The position numbers and the translations under genes were made by a program. Of a stretch of 44,989 nucleotides of DNA, positions 1 through 44,989 are shown one piece after another (the stretch's first letter is position 1; the number at the start of each line of letters is the position of its first letter). The notes beneath the pieces are model-generated. The model did no database searches. It was not told the origin of the DNA and saw only the letters and a program-made list of their open reading frames with translations. Location of the stretch: positions 1 to 44,989 of IMG/VR virus record IMGVR_UViG_3300017540_000270. The stretch is one strand, 5' to 3'. This stretch comes from a virus. Lineage: Duplodnaviria > Caudoviricetes.

Positions 1-225
1 TCACGCTCTCGCCTCCACTACGCGCTGCATGAACGCGATGCGCTCGCGCGGGATGTAGGTCTCGCCACCGAGCGGGATGCTGCCCTCGGAGTCCCGCGGC
101 GCGTAGGTCGCCTGGACCAGCACGACGGCTGCCTTCTCGGACGAGTGGAGCAGCCCGTCGAACGTGGCACCGTCGACGGTGTGGACCAGGATGCGCCGCA
201 GGTAGTGCTCTCGGGTCCAGCGCAT
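1..225 (-). CDS. Sm/LSm-like fold small phage protein (family usually found between terL and portal)
   Basis: RRILVHTVDGATFDGLL...VVL...GETYIPRERIAFMQ fits the Sm1/Sm2 pattern; ATG at 225 overlaps the upstream stop (TGATG). Confidence 0.6.
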   Translation of the reverse strand: MRWTREHYLRRILVHTVDGATFDGLLHSSEKAAVVLVQATYAPRDSEGSIPLGGETYIPRERIAFMQRVVEARA

Positions 226-686
226 CAGGCGGGGAGCTCCAGCGGGAGCTTCCACACCGGGACCTGGCGGACGCCGCGCCGCGGAGTCCCGATCGGGATG
301 CTGACCAGCTCGCCGACGCGGTTCACGTAGTCGAGGAAGGGCACGCGCATGCCGGTGAACAGGTTCGTGACCGGCTTGAAGCGGTCACGCACGTAGATGG
401 CGTCGTCCGTCCGCCACACGCCTGCCGAGTCTCCGCTGTCCACCGCGGCCTGGATGATGCTGCGCACGCGGGCGGTCAGGACCTCGCGCACCTCACCACC
501 GAAGGCGATCTCGCCCATCGGGACGCCCAGGACCTCGGACAGGGCCTGCAGGTGGTTGGCGCGTGGCACGTGGTGACCGTTCTCCCAACCGGAGAGCGTG
601 ACCTGCGTGGTGCCGATGCGGTCGGCCAGCTCCTGCTGGCTCAGGCCCGCCTCCTTGCGGAGCTCGCTGATCAGTCGTCTCGTCAT
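225..686 (-). CDS. XRE-family HTH transcriptional regulator
   Basis: ISELRKEAGLSQQELADRIGTTQVTLSGWENGHHVP is a classic HTH_3 motif; ATG at 686 lies just downstream of a motif copy. Confidence 0.9.
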   Translation of the reverse strand: MTRRLISELRKEAGLSQQELADRIGTTQVTLSGWENGHHVPRANHLQALSEVLGVPMGEIAFGGEVREVLTARVRSIIQAAVDSGDSAGVWRTDDAIYVRDRFKPVTNLFTGMRVPFLDYVNRVGELVSIPIGTPRRGVRQVPVWKLPLELPA

Positions 687-689
687 GAG

Positions 690-709
690 CGTCACACTGT
701 ATCACGACG
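690..709 (-). promoter_or_regulatory. Conserved promoter/operator motif copy
   Basis: Minus strand CGTCGT-GATACAGT-GTGACG; TACAGT is 9 nt before the ATG. Confidence 0.65.
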
Positions 710-1144
710 CGGTTATAACTTCGCTTCGCATGCACCGAGCGCCCAATCCCCCAGCTACTAGCTGCCAGCGGACGGGAATCCCAAGGAAATCTTGTGTTCG
801 TACTTATCTTCCTTCCTAGAGATAGAGGTCTGCTGGCTATAGAGACTCCTCCTCTCTCCTCTTCTGCATTCCAGGTCCAGTTATAAAGCGCTCGGGCCGC
901 CATTCCTTCATATCGGCCCCGCTCTGGCGCATGATATTGTCGCAATACGAGCCGATGCGAAGTACCTGCAGCTGCGCATCAGTGCGAAGGTTCCCCCGCT
1001 AAAGCCCCAGGTCAGGCGGGGTGGAGCCACGAAGGTGGAAAAACCTTCAATGTAGGAGATTGCGGGCGCAGGGGCGCGGGGCTGGCGAAAAATTTTCTTC
1101 AAAAAACTGTGGGCATGGGGGCCCCCGTCTGATAATTTCTTCAT
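710..1144. other. AT-rich divergent intergenic region (candidate ori/cos/control region)
   Basis: Visibly lower GC, polypyrimidine tract, GAAGGT-N6-ACCTTC (1031-1048), GAAAAATTTTC (1087-1097), GGGGGCCCCC (1117-1126). Confidence 0.45.
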
Positions 1145-1381
1145 ATGAACGAAACGACCCCGCCCACCCGGTACACGTACACTCGAGGCCCGTTCGTCGA
1201 CGTCTTCGATGTCGACCCGTCGTACGCCGATTACATCGCGGAGATGGACGACGAGAAGCGCCAGGAGACCCTGGACATGGCCGCACGTGGGATGGGTTGC
1301 GCGTGGTGGGTGACCCATACGCAGATCAACCCGGACGGTACGGAAGTCCGCCGCGACCACCATTGCAACGCCTGCCGTTGA
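1145..1381 (+). CDS. Hypothetical protein
   Basis: Phage-like GC3 codon usage; first gene of the plus-strand operon. Confidence 0.7.
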   Translation: MNETTPPTRYTYTRGPFVDVFDVDPSYADYIAEMDDEKRQETLDMAARGMGCAWWVTHTQINPDGTEVRRDHHCNACR

Positions 1382-1382
1382 C

Positions 1383-1402
1383 CGTCATAGTACGTCCATA
1401 CG
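1383..1402 (+). promoter_or_regulatory. Degenerate motif copy
   Basis: CGTCAT-AGTACGTC-CATACG, intergenic. Confidence 0.45.
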
Positions 1403-1431
1403 AAGGAGCGAACAGGTTGGAGACCACCACC

Positions 1432-1590
1432 ATGAAGACATGCGCCCGCGTCCGGGCCGAGGAGTACCGCGCCAAGGTGCGCGCCAGCGGTGACCGTGCG
1501 GAGCTCGCCGCCATCGATGGAATGCCCGACGAGTTCGTGGCAGCAATCGCAGATGGTGACTTCGCCCGAGCAACGGCGGCGATTTCATGA
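1432..1590 (+). CDS. Hypothetical protein (52 aa)
   Basis: GGAG RBS then ATG AAG ACA; 3' part of ORF 1021..1590. Confidence 0.6.
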   Translation: MKTCARVRAEEYRAKVRASGDRAELAAIDGMPDEFVAAIADGDFARATAAIS

Positions 1591-1622
1591 TCGACGAAGT
1601 TCGCCACGCCGCATGAACGGTC

Positions 1623-1666
1623 GCCCGGGATGGTCGCACGAGGGTTCGACTCCCTCGCCGGGCACT
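1623..1666 (+). ncRNA. tRNA-like minihelix (acceptor-like stem plus T-arm, no anticodon arm)
   Basis: GCCCGG pairs with CCGGGC; CGAGGG-TTCGACT-CCCTCG T-arm; 10-nt linker containing TGG. Confidence 0.55.
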
Positions 1667-1720
1667 GGGGAACCCTTCCCCTAAGGTGTACCATTACACT
1701 CAGACGAAAGGACCACCACA

Positions 1721-1951
1721 GTGATGCCCTACCGCTTCGAGCGCAAGTCCACCGAGGACCTGCGGGAGCTCACGATCACCACGGCGACCGACCAGTTCGG
1801 TCTCGGCTGGTCGTTCATCTCCACCGCTGACGGTGAGGACCGGATCATCACCCCGCAGGGTGACGTCATCGACGCGTCCGGCTGGGCGCCCGCCCTCGAC
1901 GGTCCGGCCGCCGAGTTCCTGCAGGCCGTCGTCGACTGGAGCAACGAATGA
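1721..1951 (+). CDS. Hypothetical protein
   Basis: AAAGGA RBS; ATGA overlap with the next gene. Confidence 0.75.
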   Translation: MMPYRFERKSTEDLRELTITTATDQFGLGWSFISTADGEDRIITPQGDVIDASGWAPALDGPAAEFLQAVVDWSNE

Positions 1952-2220
1952 AGACCATCGAGTACCTGATCATCGAGAAGATCGCACACGAGGTGAGCGA
2001 CTACGTCACCTACCACGGCGACGGCTGGAGCATCTACGACGGCCCGAGCCAGACCAGCCGCGTGTGGTCCCTGTCGGAGTGCGACGGCGTGATCGAGCTC
2101 CAGTACTACGGCGACGAGCCGGAAGTGCAGTGGTCGCTCACCCTCGAGGCGGCGATGCCGGCCTCGGTCACTGCCGACGTCATCCACGCCGCCATCAACG
2201 CCCAGGAGGCAATCCGGTGA
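1948..2220 (+). CDS. Hypothetical protein
   Basis: Overlap-coupled at both ends; good codon usage. Confidence 0.75.
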   Translation: MKTIEYLIIEKIAHEVSDYVTYHGDGWSIYDGPSQTSRVWSLSECDGVIELQYYGDEPEVQWSLTLEAAMPASVTADVIHAAINAQEAIR

Positions 2221-2480
2221 GCGACTACAGCAGCAGCCATCCCGGCGATCGCGCCGAGGATCACGAGTTCGAGCTGGAGCTCGACCCGGAGACGTTCGTC
2301 CGGATCAGCAAGGTTGGCGGCGGAACCGTCGGCCGCGAGTACAGCGGGTACTGGCACTACACGATCGTGATGGCCGGCGCCGTCAGCGATCGCGGCTCGA
2401 ACCTCTACACCGGCAGCCCGCATACGCACGAGGCAGCTGCCTTCCTGATCTGGGAGCTTGGCCCCGCGTTTGAGGCATAG
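2217..2480 (+). CDS. Hypothetical actinophage protein
   Basis: GTGA overlap, GGAGG RBS; ISKVGGGTVGREYSGYWHY. Confidence 0.7.
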   Translation: MSDYSSSHPGDRAEDHEFELELDPETFVRISKVGGGTVGREYSGYWHYTIVMAGAVSDRGSNLYTGSPHTHEAAAFLIWELGPAFEA

Positions 2481-2516
2481 CTCCTTCGCCCACCATCACT
2501 TCTTCGCTGTTTGCTT

Positions 2517-2536
2517 CGTCATGGAACAGTGAGACG
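2517..2536 (+). promoter_or_regulatory. Conserved promoter/operator motif copy
   Basis: CGTCAT-GGAACAGT-GAGACG, intergenic, upstream of 2572. Confidence 0.65.
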
Positions 2537-2571
2537 ATCCTTCTAGACCACCACCAAGGAGAGACCACCCA

Positions 2572-3060
2572 ATGAAGAGCAAGGACATCATCCCAGGCCG
2601 GCTGTATGCCATCGGCTCCCGCGATTACGCCATCGAGCGAGGCATCGTCCTCGAGGTTGGCAACTGGTTCAACAGCGGCCACAAGTGGAACCGCCGGCCG
2701 CATCGCCTCGTCGGCGAGAAGGGGATCGCTGTGGCGCTGTACAGCCACTCCCTCGACCGGTGGATTCCGACCGTCGTCCGTCCGCAGGACGTCAGAGCGG
2801 AGTGGGACGCCTTCGAGGCGGCCCGCAAGCGGCAGCAGGAGAAGGCCCGCCAGGACGCCGCCTCCCAGGCACTCGCCGACGAGCAGCGCCGACTCCGCGT
2901 CGAGCGGGTCAGCGAGCTCCTGGGCCGCGCTCTCGGCCGGCAGCTCCACATCTACGGCTCCTCGGCCTACGACATCCGGGGCATCCACCTCGACGACCTG
3001 GAGCGGCTGATCGACCTGATCCCGTCCGAGCACTTCGAGATCAAGGAGGAGTCCGCCTGA
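2572..3060 (+). CDS. Hypothetical protein
   Basis: AAGGAG RBS; 162 aa with a central coiled coil. Confidence 0.8.
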   Translation: MKSKDIIPGRLYAIGSRDYAIERGIVLEVGNWFNSGHKWNRRPHRLVGEKGIAVALYSHSLDRWIPTVVRPQDVRAEWDAFEAARKRQQEKARQDAASQALADEQRRLRVERVSELLGRALGRQLHIYGSSAYDIRGIHLDDLERLIDLIPSEHFEIKEESA

Positions 3061-3341
3061 TGGCACGCACCACCCACAAGCAGGTCGTGGCTGTCTTCAC
3101 CCAGTTGATGAACGCGCTCGACACGACCGACTACGCGCTCGACTTCTACGGTCTGGGCGGCGGCTACATGGTGATTGGCCGGCACGACGGAGCTCACCCG
3201 GGACACACGCCCTTCGGGAGCCGGCGCAGGAGCGCTCGCGAGATGGTCGACGTCATGTGGTTCGCGATCTACACGCTCGAGCTGCAGGACCGGCTTCAGA
3301 CCGAGCGGGTCGACGAGGCGCTGAAGCGGACGGAGGGCTGA
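3060..3341 (+). CDS. Hypothetical protein
   Basis: TGATG coupling, GGAGG RBS; starts MARTTHKQ. Confidence 0.75.
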   Translation: MARTTHKQVVAVFTQLMNALDTTDYALDFYGLGGGYMVIGRHDGAHPGHTPFGSRRRSAREMVDVMWFAIYTLELQDRLQTERVDEALKRTEG

Positions 3342-3652
3342 TGGGCATCCGCGTGCAATCCGTCCTCGACGAGGCGCTGCGCAACGCTGCCCGCCAGCAG
3401 CTGAGCGGCGGTCGGCGCCCGCGCCAGGCGCGCACGAGCCTGGTTCCGCCGCCTCCGCCTCGCATCAAGTACGTCAAGCGGAGGTGGTGGCACCGGTTCT
3501 TCCGGCGCTACGACATCACCTGGCAGCCGGAGCCACCCCTCCCCCGCCACCTCGAAGGCCGAGCGGAGCAGCTGCGCCGGGAGGCCGAGGAGGCACGTCG
3601 CAACCGGCCGCACTGGCGCGACACGCTCCGCAGCGGCGACGAGCCTTTCTGA
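3341..3652 (+). CDS. Hypothetical basic protein
   Basis: TGATG coupling, GGAGG RBS; starts MGIRVQ. Confidence 0.65.
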   Translation: MGIRVQSVLDEALRNAARQQLSGGRRPRQARTSLVPPPPPRIKYVKRRWWHRFFRRYDITWQPEPPLPRHLEGRAEQLRREAEEARRNRPHWRDTLRSGDEPF

Positions 3653-3728
3653 GCTTCAGGGGGCTCCCAAGAACTGCTTCACGCAGTACAAGTACAGACA
3701 GACACCAACGACCGAGGAGGTCACCACA

Positions 3729-4118
3729 GTGAGCGAGACCAAGAAGAAGCCGGCCGGCACGGGCGGCAAGAAGGGCCAGGAGATCATCCGGCTCGTCACG
3801 GAGGCCGGTGAGGCTGGCATCACGCGAGCGGCGATCGCCGAGCAGGTCGGCTGCACCGTCCAGCGCGTGGGCGAGGTGTTCCGCGCGCACGGCGGGATCA
3901 GCAAGGTCGACGCGACCCGGTACGCGCTGACCGGCGAGAGCAAGGCCGCCGAGCGGGCCAAGGCCAACGAGGCCGCGGCCGCGAGCAAGCGGAAGGTGAA
4001 CCCGGAGCTCGAGAACTACAAGCTCGTCATGGCCTCGAACGGTGCCGAGGGCGACTTCGACGCTGCCGCCGCCTACGCCAAGCGGACCAAGAAGAAGGCG
4101 CCCAAGCGCGCCGCCTGA
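3729..4118 (+). CDS. Winged-HTH DNA-binding protein with basic tails
   Basis: GITRAAIAEQVGCTVQRVGEV HTH; GAGGAGG RBS. Confidence 0.7.
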   Translation: MSETKKKPAGTGGKKGQEIIRLVTEAGEAGITRAAIAEQVGCTVQRVGEVFRAHGGISKVDATRYALTGESKAAERAKANEAAAASKRKVNPELENYKLVMASNGAEGDFDAAAAYAKRTKKKAPKRAA

Positions 4119-4131
4119 GACGGAGGACTCA

Positions 4132-4470
4132 ATGACCACCACGACCACCGCTCCCCTGCCTCCCACGGCGCAGCAGCTCGGCTTCCTGAAGGGCCTCAAG
4201 GAGCGGCGCCGCCGCAGCCTCGAGCACCCGGCCTCGGAGCGCGAGGTCGTCGAGCTGGCGATCCTGCTCACGATGATGCCTGAGCCTGACTCGAAGGGCT
4301 GGGCGTCCTGGCAGATCGACGCGCTCAAGACGGAGGGCGGGCTCATCACCTACGCGGGCGCAGCTCGCCGCCGCCCGGAGTATACCGCGCTCCTGCGCCG
4401 GCTCGTCGAGGCCGGCATGACCGAGGCGCCCTTCCCGACCGCTCAGCAGGTGGAGGACCTGCTCACATGA
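4132..4470 (+). CDS. Hypothetical protein
   Basis: GGAGG RBS; PPTAQQLGFL...SKGWASWQIDAL. Confidence 0.7.
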   Translation: MTTTTTAPLPPTAQQLGFLKGLKERRRRSLEHPASEREVVELAILLTMMPEPDSKGWASWQIDALKTEGGLITYAGAARRRPEYTALLRRLVEAGMTEAPFPTAQQVEDLLT

Positions 4471-4637
4471 ACACGACCACCATGAAGCTCGCTCCCTGGC
4501 AGCGCGATCCCGGCATCATCCTGTTCGCCCCGGAGCCGTTCGAGCAGACGGACCGCATGCTCAGCCTCGACCGCAAGGTCTGGCGGGAGCTCGGATCGCC
4601 CAACGAGCTGCTCGTCACGATCGAGGTCGCGCCGTGA
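4467..4637 (+). CDS. Hypothetical protein (56 aa, below ORF-track cutoff)
   Basis: ATGA overlap, GGAGG RBS; MNTTTMKLAPWQRDPG...TIEVAP. Confidence 0.6.
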   Translation: MNTTTMKLAPWQRDPGIILFAPEPFEQTDRMLSLDRKVWRELGSPNELLVTIEVAP

Positions 4638-4696
4638 GCGACCCCATCATCAACCGCATCCAGGCGCTCCTCGCGAAGGTGGAGCTGGGCAGCTGA
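4634..4696 (+). pseudogene. 20-aa remnant resembling a DUF2786 N-terminus
   Basis: MSDPIINRIQALLAKVELGS; GTGA and TGATG overlaps at its two ends. Confidence 0.4.
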
Positions 4697-5181
4697 TGGT
4701 CAAGGTCTCCGCTCCCCCGTCGAGCGCCGACCCGTTCACGCGCGTCGACGAGCACAACGGCCTTGCGAAGGGCGACCTGATCCGCGTCCGCGACGAGGAT
4801 GGTGTCTTCAAGGTCACGAGCATCGTCGTCGGCGACGACGGCGCGCCCCTGTGGGTCGATGCGTTCGGTGGCGTCGGCTACCCCGGCAAGGAGGCGTACG
4901 CAGGCTGGCGCTCGTTCTCGCTCGACCGCATCCTCCTCGACAGCAGCGGCCAGGCGCAGACGGTCGAGTCAGGCCGCCGTGACTCCGGCCTGCTCGTCGA
5001 GCTGGAGCACGAGCTGGCCCGCAACGGGACCGCCAGCCGGCCAGCGCCGGACGATCCCAAGGCCGAGAAGTCCCTGCGCGAGCGGTTCTACACTGCTGCC
5101 CGACGCATGGGCGTGAAGGTCCGCGTGCGGAACGTTGACGGGATGATCGTGGCGAAGCTCAAGGACGAGAGCGTCAGTTGA
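4696..5181 (+). CDS. Hypothetical protein with an SH3-like N-terminal domain
   Basis: KGDLIRVRDEDGVFKV...WVDAFGG...WRSFSLDRI. Confidence 0.7.
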   Translation: MVKVSAPPSSADPFTRVDEHNGLAKGDLIRVRDEDGVFKVTSIVVGDDGAPLWVDAFGGVGYPGKEAYAGWRSFSLDRILLDSSGQAQTVESGRRDSGLLVELEHELARNGTASRPAPDDPKAEKSLRERFYTAARRMGVKVRVRNVDGMIVAKLKDESVS

Positions 5182-5470
5182 GCGGTCGTCGCTGACCGAG
5201 CCGGGCCTCCCAGAACGCTACGTGGATCGTGCGCAGCGTCTCTAGCAGCTCGCGGGACTCCACCCGCATGATCGGCTGCAAGCGCGAGAGGGACCGACGA
5301 GCCAGGCCCTCCCGGTCCTCGGCGTCGATCAGCTGCGAGCATTCGTCACACGCGGCCCACGCGCCCTTCGACGCCTGTCGCACCGGAAGCTCAAAGACCA
5401 CGATGTCGCGCGCCGGGTAGGACCAGCACGCGGGCTCCGAGCAGAAGTCGCACTTGAGGTCGTCCGTCAT
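5174..5470 (-). CDS. Small zinc-finger protein
   Basis: CDFC...WAACDEC. Confidence 0.7.
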   Translation of the reverse strand: MTDDLKCDFCSEPACWSYPARDIVVFELPVRQASKGAWAACDECSQLIDAEDREGLARRSLSRLQPIMRVESRELLETLRTIHVAFWEARLGQRRPLN

Positions 5471-5485
5471 AGAACACGCGTTCTA
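5470..5485. promoter_or_regulatory. Putative LexA (SOS) box
   Basis: TAGAAC-ACGC-GTTCTA matches GAAC-N4-GTTC and overlaps the start codon at 5470. Confidence 0.55.
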
Positions 5486-5490
5486 CCGGG

Positions 5491-6966
5491 CTAGATCGCG
5501 TAGGCAAAGTCCTCCTGGTCGTTGCCTTCGTCGCCGAACTCGTCTTGCACGGCCATCGCCGCGGCGACCACGCAGTCGTTGCGCCCGGACTTCGACTTGC
5601 TGATGCGGATGCCGCGGTCGGTCTGGCGGATGCCGGTCGAGGCCAGCTGCTCGTCGTAGTCCGCATCGAACCAGCGGTGACGCTCGGACAGGATCAGCCG
5701 CTGGAACGTCTCCGTGGCCGCGGTCATGCGCTCGGGCGACTGCGGGAACGGCTCGCACTCGAAGCCGGCCTCAGTGAGCTGCTGCGCGAACAGGGTCATG
5801 TACGCGGGGTCGTAGAGGACCTTCTTCACCTTGTACATGCCGGCGAGGCCGTGAAGGAACAGGCGCACGTCTTCGAGGTCGATGTACTCGCCCTCCTCCT
5901 CGGGCGTGAACGCTCGCACGCGGACGAGCGCGACGTCGGCTGGCACGGACAGCCCGCTCTCGCCCTCGACCCACGCCTGCTGTCGCGCGACCCAGGCGAC
6001 GCCGAACGTGTCGCGCTTGAGCGCAGCGTCGAGCGCCACGGTGATCTCAGCTCCGGGCGCGATGTCGAACTTGCCATAGCCGGCCTTCCACTTCGACTGC
6101 GGGATGAAGCGCTCCAGCGCGTTCGTCCACTCGTTGCGGTGCAGGCGGCGGAAGGTGTACTCGGACAGCCGGCCCGACTCGACCTTCTTGATCTGCGCGC
6201 GGAGGTAGTCGCGCTGCACGATCGTGTCGAGGCCGGGGTTGGCCTGTTCCCAGCTGCGCTCGTCGTCGATCTCGAGGTCGGAGTCCGCCTCGTACCAGAC
6301 ACCCAGGAAGTTCGGATCGTTGATCGTGCCGGTCTGGACGGCCTGCGCATGCTTGTACTCGTTGAAGCAGACGCCGCGGCGCTGAGGGCCGGCTGTGGTG
6401 AGCATGATGAACAGCGGCTCCTCGCGCGCGGCCTGCGCGGTGTCGAGCGCGTCCGTGAGGTCCGTCTTGTCGCCCTGCGCGTGATACTCGTCGAACAGCA
6501 CGATGGACGGGTTGAGGCCGTGCTCCTTCTCGCCGTCCGCGGAGACGATCTTCCACACGGTGTCGAGCTCAGGCAGGTAGAGGCCGTCGCGCCGCACGGT
6601 GATGAACTTCTCCAGCGGCTGGCCGTTGATCTTCGACCACCAGACCATGCGCTTCGCGGCCTCGAGGATGAGGCGCGCCTGGTCCCGCTTGGCCGCGGCA
6701 GCGACGATCTCGCCGCCTCGCTCCCGCTCGCAGATCATGAGCGCGATGGCGAGCGCGGCGATCAGCTCGGTCTTGCCGTTCTTGCGCGCGATGCCGTACA
6801 GCGCGCGAGTGACCTTGCGCCGGCCGGCTCGGTTCTTGGCCAGCAGCTGGCGGACGAAGTCCTCCTGGAAGTCGAACAGGCGGAAGGGCGTGCCCGCATA
6901 CTTGCCCTTGGTGTGGACGAGCTGCCGGATGACCCACAGCACCTCGTCGGCATCGCTGGCGGGCAC
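5491..6966 (-). CDS. terL: Terminase large subunit
   Basis: ARKNGKT Walker A, VLFDEYH Walker B, LTTAG, QANPGL, C-terminal nuclease aspartates. Confidence 0.97.
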   Translation of the reverse strand: MPASDADEVLWVIRQLVHTKGKYAGTPFRLFDFQEDFVRQLLAKNRAGRRKVTRALYGIARKNGKTELIAALAIALMICERERGGEIVAAAAKRDQARLILEAAKRMVWWSKINGQPLEKFITVRRDGLYLPELDTVWKIVSADGEKEHGLNPSIVLFDEYHAQGDKTDLTDALDTAQAAREEPLFIMLTTAGPQRRGVCFNEYKHAQAVQTGTINDPNFLGVWYEADSDLEIDDERSWEQANPGLDTIVQRDYLRAQIKKVESGRLSEYTFRRLHRNEWTNALERFIPQSKWKAGYGKFDIAPGAEITVALDAALKRDTFGVAWVARQQAWVEGESGLSVPADVALVRVRAFTPEEEGEYIDLEDVRLFLHGLAGMYKVKKVLYDPAYMTLFAQQLTEAGFECEPFPQSPERMTAATETFQRLILSERHRWFDADYDEQLASTGIRQTDRGIRISKSKSGRNDCVVAAAMAVQDEFGDEGNDQEDFAYAI

Positions 6967-6969
6967 GGG

Positions 6970-7188
6970 CTACGTGAACCTCCGGGTGAAGAAGTGGTCG
7001 GTGAGGACTGCGACGACCACCGCCCACACGATGAGGCGGCGGCGTGGCGGCATGTCCCACATGTGCCGAGACCACGTGCGGACGCGCAGCTGCGGGTAGC
7101 GCCTGGACATGAGGCCCAGAAGCTCTTTGCCGCACACGAACGCGACCAGGAGCCGCAGCGCGGTCTGCTCACCATGCTCGGGGGTCAC
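6970..7188 (-). CDS. Small membrane protein
   Basis: Two hydrophobic segments; GTGA overlap with terS. Confidence 0.6.
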   Translation of the reverse strand: MTPEHGEQTALRLLVAFVCGKELLGLMSRRYPQLRVRTWSRHMWDMPPRRRLIVWAVVVAVLTDHFFTRRFT

Positions 7189-7655
7189 TCACCACTCCCT
7201 TCGTTGTGACGCGCAGCGAGCGCGTCGAGCAGGGTCGCCCCCTGCGCCTTCAGCAGGCCGAGCCGCACCTGGGCGACCGGCGAGATGCCGAGCTCCGAGG
7301 ACAGCGACTTGGCGGCGTCGAGCGCCGCACGCCACGACGCTCTGATCTTCTTCACGGTGTCCGGGTCGTTGAGGCCGTTCAGCTCCTGCCACAGGTCCGC
7401 CCGGAACCGGCGGGCCAGCGCCCACGCCTCGCACGCCTCGACCAGCATGACCACGTGCTCCTCGCGCAGCACCTGGTTGCGGATCAGCGCCGGGACCACG
7501 ATGTCCCAGACCTCCACTGCCTCGTCGGACATGTCCTCGGGCGGGTTGAGCTCAACGACCGCTCCCGGCGCGAGCACAGTCGCATCCGGGCGCGGCGAGT
7601 GGCTGGACGGCAGGCGGTCCGCCACGAGGTCGGGCTTGCGGCCAGGGACGCTCAC
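7185..7655 (-). CDS. terS: Terminase small subunit (P27 family)
   Basis: PPEDMSDEAVEVWDIVVP...ELGISPVAQVRL; GTG at 7655. Confidence 0.85.
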   Translation of the reverse strand: MSVPGRKPDLVADRLPSSHSPRPDATVLAPGAVVELNPPEDMSDEAVEVWDIVVPALIRNQVLREEHVVMLVEACEAWALARRFRADLWQELNGLNDPDTVKKIRASWRAALDAAKSLSSELGISPVAQVRLGLLKAQGATLLDALAARHNEGSGE

Positions 7656-7852
7656 AGAACGCCGAGCAGGACCTTGAGCGTCAGCCCGAAGATGAGCAGA
7701 GCGACGACCAGGAAGGCCGCGCACACAACGAGCGCGATCACGCCGCCGATCTGCTCCGCGATCTCGATGTGCCGCTGCACCTCGCGCGTATCGCGCACGA
7801 ACTGCTCGTGGTCGTCGTACTGGTCGAAGCGCATGTCAGGTTCTCCTTCCAT
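7652..7852 (-). CDS. Small membrane protein
   Basis: C-terminal hydrophobic helix; coupled to terS. Confidence 0.6.
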   Translation of the reverse strand: MEGEPDMRFDQYDDHEQFVRDTREVQRHIEIAEQIGGVIALVVCAAFLVVALLIFGLTLKVLLGVL

Positions 7853-8138
7853 AGCGGCGCGCAGCTCCTCGCGCGCCGTCTTCCTGGCCGTGGTGGCGAC
7901 GGCAGAGCGTCACGAGGTACTGCTCGTCGTACGGGTCCGCGTGCTCGCTCAGGTGCTGCACGGTCAGCGACTCAGTACCGCCGACGCGGTGGTCGCGAAC
8001 CTGACAGCGGACCCACTCGCACGCCCACGGGTCCCAGACTTGGCGTCGGCACTGGAAGCCGTCGCGCTCCAGCACTTGGAGCCGCACTGCCCGCCAGCGG
8101 CGAGAGTCGTAGACCTTGCGGAGCCGGTTGCTGGACAT
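7836..8138 (-). CDS. HNH endonuclease (packaging-associated type)
   Basis: YDSRRWRAVRLQVLERDGFQC...LTVQH...LVTLCRRHH. Confidence 0.85.
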   Translation of the reverse strand: MSSNRLRKVYDSRRWRAVRLQVLERDGFQCRRQVWDPWACEWVRCQVRDHRVGGTESLTVQHLSEHADPYDEQYLVTLCRRHHGQEDGARGAARRYGRRT

Positions 8139-8548
8139 CAGAACCTCTTCGCGGCCGCGACGCCCTCGAGGATGAGGTGCGCGACGGCTTTCACGAGCAA
8201 GCCGGCCATGAGCCAGCCGATGAACCCCGTTCCGAGCGGCCGTGCGTCTGGCTGTACCGTGACGATCCCGAGCGCGATCCAAGTGCCAGCGCAGAGGTGG
8301 CAGCCGACGAGGTAGTTGACCTTCGACCAGATGGCGAACCGCCAGGGGTGCACGGCCGCGGTGTTGGCGTTGAACGCGCGCTGAAGGTTGCGGCTTGCGG
8401 TCTCGTACATGCTGGCCGGCGCGTGCCCGAGGTCGGCGATGAGCTTGCGCTCCCTCGTCCAGGAGCGGAGCGGCTTGAACAGCTCCGACTCGACCACGAA
8501 GGTCGTGCACAGCCAGCAGACTGCGCCGAGGGCAAGGATGGTGGTCAC
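8138..8548 (-). CDS. DUF1360-like membrane protein
   Basis: ESELFKPLR...YLVGCHLCAGTW plus transmembrane helices. Confidence 0.7.
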   Translation of the reverse strand: MTTILALGAVCWLCTTFVVESELFKPLRSWTRERKLIADLGHAPASMYETASRNLQRAFNANTAAVHPWRFAIWSKVNYLVGCHLCAGTWIALGIVTVQPDARPLGTGFIGWLMAGLLVKAVAHLILEGVAAAKRF

Positions 8549-8829
8549 GGGTGGGCGTTCCTTTCAGAGTTGTCGATGGTGATGAGCGCGCTGAGCGCCT
8601 TCTCGGTGATGGCGAACTGCACGATGTCCTGGACGAGCCACGGGTACGTGCCGGGCGCGGACGTGTCGAACTCCCAGCCGACCGGCTTGTAGAAGCCTTG
8701 GCCGTTGGGGATCAGGTAGCCGATCTTCTTGATCGGCCAGCGAGGTAGGCGGCGACATGCCTCGCAGTCGTGGTGCGGCATCTCGATCGCGAGGTGCGCC
8801 TCGTGGTCGTTCGGAGCCGGGAAGATCAT
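8545..8829 (-). CDS. Hypothetical protein
   Basis: Starts MIFPAPND; contains CEAC; overlap-coupled. Confidence 0.6.
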   Translation of the reverse strand: MIFPAPNDHEAHLAIEMPHHDCEACRRLPRWPIKKIGYLIPNGQGFYKPVGWEFDTSAPGTYPWLVQDIVQFAITEKALSALITIDNSERNAHP

Positions 8830-8963
8830 CGCGTCAGCACCTTCTTGCCCGCGCGCTCCTGTCGGAGCCTCCACTGACGCTGCGCCTCGCGAGTGTCCTC
8901 GCACTCCTTGCACAGCCCAGACTTCTTCCGCTGCTCACCGCGGCCGCACGAGGGGCAGATCAC
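8826..8963 (-). CDS. Small zinc-ribbon protein (45 aa)
   Basis: CPSC...CKEC; GTGA overlap. Confidence 0.55.
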   Translation of the reverse strand: MICPSCGRGEQRKKSGLCKECEDTREAQRQWRLRQERAGKKVLTR

Positions 8964-9397
8964 GTGAACGCCTCCACGCTGAGCTCGAAGATCGCCTGCC
9001 AGAGGAAGCCCTGCTCCCCTGAGTCGTAGCGGACCTTCACGAGGACTGCGGAGTGGCCGGCCAGACCAGGCACCTCGCAGCCGTAGCTCTTGAGACGCTG
9101 CCCGATGAGCCTTGCGTCGGCGAGTGCCGCCGTGACGATGCTGTCGGCCGGCAAGTTGTACTCGGCGTTGTCGAAGATAGGGACCGCCCACACGACGGTG
9201 ATGCGGTGTCGGTCCTCGTACTCGCTCGGCGTGACCAGGAGCTCCGGGTCGATCCCCTCGGTGAACACGACGAGCCACTTGCCTTGGTCGCCTCGCAGCG
9301 CTCGCGGCTCGATGTACTTGAGGGTGCCGTGTTCCGGCAGCGCCAGCTGGTTCAGGTCATCGGCGATCGCGTCGCAGATCGCTACCTCATCGCTCAT
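8960..9397 (-). CDS. Possible tail terminator/completion protein
   Basis: 145 aa, acidic; N-terminal helix (ICDAIADDL) and C-terminal strand (WQAIFELSVE) resemble gpU-like proteins. Confidence 0.4.
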   Translation of the reverse strand: MSDEVAICDAIADDLNQLALPEHGTLKYIEPRALRGDQGKWLVVFTEGIDPELLVTPSEYEDRHRITVVWAVPIFDNAEYNLPADSIVTAALADARLIGQRLKSYGCEVPGLAGHSAVLVKVRYDSGEQGFLWQAIFELSVEAFT

Positions 9398-9689
9398 CGT
9401 CGTCACCCCGCATGCGTTCGACTGTACTATGACGTTCGCCCACAAGGGAAGCTCGCTCGCCTGGTGTGAGCCCGCCGAAGATGCCCTCGTCCTCGCCGAG
9501 CCGGCCGGCCTCAGACAGCGCCCGCGTCACGCGCAGGGCATCGGCTCGGCACGGCTCGAGGGCGGGACACCCCTTGCAGATGGCCTTGGCCCGCCGCTCA
9601 CTGAACTTCGTCGAGCTGAACCACAGGACCGGGTTCAGCGAGCGGCAGGCCGCGCGATCGTCAACCCGCGAGCGGTTGCGCGGTCTCAT
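9387..9689 (-). CDS. WhiB-family transcription factor
   Basis: AAC...AKAICKGCPALEPC...GIFGGLTPGER. Confidence 0.9.
   Translation of the reverse strand: MRPRNRSRVDDRAACRSLNPVLWFSSTKFSERRAKAICKGCPALEPCRADALRVTRALSEAGRLGEDEGIFGGLTPGERASLVGERHSTVERMRGDDDER
9415..9434 (-). promoter_or_regulatory. Conserved promoter/operator motif copy
   Basis: Minus strand CGTCAT-AGTACAGT-CGAACG. Confidence 0.65.
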
Positions 9690-9867
9690 CGACCCTGGCC
9701 TCGGCTCCGACCTTCGCGAACGCCGTCATGATCTCCCCCATGTCGACCTTCCGACCCTCCATGAGCTCGTTCGTCACGAAGGTCACCGCCACGAGCGCCC
9801 CCTGAATGGTCTGGTGCGTCACTGGCACGCCCGCGTCACGGAGCCATGCCTTCACCCTTGTCTGCAC
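9661..9867 (-). CDS. Hypothetical protein
   Basis: AGGAG RBS, GTG start. Confidence 0.6.
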   Translation of the reverse strand: MQTRVKAWLRDAGVPVTHQTIQGALVAVTFVTNELMEGRKVDMGEIMTAFAKVGAEARVDETAQPLAG

Positions 9868-9939
9868 TTGTACCCGTCTCCTGTGGTTGATGTCCTGTGA
9901 TCTGCCCGCCCCGGGATTCCGGATGGCTCCCCCCCCTGC

Positions 9940-9959
9940 CGCGCGACTGTACTATGACG
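9940..9959 (-). promoter_or_regulatory. Conserved promoter/operator motif copy
   Basis: Minus strand CGTCAT-AGTACAGT-CGCGCG, intergenic. Confidence 0.65.
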
Positions 9960-10006
9960 CTTCCGGAAGGTCGACATGTGCCGAACGAACTAAGCCACGG
10001 CCCTTG

Positions 10007-10504
10007 CTAGGTGCCCACGGGCACTAGGAAGCCAAGCGGCAGGACGCGTCCACCGACTTCGAGTCTGGCCATCAGGGTGTCCGCGCCTTCAGTCTCGACG
10101 GCGCGGACGACGCCTGACTTGCCGAACGGCACGGTGGATGCCGGTGTCATGAGCTTGCCGCGCCACCGCGTCTTCTCGCACTCGAAATCGACCATGATGT
10201 CGTCGCCTACCTGCATCGCCCCCACGACCTTTGCGTCGGCGCCCACCTGCGGCGCCTTGAACCTCTTCGGCTCGCCAATGCTGACGAGTCGGAAGATTGC
10301 CTGGTGGCCGTCATCGCCCACCTGTCGTTCAAACTTGGCTCCGGCCTCCTCGAGGACCGCCACGACGCGGTTGACGTTCGTCACCGCGACGTCGGCCGCG
10401 TCTGATAGCTCCTGCCGCGAGCGCGGCTCACCCGACAGCAGCAGCTCGGCGACCCTGCGCGACTTCGAGGTTGCCCTGAAGTACTTGTTCAGGTCGATCT
10501 CCAC
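10007..10504 (-). CDS. Winged-HTH regulator (repressor candidate)
   Basis: RVAELLLSGEPRSRQELSDAADVAVTNVNRVVAVLEEAG. Confidence 0.7.
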   Translation of the reverse strand: MEIDLNKYFRATSKSRRVAELLLSGEPRSRQELSDAADVAVTNVNRVVAVLEEAGAKFERQVGDDGHQAIFRLVSIGEPKRFKAPQVGADAKVVGAMQVGDDIMVDFECEKTRWRGKLMTPASTVPFGKSGVVRAVETEGADTLMARLEVGGRVLPLGFLVPVGT

Positions 10505-10548
10505 GTCCTGTGCCTTCCTTGTATGGGGGGATAATAATCAGGGCGTAA

Positions 10549-10597
10549 AGATACACTGTAACAAGACGCCCGTAAACCGTCTTGTTATAGTATCACT
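10549..10597. promoter_or_regulatory. Back-to-back pair of variant motifs
   Basis: ACTGTAACAAGACG-N9-CGTCTTGTTATAGT inverted repeat. Confidence 0.6.
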
Positions 10598-10616
10598 CTG
10601 TGTGCCAGCCGCCACT

Positions 10617-11003
10617 CTACGTGCACAACGCGCACGAGTCAGGTGGCTGGCTGACGCCGAGCGTCAGGTTGCAGGTCGGGCACTTCGGTCGCTTGCCCTC
10701 GTGCAGCGCTCGGATGCGCCGGACTTCCGTTGACTCCAGGTCGGCCTCGTCGAACCACGCTAGCCCTTCAGCCTTGTGGAGCTGCGACAGGTTGACGATC
10801 TCCCACTGACCGCCGCCGACGCTTCGGACGACGCCGAGCGTCCGGGCGAGGTAGCCGAGGGTGACGCTGACCTCTTGCGAGCTGAGCGGCACGCCGTCCG
10901 CCACCAGGCCGTCGAGGTCGGCAAGGGTGATCGTCTCGCCCTCACCAGCGTCGACCAGTGCTCGCACGACTGCCCCCACACGGGAGCCTGGACTGCGCCG
11001 CAT
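10617..11003 (-). CDS. Hypothetical protein, wHTH-like with a C-terminal Cys cluster
   Basis: CPTC...CALC at the C-terminus; GGAGG RBS. Confidence 0.65.
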   Translation of the reverse strand: MRRSPGSRVGAVVRALVDAGEGETITLADLDGLVADGVPLSSQEVSVTLGYLARTLGVVRSVGGGQWEIVNLSQLHKAEGLAWFDEADLESTEVRRIRALHEGKRPKCPTCNLTLGVSQPPDSCALCT

Positions 11004-11068
11004 CAGGCGGCAGCCTCCGTGGTGTCTTGACGCATTGAGCCCTCCCTTGGCCGCGTCCTGTGTTGGTG

Positions 11069-11088
11069 TGTCTCACTATACTGAGACA
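11069..11088 (-). promoter_or_regulatory. Conserved promoter/operator motif copy (perfect arms)
   Basis: Minus strand TGTCTC-AGTATAGT-GAGACA. Confidence 0.65.
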
Positions 11089-11089
11089 G

Positions 11090-13525
11090 TCAGCCGGCGT
11101 CCAGCACCTCGGCCCCGCCAACGAGGCGGACGTGTCGGCCGGCCGCACCGCGCTCCTCGCGAGCTGGCCAGCGCTCGCGGAGCCACGACTCAACCGCCTT
11201 CGCGCCGCCCGGAAGGATGAGCTCAGTCTCGTCGCGAACCCACTTGATCCAGCGCTGAACCCGCACGCACAGGTCGCCACCGTCGCGCCAGACGATCGGG
11301 TAGCCCTCGCGGTCGCGCTGGTCGAAGGCCTCCAGCAGCCCCTCCACGAAGACGGGCACGGCGTCCACGCGTGCGTGCTCAGCTGCGGCGCGGCGGTCGT
11401 CGTACTCTGGCAGCTCGTAGCCGGTCGCCTCGCGCGTGAACTGCGACAGGAGCCCCCAGCCCCAGCGAGCGACGGCCCGGGCCTGGTCCGGTCGCACGAG
11501 CAGCGCGGGCGGCTGCGGGAGCGTGTCCTCGTCCAGCTGGTCGATCAGCCACTCCAGGTACGCGCGGCCGAAGCCCGTGGCGTCGATCGACCGGAGCATG
11601 TCCAGCGCCTCCGGGTCCCGTCCGTCGCGCGGCATCCCGATGATGACCATGCGCTCGGCGTGGCTCGTCTCAGAGAACGCGTCCTCGCCCGTGATGAGGA
11701 TCGGCGCGATGGCCGGCATGTAGGTGAGCGCCTGCCGATTCTCCTGCAAGCCGCCCTTGACTGCCGAGCTGCCGTCCCACGCGTCGCGGATCGCCTGGTC
11801 CAGGCGCTCCTTGGTGTCCTTGCGAGCGCCACGGCGGTACTCGTCGATCCACACCGGGAACGCGTTCGTCGCAGCGATGAGCGCTGCCACGCCGTGCGGC
11901 GTCGTGGAGGTGATGGTGACGGGCGAGCGTGTCCAGAAGCCGAACGTCTCAAGGACCGTCTGCACGAGCGTGGTCTTGCCCCAGCCGGCGCCGCCCACCA
12001 GGGCGAAGATCGGGAACTGCGGGAGCAGGCTGCGCAGTGGAGCAGCCGCCACCCAGCCGAGCAGCGGGGTGATGACGTCCGACCGGTGCAGCGCGGCGAG
12101 GAGCACGGGCACTCGGCGGTCCCACTCCGGGCCAACGCACAGGTTGAGCGCCGTGCCGAAGTCGGCGTTGGTCTCCGGTGGCACGAAGGCTCGCGAGCCG
12201 GGACCGATCGCGCAGTCCGGCAGGATGAACGCCCCGTCGTGGAGTCCGACAACGGACGTGCCGCGCACGTGAGGGACGAACAGGCCCTGCACCTTCAGGA
12301 CCTCGAGCAGGTCGGCCAGGTCGCCGCTTGCGCCCTTCCACGCGAGGCCACGGTCGGAGCACCAGCGCCGCATCGCCTCGGGTGAGGCCAGCTCGCGCGA
12401 GCTGAGCTGCTGCGCTGCGGTGCGGCCGGGCACGCCGACCTCGAACACGATGCCGCTGTCCTCGCGCTCGATCACGCGGCGCACCTGAAAGGTGAAGTCG
12501 CTGATCGGCGATGGGCCCTTCTGGGTGATCCGCACGTAGCGGTTGCCGGCGATCTGCAGCGCAAGGCTGGCCGGCTCCACGTAGCGCCAGGCCGTCTCCA
12601 GCGCCCAGCGGGTCGCGGCCTCGCCAGCGGATGCGGCGTCCTCGTGGTCCGGCAGAGCGGCAACGCGTACGGACTCGGCCGCACCGTCGAGAGCGGTGCA
12701 CCACTGAGCTGCGCCGCGCCGGCCGGCCGGGTCGCTGTCGAACAGGAGGACGACGTGCCGGCCGCGCAGGTGGTCGACCCATTCGTCGCGCGGCTTGGCG
12801 GTCACACCGGACGGCAGGCCCACGACGTCGACCGCCTCGTCACGGAGGAGCCAGGACACGTACCACGTGTCGCTCTCGCCCTCGCAGAGGACCACCGTGT
12901 CGCGCTGCATGTCGCGCCAGGTGCCGTACAGCTCGGTCAGCCGCGAGCCGGTGTAGCTGATCGGCTTGGTGTCGCTGGTGCGCCACTTGAGCGCGACGAC
13001 CTGGCCAGCGACGGTGCGGTGCGGGATGACGATGCGGTTGCGCTGCTCCACGAGCACGCCCCACTCGTCGCGCAGCCACTCCGCGGTCATGGGCAGCTGC
13101 CGGTCGTTCAGCCACCGGACCAGCGGCGCAAGGCTGGTCCCACGCGCGCTGCGGACCACGGCCTCGAGGTCGACCGGCTCGGACGTCCGCTCCGGCACCT
13201 CGGGTGCGGCGGGCAGTCCCTCGCGCACGAACGCGGCCGCCTTGCGGAGTGCCGCGCCGAAGTCGCAGCGGTCCGCTCGCATGATGAAGTCGAAGACGTC
13301 ACCGGGGCGGAAGTCGCAGGCCCAGCATCCGACGAACTCCGCGCCGTCCTCCGTCTTCCAGACTGCGAACGACGCGTGCTGGTCATCGTGGAACGGGCAC
13401 CGGCCAACCAGGCGCTCGCCCTCGGGCCGCAGCGCAACGCCGTACGCTTGGACGACGCCCGCGAGCGGCAGCTGCTCCTTGAGCTTGGCGGGTGTCGAGA
13501 CGTCGAGGAGCTGCTGCCAGCTCAC
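11090..13525 (-). CDS. DNA primase-helicase (CHC2 zinc finger, TOPRIM, P-loop)
   Basis: CPFHDD...CWAC; LCEGESD; FDSDPAG; GGAGWGKTT; WIDEY. Confidence 0.9.
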   Translation of the reverse strand: MSWQQLLDVSTPAKLKEQLPLAGVVQAYGVALRPEGERLVGRCPFHDDQHASFAVWKTEDGAEFVGCWACDFRPGDVFDFIMRADRCDFGAALRKAAAFVREGLPAAPEVPERTSEPVDLEAVVRSARGTSLAPLVRWLNDRQLPMTAEWLRDEWGVLVEQRNRIVIPHRTVAGQVVALKWRTSDTKPISYTGSRLTELYGTWRDMQRDTVVLCEGESDTWYVSWLLRDEAVDVVGLPSGVTAKPRDEWVDHLRGRHVVLLFDSDPAGRRGAAQWCTALDGAAESVRVAALPDHEDAASAGEAATRWALETAWRYVEPASLALQIAGNRYVRITQKGPSPISDFTFQVRRVIEREDSGIVFEVGVPGRTAAQQLSSRELASPEAMRRWCSDRGLAWKGASGDLADLLEVLKVQGLFVPHVRGTSVVGLHDGAFILPDCAIGPGSRAFVPPETNADFGTALNLCVGPEWDRRVPVLLAALHRSDVITPLLGWVAAAPLRSLLPQFPIFALVGGAGWGKTTLVQTVLETFGFWTRSPVTITSTTPHGVAALIAATNAFPVWIDEYRRGARKDTKERLDQAIRDAWDGSSAVKGGLQENRQALTYMPAIAPILITGEDAFSETSHAERMVIIGMPRDGRDPEALDMLRSIDATGFGRAYLEWLIDQLDEDTLPQPPALLVRPDQARAVARWGWGLLSQFTREATGYELPEYDDRRAAAEHARVDAVPVFVEGLLEAFDQRDREGYPIVWRDGGDLCVRVQRWIKWVRDETELILPGGAKAVESWLRERWPAREERGAAGRHVRLVGGAEVLDAG

Positions 13526-14715
13526 TCGGCCGCCGCCTCCTTCCAGGCGTGAGTGACGTCGATGCAGCGCTCGCGCTCACCGACCTCCTCGCCGCGGAGC
13601 TCACCCGGCGCGCCCTCGAGGCTGGCCTTGGCCCACGTGGCGATCCAGCGGCCGGCTGCCACGGGGATCTGCTTGCCGATCCACTTCGCGCCGACGCCGC
13701 GGCGCTCTACGGCCGGCTCCATCGTCCAGTCGTCCGGGTAGCCCATGATCCGAGCCGCCTCGCGGTAGGTGAAGGTTCGCGGGAGGGTCGGGTGGACGTT
13801 CTCCTCGAGGGCGAGTCCGGTCAGCACGCGGGCCGGCTTGTCGTAGTCCCAGCGACGCGGTGCGTAGAGGCTGGTGCCCGAGTCGGTCCGCGCGATGTGG
13901 CCTTCGCGCGTGTACCAGTCCTCGGAGAGCTCCTTCGAGTCGACGATGCGGCGGAGGGCCGTGCCGGACATCTCGCCTGGCTTCCACGCCGCGTTCGCAG
14001 CGAGCCATGCGAGGCGGCGCGCTCGCTGGCTGGGCAGGGTCACGTGGCCATCCATCATCCCGAGCGGGACGTCCTCCAGGTCCTCGATCGCGTCGCGCAG
14101 CGTGAGCACTCGGTCAAGCTTCGGGACCTCCACGCCGAACGGCTCGCGGGTGGCCACCCAGAAGTAGCGCTTGCGCATCGCGCAGCCGCCGAGCGAGAGG
14201 TCGTTCTGGAACACGTGGGTCAGGTGCCACTCCTGCCTGGTCAGGTCCTCCAGCTTCGACCGCAGCGCGAGCATGAGCGGTCGGCCCGCCCGGCCAGCCT
14301 GCGCCACCGACTCGAAGATGACCGCGCGCGGCGAGCACTTGGCAGCGAAGTCGATGAGGTTCCACATGCAGGCGTTCGCCTTGCTGTCGATCCCCCGCCA
14401 GTCGACGCGCCCGCTCGCGTGCTGCTTGCGCAGACCAACCTGGCCGGCCTGCGGTGCGATGCACACCGAGAGGCCGCTGAACCCCGAGCATGGCGGGTTG
14501 CCGAACACGAGGTCGGCGTCGACGGGCGTCCATTCGTCGGGCGGGCACGCCTCGGCGTCCCACTGCTTCCCGAGCAGATGCCGGTTGCTGAGCATTAGTG
14601 GCATGCCGAACCCGCCGACATCTTCGCGCTTGCCGACCAGCGTGAAACCGGACTGCACGACACCGAGCGCGAACGCGCCGCCGAACCCCTGGCAGTCCAC
14701 AGCCCGAAAGCCCAT
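13522..14715 (-). CDS. C5-cytosine methyltransferase-like protein with atypical SAM-binding motifs
   Basis: Motif IV GNPPCSGFS, VI FESV, VIII MRKRYF, IX RTFTYREAARIMGYP; motif I DCQGFGG and motif X GKQIP are divergent. Confidence 0.85.
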   Translation of the reverse strand: MGFRAVDCQGFGGAFALGVVQSGFTLVGKREDVGGFGMPLMLSNRHLLGKQWDAEACPPDEWTPVDADLVFGNPPCSGFSGLSVCIAPQAGQVGLRKQHASGRVDWRGIDSKANACMWNLIDFAAKCSPRAVIFESVAQAGRAGRPLMLALRSKLEDLTRQEWHLTHVFQNDLSLGGCAMRKRYFWVATREPFGVEVPKLDRVLTLRDAIEDLEDVPLGMMDGHVTLPSQRARRLAWLAANAAWKPGEMSGTALRRIVDSKELSEDWYTREGHIARTDSGTSLYAPRRWDYDKPARVLTGLALEENVHPTLPRTFTYREAARIMGYPDDWTMEPAVERRGVGAKWIGKQIPVAAGRWIATWAKASLEGAPGELRGEEVGERERCIDVTHAWKEAAAE

Positions 14716-15062
14716 CAGTACCCCTCTCGCTGCCTGCGCTCGTTCTTGCGCCAAGCGGCCTCGATCGCCTCCTGCAACTGATCGCCCGTCACGCCAGCCA
14801 CGAGGGCGAGGTTCACCACGAACAGGAGCACGTCGGCCAGCTCGTCGGCCACGCGCTCGGTGTTGACCGTTCCGTAGGTGCTGGCCTTCCAGGGCTTCCA
14901 CCCGATCTCGTCCATCACCTCGGTCAGCTCGGTCACGGCGCCTGTGTGGCTCAGGCGCGCATTGGCCATCCGCTCGTCGGGCGTCGCTCTCGTCGGGTCG
15001 AAGCCGAACGACCGCTGGGCGGCGTGCTGCCGCGCCAGCAGGTCGTGCAGCGTCATCCGCAT
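14715..15062 (-). CDS. All-alpha NTP pyrophosphatase (dimeric dUTPase/dCTPase/MazG superfamily)
   Basis: ELTEVMDEIGWKPWK...DELADVLLF...KNERRQREGY. Confidence 0.85.
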   Translation of the reverse strand: MRMTLHDLLARQHAAQRSFGFDPTRATPDERMANARLSHTGAVTELTEVMDEIGWKPWKASTYGTVNTERVADELADVLLFVVNLALVAGVTGDQLQEAIEAAWRKNERRQREGY

Positions 15063-15541
15063 CAGAACGGCGATGACGGCGGCGCGGACGAGGCCGCGGG
15101 CGCCGAGCTGGGCGCCTCGAACGCGGCCGCCGCACCCGAGGACGACGGGCTGATCCGGTCGACCTCGTTGCGCGTGGGGTCGTCCTTGCGGAGGACCACC
15201 TTGAGCCTCGCTGCGCCGCCGACGAGCTTGGCGCAGATCGCCTCGTTCGACGGCTCCGTAGCCAGGAACTCGGCCGTCACGCCGAGGGTGGCCAGGTCGC
15301 GGAAGGCGATGCCGAGCGCGGTGGGCGACTCCGGCGAGATGACGATGTTCGTCCAGAGCTTCCGGCCGGCGTACTCGCCCTGCGTCACCCTGAAGGTGAG
15401 CATGAACATGTCCTTGCCGGTCTTCGTCTGCTTGTACTCGGCGAGCTCGACCTCCGCCTCGTACGTGTTGGCCGGGAGCGGGTCGAAGCCCTGCGGGGCC
15501 TCGGCCTTCCCGATCAGGTCCTTCCAGCTGGTGGAGGCCAT
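15062..15541 (-). CDS. DUF669-like ssDNA-binding protein
   Basis: FDPLPANTY...TKTGKDM...GEYAGRKLW; C-terminal PF. Confidence 0.8.
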   Translation of the reverse strand: MASTSWKDLIGKAEAPQGFDPLPANTYEAEVELAEYKQTKTGKDMFMLTFRVTQGEYAGRKLWTNIVISPESPTALGIAFRDLATLGVTAEFLATEPSNEAICAKLVGGAARLKVVLRKDDPTRNEVDRISPSSSGAAAAFEAPSSAPAASSAPPSSPF

Positions 15542-16299
15542 CAGGCGTTCACCTCATCTTCCTCGTTGAGGACGCGCAGCATCTCTGACACGTCCGGGTT
15601 GACGATCACGGGGCCGTAGTGCTCCTTGAGCACGTGGGTGCGGTCCTTGGCGACGAACCGCTCGTGCGGGCGGATGAGGAGGCGACCCTCGTACTCCCCC
15701 TCGGGCGTGACGTTCGGCGACAGGGCGCCAAGCACGTCCATCCAGCCGGGCAGCTTGTCCCGCAGCTGGCCCTGGACCAGCGGCTGGAACTTGCCCTTGA
15801 TGTCGGCCGACAGGGAGAGGATGAGCACGACCTCGATCGGCGCCGTGGGATGCTCCCGCAGGTCACGGAAGTCCTTGACCAGCGCGGTCATGCGGTCGAG
15901 CAGGATCCCCCACATGCGCTCGTTCATGACCTCGTCGCCCGTGCGAATCCCCTTCTTGCACACGTCCTGAATCTCCGTGAGGGAGTCGAGGACGATGGAC
16001 TTGAAGGGGTGCTCGCCCTGGTTCAGCCACTCGTAGGTGCGGCGCATGGTGTCGAACTCCTTGACGGAGACGAAGCACGTCTCCCACTCCCCCGCCTTCG
16101 GGGGAGACTCAGAGTGCGGGTCCCACACGACGCGCTTGGGGCGGATCGCCTTGCCGTTCTCGACTCGACGCGCGAAGCGCGAGCCGCCCGACTCGGCGTC
16201 GAGGACCAGCCGCGGGGCGGGGGTCGTCTGGCCGAGCCAGGACTTCCCGGCGCCCGACTCGGCGTGAACGAGCAGGGACAGGGTTTCTCGGTGGGTCAT
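15541..16299 (-). CDS. AAA_24/Sak4-like recombination ATPase
   Basis: HAESGAGKS, VLDAE, IVLDSLTE, AKDR. Confidence 0.85.
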   Translation of the reverse strand: MTHRETLSLLVHAESGAGKSWLGQTTPAPRLVLDAESGGSRFARRVENGKAIRPKRVVWDPHSESPPKAGEWETCFVSVKEFDTMRRTYEWLNQGEHPFKSIVLDSLTEIQDVCKKGIRTGDEVMNERMWGILLDRMTALVKDFRDLREHPTAPIEVVLILSLSADIKGKFQPLVQGQLRDKLPGWMDVLGALSPNVTPEGEYEGRLLIRPHERFVAKDRTHVLKEHYGPVIVNPDVSEMLRVLNEEDEVNA

Positions 16300-16316
16300 G
16301 GGCCTCCTCACGTTGC

Positions 16317-16336
16317 CGTCATACTGTACCATGACG
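16317..16336 (-). promoter_or_regulatory. Conserved promoter/operator motif copy (perfect arms)
   Basis: Minus strand CGTCAT-GGTACAGT-ATGACG. Confidence 0.7.
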
Positions 16337-16337
16337 C

Positions 16338-17249
16338 TTACGAGCGCCGGTAGCGCTCCAGCGGGTCACGCTCCTCGTACGCGAGGCTGATGACCGCCTC
16401 GACATCGGAGCCATCGTCGAACATCTGGCAGATGCCGAAGAAGGGGCAGTCCCAGGTGCAGTCCCGCGTCGGGTTCGGGTACGCCGCCTCGAGGCCGGCC
16501 TTTTCAGCGGCGAGGATGTCCGCGGCGATGCGCCACACGCGAGCCCAGTAGCTCCGCAGCTCCTGTGTGTTCCGCCGCACGTCCTCGCGCATGTAGAACG
16601 GCGGCTTGGCCCGCGCCGTGCGCTTCACCTTCCGGAGCATGTTGAAGATGACACCGCCGGTCCGCTCCGCGTCCGCGTCAGCCCCCTTGGCGAGCAGGTC
16701 CAGGTACTCGACCAGCTCGTAGTGCAGCGACTGCGTGTCGAGCGGCAGGAGCCGCACGCGCGAGAAGTCGTCCACGGTCTTGTGGTCGAGCGCCGACACC
16801 TCGCCCGTCGAGATTCGCCGGACCCGCTGGTCGTATTTGCCGATCAGCCACACCACGGTGCCACCGATCGTGTCCAGGACGGCCTCGCGTGCGGTCTCGA
16901 CCCCCAGGACCTCCAGGTCCTCGTCCTCGCCGGTCTCCTCCAGCCACTGGACGTAGCCCTCGACCATCGCGTGTGCTAGGTCGCGCTCCTTCTCCAGGGC
17001 GTCCGCCTCCTCGGGGAACTCCAGCAGGTCGGCGTCGTACTGCGCGTGCAGCTCGCGCAGCGCGGCCTCGGCGTCGTGGTTCGTCTCGTACAGGACCTCG
17101 AGGGTCCGGTGCACCCGGTTGCCGAGCTGCATCGGACCGGTGGCCCGCTCGCGCTTGAGAGCGAGCCCGCGGACATGCTTCAGGTACCACTTGCGCCGGC
17201 AACGCTGGAAGTCCTTGATCTCGCTGTTCGAGAGCCGTTTCTCGGTCAT
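16338..17249 (-). CDS. PD-(D/E)XK Cas4/RecB-like exonuclease
   Basis: SNSEIKDFQRCRRKW, GKYD, DHKT, QSLHY, CTWDCPFFGIC. Confidence 0.9.
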   Translation of the reverse strand: MTEKRLSNSEIKDFQRCRRKWYLKHVRGLALKRERATGPMQLGNRVHRTLEVLYETNHDAEAALRELHAQYDADLLEFPEEADALEKERDLAHAMVEGYVQWLEETGEDEDLEVLGVETAREAVLDTIGGTVVWLIGKYDQRVRRISTGEVSALDHKTVDDFSRVRLLPLDTQSLHYELVEYLDLLAKGADADAERTGGVIFNMLRKVKRTARAKPPFYMREDVRRNTQELRSYWARVWRIAADILAAEKAGLEAAYPNPTRDCTWDCPFFGICQMFDDGSDVEAVISLAYEERDPLERYRRS

Positions 17250-18940
17250 GTCAGGAGCCTCCTGAGGGCTTCGTCGTCACGGGTGACTTCCTCCAGCCGA
17301 TCGCCCTTCGCGGCGAGTGCGTCCAGCACGCCCTCCTCGACGGTGCCAGGGGCCACCAGGTCGAAGATGCGAATGGAGTCGTGCTCCTCGGCTCCAGGTC
17401 TGTGCACGCGGTCTTCGGCCTGGCGGTTCTGCACCAGCGACCAGGACCGCTGCAGGAAGACGAGGTTGCGCGCTCGGGTAAGGGTGATGCCCTCCGAGCC
17501 GGCGCCGAGCGTGCAGAGGATGACCCGCGCGTGGCCACCCTGGAACGACCGGATGGCCCAGTCCCGCTCGGTGTCGTTCTCCGAGCCGGTCACGCGCACG
17601 TGACTGATGCCGCGCTTGACTAGCCGCGCGTCGGCCAGGTCGATCAGCTGGCGGCTCGCGGCGAACACGACCACAGGCTCGTCGCCGAGGTCGGACAGGA
17701 GCTCCTCCAGCTCGTCGAGCTTCGAGGACGGCTCGCTGAGCAGGGCCTGGTCTCCGTCCACCTCGAGGTAGGCGCTGGCAAGCTGCGCGAGGCGGGTGAG
17801 CTCGGTGAGCGAGTCGGTGACGACGAGGCTGCCGCTGTCGAGCCGAGCGAGCATGTCGCCCTTGAGCTCCTTGTAGGCCTTGGCCTGCTTGGGCGTCATC
17901 TCGACGTCTCGGCGGATGTAGACCTTCTCGGGCAGGTCGCGCAAGACGATGGCCTTGCTCCGCCGCAGGAACCGCGGGTCGGCGATCCTGAAGAACTCCT
18001 CGCGGCGCTCTGGCCGGATGCCGATGACGTCGACGCCACCGAAGGCGTTCCACGCGGTGAGGCAGTAGCGGTCGATGAACTTCGTCTTGGACGGCCACTC
18101 GTCCGGCGCCACGAAGTGAAGCAACGCCCAGAAGTCACCGGGGTGGTTGGCGATCGGTGTGCCGGTCAGCGCGTACCGTCGCTCGGCCGACTCGCCGATG
18201 GCCCACAGCGCGCGCGTCTGCTTGCTCTTGGGTTCCTTGGCCCGGTGCGCCTCGTCGGCGACGACGGCAGCCCAGGGTCGGTTCAGCTCGCCCGGTTCCT
18301 TGTCCTTGTCCTCCAGGCGGATGTTGCCGTAGCCCGCGATGCGCGAGTGCAGGCGCAGCGCCTCCCAGTGGATGATGTACACGTCGGCTGGCTCAGCGAG
18401 GAGCTTGCGCCGCTGTGGCGCGTTGCCGGTCACGACGATGACCTTGCGGTGCGGCGCCCAGCGCTCGTACTCGCGGGCCCACGAGCCCTTCACCGACTTC
18501 GGGGTGACCACGAGCGCCGGGTAGGCGTCTGCGTCCTCGAGGGTCATGATCGTCTGCACCGTCTTGCCGGTGCCCATCTCATCGCCCAGGATCGCAGAGC
18601 CGGCTAGGCGCAGGAACGAGACGCCGGCACGCTGGTAGCCGTACAGCCGCTGGTCACCCGGCATGTCACTCTCGGGGTCCATCGCGTAGTCACGAGCGAG
18701 CATGGCCGGCGCCACGCGCTCGTTGAGCTCTCTGTAGCCCCACGCCTCCAGCTCGGGGCCGAGCTCCAGCCGCTCGCCGAACACGCCACGCAGCTGCAAG
18801 CAGTGGGCCCAGGTGAGCGGCACGGACCACATGCGCGAGGCACCATCGAACTTCGAGCCGGGGATGCCGCGGATGAGGTCCTTGTCGCGGTACTCCGTCT
18901 CGACCGTGATGCGACCGTTGAAGATCTCAGCACGGGGCAC
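17246..18940 (-). CDS. SNF2-family helicase
   Basis: DEMGTGKT, DEAH, LTGTP, QAEDRVHR. Confidence 0.93.
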   Translation of the reverse strand: MPRAEIFNGRITVETEYRDKDLIRGIPGSKFDGASRMWSVPLTWAHCLQLRGVFGERLELGPELEAWGYRELNERVAPAMLARDYAMDPESDMPGDQRLYGYQRAGVSFLRLAGSAILGDEMGTGKTVQTIMTLEDADAYPALVVTPKSVKGSWAREYERWAPHRKVIVVTGNAPQRRKLLAEPADVYIIHWEALRLHSRIAGYGNIRLEDKDKEPGELNRPWAAVVADEAHRAKEPKSKQTRALWAIGESAERRYALTGTPIANHPGDFWALLHFVAPDEWPSKTKFIDRYCLTAWNAFGGVDVIGIRPERREEFFRIADPRFLRRSKAIVLRDLPEKVYIRRDVEMTPKQAKAYKELKGDMLARLDSGSLVVTDSLTELTRLAQLASAYLEVDGDQALLSEPSSKLDELEELLSDLGDEPVVVFAASRQLIDLADARLVKRGISHVRVTGSENDTERDWAIRSFQGGHARVILCTLGAGSEGITLTRARNLVFLQRSWSLVQNRQAEDRVHRPGAEEHDSIRIFDLVAPGTVEEGVLDALAAKGDRLEEVTRDDEALRRLLT

Positions 18941-19356
18941 TACAGCTCCTCCGGTCGGATCAGGCCGTTGCGCACGGCGAAGACGACGTAGTGACGCGCG
19001 GCGTCTCGCGCGTGGTCCTTGCCTGGCAGGTAGAGGCCGAGCTTCTTCAGGCGATCGTCAGTCGCGAAGTTCTTGGCGTCGCCTGGCTTCTGCTCGACGA
19101 GCTCGCAGCCGAAGACATGGGCAGCGAACCGGAGCACCCCGATCACGTGGATGGCGTCGGACTCGCGCGCCTTGCGCAAGGTCTGCGCCGTGATCGTGAA
19201 CTTCTCGTAGACGATCGTGAGGTCGCTCTCGTACCGACGCGCCCAAGCCCACGCGTCCTCGCAGAACTGCATGGCCGGCAGCTGGTCGTTGTACTGCTCG
19301 TATTCGAGGTCCGCGAAGTAGCCCGTGCACTTGCCGGGGTCAACGGTCAGGATCAT
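18940..19356 (-). CDS. RuvC-like Holliday junction resolvase
   Basis: ILTVDPG..TG, IVYE, HARDAARH. Confidence 0.8.
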   Translation of the reverse strand: MILTVDPGKCTGYFADLEYEQYNDQLPAMQFCEDAWAWARRYESDLTIVYEKFTITAQTLRKARESDAIHVIGVLRFAAHVFGCELVEQKPGDAKNFATDDRLKKLGLYLPGKDHARDAARHYVVFAVRNGLIRPEEL

Positions 19357-19505
19357 GAGTCGCGCAGCTCCTCCAGGTGTCTCCGGCAGAACGGAAGCTC
19401 GTCGTCCTCGGCCGGCTCGTAGCACATGTCGAACGCGCACTTGCCTTCCTTGACCCAGTGCGGCGAGCGCAGGCCCATCGCGGGCGCGGCAGCCGGGAAC
19501 CTCAC
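19353..19505 (-). CDS. Small Cys/His protein (50 aa, not in ORF track)
   Basis: GTGA and ATGA overlaps; KCAFDMC...PFCRRH. Confidence 0.55.
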   Translation of the reverse strand: MRFPAAAPAMGLRSPHWVKEGKCAFDMCYEPAEDDELPFCRRHLEELRDS

Positions 19506-21226
19506 TTCAGGTCCCCCCACCGCTGGCCCGTGTGAGAGTCCGCGAGGATCGGCACGGCGAACGTCTCGTGGTCCTGCATGACCTCGAGGACCGTCGCGTG
19601 TACGTCTGTCACGATATCCTCCGGCACGTCGAAGATCACCTCGTCGTGGACCGGGAGCACCAGGTACTCGGCAGCACCCGCCGCGTCGAGGTCCACCAGC
19701 ACCTGCTTGAAGATGTCCGCCGCGGTGCCCTGGATGATCGCGTTGACAAGCTTGTACTCCTTGCCGGGTGGCACGATTTGCCGGCGCCCGTAGAGCGTCG
19801 ACGCGTAGGCGATGCCCTCGGTCGTCAGGCGCTCCTTGGCCTTGCGCTCGACCTCGTTCTGCAGGCGGCGCAGGCCCGGGTAGGTCTGGTCCATCATCGT
19901 GAGGAACTGCCGCGCCTCGCCCTCCGTGATGCCGGCCGTGCGAGCGAACTGCGCGACGCCCGCGCCGTAGCCCTTGGCGTACACGGCGTTCTTCGTGGTC
20001 TGGCGGCGCGGGTCGGACTTCTCGATCGTCGGGTCGCCGTAGATCTGCCGCGCCATCTGGGTGAAGAAGTCGCCCTCCGACAGGAACGCAGCGATCAGTC
20101 CCTCGTCACCGGAGTAGTGAGTCAGGAGCCGGGCCTCGATCTGCTCGAAGTCGGCGCCGAGCATGACGTGACCATCGCTGGCGATGAACGCGTCGCGCAC
20201 CAGCCGGCCGCGCGGGAGTGTCTGCAGGGCCGGGTCGGTGACGCTCATCCGGCCGGTCACAGCTCCGAGCGGGCGCACGGACGGATGCACGCGGTCGTTC
20301 GCGTCGGACATCTCGATGAAGTTGCGGAAGTAGCTGTTGGCCCACTTCTCCGCGCGGCGGACCTTGAGCGCCGTCTCGGCGAGTGGGTGGCTGATGCCGC
20401 TCAGCACCTCATCGTCGAGCTTCCAGTTGCCGGACGGTGTGCGCTCGGTGAGGACCACGCCTGCCCGGAGCAGGGCAGCGGCGAGCCGCTTGCCGGAAGG
20501 CGCCGCGTCGTGCTCCTCCATCCACTGCCGCGCCTTGCGAGCGAACTCGTGCAGCTCGTCGTGCTTCTGGTGGCAGTACTCCAGGTCGACGCGCACGCCG
20601 CGGCGCTCCATGTCGAGGAGCACGAGGTTGCAGGCGATCTCCAGGTCGTACACCCGGTGGAACTGCGCACGGACCTGTGGCGCCAGCGCCTCGTACACGT
20701 AGGCGGTGAGCACCGGGTCCAACGCGGAGTAGTGCCAGAAGCCGCCGAAGTCGATCGGCACGGTGCCCCACGTCCAGCCGGCCTGCGCCATTGCCTTCTT
20801 GAGCTCGGTTTGGCCGGCGCCCGCGTCGGGGTCGACGTGCCGGCGTGCCACTTCCTTGAGGGCGATCCGGTCGTGCGGCTCCAGCAGGTGGGCCATGACG
20901 CTGGTGTCGTGGACCTTGTGCCGCTTCACCTGGCAGCCGGCCACCTCGAGGAAGTGCAGGTCGAACTTCATGTTGTGGAAGGCGAGCTCGCCGTCGTACT
21001 TGCGGAAGATCTCACGTACGAGCGCGGGCCAGTCCTCCCACGGGATTGCCCACCCCTCGTGCGTGTCGCCGAACTGGACGAGCCTTAGGCGCTCCCGCCA
21101 CCAGCCGAAACCGGAGGTCTCCGTGTCGACCGCCAGCACGTTGCGGCGCTCGCCGAGCCAGCGCATGAGATCCTGGGCGTCGTCCCAGGTCTCCACGAGG
21201 TTGAGGCTGAGGTCGTCAGGCAGCAC
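19502..21226 (-). CDS. Family A DNA polymerase with 3'-5' exonuclease
   Basis: DTET, HNMKFD, YSALD; DFEQIEAR, KNAVYAKGYG, VHDE. Confidence 0.96.
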   Translation of the reverse strand: MLPDDLSLNLVETWDDAQDLMRWLGERRNVLAVDTETSGFGWWRERLRLVQFGDTHEGWAIPWEDWPALVREIFRKYDGELAFHNMKFDLHFLEVAGCQVKRHKVHDTSVMAHLLEPHDRIALKEVARRHVDPDAGAGQTELKKAMAQAGWTWGTVPIDFGGFWHYSALDPVLTAYVYEALAPQVRAQFHRVYDLEIACNLVLLDMERRGVRVDLEYCHQKHDELHEFARKARQWMEEHDAAPSGKRLAAALLRAGVVLTERTPSGNWKLDDEVLSGISHPLAETALKVRRAEKWANSYFRNFIEMSDANDRVHPSVRPLGAVTGRMSVTDPALQTLPRGRLVRDAFIASDGHVMLGADFEQIEARLLTHYSGDEGLIAAFLSEGDFFTQMARQIYGDPTIEKSDPRRQTTKNAVYAKGYGAGVAQFARTAGITEGEARQFLTMMDQTYPGLRRLQNEVERKAKERLTTEGIAYASTLYGRRQIVPPGKEYKLVNAIIQGTAADIFKQVLVDLDAAGAAEYLVLPVHDEVIFDVPEDIVTDVHATVLEVMQDHETFAVPILADSHTGQRWGDLK

Positions 21227-22052
21227 TGCTGAGGACGTACGGGTTCAGGTGCCGGGTGTAGAACGCGTTGTGGACCGGGCTGTTCGCCTCGACGTCTCCC
21301 TTCAGGTGCCGGCGCGCGACCGCCATCGCCGACACCATGTCCGGCCCGCGGAAGCCCTCGACGCGCTCCGGCTTGGGCGCGTCATGGATGAAGTAGAGCT
21401 CTTGTGCCGCGGCCGTGTCCCGCAGGTAGAAGTGCAGGCTGTTCGCGTGGTGGTAGTAGCGGCCGGCTTCGATCCCGAGCACGTTGGCGACGGTGATCTG
21501 CAGCTGCGTGAACTGGAAGGCGTCGTAGGCGAGGCCCCACCACACATCGTTCGACCGCATGTGCGTGTGGGCTTCGAGCCGCCCGTCGCGGATGAAGTAC
21601 TGCAGCGAGATCGTGCACGGATAGTCGCTCAGCCCCTCGGTGAACGTGTCACGCACCGGGTCCCAGAGGACCACGATCGCCTGCCGCGTGTGCGGGTCGA
21701 GCTTGAGCCGCTGCACGACGGCCGGCAGCTGCGCACGCACCCGTGGCCCGTACGCGCCGTGGAAGGTGCCGTCGTCGCGGAAGCGGTCGAAGTTGCGCGT
21801 GATCCGCACCATGAGGTCGGGGTAGGAGACGCCCCCGATCAGCTGCGCGGCCTCGGCCGCGGCGATCGACGGGTTGAGCTTGCGCCCGACTCCGACCGGC
21901 AGCGCGTCGTACGGGTCTTCGAGGATGATCGTCGCGCCCTGGACCTCGAGGGTCGGCTGCCCTCGCGGGGCGACCTCCTCGCCCCAGAGGCGGACGTGCT
22001 CGACGATGCGCACGTAGCCGTCGCGCATGTTCGTCACGTGGATGTCGTGCAC
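21216..22052 (-). CDS. Thymidylate synthase-family enzyme, dCMP hydroxymethylase/methylase type
   Basis: AYGPR, TRQA, PCT, MRSNDVWWGLAYD (Asp at the ThyA Asn177 position), SLHFY; GTG at 22052. Confidence 0.85.
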   Translation of the reverse strand: MHDIHVTNMRDGYVRIVEHVRLWGEEVAPRGQPTLEVQGATIILEDPYDALPVGVGRKLNPSIAAAEAAQLIGGVSYPDLMVRITRNFDRFRDDGTFHGAYGPRVRAQLPAVVQRLKLDPHTRQAIVVLWDPVRDTFTEGLSDYPCTISLQYFIRDGRLEAHTHMRSNDVWWGLAYDAFQFTQLQITVANVLGIEAGRYYHHANSLHFYLRDTAAAQELYFIHDAPKPERVEGFRGPDMVSAMAVARRHLKGDVEANSPVHNAFYTRHLNPYVLSSAA

Positions 22053-22552
22053 AACACCTTCCCTTCGTGCTCGCGTGCGAAGTCGATGACCTCCCACGCA
22101 GGCGTCTCCATGCCGACGAGCGACCGGATCACCGGCAGTCGCGTCTTGGTGGCCATGTCGTCCCAGGCCCTGATCTCCTGGCGGAAGGTCGGATGGACCT
22201 CCTCGCCGCGGTCCTGCAGCCGCTGGATGAGCTGCCTGGTGGTTCCGGTGCAGAGCACGACCACCGCGCCGCGCTCTGTCAGGTACTCCTCGACGGCAGC
22301 GAACTGCGTCTCGGTGAGGCCAGCCTTCCCTCGGTAGAGGGGGCCGTAGATCATCTCGCCGAGGTGCCAGCGATCGCAGACGAGACCAGCGGAGTTGTCG
22401 CACAGGGCGTCCTCGACCGGATACGTGTACTCGATCATCGGATGCCACACGGGCTTGCTGGCGTGGCGGTACCACGCCCCCGTCGCAGCGACGATCTTCT
22501 TGGCGAGCGTCGTCTTGCCTGCGCCGTCTGGCCCCTCGACGATGATGAGCAT
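22034..22552 (-). CDS. dNMP (thymidylate-kinase-like) kinase
   Basis: IIVEGPDGAGKTT, CDRWHLGEMIYG. Confidence 0.88.
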   Translation of the reverse strand: MLIIVEGPDGAGKTTLAKKIVAATGAWYRHASKPVWHPMIEYTYPVEDALCDNSAGLVCDRWHLGEMIYGPLYRGKAGLTETQFAAVEEYLTERGAVVVLCTGTTRQLIQRLQDRGEEVHPTFRQEIRAWDDMATKTRLPVIRSLVGMETPAWEVIDFAREHEGKVLCTTST

Positions 22553-22767
22553 CAGGCGGTCTGCTCGTCCGCGGCCTTCTGGACGGCGAGGCTGATGTTC
22601 TGGACCGTGCCAGCGACGCTCTTGGCGTCGATGTGTGCCTCACCGAGCACGTAGGCGATCGCGACGCCGGCAGCCTCGACGTAGTTCTTGCTGGCCAGCA
22701 GGCCGGTGACCGCGCTGACGGTCACGAGGAACTTCCGGCTCGAGAAGCGCTGAATGAGGTCCTTCAC
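22552..22767 (-). CDS. Putative holin
   Basis: RFSSRKFLV followed by two short hydrophobic helices (AYVLGEA). Confidence 0.6.
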   Translation of the reverse strand: MKDLIQRFSSRKFLVTVSAVTGLLASKNYVEAAGVAIAYVLGEAHIDAKSVAGTVQNISLAVQKAADEQTA

Positions 22768-23474
22768 TTGATCTCCTTGTCGTCGGCGCGCTCGATGTCG
22801 AGCGCGAGGCGGATGACCGCGTAGGCGGCGCGGTCGAGCACCGTGTCCTCCACGGCCTCGTTCTGCGGCTCGCTGCCTCGCACGCGCAGCGAGCGGAGGC
22901 GGGCCTGCTTGACCGCGATCAGCGTCTCGGCGACCTCTTGTGGCCGCTCGAATCCCATCTGATCAGCGACGTCCTCGAAGTTGGAGGACCAGCTGCGTCC
23001 GTCGGAGTAGTCAGCGTTCTTCTTCTCGAAGATGGAGCGGACGCGCTGGAGCGCGCGGTCCACGGCGGGCGGGACGGTGCTCGACGGCTCCGGCTCCGGC
23101 TCGATCGGGAAGCGATCGCCGCTGCGGGTGTACCCCCAGACGGGGACCTGTCTGAACAGAGCGCTCACATCGCGGAAGACCGGGATGCCGAGGTCGTGCG
23201 CGAGCTCCACCTCGCGGTCGGCGCCCGCCGACTCGCCTGGCATGCGCAGCACGGCGTCCGAGGCAGCGACCCACGCGAGGTCGAGCTGCATCCACGACTC
23301 GTACGTGTTCGCCTGGTGCTGCGTGTGCCAGTAGTGCGTCAGGTGCGGGACGAACGGGGCGTAGCCCATGTCCAGCAGCGTCTGACCAGCAGCGATGGCG
23401 CGCGCCGTGCCGCCCTCGGGGTCGGAGGAGTACGGACCGGACACGTAGATGCGCGTCCGCGTGACAGCTGACAT
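22764..23474 (-). CDS. Nucleoside 2-deoxyribosyltransferase-like (DUF4406/DUF1937) domain fused to a DUF1599-like helical domain
   Basis: IYVSGPY...SDAVLRMPGESAGADRE; KKNADY...NF...KQARL...EDTVLDRAAY. Confidence 0.7.
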   Translation of the reverse strand: MSAVTRTRIYVSGPYSSDPEGGTARAIAAGQTLLDMGYAPFVPHLTHYWHTQHQANTYESWMQLDLAWVAASDAVLRMPGESAGADREVELAHDLGIPVFRDVSALFRQVPVWGYTRSGDRFPIEPEPEPSSTVPPAVDRALQRVRSIFEKKNADYSDGRSWSSNFEDVADQMGFERPQEVAETLIAVKQARLRSLRVRGSEPQNEAVEDTVLDRAAYAVIRLALDIERADDKEIK

Positions 23475-23505
23475 GAAGGCCCTCCCAGGCTCAATGGTGA
23501 TCGTG

Positions 23506-23525
23506 CGTCACACTATACCATGACG
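23506..23525 (-). promoter_or_regulatory. Conserved promoter/operator motif copy
   Basis: Minus strand CGTCAT-GGTATAGT-GTGACG, heading the nucleotide/replication operon. Confidence 0.7.
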
Positions 23526-23530
23526 CTCAT

Positions 23531-24571
23531 TCAGTCGGCGAACACGGGTAGCCGCTGGACGACGCCGTTCTCCGGCGTGACGAAGAAGAGCGCCTGTTGC
23601 GGGCGCTCGAAGCCGAACCCGCCGTGGCGCGCGTACTCGTCGTAGCCCTTCAGGCTGCCGTTGACCACGAAGTCACTCCCCCACAGGAGCTGGTGCCAGT
23701 GGCCGATGAGCGCGTAGTCGAAGTCGTTGCGGGTCGCCGAGTAGAGCGCGTGCTTGCGGAGCAGCCACTTGAGCAGCGAGGGGTAGAGACCGCCGACACC
23801 ACCAGAGCTGCGGAACGCGTCGCCGTGCGCAAGCAAGAACCGCGTGTCGTACACCTCAATGACCTGCTCGGGCGAGGTGCTGATGGAGAAGGTGATGCGC
23901 GGGTCGTCGCGCAGCGTGTCCGCCAGCCAGTTGTAGATGACCCAAGCGTTGCTTGACTCCGCTCGCTTCTTCGCTGGTGTCCGCTTGTACGTGCGGTCGT
24001 GGTTGCCGTCGACGGTCGGCACAAACACGCGCCCGAACTCGTCGGCCAGATGCGTCAGGGCGGACGCGAGCCGTGGCACCCAATGGACGATCGTGGCCGG
24101 CACGGGCGCCTCGTTCGTGCGGGCGAGCTCGTCGTGGATGTCGCCCGTGATGATGTCGCCCAGGAGCGGGACCACGATGCCGTCGAGGGTGAGGCCCCCC
24201 ACGTACTCCTTGGCGAGCTTGACCGTGCCGTTCACGACCTTGCGCAGCCTCGCCTCGGCGATCTCGCGGTCGTACTCGTTGAGCCCGTCCATCTCCAGGG
24301 GGTCCACCCGCTCGTCCAGGTGGAGATCGGACAGCATGAGCACCGGGGTCGCATGGTGCTCCTTGCCCGACTTCTTCGGCTTGAGCCAGGTCGGCACCTT
24401 CATGTCCTGCGGCTTCACCTGCGCGAAGCGGCTCAGGCTCCGCTCCAGCTCCTTGACCTGCTGCCACGCCTTTGCCTCGCTGCGCCTGGCCCGCTTGATC
24501 TCCTTCTCGCGCTCCGCGGCCAGCGCCTCGAGCCTGCCGATCCGGTCGTCGGGGTCAGTTGCTGTGGGCAT
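23531..24571 (-). CDS. Calcineurin-like metallophosphoesterase
   Basis: SDLH, GDIITGD, GNHDR, HGD, GHWH; N-terminal coiled coil. Confidence 0.88.
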   Translation of the reverse strand: MPTATDPDDRIGRLEALAAEREKEIKRARRSEAKAWQQVKELERSLSRFAQVKPQDMKVPTWLKPKKSGKEHHATPVLMLSDLHLDERVDPLEMDGLNEYDREIAEARLRKVVNGTVKLAKEYVGGLTLDGIVVPLLGDIITGDIHDELARTNEAPVPATIVHWVPRLASALTHLADEFGRVFVPTVDGNHDRTYKRTPAKKRAESSNAWVIYNWLADTLRDDPRITFSISTSPEQVIEVYDTRFLLAHGDAFRSSGGVGGLYPSLLKWLLRKHALYSATRNDFDYALIGHWHQLLWGSDFVVNGSLKGYDEYARHGGFGFERPQQALFFVTPENGVVQRLPVFAD

Positions 24572-24815
24572 GAAGCTCCTCATGTCGGGCGATCCACTCG
24601 CCGTGCCTGTCGACCTTCTGGTCGATTGCGATCGTCCGGGCGTCGATGGACTGCAGCAGGCTGTAGCCGCGCTGATGCTGCTCGTCGTTCTCATCGCGCA
24701 GCTCCTTGAGCGCCTGCGCATGACGTCGCTCGATCCAAGCCCCAACGATCGCCATCGATCCCGTGAGCACCGGGACCGCCAGCGCCACCAGGGACGACTC
24801 GCTCAGAGCGAACAT
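24555..24815 (-). CDS. Membrane protein (transmembrane helix plus coiled coil), possibly lysis-associated
   Basis: MFALSESSLVALAVPVLTGSMAIVGAW...IDQKVDRH. Confidence 0.65.
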   Translation of the reverse strand: MFALSESSLVALAVPVLTGSMAIVGAWIERRHAQALKELRDENDEQHQRGYSLLQSIDARTIAIDQKVDRHGEWIARHEELHAHSN

Positions 24816-24816
24816 G

Positions 24817-24836
24817 CGTCCCATTGTACTATGACG
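24817..24836 (-). promoter_or_regulatory. Conserved promoter/operator motif copy (leaderless)
   Basis: Minus strand CGTCAT-AGTACAAT-GGGACG-C-ATG. Confidence 0.7.
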
Positions 24837-24885
24837 CTCGCCCGCCGCTATGGGCGGTCGGCCGGCTACACGGTACGGTGAGAGC

Positions 24886-25302
24886 ATGGACATGCGGACC
24901 ACCGTCCAGCGCAAGACGCTGGTCGGCGCGCTGGTTGGCGCGGCGGCCATTGGCGCCGGTTTCGTGGCTCTTGTTGGCGGCGACCCGGGCGGAAATTCCA
25001 CTCGGATCAGCGACATCGACGAGACAACGACGACCGTCGAGGAGACCACCACGACTGCCGCCGAGCTGACCACGACCACCACGATCGTCGTGACGACCAC
25101 GGCGCCGACACAGCCTACTCAGGCACCAGCTCCGCCGGTCACTGTTCCGCTTGAGCAGCGCGTCGACGATCACGAGAAGCGCATCACGGAGCTGGAGGCG
25201 ACGACAACCAGCACGACCGCCGTGCAGAGTCCCACGACCACGGCGCCACCGATGCCTGTCACCACCGAGTGCGTTCCTAGCGACGTCTGGGTGTGCCAGT
25301 AG
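24886..25302 (+). CDS. Thr/Pro-rich membrane-anchored or secreted protein (moron-like)
   Basis: N-terminal signal/transmembrane helix, poly-Thr tracts; TACGGT-N6-ATG upstream; opposite strand to its neighbours. Confidence 0.7.
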   Translation: MDMRTTVQRKTLVGALVGAAAIGAGFVALVGGDPGGNSTRISDIDETTTTVEETTTTAAELTTTTTIVVTTTAPTQPTQAPAPPVTVPLEQRVDDHEKRITELEATTTSTTAVQSPTTTAPPMPVTTECVPSDVWVCQ

Positions 25303-25304
25303 CT

Positions 25305-25889
25305 TCATCGCAGGAAGTACGCGGTCGCCTTCGTCCGCACGTAGTTCTGTGAGTTCGTGCCGACTGTGACACCCACGGCTGTCGAGGCCGTCACGCTGGT
25401 AGTGAAGTGGACGCCGCGTGTAAGCGTCCGCTGGTAGTAGTCGACCTGTGTCCCCCACTCGGTGGGACCGACGTCGTCCGTCCACAGTCCCGAGGGCGGA
25501 ACGCCGTGTGCCATCGCACGCATGGCGATCGCCTGAGGCGACGCCGTGTTGTTGCGCATTTGGACGAGCGAGAAGACCTGCAGCACGACGGTCGTTGCCC
25601 ACGACGGCGGAATCAGAACGGCGATCGCCGCTTCCACGGCAGTCGTACTGAGAGACACATTCGCGGAGTCACCTTCCGTGAACGCGAAGTCGATCGCACG
25701 CACTGGTCCACCCCCCACCCAGATTCCACCCTCGGCGATGGTCAGACCGTCCTGCGACAGCCGAGTCACCTCCTCCCCCGCCTCGTTCAGGATTGAGGTG
25801 TACGGCGCACGCGGCGCCGTCTCCAGCTTGAAGATACGACGCTCCAGCTCGCGGATGTAGCTCTGCAGGTCCTCTCGGTTGATCGTCAT
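25305..25889 (-). CDS. Minor tail protein
   Basis: IRELERRIFKLET N-terminus; position after the hub gene. Confidence 0.7.
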   Translation of the reverse strand: MTINREDLQSYIRELERRIFKLETAPRAPYTSILNEAGEEVTRLSQDGLTIAEGGIWVGGGPVRAIDFAFTEGDSANVSLSTTAVEAAIAVLIPPSWATTVVLQVFSLVQMRNNTASPQAIAMRAMAHGVPPSGLWTDDVGPTEWGTQVDYYQRTLTRGVHFTTSVTASTAVGVTVGTNSQNYVRTKATAYFLR

Positions 25890-26989
25890 GCGAACGTGGC
25901 CTCCGATTCCGCGAAGGTGATGTCGATGGTCTCGTCGCCCTCGTTGGAGACGTCGACCAGGTACTCGATCACCCGGTAGTAGTTGTCGAACTGCACGAAG
26001 CCGTCATCAGCTCGCACCAGGCACTCATCCCCCTCGATGAAGCTGCCGACCTCCCCTTCCTCCGTCACGCGCAGCGACAGAACCGGGATGCTGACGGGCA
26101 GCTTGTGCTCGGTGAGCCGACGCTGCGCGTGTGCGGCAAGCGTCTCCAGGCGAGTGACGTCCTTGTGCGACACTGTGCCGTCTAGAAGCGGGTAGCCCTG
26201 GTCGAGGACGTTCGTGTCCTGCGCGGTGCTGATAAGCATCGCGGGCCCCTCGCCCGATCCGAGAGCATCGACGCGGTTCTCAAGGCGGTCGGCGTCGATC
26301 TGCCAGTCCAGCAGCTTCACGTTCTTGCCCTGCTCGAAGACGATGTTGGTGCGTCGACCGCGGCGCGGGTACCCAAGTCGCAGTGTCTTCACGAAGTTGT
26401 GAGAGGTCGGCTCAGTGACCTCGATCGCGAAGTCAAAGCCGCCGCTCAAGCTAGCCAAACTCTCGAGCTCGTTGCCGACGATTGACCGCTCGAACCCGTT
26501 GATGGTCTTCACACGCAACACGCCGCTTGTCTCATCGCCGAGTAGAACGCCGATGTCCCCGTTCGGCTGCGGGTATGTGCCGTTGCCTGACGTCGCCTGA
26601 GTGACCGGCTGGCCCTGCGTGTAGCGGATGAGCTCCTTGAAGATGGTGAGCTGATCGACGTTCGTGAACTTGATGTTGTGCCGCAGGCGCCGTCGTCGGA
26701 AGTAGCTCCAGAACCCCTCGCACCCGAGCGACAGGACATCGTTGCCCTTGACCTTGCGGGCCGTCCAGAGGATGCCGCCCCACACGACCAGGCCGTTGCG
26801 ACGTACGAAGATGGCGGTACGACCAGGGTCGAGGTTGGCTCGCGTGGCCTTGGGGTGCGTGTAGCGGATGTTCGCGTTGAGCGCCCCAGGCCCGTTGAGC
26901 ACCTTCGACCACCGGACGCCCGTGAGAGGCAGCTCCTCGCGGACCGTGCCCGTGAGGAGGTCTGCCGAGAGATAAGTGTAGACGGCCAC
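25886..26989 (-). CDS. Minor tail/baseplate hub protein
   Basis: DLLTG...ELP...LNGPG...VVWGG...GFDF...GYPRRG, typical of actinophage hub proteins. Confidence 0.8.
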   Translation of the reverse strand: MAVYTYLSADLLTGTVREELPLTGVRWSKVLNGPGALNANIRYTHPKATRANLDPGRTAIFVRRNGLVVWGGILWTARKVKGNDVLSLGCEGFWSYFRRRRLRHNIKFTNVDQLTIFKELIRYTQGQPVTQATSGNGTYPQPNGDIGVLLGDETSGVLRVKTINGFERSIVGNELESLASLSGGFDFAIEVTEPTSHNFVKTLRLGYPRRGRRTNIVFEQGKNVKLLDWQIDADRLENRVDALGSGEGPAMLISTAQDTNVLDQGYPLLDGTVSHKDVTRLETLAAHAQRRLTEHKLPVSIPVLSLRVTEEGEVGSFIEGDECLVRADDGFVQFDNYYRVIEYLVDVSNEGDETIDITFAESEATFA

Positions 26990-27271
26990 CTAGATGTCGA
27001 ACAGGGCCTTGGAGACCTTGGCGGCTCGCTCGACGTCCGTGGACGAGATCGTGACGGTCCGGATGCGTCGCTCGTCACGGAGGTAGATGAGCTCGCTGTT
27101 CCCGGTGAGCCGGCGTACGGCACCGTTCGGGAAGTAGGCAAAGGCCGGGTCCGCGCCGGCGCCGACGCCGATGACGTAGGGCTCGGGGACGATTCGCTGG
27201 CGCTGCGCGGCCAGCTCGTCGTCGAGTCCCTTGATCGCCACGGCGATATCGCTGGTGGGAGTATCAGTCAT
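26990..27271 (-). CDS. Hypothetical protein downstream of the amidase
   Basis: Strong AAGGAGG RBS. Confidence 0.65.
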   Translation of the reverse strand: MTDTPTSDIAVAIKGLDDELAAQRQRIVPEPYVIGVGAGADPAFAYFPNGAVRRLTGNSELIYLRDERRIRTVTISSTDVERAAKVSKALFDI

Positions 27272-27284
27272 GAGGCTCCTCCTT

Positions 27285-27896
27285 CTAGGAGATGATGATG
27301 AGATGTCGGCCGCGCTGCCGCTGCTGCGGCGGAGGGCTGTTCAGCGCCGCAATGGCAGCGCGGATGCCTGGCAGGACGGACTCGGTGAACTGCCGAATGC
27401 GCACTGGACCGGGGCACGTCTTGCCAGGGACGTTGGTCCAATGGCCAGGGAAGAGGCTGTGCCACCCCATGCCCGGGGCGTAGGGCGAGCTCGGGACCTC
27501 AGGCGGAATCCAGAACGTGAGCGCGAGCCACGTACCGAACCGGATCAGCTCGCGCAGCTGGTACTCGTTCCAAGGCGTCTCGTGAGGCGCACCGTCGTCC
27601 TCGGTCTCCGTGGAGACCGCGCCGACCCAACGCGCGCCGTCGTGCCAGCGGTTCGCCCTGTAGTTGGCATCAGCAGACCGGTCGAAGCCGACGAACTGTT
27701 CATGCCGATCCCAGCGCAGCCAGGTATGACTCTCGAGGTCGATATCAGCGCGCTCGAAGTAGTCCCCGAGGTTCGTCGGGCCTGGTCCGTCGACTGCAGT
27801 ATGCACGATCCACTGGACGGGCACGATGTGCGGCTGCGTGTGTGCCTCGGGCAGCGGGCGCCAGATGAGCGCGGGATCTCGGTCGGCACTCATCAC
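27285..27896 (-). CDS. Endolysin, N-acetylmuramoyl-L-alanine amidase (Amidase_2)
   Basis: IVHT, ESH, ETE, GWH, KTCPG. Confidence 0.85.
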   Translation of the reverse strand: MMSADRDPALIWRPLPEAHTQPHIVPVQWIVHTAVDGPGPTNLGDYFERADIDLESHTWLRWDRHEQFVGFDRSADANYRANRWHDGARWVGAVSTETEDDGAPHETPWNEYQLRELIRFGTWLALTFWIPPEVPSSPYAPGMGWHSLFPGHWTNVPGKTCPGPVRIRQFTESVLPGIRAAIAALNSPPPQQRQRGRHLIIIS

Positions 27897-28891
27897 GCTG
27901 AGACCACCATCAGTTGCGCGCGACGAGTTGGGTTTGCCAGCAGGTTTACGTTGTTCAAGCCTGCATGCGTCAGCTTGTACGTGTGTGATCCCGCCGATGG
28001 CGTGAGGCGCGTCTCAGCATAATGTGTGACCAGCCCAGTGCTCGGATGAAGTACCTGCGACATCGGAGACTCGACCGTTGAGCTGCCCTCCTTCAGGTCG
28101 AACAGGATCGTTTCCGTGGAACCCGTGTTCTGCAGGTTGAGGCGCGCCTTCACCAGGACAGGGCCGCCCAGTGCATCGAATGTCACCGACAGGCCCGCGA
28201 AGTCAGTACCGCTGGCAACGCCGTTCTGGTTGGTGGTTCGCTCAGCACTCGCGAGCACCTGACCAGGTACGTATCGCCAGGCTGATCCGTTCCAATACAG
28301 ACGCAAGCCAGTGTTGTCCTCGTAGATCTCTTGCCCCGCATGAGGCGATGTCGGCCGCGTTGTCGACGTACAGACGATCGTGCCGCCGACCGCTGCGGTG
28401 CGCTGGCGCACATCAGCGATATGAGCGTTCGTGATCGACGAGGCCAGCGCGGGCACCGTCACAACGGCGAGCTTGATCGCGTTGTTTGGCACGGCCGGCT
28501 CGGATGGTGTCGAGGCGGGCGTACCCGTGATGACCTCGAGTGCCCACTCGTTGCTAGAGCCAGAGTAGAAGGCGTCGTACACGCGAGCGATGATGATGTC
28601 CTTGCGCGGGTTGGTCGGGTCGGCAGCCGCGATTGTGAGGTTCTTCGTGGCGTCGTTCCAGACGAGGTAGCTGCCCTGCGTGATCGCGGCGTCGTCGCCG
28701 TTCACGGCCGCTCGGCCACCAGCGACATCGACCGACATGTTGGCTCCGGCGCCACGCTGGGTGACCTTGAGATCATCCTCACCGAAGACGCCCTCACGCC
28801 CGGCAAGGAGAGCGGTCAGGACCGCGCGGTCGTTCTCGGCAGTGTGGTCGATGCGGTTCTGCAGCCACAGACAGGGGTTGCGTTCAGCCAT
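27893..28891 (-). CDS. Minor tail protein
   Basis: NMSVDVAGG, ADPTNPRKDIII, ITNAHIADVR, GQEIYE. Confidence 0.8.
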   Translation of the reverse strand: MAERNPCLWLQNRIDHTAENDRAVLTALLAGREGVFGEDDLKVTQRGAGANMSVDVAGGRAAVNGDDAAITQGSYLVWNDATKNLTIAAADPTNPRKDIIIARVYDAFYSGSSNEWALEVITGTPASTPSEPAVPNNAIKLAVVTVPALASSITNAHIADVRQRTAAVGGTIVCTSTTRPTSPHAGQEIYEDNTGLRLYWNGSAWRYVPGQVLASAERTTNQNGVASGTDFAGLSVTFDALGGPVLVKARLNLQNTGSTETILFDLKEGSSTVESPMSQVLHPSTGLVTHYAETRLTPSAGSHTYKLTHAGLNNVNLLANPTRRAQLMVVSA

Positions 28892-28905
28892 TCGTGTGTG
28901 TCTCC

Positions 28906-29760
28906 TTAGATCCAGGCGTCGCGCCACTCAATAAAGGCGTACGCTGCGGCGTCGTAGGCATCGGCTCCGAAACGGATTTCGTTCGGGCCAGGCACGAGCT
29001 CCCAGAACTCGCCGGACTTGGCGAAGTACCTAGAAGCGGCTCCGCCCAGAAGGACAGTCGCTTCTGCGAAGTTGACGACGATGAACTCGCCAACGCCAAT
29101 GGTGTAGACGAGGCGCAGGCGTCGGTTCGTCGTGACGTTCTCGATGAACGGGTTCGTCACCGGCCCGTAGAAGGTCACAGTTGGCAGGGTGCCGATCGAA
29201 CCCTCATTCGTGATCGTCTGCACTCCGGAGGACCCCGACCCTCCGTACCCGTAGTTGAAGCTCTTGTTGTATCCGCGACCTGTCGTCGCGGTTGCGAGAG
29301 CAAGGGCTGTCTGGTGCTCGACGTCTGAGTACCAGCGCGGATCGGCCCCGAAGTACTCCAGCGTGCCATCGATCCTCGAGCCGATGATCCGGGCAGTCTC
29401 AAACGATGCCCGTCGTGGACGGCCGTGCAGACGCCATGTCTGCTGACCAGGGAGCCGCAGCATGAGCGGCTTGATGGCCGTCGTGTCCGTTCGTGTGTCG
29501 AGGTGCCACTCGCGCAGGAGCGCATTCAGCTTCATCACGGCGTCCGCCGGGTCATCACCGCGAATGGTGACGTCGATGCGGATGTCCCGTGAGTCGGGCA
29601 CGTCCGGCCCGAGGAAGCTGCCGTAGTCCTGCGGGCGCTGGCTGTCGCTGTTGCGGATGGACGGGATACCGAGGCCATCCCACTGGTGGACGATGTAGTC
29701 GCGGCCGGCTCCCGAGCCGCCAAGGATGATGTCGCCGATGCCCAGCTCGAACTCTTCCAT
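28906..29760 (-). CDS. Distal tail (Dit-like) protein
   Basis: Follows the tape measure gene; ADPRWY, GPVTNP, LVPGPNEI. Confidence 0.85.
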   Translation of the reverse strand: MEEFELGIGDIILGGSGAGRDYIVHQWDGLGIPSIRNSDSQRPQDYGSFLGPDVPDSRDIRIDVTIRGDDPADAVMKLNALLREWHLDTRTDTTAIKPLMLRLPGQQTWRLHGRPRRASFETARIIGSRIDGTLEYFGADPRWYSDVEHQTALALATATTGRGYNKSFNYGYGGSGSSGVQTITNEGSIGTLPTVTFYGPVTNPFIENVTTNRRLRLVYTIGVGEFIVVNFAEATVLLGGAASRYFAKSGEFWELVPGPNEIRFGADAYDAAAYAFIEWRDAWI

Positions 29761-29765
29761 AATGG

Positions 29766-32564
29766 CTATCGCCCCGTTGTCTTCATGGCCCAGCGCGCCT
29801 CGATGCCCGCCTGGCGAGCTGCCTCGTACGGGTCGAGCGCATAGATCGTCTGGTTGACCACCACGGCGGCGCCCTTGTCCTCGCCGCTGAGGGTGGCACC
29901 GTCCGGCAGCAGGCCGGCTTCGCGAAGGATGGCGGCGGCTCGACGCGGCCGCGTAAGAGGAACGACCGCCTCCTCACCAGCCTCGGCGATCTGCGCGAAC
30001 ACGGGCGAGCTGAAGATGCCTCCGTTCGCGAGGCGCAGGACGTTCCACATGTTGTCAGGTAGGCCGACCGTCTTCCGCACGGGACCAACGCCGATGGTGA
30101 AGTCCATCGCGTTCGTCTTCTCGTTGAGCCAGTCGATGACGCGGTTCCAGCCCGTCTTCAGGGCGTCCATCAGAGCGTCGGTGAACCCCTTGCCGATGTC
30201 GAACGCAGCGGAGGCGATTCCCTTCACGCCGTCGACGATGCCGCTGATGAACTTGCCACCGATGTCGAGGCCGGCCTGGCCGATGCCTGCCAGGAGCCGC
30301 CCGAGTCGGCTCGGCAGGTCGCGGATGAAGCCGACGATGGTGTCGACCGCGGTGCGCACCGATCCGGTGACACCGCGCCAGATGCCGGCAAAGGTGTTGC
30401 GCATCCCCTCCCAGATCTGGCGCCAGTCGCCGTTGATGATCCCGCGGATCACCTGGATGATCCCGCTCAGCGTCTGCAGGAAGCCCTCGACGATCGACTT
30501 GGCGACTCCGAACGCACCAGTGAAGACGCTCTTGACGGTGCTCCCGATGAGGGACAGGAGCGGCTGGGCCACATTCCAGAACCCCTGCAGCACCGAGACG
30601 ATCACTTCGAACGCCGCGACCACGACGACGCGCAGCTCCCAGATGGCGCTGACAACCCCCTGAATGATCGGGATGACGGCCGATCCCAGGACGGAGGCGA
30701 TCGTCGACGCCAGCCCCGTGAAGACGTCCGACAGCGTCTCGATGATCGGACCGCCGACGTCGACAGCGAGCTGGAACGCGGCCATGAAGTCACGGGCGAA
30801 CTTCGACGACAGGTCGCCCATGAGGCCCAGCGCTTCGCCGAAGACAGGCGCGACCCAGCGGACGAACCAGTCGACGATCGGCTGGACACCGCTGCGAACC
30901 GCCTGGAATCCACGGACTAGGCCGTTGAGCGCCGACTGAGCCACGCGCACCGCGCCCGCGGCCGCCTGCTGCATCGAGCGCCAAGCGACCGGCGCGAAGT
31001 CCCGCAGCCACTCAACCGCGGAGCGGAAGGCGCCCATGAGGAGCCGGGCGAGCGCGTTGACGGCCTCACGGAACGGCTCGAACCGCTGGTACGCCATGTA
31101 CAGCGTTCCCGCGAGGGCGATGAGGGGCGAGAACGCAGGCAGGAGCGTTGAGGCGATCAGGGACCCGATAGCGATCAGGACCTCCTGCAGGTTGTCCCGA
31201 AGGAACCGGACCACCGCGTCCACCGCGTTGCGGAACCATTCGATCCGCTGGTAGGCGATGTAGAAGCCAGCCGCCAGGGCCACGATCGCCGCGATCACAG
31301 GATGCGCAGCGATGAGGTTCAGCGCCGCACCGATGTTGCCGATGAGGCGGAGCATCGGCCCGAGCGCTGCGACGACGAGGGCGATGTTGATCGCCATCGA
31401 CTGAGCGCCAGGGCTCAGCGACTCCCATCCACGAAGGAGCGTCTCAGTGAACCCTGACACGCTTTCGACCAAGCGGGGCAGGACGCTGGCACCGATGTCG
31501 GTCCCGACGATCTTCACCCGGTTGAGCGCCTTGTTGAACTTGAACTCGGCCGTCTCGGAGGTCCGCTGGAAGGCCTTGTCCACGAGGCCGGTGGAGTTGC
31601 CCATCGCCTCGAAGATGCGGGCGGTGTTGCTCAGGTTCTCGCCCGTCATGATCGTCAGACCGTTGAAGGCCCGGATGTTGGGGAACATGTTGGCGAGGAG
31701 CTCGTCGTTGTCTCCGACCTTGTCGCGGAGGTCGACGAGAGTGGCGAGGAGGCCCTTCTCATCGATGCTCTTGCGGACCTCATCCGCGGACAGACCGACC
31801 TCGGCGAGGGCCTTAGCGACCTGCCTCGAGGGCTTGGCCAGGGTGAAGAAGACCTGCCGGAGGGCGGTGGCCGACTCGTCCGCGGACAGGCCGACGAGGG
31901 TCATGGACGACATCGCCGCCGCGACTTCGTCGAACGTGACGCCGAGCAGCTGGGCCGGGGCGATCACGCGGCCGATCGAGCCAGCGAAGTCCTCGGCCTC
32001 GCCCTTGCCCTCCTGCACCGCGCGGAGGAGGATGTCCGCTGCGTCAGCTGCCTTCAGGTTCTCGATGCCGTAGGCGTTGATGGCCGAGGTGAGCGCGTCC
32101 GCGACGGTCTGGGTGTCGCCGAGGCCGACGGCCGATGCCTTCGCCGACGCCTTGAGGACGTCGAGCGCGTGTGACGCATCGATGCCAGACGACGCGATGA
32201 AGTAGAGGCCTTCAGCGAGCTCGGCGGGGCTCTGCGGAAGCACGCGCGCGAGCTCAAGGACGCTCTCGGTCCATTCCTCGACCTGGGCGGACGACTCGCC
32301 AGCCAGCGTCTCGATCTTGACCATCGCCGACTCGAAGCTGGTGGCGAGGATGGCCGACGCGCCCGTCGCGTACGCGATCGGGAGCGTGAAGCGGCGGCTC
32401 AAGATCGAGCCGGTGGCGATGAGGCCCTGGGACGCAGCTGCGAGCTGCGTGTTCATGGCGCCGACCTGCCGCGAGAGCGCTGCAGACTGCGCCGCGGTGG
32501 CGTTGAAGGTCCGCGTCAGGTGCGACGTATCGCCGACGAACCGAAGGACTACCGGCCTGGCCAT
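29766..32564 (-). CDS. Tape measure protein (TP901-like core)
   Basis: 932 aa, Ala-rich; ELAEGLYFIASSG, W/F periodic repeats, EAGEEAVVPL. Confidence 0.93.
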   Translation of the reverse strand: MARPVVLRFVGDTSHLTRTFNATAAQSAALSRQVGAMNTQLAAASQGLIATGSILSRRFTLPIAYATGASAILATSFESAMVKIETLAGESSAQVEEWTESVLELARVLPQSPAELAEGLYFIASSGIDASHALDVLKASAKASAVGLGDTQTVADALTSAINAYGIENLKAADAADILLRAVQEGKGEAEDFAGSIGRVIAPAQLLGVTFDEVAAAMSSMTLVGLSADESATALRQVFFTLAKPSRQVAKALAEVGLSADEVRKSIDEKGLLATLVDLRDKVGDNDELLANMFPNIRAFNGLTIMTGENLSNTARIFEAMGNSTGLVDKAFQRTSETAEFKFNKALNRVKIVGTDIGASVLPRLVESVSGFTETLLRGWESLSPGAQSMAINIALVVAALGPMLRLIGNIGAALNLIAAHPVIAAIVALAAGFYIAYQRIEWFRNAVDAVVRFLRDNLQEVLIAIGSLIASTLLPAFSPLIALAGTLYMAYQRFEPFREAVNALARLLMGAFRSAVEWLRDFAPVAWRSMQQAAAGAVRVAQSALNGLVRGFQAVRSGVQPIVDWFVRWVAPVFGEALGLMGDLSSKFARDFMAAFQLAVDVGGPIIETLSDVFTGLASTIASVLGSAVIPIIQGVVSAIWELRVVVVAAFEVIVSVLQGFWNVAQPLLSLIGSTVKSVFTGAFGVAKSIVEGFLQTLSGIIQVIRGIINGDWRQIWEGMRNTFAGIWRGVTGSVRTAVDTIVGFIRDLPSRLGRLLAGIGQAGLDIGGKFISGIVDGVKGIASAAFDIGKGFTDALMDALKTGWNRVIDWLNEKTNAMDFTIGVGPVRKTVGLPDNMWNVLRLANGGIFSSPVFAQIAEAGEEAVVPLTRPRRAAAILREAGLLPDGATLSGEDKGAAVVVNQTIYALDPYEAARQAGIEARWAMKTTGR

Positions 32565-33016
32565 CAGCGAACTCCCGTGGGCGGGTTCGACTCAAGGTCG
32601 ATCGCGACCCGCGTGAGGAGCAGGTCCATCCGCAGCTCGATCTCGGGCCGCATCTCACGCAGCGTCGGGTAGACGGTGCGGCCCGACTTCACTCGCTCGC
32701 GGAAGGGCGGCGGCGTCTTGCTGTTGCCGCCGAACTCCCACCAGCCAGCCTGTGGCGACGAGCGCCCGAACGTGAGCTGCATCTCGCCCGTCTTGGTGGT
32801 GACGTGCAGGTCCTGGCGGAGCCGGCCGGTACGGCGCGACCGCGGGATCGTGAACGTCCGATCCATCTTCTGCCGGACGGACCGCTTCATCTCGGTGCCG
32901 ATCTCGCGAAGGGTTCGCGTGACCTCGGCGGGCGTGCGACGCTCCTCGCGACGAAGTGCTGCGCGGAACTCGGCGAGGCCATGCACCTCGATGCGCGGAG
33001 CGATCGCGCTCGGCAT
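32564..33016 (-). CDS. HK97 gp10-like neck/tail-completion protein
   Basis: IEVHGLAEF, RTGRLR, WEFG. Confidence 0.7.
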   Translation of the reverse strand: MPSAIAPRIEVHGLAEFRAALRREERRTPAEVTRTLREIGTEMKRSVRQKMDRTFTIPRSRRTGRLRQDLHVTTKTGEMQLTFGRSSPQAGWWEFGGNSKTPPPFRERVKSGRTVYPTLREMRPEIELRMDLLLTRVAIDLESNPPTGVR

Positions 33017-33032
33017 GACCTCACCTCCTTCC

Positions 33033-33235
33033 TCAGTACTTGTTGAGCTGTCGTCTCAGCTCGAATCGCTCTTGTGCTTCGTTCTGCGCGTCAGTGCGCT
33101 TCTTCAGGACCCGGACCACCGCGTCGAACAGCTGCGGCTCCCGCTCCGCGGTGCGGTAGAGCTGGCCCGGGTCGACGCCGAGCTCCACCGCCACGACGGC
33201 AATCAGCCAGGTTGCGGAGCCGGGACCGAAGGGTC
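33033..33235 (-). CDS. Tail assembly chaperone -1 frameshift extension
   Basis: The -1 frame is open across GAC-CCT-TCG (33228-33235) and continues PFGPGSATWLIAVVAVELGVDP. Confidence 0.55.
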
Positions 33236-33571
33236 CGCGGCGTTGTCCTCCTCGCCCTCGTCGATCATCTCGACGCCCTCGATCCGGTCCACGAAGTCGT
33301 CGTCGAAGGGCAGGTCCTTGGTGATGACACCCTGCCGGCGCAACGCGCGCCAGAACAGGAAGGCCAGCCACTCCAGCGCGACCTCGGCCTTCATGACCGG
33401 CTCGCCGCTCTCCTCATCGACCACCTGCTGCCCGTGCTCGTCGAGGACGGGCTTGGGCTCAAGGGCGGACGCCTTGAGGCCGAACTGGCGCTCGAAGGCA
33501 ACGAGGTCGCCGAAGCGCGGCTGATCGAGGACGTGCTCCTGGCCGTCGAAAGTGAGCTTGGTCTTCTGCAT
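33203..33571 (-). CDS. Tail assembly chaperone
   Basis: Between major tail and tape measure genes; DLVAFERQFG. Confidence 0.8.
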   Translation of the reverse strand: MQKTKLTFDGQEHVLDQPRFGDLVAFERQFGLKASALEPKPVLDEHGQQVVDEESGEPVMKAEVALEWLAFLFWRALRRQGVITKDLPFDDDFVDRIEGVEMIDEGEEDNAADPSVPAPQPG

Positions 33572-33671
33572 TGGGCCTCTCCCGTGGGCACGACAGGGTC
33601 AGGCCCAAGCTGGGCCTGCCTGCACTGGTTCTGTTGTCGAAGAAGTGGGGGTGTTGGCCGGACGGCCGGGA

Positions 33672-34634
33672 TCAGTAGGCGGCGGTGACGTCGTTCGACA
33701 GGACGAACGTGTAGGCGTCGCTGGCCGCAGGCTCCGCCACGGAACCCTCGAGGGTGAGCTCCACAGGGCCGCCCTGAGCGTTCGTCTCGGGGAACCCGAC
33801 GACCGTCTTCAGGCGGCTGGACTCGAAGGTGAGGTGGGTGTCGGGATCGACACGCCACTGGGCGCTGACAGCCCCGTACGTGGGGTTGCACGCGACCGCG
33901 GAGCCAGCAGGCGCACCGGTGAGGGTGCGGCGGAACTCCTGCAGGTTGTCAGGGACGATGGTGAGCGAGACGTCGACCGTCTGCACCTGCGGGAAGACAT
34001 CCTTCGGGAGGACGCTGTCAGAGCCGTAGATCGGCTCGATGCCATTGGAGACCTTGATCGAGCCGCTGCGCACGATGGCGCTGGCGCCGTTCACGGTGAA
34101 TGAGCCACCGCAGCCCTTGAAGACGCCAGCCTGCGGGCGCTCGTCGGCGTCCGCCGTGTACGGCGCACCCAGGAACTCGTAGGTGCAGCCGCCCATGACG
34201 ACCTTCACGCGGAGCGCTCCGGTCTGCTCCCAGGAGAGCTCCAGCTCGTTGACACGCGCGTCGGACACCTTGAAGTACTCAGCGTCCTTGCGGGCGAACA
34301 AGCTGAGGTACGGGAGCGACAGCGCGTGCTTGAAGGTGTGGACGTAGGGACCGGAGCCAGTCACCGCGTCCTGACCGCAGGCAGCCTGGAGCAGCGTGCC
34401 GATCGACTTCGGGAGCGCCAGCGTCTCGAAGTCGGCGCCGGGGTAGACCGCCGTGCGATCGTGGCCCTGGATGAGCCGGGAGGCCCAGGTGATCGGCAGG
34501 TCCTCCTCCGACACTTCGGCGTTGGTCACGGCGCCGCTGTTCACGCCCAGCTGGTAGGCAGCGGTCGCAGCGGCCGCGCCCTTGGCGTTCTGCTTCGCGA
34601 TGCCGACCTGGGTGATCCGGTTCTGGATGGGCAC
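33672..34634 (-). CDS. Major tail protein
   Basis: 320 aa, beta-rich; GPYVHTF; position in tail module. Confidence 0.85.
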   Translation of the reverse strand: MPIQNRITQVGIAKQNAKGAAAATAAYQLGVNSGAVTNAEVSEEDLPITWASRLIQGHDRTAVYPGADFETLALPKSIGTLLQAACGQDAVTGSGPYVHTFKHALSLPYLSLFARKDAEYFKVSDARVNELELSWEQTGALRVKVVMGGCTYEFLGAPYTADADERPQAGVFKGCGGSFTVNGASAIVRSGSIKVSNGIEPIYGSDSVLPKDVFPQVQTVDVSLTIVPDNLQEFRRTLTGAPAGSAVACNPTYGAVSAQWRVDPDTHLTFESSRLKTVVGFPETNAQGGPVELTLEGSVAEPAASDAYTFVLSNDVTAAY

Positions 34635-34638
34635 GCTG

Positions 34639-34830
34639 TCAGCGCTCCTTCACTCGCTCGGCGGCGCCGCTGGGCGCCAGCATGTGCTCGAGGACGAACC
34701 ACTCGTCCTCCGTGTCGGGCCGCGCAGTGCCGGCCGGGAAGCTGAAGCGGACCTCGCGGCCATCGCGGTCTGCGAACGAGACCTCGATGTCCTCGAAGAC
34801 CGTGTAGACCGGGAACTCCAGCTCGTCCAT
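34639..34830 (-). CDS. Hypothetical protein
   Basis: ATG 7 nt after the TACAAT of a motif copy. Confidence 0.65.
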   Translation of the reverse strand: MDELEFPVYTVFEDIEVSFADRDGREVRFSFPAGTARPDTEDEWFVLEHMLAPSGAAERVKER

Positions 34831-34831
34831 C

Positions 34832-34851
34832 TGTCTCATTGTACCATGACG
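34832..34851 (-). promoter_or_regulatory. Conserved promoter/operator motif copy (leaderless)
   Basis: Minus strand CGTCAT-GGTACAAT-GAGACA-G-ATG. Confidence 0.7.
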
Positions 34852-34853
34852 CT

Positions 34854-35726
34854 CTAGACGACTCGTCGGACCGCGTAGCGGTTCACGGCACCGTCGACCT
34901 CAGGCAGACCGGTCGGCCGGTCCCAGCTCGGCGTCGAGAAGCTGATGATGGCGCTCTCGGTCTGGACTGACCGCGCGCGCTCCGGGTAGTTGCTCCCGCG
35001 GGCGACGTACCGCGCGAGGGTGACCGCCGCGTTCACGAGGTCAGCGGGGACGCCGTGGTCGAACTCCGGCGACGGCCCGTGCGTGATCCAGACCTCCTTG
35101 CGGCCCATCGCCCACACCATCTGGTGCTGGCCGACGAGGAAGTCCCAGTGGATGAACGCCGTGAACTCGAACGCACCGTCCACGACCTCGACCTCGGCCA
35201 GCCTGTCGGCAGGCACCTCGGTCTCGCCCTCGATGGCCCGGACCATCCGCCGCGGGTAGAGCGCGCCGGGCACGATCAGCCGCGAGCCGCCTGGGTGGTT
35301 GAACACGGTGTGCAGCGGCTCCTCGCAGTACGGGAAACCGAGGGCGTTGTTGAACCAGCTCTCCACCGCGTCGGCGAGGCGCAGCAGGTTCGGCGCGGAC
35401 AGGCCGGCGAGCTCCGGGTCCTCGCGCAGTCGCCAAAGCGGCACCAGCCGCTCGGACACAACGACCGCTGTCGTCTCGCTGGTCCGCGTGTGGCCATCGA
35501 CGACCGCCTGCCAGGTGATCGTGAGCACGTCCAGGTCGCTCTGTGGCGGGATGATCGCCTTGTACACGCCCGTCGTCTCCGATGTGACCGCGGAGACGCC
35601 AGACACCACGTCCCCGCTGCCGTTGGTGACGGTCAACGTGGGCGTGGTGTCCGCAGCGACGAGAGCTCCGCCCTCGTCATCGACATGCAGCCGGACGACG
35701 ATCTCGCGGTTGCGGATCGCCCTCAT
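34854..35726 (-). CDS. Head-to-tail adaptor with an Ig-like N-terminal domain
   Basis: TTGVYKA strand; VPADLVNAA...TGLPEVDGAVNRY. Confidence 0.75.
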   Translation of the reverse strand: MRAIRNREIVVRLHVDDEGGALVAADTTPTLTVTNGSGDVVSGVSAVTSETTGVYKAIIPPQSDLDVLTITWQAVVDGHTRTSETTAVVVSERLVPLWRLREDPELAGLSAPNLLRLADAVESWFNNALGFPYCEEPLHTVFNHPGGSRLIVPGALYPRRMVRAIEGETEVPADRLAEVEVVDGAFEFTAFIHWDFLVGQHQMVWAMGRKEVWITHGPSPEFDHGVPADLVNAAVTLARYVARGSNYPERARSVQTESAIISFSTPSWDRPTGLPEVDGAVNRYAVRRVV

Positions 35727-35729
35727 GCG

Positions 35730-35882
35730 CTAGTCGGGATCGATCACGCCGGCAGCCCGAAGGGCTGCGATGACCTCGTTGACCTTCTCCTCCAGCTCGG
35801 TGACCGTGGAGCTCCCGTCAGCGGGAAGGTCCTCGATCGCCGAAGCGGGGAAGAACTGGTTCTTGTCGGGATCGAAGGCCAT
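35730..35882 (-). CDS. Head-fiber/decoration-like small protein (50 aa, not in ORF track)
   Basis: TGATG coupling; VTELEEKVNEVIAALRAAGVI. Confidence 0.6.
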   Translation of the reverse strand: MAFDPDKNQFFPASAIEDLPADGSSTVTELEEKVNEVIAALRAAGVIDPD

Positions 35883-36085
35883 CAGGCGTCACCATCCTTC
35901 TTGGGGCGCCCACGGGCGGGCTTGGCGGGCTCGGGCTCCTCGGCCTCACCGGCCGGGGCATCGCCGAGGACGCCCAGGGAGCGGGCCTCCTCGACGGTGA
36001 CCTCCTGGCCGGCGAACGCCGCGAAGTAGCTCGTCCCGTTGTCATGCCGGAGGATCACGTCCTCCTTGAGGACGACCGTCTCCAC
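35882..36085 (-). CDS. Hypothetical protein downstream of the capsid gene
   Basis: GTG just after the capsid stop; RGRPKK tail. Confidence 0.6.
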   Translation of the reverse strand: METVVLKEDVILRHDNGTSYFAAFAGQEVTVEEARSLGVLGDAPAGEAEEPEPAKPARGRPKKDGDA

Positions 36086-36087
36086 GA

Positions 36088-37368
36088 TCAGAACCCGGTG
36101 AGCTGGCAGAATGCCTTGGGCTGCAGGAGCGTGGCGGCAGCCCGGAACTCGGCCAGCAGGGCGACAAGACCCTTCAGGAAGAAGTCCGCGTGGCTGTCGC
36201 TGGCAGCGACGCTGATGCCAGTCCGCATCCACATCACGTACTGGCTGTAGTCCCCGACGAGCGGGTTGCCGGGCGTGAAGAGGGTGCTGACGACCGGGGT
36301 CAGGCCCCAGATGGTCCGGATGTCCTCGGCGCTGCGCCCGTGGACGTAGTTCCCGTTGGCGTCCTTCTCCAGGACGACCGACTCGAAGTCGGTCGGGTGC
36401 ATGCCGATGACCGACGGCTCGTCCTCGTAGTTGATCCGGACGTTGGTGATCGCCTTGTGCACGGCGTCGAAGCGGGTGTCGGAGCCCAGCGCCTGCGCGC
36501 CGATGCCGACCGTCTGCAGGATGCCCCGCAGGTTCTCACCCGTGCCGTCGCCGACGAGCGCCTGGCGCTCGGCCTCGAGCCGCAGGCCCTTCACGAGCGA
36601 CGTCTCGAGGAGCGTCTTGAGCTGCCCGGAGTCCATGAGCGCACCCTTGGTGGCGGGCACGTGATGCGGAATCCGCTTCACGCTCGTCGAGTCCTTGGTG
36701 TAGCCGTAGCTCGCCTCGGGAGCGGCGGTGCCGTAGGGCGTGGGCGCGGCGGCATGGGTCCGCGTGGTCTCCCGCACGAACTCCACCGTGTCGCTGTCGG
36801 TCTCGCCGATCGTGATGACGTCGAGAAGGCGCACGCGCCGCTCGGGCATCGGGACGATCAGGTTCTCCAGCCGGTCGGACCAGATGACGCCGCCGCCGGA
36901 GCCGGCCGCGTTCGTGACCGTGGCGCGCAGGCGCAGGAGCTCACGCGCGGCGTCGCGCGTAGCGACCTCCACGGGCGCCATCTCGACGCGGGCCTGCGAC
37001 ATCTCCAGGACCTTCGAGTCGCGGAGGGCCTTGAGCTCGGCGGAGCGGAGCAGGGCCTCAGCGATCGAGCGGGCCTCGCGGGTCCGCGAACCCTTGCGCT
37101 CCTCCTCGTCGGCCTTCTCGCCGACGCGCCGCATCGTGGCGTCGAGGCGGGAGCGGAGCTCGCTGACCTCATCGCGCAGGGCGTCGGCCGGCTTGTAGGC
37201 CGAGTCGACCTGCTCGTAGGCGTCCTTGTCGACCAGCGGGTTGATGCCCTTGGCCTTCAGGTCGGCGACCACCTGGTCGGCAGCCGCGCGCAGCCGGGTC
37301 TCCTCGGCCGCCTTGCTCTGGATCGTGGAGCGAAGCTCGACGATCTCCTTCTCCAGGTCCACGGTCAC
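36088..37368 (-). CDS. Major capsid protein (HK97 fold, N-terminal scaffolding-like segment)
   Basis: GDGTGENLRGIL, KDANGNY, IWGLTPV, FLKGLVALLAE. Confidence 0.95.
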   Translation of the reverse strand: MTVDLEKEIVELRSTIQSKAAEETRLRAAADQVVADLKAKGINPLVDKDAYEQVDSAYKPADALRDEVSELRSRLDATMRRVGEKADEEERKGSRTREARSIAEALLRSAELKALRDSKVLEMSQARVEMAPVEVATRDAARELLRLRATVTNAAGSGGGVIWSDRLENLIVPMPERRVRLLDVITIGETDSDTVEFVRETTRTHAAAPTPYGTAAPEASYGYTKDSTSVKRIPHHVPATKGALMDSGQLKTLLETSLVKGLRLEAERQALVGDGTGENLRGILQTVGIGAQALGSDTRFDAVHKAITNVRINYEDEPSVIGMHPTDFESVVLEKDANGNYVHGRSAEDIRTIWGLTPVVSTLFTPGNPLVGDYSQYVMWMRTGISVAASDSHADFFLKGLVALLAEFRAAATLLQPKAFCQLTGF

Positions 37369-38051
37369 GTGCGGTTCTGCTCCTCGTCGGTTTCGTTACC
37401 GGTGTTCCACTGTACCATGACGCTCAAGGCTTCACGGACGGCGGGGTTGCTGAGGAGGCTCCAAGCCTCCTCGAGGATGGCGGGATCGTCCGCCTCACTC
37501 CGATCCTCGTTGCTCTCCTGGGACTCGGCAGCTGCGAGGCGGACGTCGTCGATCGTGGCGGCGCGAACCGCGATCATCTCGGTGTTCGCGGCACCGCGGA
37601 CGACGACGCTGGCCTCCAGCACCTCGCCGCGGTCCACGTGCTCCAGGTTGCGGAGCTCCTGGTCCTGACGGACCTCGTTGGCCACGTAGCCCAGGCTCCA
37701 CTCACGCAGGCCGCCCTCCTTGGCGGCGAGCCACACGGCCTTCGCCTCGGGTAGGTCGTCCACGAACAGCTTCGCCTCGACGCGCAGGCCGTGCTCGTCG
37801 CTCTTGGCGCGTGCGACCCCGATGGGCGGCTGCGGCGTCCCCTTCACCGAAGTCCACGTGTGCTCCCAGAAGACGGGGATCACGTTGTCCTGCGCGGCGA
37901 GGCTGTCGTCGAAAGCCCCGCGGGTGATCGACTCGAAGGCCTTGTCGCCGATCTGGTACGGCGAGTCGTACACCGTGGCGTAGCCGACCAGGACGCCCTC
38001 GCCCTCCTCGGGCATGGCGCGGAACTGGACGGCGAGTCGGCGAGGCTTCAT
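37365..38051 (-). CDS. HK97-family prohead protease
   Basis: GYATVY, GAF, FWEH, WSLGY, EASVV..AAN. Confidence 0.92.
   Translation of the reverse strand: MKPRRLAVQFRAMPEEGEGVLVGYATVYDSPYQIGDKAFESITRGAFDDSLAAQDNVIPVFWEHTWTSVKGTPQPPIGVARAKSDEHGLRVEAKLFVDDLPEAKAVWLAAKEGGLREWSLGYVANEVRQDQELRNLEHVDRGEVLEASVVVRGAANTEMIAVRAATIDDVRLAAAESQESNEDRSEADDPAILEEAWSLLSNPAVREALSVMVQWNTGNETDEEQNRT
37403..37422 (-). promoter_or_regulatory. Motif copy inside the protease 3' end, upstream of the capsid gene
   Basis: Minus strand CGTCAT-GGTACAGT-GGAACA. Confidence 0.65.
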
Positions 38052-38054
38052 CAG

Positions 38055-38074
38055 CGTCTCACTATACCATGTCG
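38055..38074 (-). promoter_or_regulatory. Conserved promoter/operator motif copy
   Basis: Minus strand CGACAT-GGTATAGT-GAGACG-CTG-ATG. Confidence 0.65.
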
Positions 38075-38395
38075 TCCATGCTGCCAGAGACAATCGCGGA
38101 GCCCTGCGAGTCGTCGGCGAGCCTGTTCAGCAGCTCAGCGAGCTGCGTTCGAGCGACGTCGACCCCTGGGAGGATGGGGCCGAACCCTCGCCCTTCGGCT
38201 GAGCGGACGAGCCACGTGCAACCGTCCAGGTCACCTCGCACGCGGGCTTCGGCACGCAACGGGTCAGTTTCCCCTGCGTGGCGGGCGCACCAGCGGTATC
38301 GGGAGCAGGTGCAGCGCCTAGACATCGACGTCGCCCCCCCTGACTGCCAGAGAGTGCTGTCCTGGTCTTGGTGAGGACAACGCCGTAGCCGTGCA

Positions 38396-38698
38396 TCAGC
38401 GGCGGATCGGCGGCTCACCCGTGAGTTCGTCGAGCCCGGCGTCTTGGGAGATAGCGGCGATCTCGTCAAGGGCGATGATGCGCTGAAAGCGCCGCAACTC
38501 GGCCCGCAGCCGCTCGTTCTCGACATCCAGGTGCTCGATACGGTCGGCCTCCTCGCTCAGCGCCTCCCGCAGCCGGTCGATCTCAGCGAGGGCCGACTGC
38601 AAGTCCCTCGCCCACCCGTTGACAACTGGGCTGAACGAGGCCAGCCCGAAAGTGACGCGGCGACCAAGGCGCTCTCGGTCGAAGTCTTCAGTCGTCAT
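38396..38698 (-). CDS. Hypothetical coiled-coil protein
   Basis: AAGGAG RBS; starts MTTEDFDRE; ALDEIAAISQDAGL. Confidence 0.6.
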   Translation of the reverse strand: MTTEDFDRERLGRRVTFGLASFSPVVNGWARDLQSALAEIDRLREALSEEADRIEHLDVENERLRAELRRFQRIIALDEIAAISQDAGLDELTGEPPIRR

Positions 38699-38714
38699 GG
38701 GGGCTCCTTGGGGG

Positions 38715-41522
38715 TCAGGCGGCGGTGCCGGGCAGCGACGTGGGCCAAGGCGTCGACGATGCGGCTGGGAAGTTGATGGACTGCTGACGGATGGCGCCGT
38801 CTGCGCCCGCCGACGAGGATGCGCCCCGCTGCAACGTGCCGTTATTCGCGACAACGAGGCTGCTGACCGACGAGCTGCCGATGACCACGGGCACCAGGAC
38901 CGAGTAGGTAGGCCGGAAGCCCGCTGGAAGGGCATAGGACGACCAGACGTTCACGTCGGTGACGCCGGTGCGCTCCAAGAAGTTGACCTGCACGGTCACG
39001 AGGTCCACGGTGCGGCGAACGAAGATGCCCCCGCCGGCCCCAGACATGGGAGCCCACGATCCAGAGTTGAGGGCCTGCCCGGTGACGACCCCAGCCGCGT
39101 CCCAGGTCGTGATGGCACGCCACCCGGTGTCGCCCCACACCACCCGCCAGCCGGTGTTTCCGGTGCCGGACGCCTTGACCCACGTGACGGCACCGTTGGT
39201 GGCGGCGAGGTCGCGATAGAGGGTGCCGACGGGGGCGGCCACCACACCCTGGGGAGAGCCGGTGCCCTCGATCATCGCCGGCCCTGTCGTCAGGGCACCT
39301 AGCGCGGGCTGGGCGCGGAGAAGCGTCGCGAGCGCGTTGGGGGCCCGACCAAGCAGGGTCGAGCCGGGGTCGACGCCGAGCACAGCGGCGACGGCGGCAA
39401 TCTCCTCGTCCGACAGGGCGCGGGGGAACACGGCGGCACCGAGCCACTCGCCGTCGAACGTGTGCGAGGAGCCGGAGCCGACAGAGTCCGCGCCGATGCG
39501 GAGCACGCCCGTGTTGGCGGGGGACCCCTCCGACGCGATGCTGGCGCCTGTGTTGCGAGCGTCGACGCTGAATGCATAGAGCCGCTGGGCCGCACGGTCG
39601 ACGATCTCGGCGGCCGACGTCGCCACGCCCGCGGGGCTGATCGCGATGCTCGTGTGGACGAACGGGGAGACGTTGTCGGACAGGCGGGCCTCGACCGTCG
39701 TCGGGCCGAGCCAGAGCCCGTACTGCGGGTCGGTCGCGGACGATGCGGCCCGCTTCACCATGAGCATGTCGTTGCCGTCCGGGGTGCCGTGCCGTCGGTA
39801 CGCGGTGATGAGCGTGAAGGAGTCCGCCGCGCCGAAGGCCAGATCGGGGGCGTCCGGGGTCTGCATGTATGACCCGCCGAACAGGAACAGGGACCGGTCG
39901 ACGACGGCAACCTTCTTCCCGGAGGTGGGGCGTGAGATGGTCCACGTGCGGCCGCCCGAGTTGCCGCCGGTCTGGCCCATGTCGGACGCGCGCCACGAGA
40001 CGACCTCGGTCCCGTTGCCGCTGACCGTAAGGCTGTAGACCTTGCCGCCGATGTTCTGCGTGACGCCGAGCCCGATGCCGGAGATGTTTAGCGGCGCGGT
40101 CGGTGCGTGGACAGCCACGGCAGAGCCGGTGACCGTCGCTCCGATCTGTGCCCACGCGGAGCCGGTCCACCGGGACACCTTGAGCCACCGACCGCCGGCG
40201 CCGTCGTTGAGGAGGAACTCGACCTTGAGCCGCTGTCGGCCCGACAGCCCAAGGGGGGCGGTCGTCTGCGCCGCTGGGACGGTCGTCCCATCCGGGGAAT
40301 GGAACAGGGCAAGCGCCCCGGACGGCGTGATCTGTAGCGCCCAACTCTGCTGACCGGAGGACCACTGCGAGGCGAAGGTCTGCGAGCCCGACGTCCACGA
40401 GTCGAGCGCCATGTCCACCTCAACCGCGACCTGCACGGTCGCTCCGATCCATGCCGAGATGTTGTCGCTGATGATCCGATTCCCGGCGACAGCCGGGAAG
40501 TAGACATACGGCTCGCCGTCGTAGGGCAGGAAGGTGGGAGCGGCCGAGCCGGCCCCGAGGGTCATGTCGTGGCCGCGGCCGGAGCCGTCCGCGAGCACAC
40601 CCGTGCCGTCGTAGTCCGCGGCCCGCCACCACGCGACCGCGTCGCGCATGATCCCGCGGCGTAGCGCCTCCCGGTCAGCCGCCCCACCGTCGACCACACC
40701 CTCGGCGATCCCGGCGATGTCCGGCCTGCCTGTCAGGTCGGCGTACGCGCCGGAGGAAGCGACCGGGGCGAGCCCGAGCGTCGACCTGGCGGCGCCGGCG
40801 TTCGCGATCGCGAGCCACGACTTCGCCCACGCGGTGAGGGTCGCCCCAGACAGCTCGTCGAGCGTCGCGTCCTTGTCCTGCTTGCCGGCGAGCGCGGCGG
40901 ACAGGTCCGCCGGCTGCACCGCGGTGTCGGCCTTGGCCCCCTGCGCGGCGCTGGCGAAGTCGCTGACATCCGCCGCCGCCGCAGACCCCAACGTCGGAAG
41001 GCCGGTCAGGTCGGCGTACGCGCCCGACGTCGCGACCGGCGCGAGCGAGGGCGTGTTCTCGAGGTCGGAGTACTCGCCGGACCTAGAGACCGGGTGGAGG
41101 TCATCCAGCTCCTGGTGAGCTGCGTCAGCCTTCGCGTCGACCGATGCGATCTGAAGGACGAGCAGGTTCAGGCCGGGCGGGTCGATCGCACCAGGCGGGT
41201 CCGCCATGATGTCAGCGGCGTCGACGGGGCCGGGCACGTCCGGGACGATCCAGTAGGCGACGTCGCGCGACCCATCCTCGAAGGTGACGGTCCGCTTCCA
41301 GACGGTGCCGGAGGGCTCGATCAGACTGTTCGGCACGAGGTCGATGCTGATGAGGCCGCTGGGCGACAGCGCAAACCGCCGGGATGTGACGATCGTCTGG
41401 CCAGCCGCGTGAACGTAGCCGGTAATCGGCTTGCCGTCCTCGCCAGCGAGAACGACGGACACGTGCCTCACACGGGCCGGTGCGCCGCCCGGCGCCACGT
41501 ACGTCTCGCGGACGATCGTCAC
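38715..41522 (-). CDS. Large virion fiber/minor structural protein with LamG-like lectin domains
   Basis: VATSGAYADL repeats, two LamG-like beta domains, GTGSPQGVVAAPVGTLY; coupled to the portal stop. Confidence 0.75.
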   Translation of the reverse strand: MTIVRETYVAPGGAPARVRHVSVVLAGEDGKPITGYVHAAGQTIVTSRRFALSPSGLISIDLVPNSLIEPSGTVWKRTVTFEDGSRDVAYWIVPDVPGPVDAADIMADPPGAIDPPGLNLLVLQIASVDAKADAAHQELDDLHPVSRSGEYSDLENTPSLAPVATSGAYADLTGLPTLGSAAAADVSDFASAAQGAKADTAVQPADLSAALAGKQDKDATLDELSGATLTAWAKSWLAIANAGAARSTLGLAPVASSGAYADLTGRPDIAGIAEGVVDGGAADREALRRGIMRDAVAWWRAADYDGTGVLADGSGRGHDMTLGAGSAAPTFLPYDGEPYVYFPAVAGNRIISDNISAWIGATVQVAVEVDMALDSWTSGSQTFASQWSSGQQSWALQITPSGALALFHSPDGTTVPAAQTTAPLGLSGRQRLKVEFLLNDGAGGRWLKVSRWTGSAWAQIGATVTGSAVAVHAPTAPLNISGIGLGVTQNIGGKVYSLTVSGNGTEVVSWRASDMGQTGGNSGGRTWTISRPTSGKKVAVVDRSLFLFGGSYMQTPDAPDLAFGAADSFTLITAYRRHGTPDGNDMLMVKRAASSATDPQYGLWLGPTTVEARLSDNVSPFVHTSIAISPAGVATSAAEIVDRAAQRLYAFSVDARNTGASIASEGSPANTGVLRIGADSVGSGSSHTFDGEWLGAAVFPRALSDEEIAAVAAVLGVDPGSTLLGRAPNALATLLRAQPALGALTTGPAMIEGTGSPQGVVAAPVGTLYRDLAATNGAVTWVKASGTGNTGWRVVWGDTGWRAITTWDAAGVVTGQALNSGSWAPMSGAGGGIFVRRTVDLVTVQVNFLERTGVTDVNVWSSYALPAGFRPTYSVLVPVVIGSSSVSSLVVANNGTLQRGASSSAGADGAIRQQSINFPAASSTPWPTSLPGTAA

Positions 41523-42832
41523 TCGGTCTCCTCCGACTCGTCATCATCGGCCGGCTCGTCGGCCGGCTCGTCGGGCTTCAGCGGCGGCGCGATCCCGAGG
41601 TAGGCGCCGCCCGGCGTGACGGCCACGGTGTCGGCCTCGGGGTACTCCAGCTTCGGGAGGCCGACCTTGCGACGCCGCTCGTTCGTGGTCATCGTCGTCT
41701 CGAGGTCCTTGAAGGCCTTGCCCATCGCCTCCAGGTCGGGACGCAGGTGCTCGTCCAGGTCGAACTGCACGTAGTGGTAGCGCAGCGACGGGTTGGGGTC
41801 GATCAGCTGCGCCTGGATGTCGTCCTCGAAGGCCGGCGCCCAAGCACCCACCACGTCGCGAATGAACTGCTCGCGCAGCTCGCGCACGTTCGACTGGATG
41901 GCCCGGTCGAGGATGCCGAGGACTGGCGGCGGGATGCGGAAGACGCCCGCGATCTCCTCGCGGGAAAGCTTGATGAGCTCAACGATCTGCGAGTGATCGT
42001 GCTGCGCCGTGAGCGGCTGGAAGTCGGCCGTAGTGACCAGGACCTTCCCGGCGTTCTCGGGCGACGTGTAGAGCTCGCGAATGAGCTCCTGCATCGTCTT
42101 GATCGCCTCGGGCTTGGCGCCGGGCTGCAGCTTGAAGTTGCCGCTCGGACGAGCCGCGTTCTGGAAGAAGGAAGTGAGGTGCCGCGCCAGCGCCTCGTGC
42201 AGCGCGAGCGTGTGCTGCAACGCCTCCATCGGAGGCACGCCGAGCGGGCTGTCCGGGTCGTCGCCGGCCGAGAAGTGGATGACGTCCTCAGGCGCGAAGA
42301 AGCGAGAATCCTTGGTGCCGACCACCTCGTAGGTGAGGATCGGCACGTGGTCACCCTCGTGCACGCGCACCTTGCGCCACGGCACGTACGTCAGTGCTCC
42401 GTCCTGCACGCCGACCCACAGGGCGTTGCCGAAGATCAGGTACTCGGTCGCGGTGGCGCGCATCCGGCGCTGCGGACCCATCCGGTTCGGCGCGGTGTTG
42501 AGCTTCCTCGCCAACTCGCGACCCGCGCTGGGCCGGCCAGCTCCGGAGGGCACGTCGTGGCGGTAGCGGATGATGTCCTCGTCACTGATCCGCTCGAACA
42601 CGCCCAGCGCCGAGCGCGACAGCCCCCATGCGGTGGTGCGGATCGCCGCGTTGACCCAGGGGTTCTCCTTGTACAGGCGCTTGTAGGTGGCGTACCGGGC
42701 GGTGCCGGTCGCCGAAGTCGTGAGCCGCACGCCGTTCGACCCCTGGCTGATCTGGCGCGGCCAGTCAAGCTCCGCGAGGGGCCAGCGATCGCGCACCTTC
42801 ACAAGTTCGCCATCAGGGGTGAGGAGCCGCAT
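41519..42832 (-). CDS. Portal protein (HK97 family)
   Basis: FGNA, EDVIHF, LGVPPM, FFQNAARPSG, EIAGVFRIPP, TTNERR. Confidence 0.95.
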   Translation of the reverse strand: MRLLTPDGELVKVRDRWPLAELDWPRQISQGSNGVRLTTSATGTARYATYKRLYKENPWVNAAIRTTAWGLSRSALGVFERISDEDIIRYRHDVPSGAGRPSAGRELARKLNTAPNRMGPQRRMRATATEYLIFGNALWVGVQDGALTYVPWRKVRVHEGDHVPILTYEVVGTKDSRFFAPEDVIHFSAGDDPDSPLGVPPMEALQHTLALHEALARHLTSFFQNAARPSGNFKLQPGAKPEAIKTMQELIRELYTSPENAGKVLVTTADFQPLTAQHDHSQIVELIKLSREEIAGVFRIPPPVLGILDRAIQSNVRELREQFIRDVVGAWAPAFEDDIQAQLIDPNPSLRYHYVQFDLDEHLRPDLEAMGKAFKDLETTMTTNERRRKVGLPKLEYPEADTVAVTPGGAYLGIAPPLKPDEPADEPADDDESEETE

Positions 42833-42836
42833 CGTG

Positions 42837-42856
42837 AGTCTGATTGTACTATGACG
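42837..42856 (-). promoter_or_regulatory. Conserved promoter/operator motif copy
   Basis: Minus strand CGTCAT-AGTACAAT-CAGACT, upstream of the portal ATG. Confidence 0.7.
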
Positions 42857-43067
42857 CGGACGCGGTAGGATGGTCCCCGAAGGGTCCTCCCACCCGGGTG
42901 GCGGTTCTCAGCGTGTTCGTGGTGGTCCGCGCTGAGGCCGCCACTTCTGGTTCCTGGCCGAACAGCCGAACGAGCTTGGCGACCACCGACGGGGACAGCT
43001 CCGGATCTAGGCCGTGCTCCTCGCGGAGCTGCGCGTACGCCCTGCGGGCATCGTTGGTGGTCGCCAT
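42849..43067 (-). CDS. Small protein downstream of the integrase (recombination directionality factor candidate)
   Basis: Has its own motif copy; REEHGLDPELSPSVVAKLVRLF. Confidence 0.5.
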   Translation of the reverse strand: MATTNDARRAYAQLREEHGLDPELSPSVVAKLVRLFGQEPEVAASARTTTNTLRTATRVGGPFGDHPTASAS

Positions 43068-43070
43068 GAC

Positions 43071-43090
43071 CGTCTCACTGTACCGGAACG
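43071..43090 (-). promoter_or_regulatory. Motif copy overlapping the integrase stop
   Basis: Minus strand CGTTCC-GGTACAGT-GAGACG-GTC-ATG. Confidence 0.6.
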
Positions 43091-44442
43091 GGCGTCAGGC
43101 GTCCAGGGTCGAACCGCGCGCCCGGCCGGCCCTCCCTCACGCCGATGCGGTCGAAGATGGCTTGGACCACCTGCCGGCGCCACGCGACGTCATCCCGGCG
43201 CTCCCACTCTGCGAAGACGTCCCGCGCGGCCACGCCGTGCAGCGGCCCGCGCTGAGCGGCAACCGCGACGCGCCGCTCCAGCGCCTCAGCCTCCTCGCGG
43301 AGCTTCGCGCTCGCAGCCTGGAACGCTGGCCGCGGGATGAGGCCCGCCGCGTAGTCCTCTCCGAGTTCTGCCATTCGTTGTTCAACTTCGTGGAGCTTTC
43401 GCATCGTGTCGCCCTCAGCGCTCGACGCGTCGCGGCCCACTTGCAGCGCTCGCACGACCTCGGGCCGTTCGAGGGCTGCGAAGGTCAGCTGCGTGATCCA
43501 CTCCTCGGTGCGGTCGGCGTTGATCGCCCGGCCACAGCCGTTGTACGGCGCCCAAGTCGGACAGCGGTACGTGCGCTCCTTGCCTCGTGGGTGCCCGACC
43601 ATCTTCGAGCCGCACCCCTCGCAGATGAGCAGGCCGGACAGGAGGTACGAGCGTTTCCCGACCCATTGGGTCCGCTTCGCCTTCACGAGCGCCTCGTGCG
43701 TCGCGCGGTCGAGGATCGGCTCCCAGCTGCCTTCGCCGATGACCTCGCCCTTGTAGACACGCAGGCCGGCCAGGCGCGGGTTGCGCAGCATCCGCAGCAG
43801 CATCGCAGGCGACCATCGGTTCCCGGCGGTCGTGAGCCTACCGGCCTCGTTCCACTCCTTCGCGATGGCGTACGCCGACTCGCCTTCCATGATTCGCCGC
43901 GCGGCGTCTCGGATCGCGTCGGCCTCGTCGGGCACGAGCTCCATCTGGTGCGTGTACCCGTAGCCACGCTTGCCGCCCGAGCTAGGCAGGCCGTGCTCCG
44001 CAGCGAATCGCCGAGCGGACTTCACACGCATCCCGATCGTGGCGCCCTCCAGCTCGGCGAACACCGCGAGCACCTGCATGATCGCTCGGCCGATCGGGCT
44101 CGAGGTGTCGAAGGGCTCGTTGACCGACACGAGGGCGACGCCATGCTTGTCGCACAGGTCCGCGAAGCGAAGGAACTCCCGCAGGTTCCGGGCAAGGCGG
44201 TCAATCTTCCAGATGACCACCGCGTCGGTGTCGCCGGCCTTGACGCGCTCGATCATCGCCTCGTAGCCCGGCCGGCGCACGCCCTGGCGGTAGGCTGAGA
44301 AGTCGACGTCCTCGTGGACTTGGACGACGTCCCAGCCCTTCGCCTCGGCCAGCCGTACGCAGTCCCGGCGCTGCCGGGTGGTGCTCGTCTGGTCCTCACG
44401 GTCCCGGCTCAGCCGGGTGTACACGTCGCAGCGCATCGCCAT
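43075..44442 (-). CDS. int: Large serine recombinase (integrase)
   Basis: YTRLSRD catalytic Ser, RPGY, KIDRLAR, recombinase domain, LLICEGCG...YRC zinc ribbon, coiled coil. Confidence 0.96.
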
Positions 44443-44480
44443 GAACGATACCGTACATAGCGTCACTTTGATCTGGATGA
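44443..44480. other. Prophage-host att junction (crossover about 44469-44473)
   Basis: The conserved NucS ...KPLNWM reads VTLIWM here; sequence left of TGG (44474) is lower in GC and not NucS-like. Confidence 0.75.
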
Positions 44481-44989
44481 ACGCGCCCAACCGCCTCGTC
44501 GAGGGCGAGGGCACCTGGACGGTCACGAACCCCAAGGGCGAGCGGCTCGTCATCACGATGGAGGAGGTGCTCTCCGACGTCACCCACGACCTGGGGGTGG
44601 ACCCCGGGCTCCAGAAGGACGGCGTCGAGGCCCACCTGCAGGAGCTTCTCGCCGCCGCCTGCCATGAGCTGGAGGAGGGCATGGTCCTCGTCCGCCGGGA
44701 GCACCGCACCGAGATCGGGCCCGTCGACCTGCTGTGCCGGGACGCCCAGGGCCGCGCCGTCGCCGTCGAGGTGAAGCGCCAGGGCGGCATCGACGGGGTC
44801 GAGCAGCTGGCCCGGTACCTCGAGTTCCTCGACCGGGACCCCACCCTGCGCCCGGTGCGGGGCATGTTCGTGGCCCAGGTCATCCGCCCGCAGGCCAAGG
44901 CCCTCGCCGCCGAGCGGGGCATCACCTGCGTGGAGGTCGACTACGACGCCCTGCGCGGCATCGAGTCCGCCCAGGCCAGGCTGTTCTGA
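44474..44989 (+). pseudogene. nucS: 3' fragment of host endonuclease NucS/EndoMS, interrupted by the prophage
   Basis: [45 protein letters not shown]; roughly the first 45-50 aa are missing. Confidence 0.92.

Follow-up and report, generated by a model that had tools for sequence, protein, structure and literature searches.

NucS is the mismatch repair route of most Actinobacteria, and mobile elements that alter mutation rates are known for MutS and MutL. The closest described case is SpyCI of Streptococcus pyogenes, a site-specific element in a mismatch-repair gene that is 13–20 kb long, lacks capsid genes, occupies the 5′ end of mutL, blocks transcription and cycles with growth, its integrated state being a predicted mutator and its precise excision restoring the gene, according to the excerpts cited (PMC4129442, PMC3430984). 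A second group comprises the mutS elements of Vibrio splendidus 12B01 and other Proteobacteria, many of which share one conserved amino-acid motif as attB and which, in the cited passages of PMC5296598, keep mutS working while integrated, the mutator arising in 12B01 when excision scars mutS. The third consists of gene-disrupting prophages with large serine integrases, which have a three-domain integrase, a short core, a central dinucleotide and a conserved coding target (PMC10083194, in part), with comK and spsM/SPbeta among the cases given in the relevant section of a review (PMC13492144).

The prophage analyzed here shares all of these traits with the third group, and with SpyCI it shares the site-specific position in a mismatch-repair gene, the predicted mutator state of the integrated form and the precise excision that would restore the gene. 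Unlike SpyCI, it measures 44.6 kb, carries capsid and tail genes and cuts the nucS coding sequence at codon 49; none of the features of a SpyCI-type island (small size, lack of a capsid, location in mutL) was found in it. A first-pass annotation of the window (the whole stretch of 44,989 nucleotides that was analyzed) had proposed a reversible mutator switch after the examples of S. pyogenes and Vibrio, but the Vibrio analogy turned out to be inverted, as no replacement part is supplied by the prophage and its predicted polarity is thus the reverse. The replacement promoter and 5′ part that mark gene-sparing elements of the mutS type were absent from the prophage and present in three other inserts at the same codons (G139, G392 and G645). 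The annotation knew of no equivalent described for nucS, and our literature search agreed with it, finding no element inserted in this gene (subscription papers and bioRxiv supplements lay outside the search); nucS is not named in the text portions or the eight supplementary files of PMC10083194, in which targets may lack gene names, nor in the portions of PMC5296598 and PMC13492144 that were covered.

The virus record that forms the window has been trimmed, and its last base is the final base of the nucS stop codon. The NucS fragment at its right end matches residues 47–219 of a full-length NucS of 219 aa (P0124) at 91%, its identity starts within the L-N-W-M codons, and a gap of 30 bp separates it from the start codon of the integrase, which bears out the observation that the integrase adjoins a nucS gene lacking its 5′ part, with the break at the KPLNW motif. 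The annotation's reading depended on a 5′ half at the other prophage end, and this half was found on the parent contig (360,263 bp), beyond the left end of the window, at locus L162, matching residues 1–52 of P0124 at 98% (E 1.5e-30). L162 was the sole locus matched by an exact search with the first bases of the window, and its positions 10001–20025 are identical to window positions 1–10025. Upstream of the 5′ half lies a kinase-like frame (a label from reading the sequence; NCBIfam gave no family), and the host flank was 78–82% similar to the sequence around an intact nucS at each of 12 related loci (12 of 12). Exactly 9 bp, and nothing longer, are common to both junctions (CTGGATGAA), a word that is unique within the window and 10 kb of left flank. 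The halves joined in silico gave 219 codons with no stop, identical to P0124 at 204 of 219 positions, so that excision would restore the gene, as had been claimed. P0124 scored 351 bits on NF002876 (cut-off 252), and the rejoined NucS, aligned to EndoMS of T. kodakarensis (5GKE), contained the binding residues as well as the RecB-like nuclease motif of a full-length actinobacterial NucS. Misassembly or chimerism was rejected, since a 46,004-bp contig of run X1, assembled independently, spans both junctions with no difference over the stretches compared (X1 is possibly the source sample, and its contig is not a second lysogen), and the attP form was present in two other studies. The anatomy of the split is solid: both halves exist, which supports a site-specific integration. 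As the nearest named homologs of this 219-aa NucS came from Acidimicrobiales and other Actinomycetota bins, the host was probably an uncultured member of Acidimicrobiia. Coordinates of all features are collected in Table 1.

Table 1. Features of the prophage, the split nucS gene and comparable insertions. Positions refer to the window unless a locus (L) is named.
Feature	Position	Strand	Remarks
Prophage body	1..44472	.	44,648 bp core to core, including the arm left of the window
HTH repressor-like gene	225..695	-	near attL
Terminase genes	5491..7724	-	large subunit 5491-6966, small subunit 7185-7724
WhiB-family transcription factor	9387-9689		E 3.5e-13
Replication block	11090..21226	-	primase, C5 methyltransferase-like, SSB, Sak4, exonuclease, helicase, DNA polymerase A
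Predicted cytosine-modification cassette	21216..23474	-	thymidylate synthase homolog, dNMP-kinase-like gene, DUF7768 protein
Candidate endolysin	27285..27896	-	weak Amidase_2 match, E 0.053, below cut-off
Virion genes	29766..42832	-	portal, protease, major capsid, head-tail adaptor, tail tube, tape measure
72-aa ORF directly behind integrase	42849..43067	-	its position alone makes it a candidate directionality factor
Large serine integrase, 455 aa	43075..44442	-	Resolvase, Recombinase and Zn ribbon domains
Phage arm of attR	44443..44472	+	between integrase start and core; joined to left phage arm (attP) in X3 and X8
attR core	44473..44481	+	9 bp, also present in attL; crossover predicted at the TG dinucleotide, 44474-44475
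3′ part of host nucS	44474..44989	+	codons 49-219, covering the nuclease domain plus the C-terminal tail
5′ nucS half	L162 9682-9833	+	319-168 bp left of window base 1; parent contig
attL core	L162 9825-9833	+	left of the window
Integrase-less inserts at codons 48-49	L219 2330-6054 (G139), L220 1663-6735 (G392)		diverged replacement start
235-aa HNH homing-endonuclease-like gene at PLNWM codons	L300 1501-3036 (G645)		followed by complete recoded nucS
Island of at least 16 kb from nucS codon 49	L221 1836-15788 (G386)		far end unassembled

All three domains of the integrase passed the Pfam cut-off (Resolvase E 8.8e-36, Recombinase 2.7e-15, Zn ribbon 5e-10), while the best matches among the integrases of isolated phages were only 30–35% identical; a tree showed only that P0001 and the integrase relatives P0004–P0007 (63–74% identity) form a supported clade. 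The predicted crossover dinucleotide is formed by the first and second base of the Trp49 codon. Crossover sites of serine integrases are expected to be symmetric about the central dinucleotide; around TG, 13 of 24 mirror pairs were counted in attP (at most 8 at 11 other positions tested) and 8 of 24 in attB, which is not clearly symmetric (best value elsewhere 11). We infer that this TG is where the integrase carries out recombination between attP and attB, and the attL and attR forms, together with a natural attP, are consistent with such a predicted activity. The ORF behind the integrase had one homolog (73%), located on a contig equal in size to that of a 70% integrase relative, and no usable match in the ESM Atlas.

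With the 9-bp core and the intact 219-codon frame, attB and attP were rebuilt, as the annotation had suggested, and the predicted attP junction was present on contigs of other samples. In compost run X3, a 6,527-bp contig follows window positions 41001–44481 with 51 differences in 3,481 bp, and a second 6,527-bp contig of equal depth follows L162 9825–10300, its loose end being the integrase-side arm and thus the predicted attP. The same attP junction was found in run X8, which belongs to a different study, on a 438-bp contig (17 differences in 303 bp). Both attP contigs are from related phages and do not represent excision from this lysogen; when the X3 phage was compared with the window, 39 of the 49 typed changes were transitions, counts that have no direction and were not used as mutation evidence. 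Run X8 additionally contained two contigs identical to the host 5′ nucS, one of which continues 147 bases beyond the core; in addition, three contigs have a loose-end consensus that begins like the 3′ nucS half, so an intact attB is likely in a near-identical host.

Integration separates the first 49 residues from the rest of the NucS N-terminal domain. In T. kodakarensis EndoMS, the aligned counterparts of Tyr12, Asn48, and Trp49 are Tyr41, Asn76, and Trp77 (numbering counted from the alignment), residues that bind the flipped mismatch bases and form the base-recognition site (PMC6829318, cited section), and the N-terminal domain of NucS is described as also forming the dimer (PMC8228993, in part). 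The 5′ frame of the lysogen encodes 56 aa, reaching a stop after seven codons beyond the crossover codon, while a 170-aa 3′ fragment could begin at Met50 (44477). Ahead of Met50, neither a Shine-Dalgarno-like word nor, in a scan for the strict sigma-70 consensus, a promoter-like site was seen, and a profile of 44 NucS N-termini, run against all six prophage frames, picked up no substitute for the 5′ half (best E 0.63). We infer that the 56-aa and 170-aa pieces cannot rebuild a mismatch-binding, dimer-forming N-terminal domain.

The family of G003 was taken as the nearest family-level sample; the host flank and nucS are 78–91% similar to it at best (G434 being nearest), and it consists of 80 incomplete bins, three of them unpublished (G430, G415, and G422). 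NucS was detected in 76 of the 80 genomes, and MutS_I and MutL_C in none (control genomes were positive in 11 of 14 cases); NucS has also been reported in Ilumatobacter coccineus of the same class (PMC5290159, in the section cited). Judging from these 80 relatives, NucS was probably the only mismatch repair of the host. Where nucS was lost, mutation rates rose strongly in Mycobacterium smegmatis (about a hundredfold) and in Corynebacterium glutamicum, in which 526 of 530 mutations were transitions (excerpts of PMC5290159 and PMC6159521), but the effect of its deletion on resistance rates was minimal in M. tuberculosis (PMC12892979, in part).

The reading we favor, with a probability of roughly 0.58, is that nucS serves as a docking site for which no replacement start is provided, that the lysogen is likely without a working NucS, and that a transition-mutator state would follow as a side effect. 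The element has the look of a complete siphophage, its open frames including genes for packaging, head, tail, replication, and a repressor; gene calls were made with PHROGs and Pfam on 54 ORFs, with six rescanned, Dit was also among the matches, no holin was identified among the ORFs of the prophage, and the G+C content was 67.6% versus 72.7% in the host flank. The 44.6-kb phage genome, which encodes a large serine integrase, sits at the Trp49 codon, and because it brings no substitute for the cut-off start, the lysogen would likely make no working NucS and is a predicted mutator, which the lack of both MutS and MutL in all 80 relatives (0/80) makes plausible. The mutator state would be a by-product of a convenient docking site. 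Excision would rebuild nucS exactly; in the case of a complete phage, however, lysis would mostly follow it, so that reversal at the level of the cell would come mainly through occasional curing and not through a scheduled switch. Considered across all readings, a mutator state of the lysogen is a sound and fairly probable prediction. Of the proposed mutator switch, the mutator lysogen is thus plausible, while no sign of a regulated switch that the host survives was seen; a regulated switch is possible but unlikely. The nucS gene of the lysogen carries 4 private transitions and 19 transversions, similar to 11 relatives and with mostly synonymous differences, and shows no decay and no mutator trace, which is a weak test given that its 657 bp are dominated by pre-integration history.

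In Acidimicrobiia, insertions recur at the PLNW codons of nucS, some splitting the gene and others sparing it. In the class sample, NucS was present in 296 of 401 genomes, 15 of which were examined further and at least three had a junction at codons 48–49 (G139, G392, and G386); the order sample (NucS in 250 of 401, 20 examined further) gave at least one more (G645). These samples overlap, and the counts hold among the matches listed, with 158 and 120 further matches, respectively. None of these four genomes is flagged as unpublished; the class, order, and phylum tallies and one more include unpublished ones (G259, G394, G280, G217, G584, G678, G504, G1053, and G1099). Among 35 genomes with double or weak NucS matches, 31 were set aside by match coordinates (breaks at contig ends, neighbouring pieces of the frameshift type, additional copies, or weak matches to paralogs), and G750 proved to be a 55-bp contig overlap.

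The inserts in G139, G392, and G386 leave nucS at most one base after the same TG, and the sequence following the junction is common to them at 41–47 of 60 bases, versus 14–17 of 60 with the arm of this phage. In G139 and G392, an orphan 5′ copy is followed by approximately 3–4 kb of cargo without a serine integrase and then by a complete nucS, the start of which matches the orphan at 82% and 73%, respectively; about 30 bp of upstream sequence were duplicated too in G139. The insert of G645, which shares a TGTA word after the junction, had been a candidate scar of a related integrase and was dropped as such, being an HNH homing-endonuclease-like gene. The island of G386 encodes a short serine recombinase, a DprA-like protein, a cytosine methyltransferase and Vsr. 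Vsr belongs to a family of nucleases acting on G:T mismatches. With an orphan 5′ copy, cargo and a replacement start, the inserts of G139, G392, and G645 have the layout of the mutS elements (PMC5296598, cited section). A replacement 5′ half is thus supplied in three of the four other insertions, which suggests that the loss of NucS is costly. The repeated use of the PLNW codons is sufficiently explained by their being among the most conserved of the gene: the 20-nt window on TG ranked 7th of 638 in conservation (36 gap-free genes of 40 loci), and this integrase adds a target core that is exact in 22 of the 36 related nucS genes. The likely reason for its use is that few stretches of this single-copy, non-essential gene are as conserved.

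A wider targeting of nucS by related integrases, which the annotation had recommended surveying, did not emerge. No nucS fragment lay beside related integrases at 160 loci, among the matches listed (two chance matches had E 0.44 and 0.65), nor at a set of 36 loci (30 new, with 1.5-kb flanks for those) or at 129 loci; the integrases at all surveyed loci were at most 48% identical, the relatives P0004–P0007 being outside the survey. Junction patterns gave 0 matches in viral contigs, and another scan gave 120, none with an integrase or nucS nearby; no nucS relative was found in viral contigs, and five phage records had full-length NucS-like matches, none of them split.

Among the alternatives, the one that survives best is that the split is real and has little or no mutator effect, either because another nucS copy exists, because the fragments reassemble, or because NucS is of minor importance in this lineage. 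M. tuberculosis offers a precedent (PMC12892979, in part), two full-length NucS copies occur in 2 of the 76 family genomes, Met50 is in frame just past the crossover, the 4 versus 19 changes in the lysogen nucS contain no excess of transitions, and a SpyCI with a promoter rescuing mutL is on record (PMC3430984, cited passage). We consider this reading unlikely, as the cut passes through the binding and dimer domain, the scans ahead of Met50 gave no promoter-like site (strict sigma-70 consensus) or Shine-Dalgarno-like word, and the three inserts mentioned above carry a replacement 5′ half at these very codons.

Less well supported still is active lysogeny, in which non-lytic excision and reintegration under host or growth control would toggle NucS as SpyCI does with mutL (PMC4129442, in part). 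The scar-free excision in silico, the lack of decay in either nucS half, the phage's own replication genes and the small ORF behind the integrase would fit it, but intact halves are equally compatible with a recent integration, and the prophage has full virion genes, unlike SpyCI. Furthermore, run X1 contained only the integrated form among the matches listed, with no attP or same-host attB contig (in assembled contigs, from which rare forms drop out), and no lysogen split at codons 48–49 was found in 76 family or 133 phylum genomes with NucS (all matches listed), whereas SpyCI is reported in 9 of 16 S. pyogenes genomes (PMC3430984, excerpt). That the phage acts as an on/off switch of NucS, which would be the first control of non-canonical mismatch repair by a mobile element, is rather improbable. 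If it did, actinobacterial lysogens would be transition mutators with looser recombination, scar-free excision would return them to high fidelity, and the site would be a nucS hotspot at which other elements have come to leave the gene working. The exact att sites, the intact rejoined gene and the natural attP make this a question that plasmids in a laboratory actinobacterium could answer.

The first-pass annotation had also speculated that deamination of modified cytosine would generate the mismatches cut by NucS, and of this idea the part that stands is its basis in gene content, i.e., the predicted cassette. The thymidylate synthase homolog is nearest to the CMP hydroxymethylase MilA (E 3.4e-21) and has Asp at both specificity positions, which is described as marking the use of dCMP and a non-methyl product (PMC13326640, in part), and the DUF7768 protein has a weak nucleotide-modification-associated domain. 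Cytosine modification by this phage is predicted because the MilA-like synthase with both Asp residues adjoins the kinase-like gene. That the phage itself gains from removing NucS, its modified DNA and recombination intermediates escaping double-strand cuts at G:T- or G:U-like mismatches, would draw on this cassette, on the Sak4 recombinase and on the reports that an archaeal NucS cuts uracil-containing DNA and that NucS limits homeologous recombination (PMC8228993, cited passages), but it is doubtful, given that excision restores nucS exactly when phage DNA is made, that a fresh lytic infection faces an intact nucS, that bacterial NucS needs the host clamp (PMC6159521, in part) while the phage has its own polymerase, and that the other elements at the site lack such a cassette in the DNA seen.

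Several further observations concern the gene content of this temperate phage. A divergent C5 methyltransferase-like gene (13522–14715) accompanies the predicted cytosine-modification genes. In the circular phage, the stretch from terminase to portal holds the repressor, a plus-strand cluster of small genes of unknown function, attP and the integrase (1–7724 and 41519–44481), so that integration breaks the usual run of packaging genes. A plus-strand frame of 150 aa (24850–25302), rich in Thr and with a hydrophobic N-terminal stretch, runs against the surrounding gene direction and possibly encodes a membrane protein expressed in the lysogen. Between the portal and head protease genes lies a fibre-like gene of 935 aa with mostly unknown domains (38715–41522), within which a 46-bp stretch near 41000–41046 is repeated.
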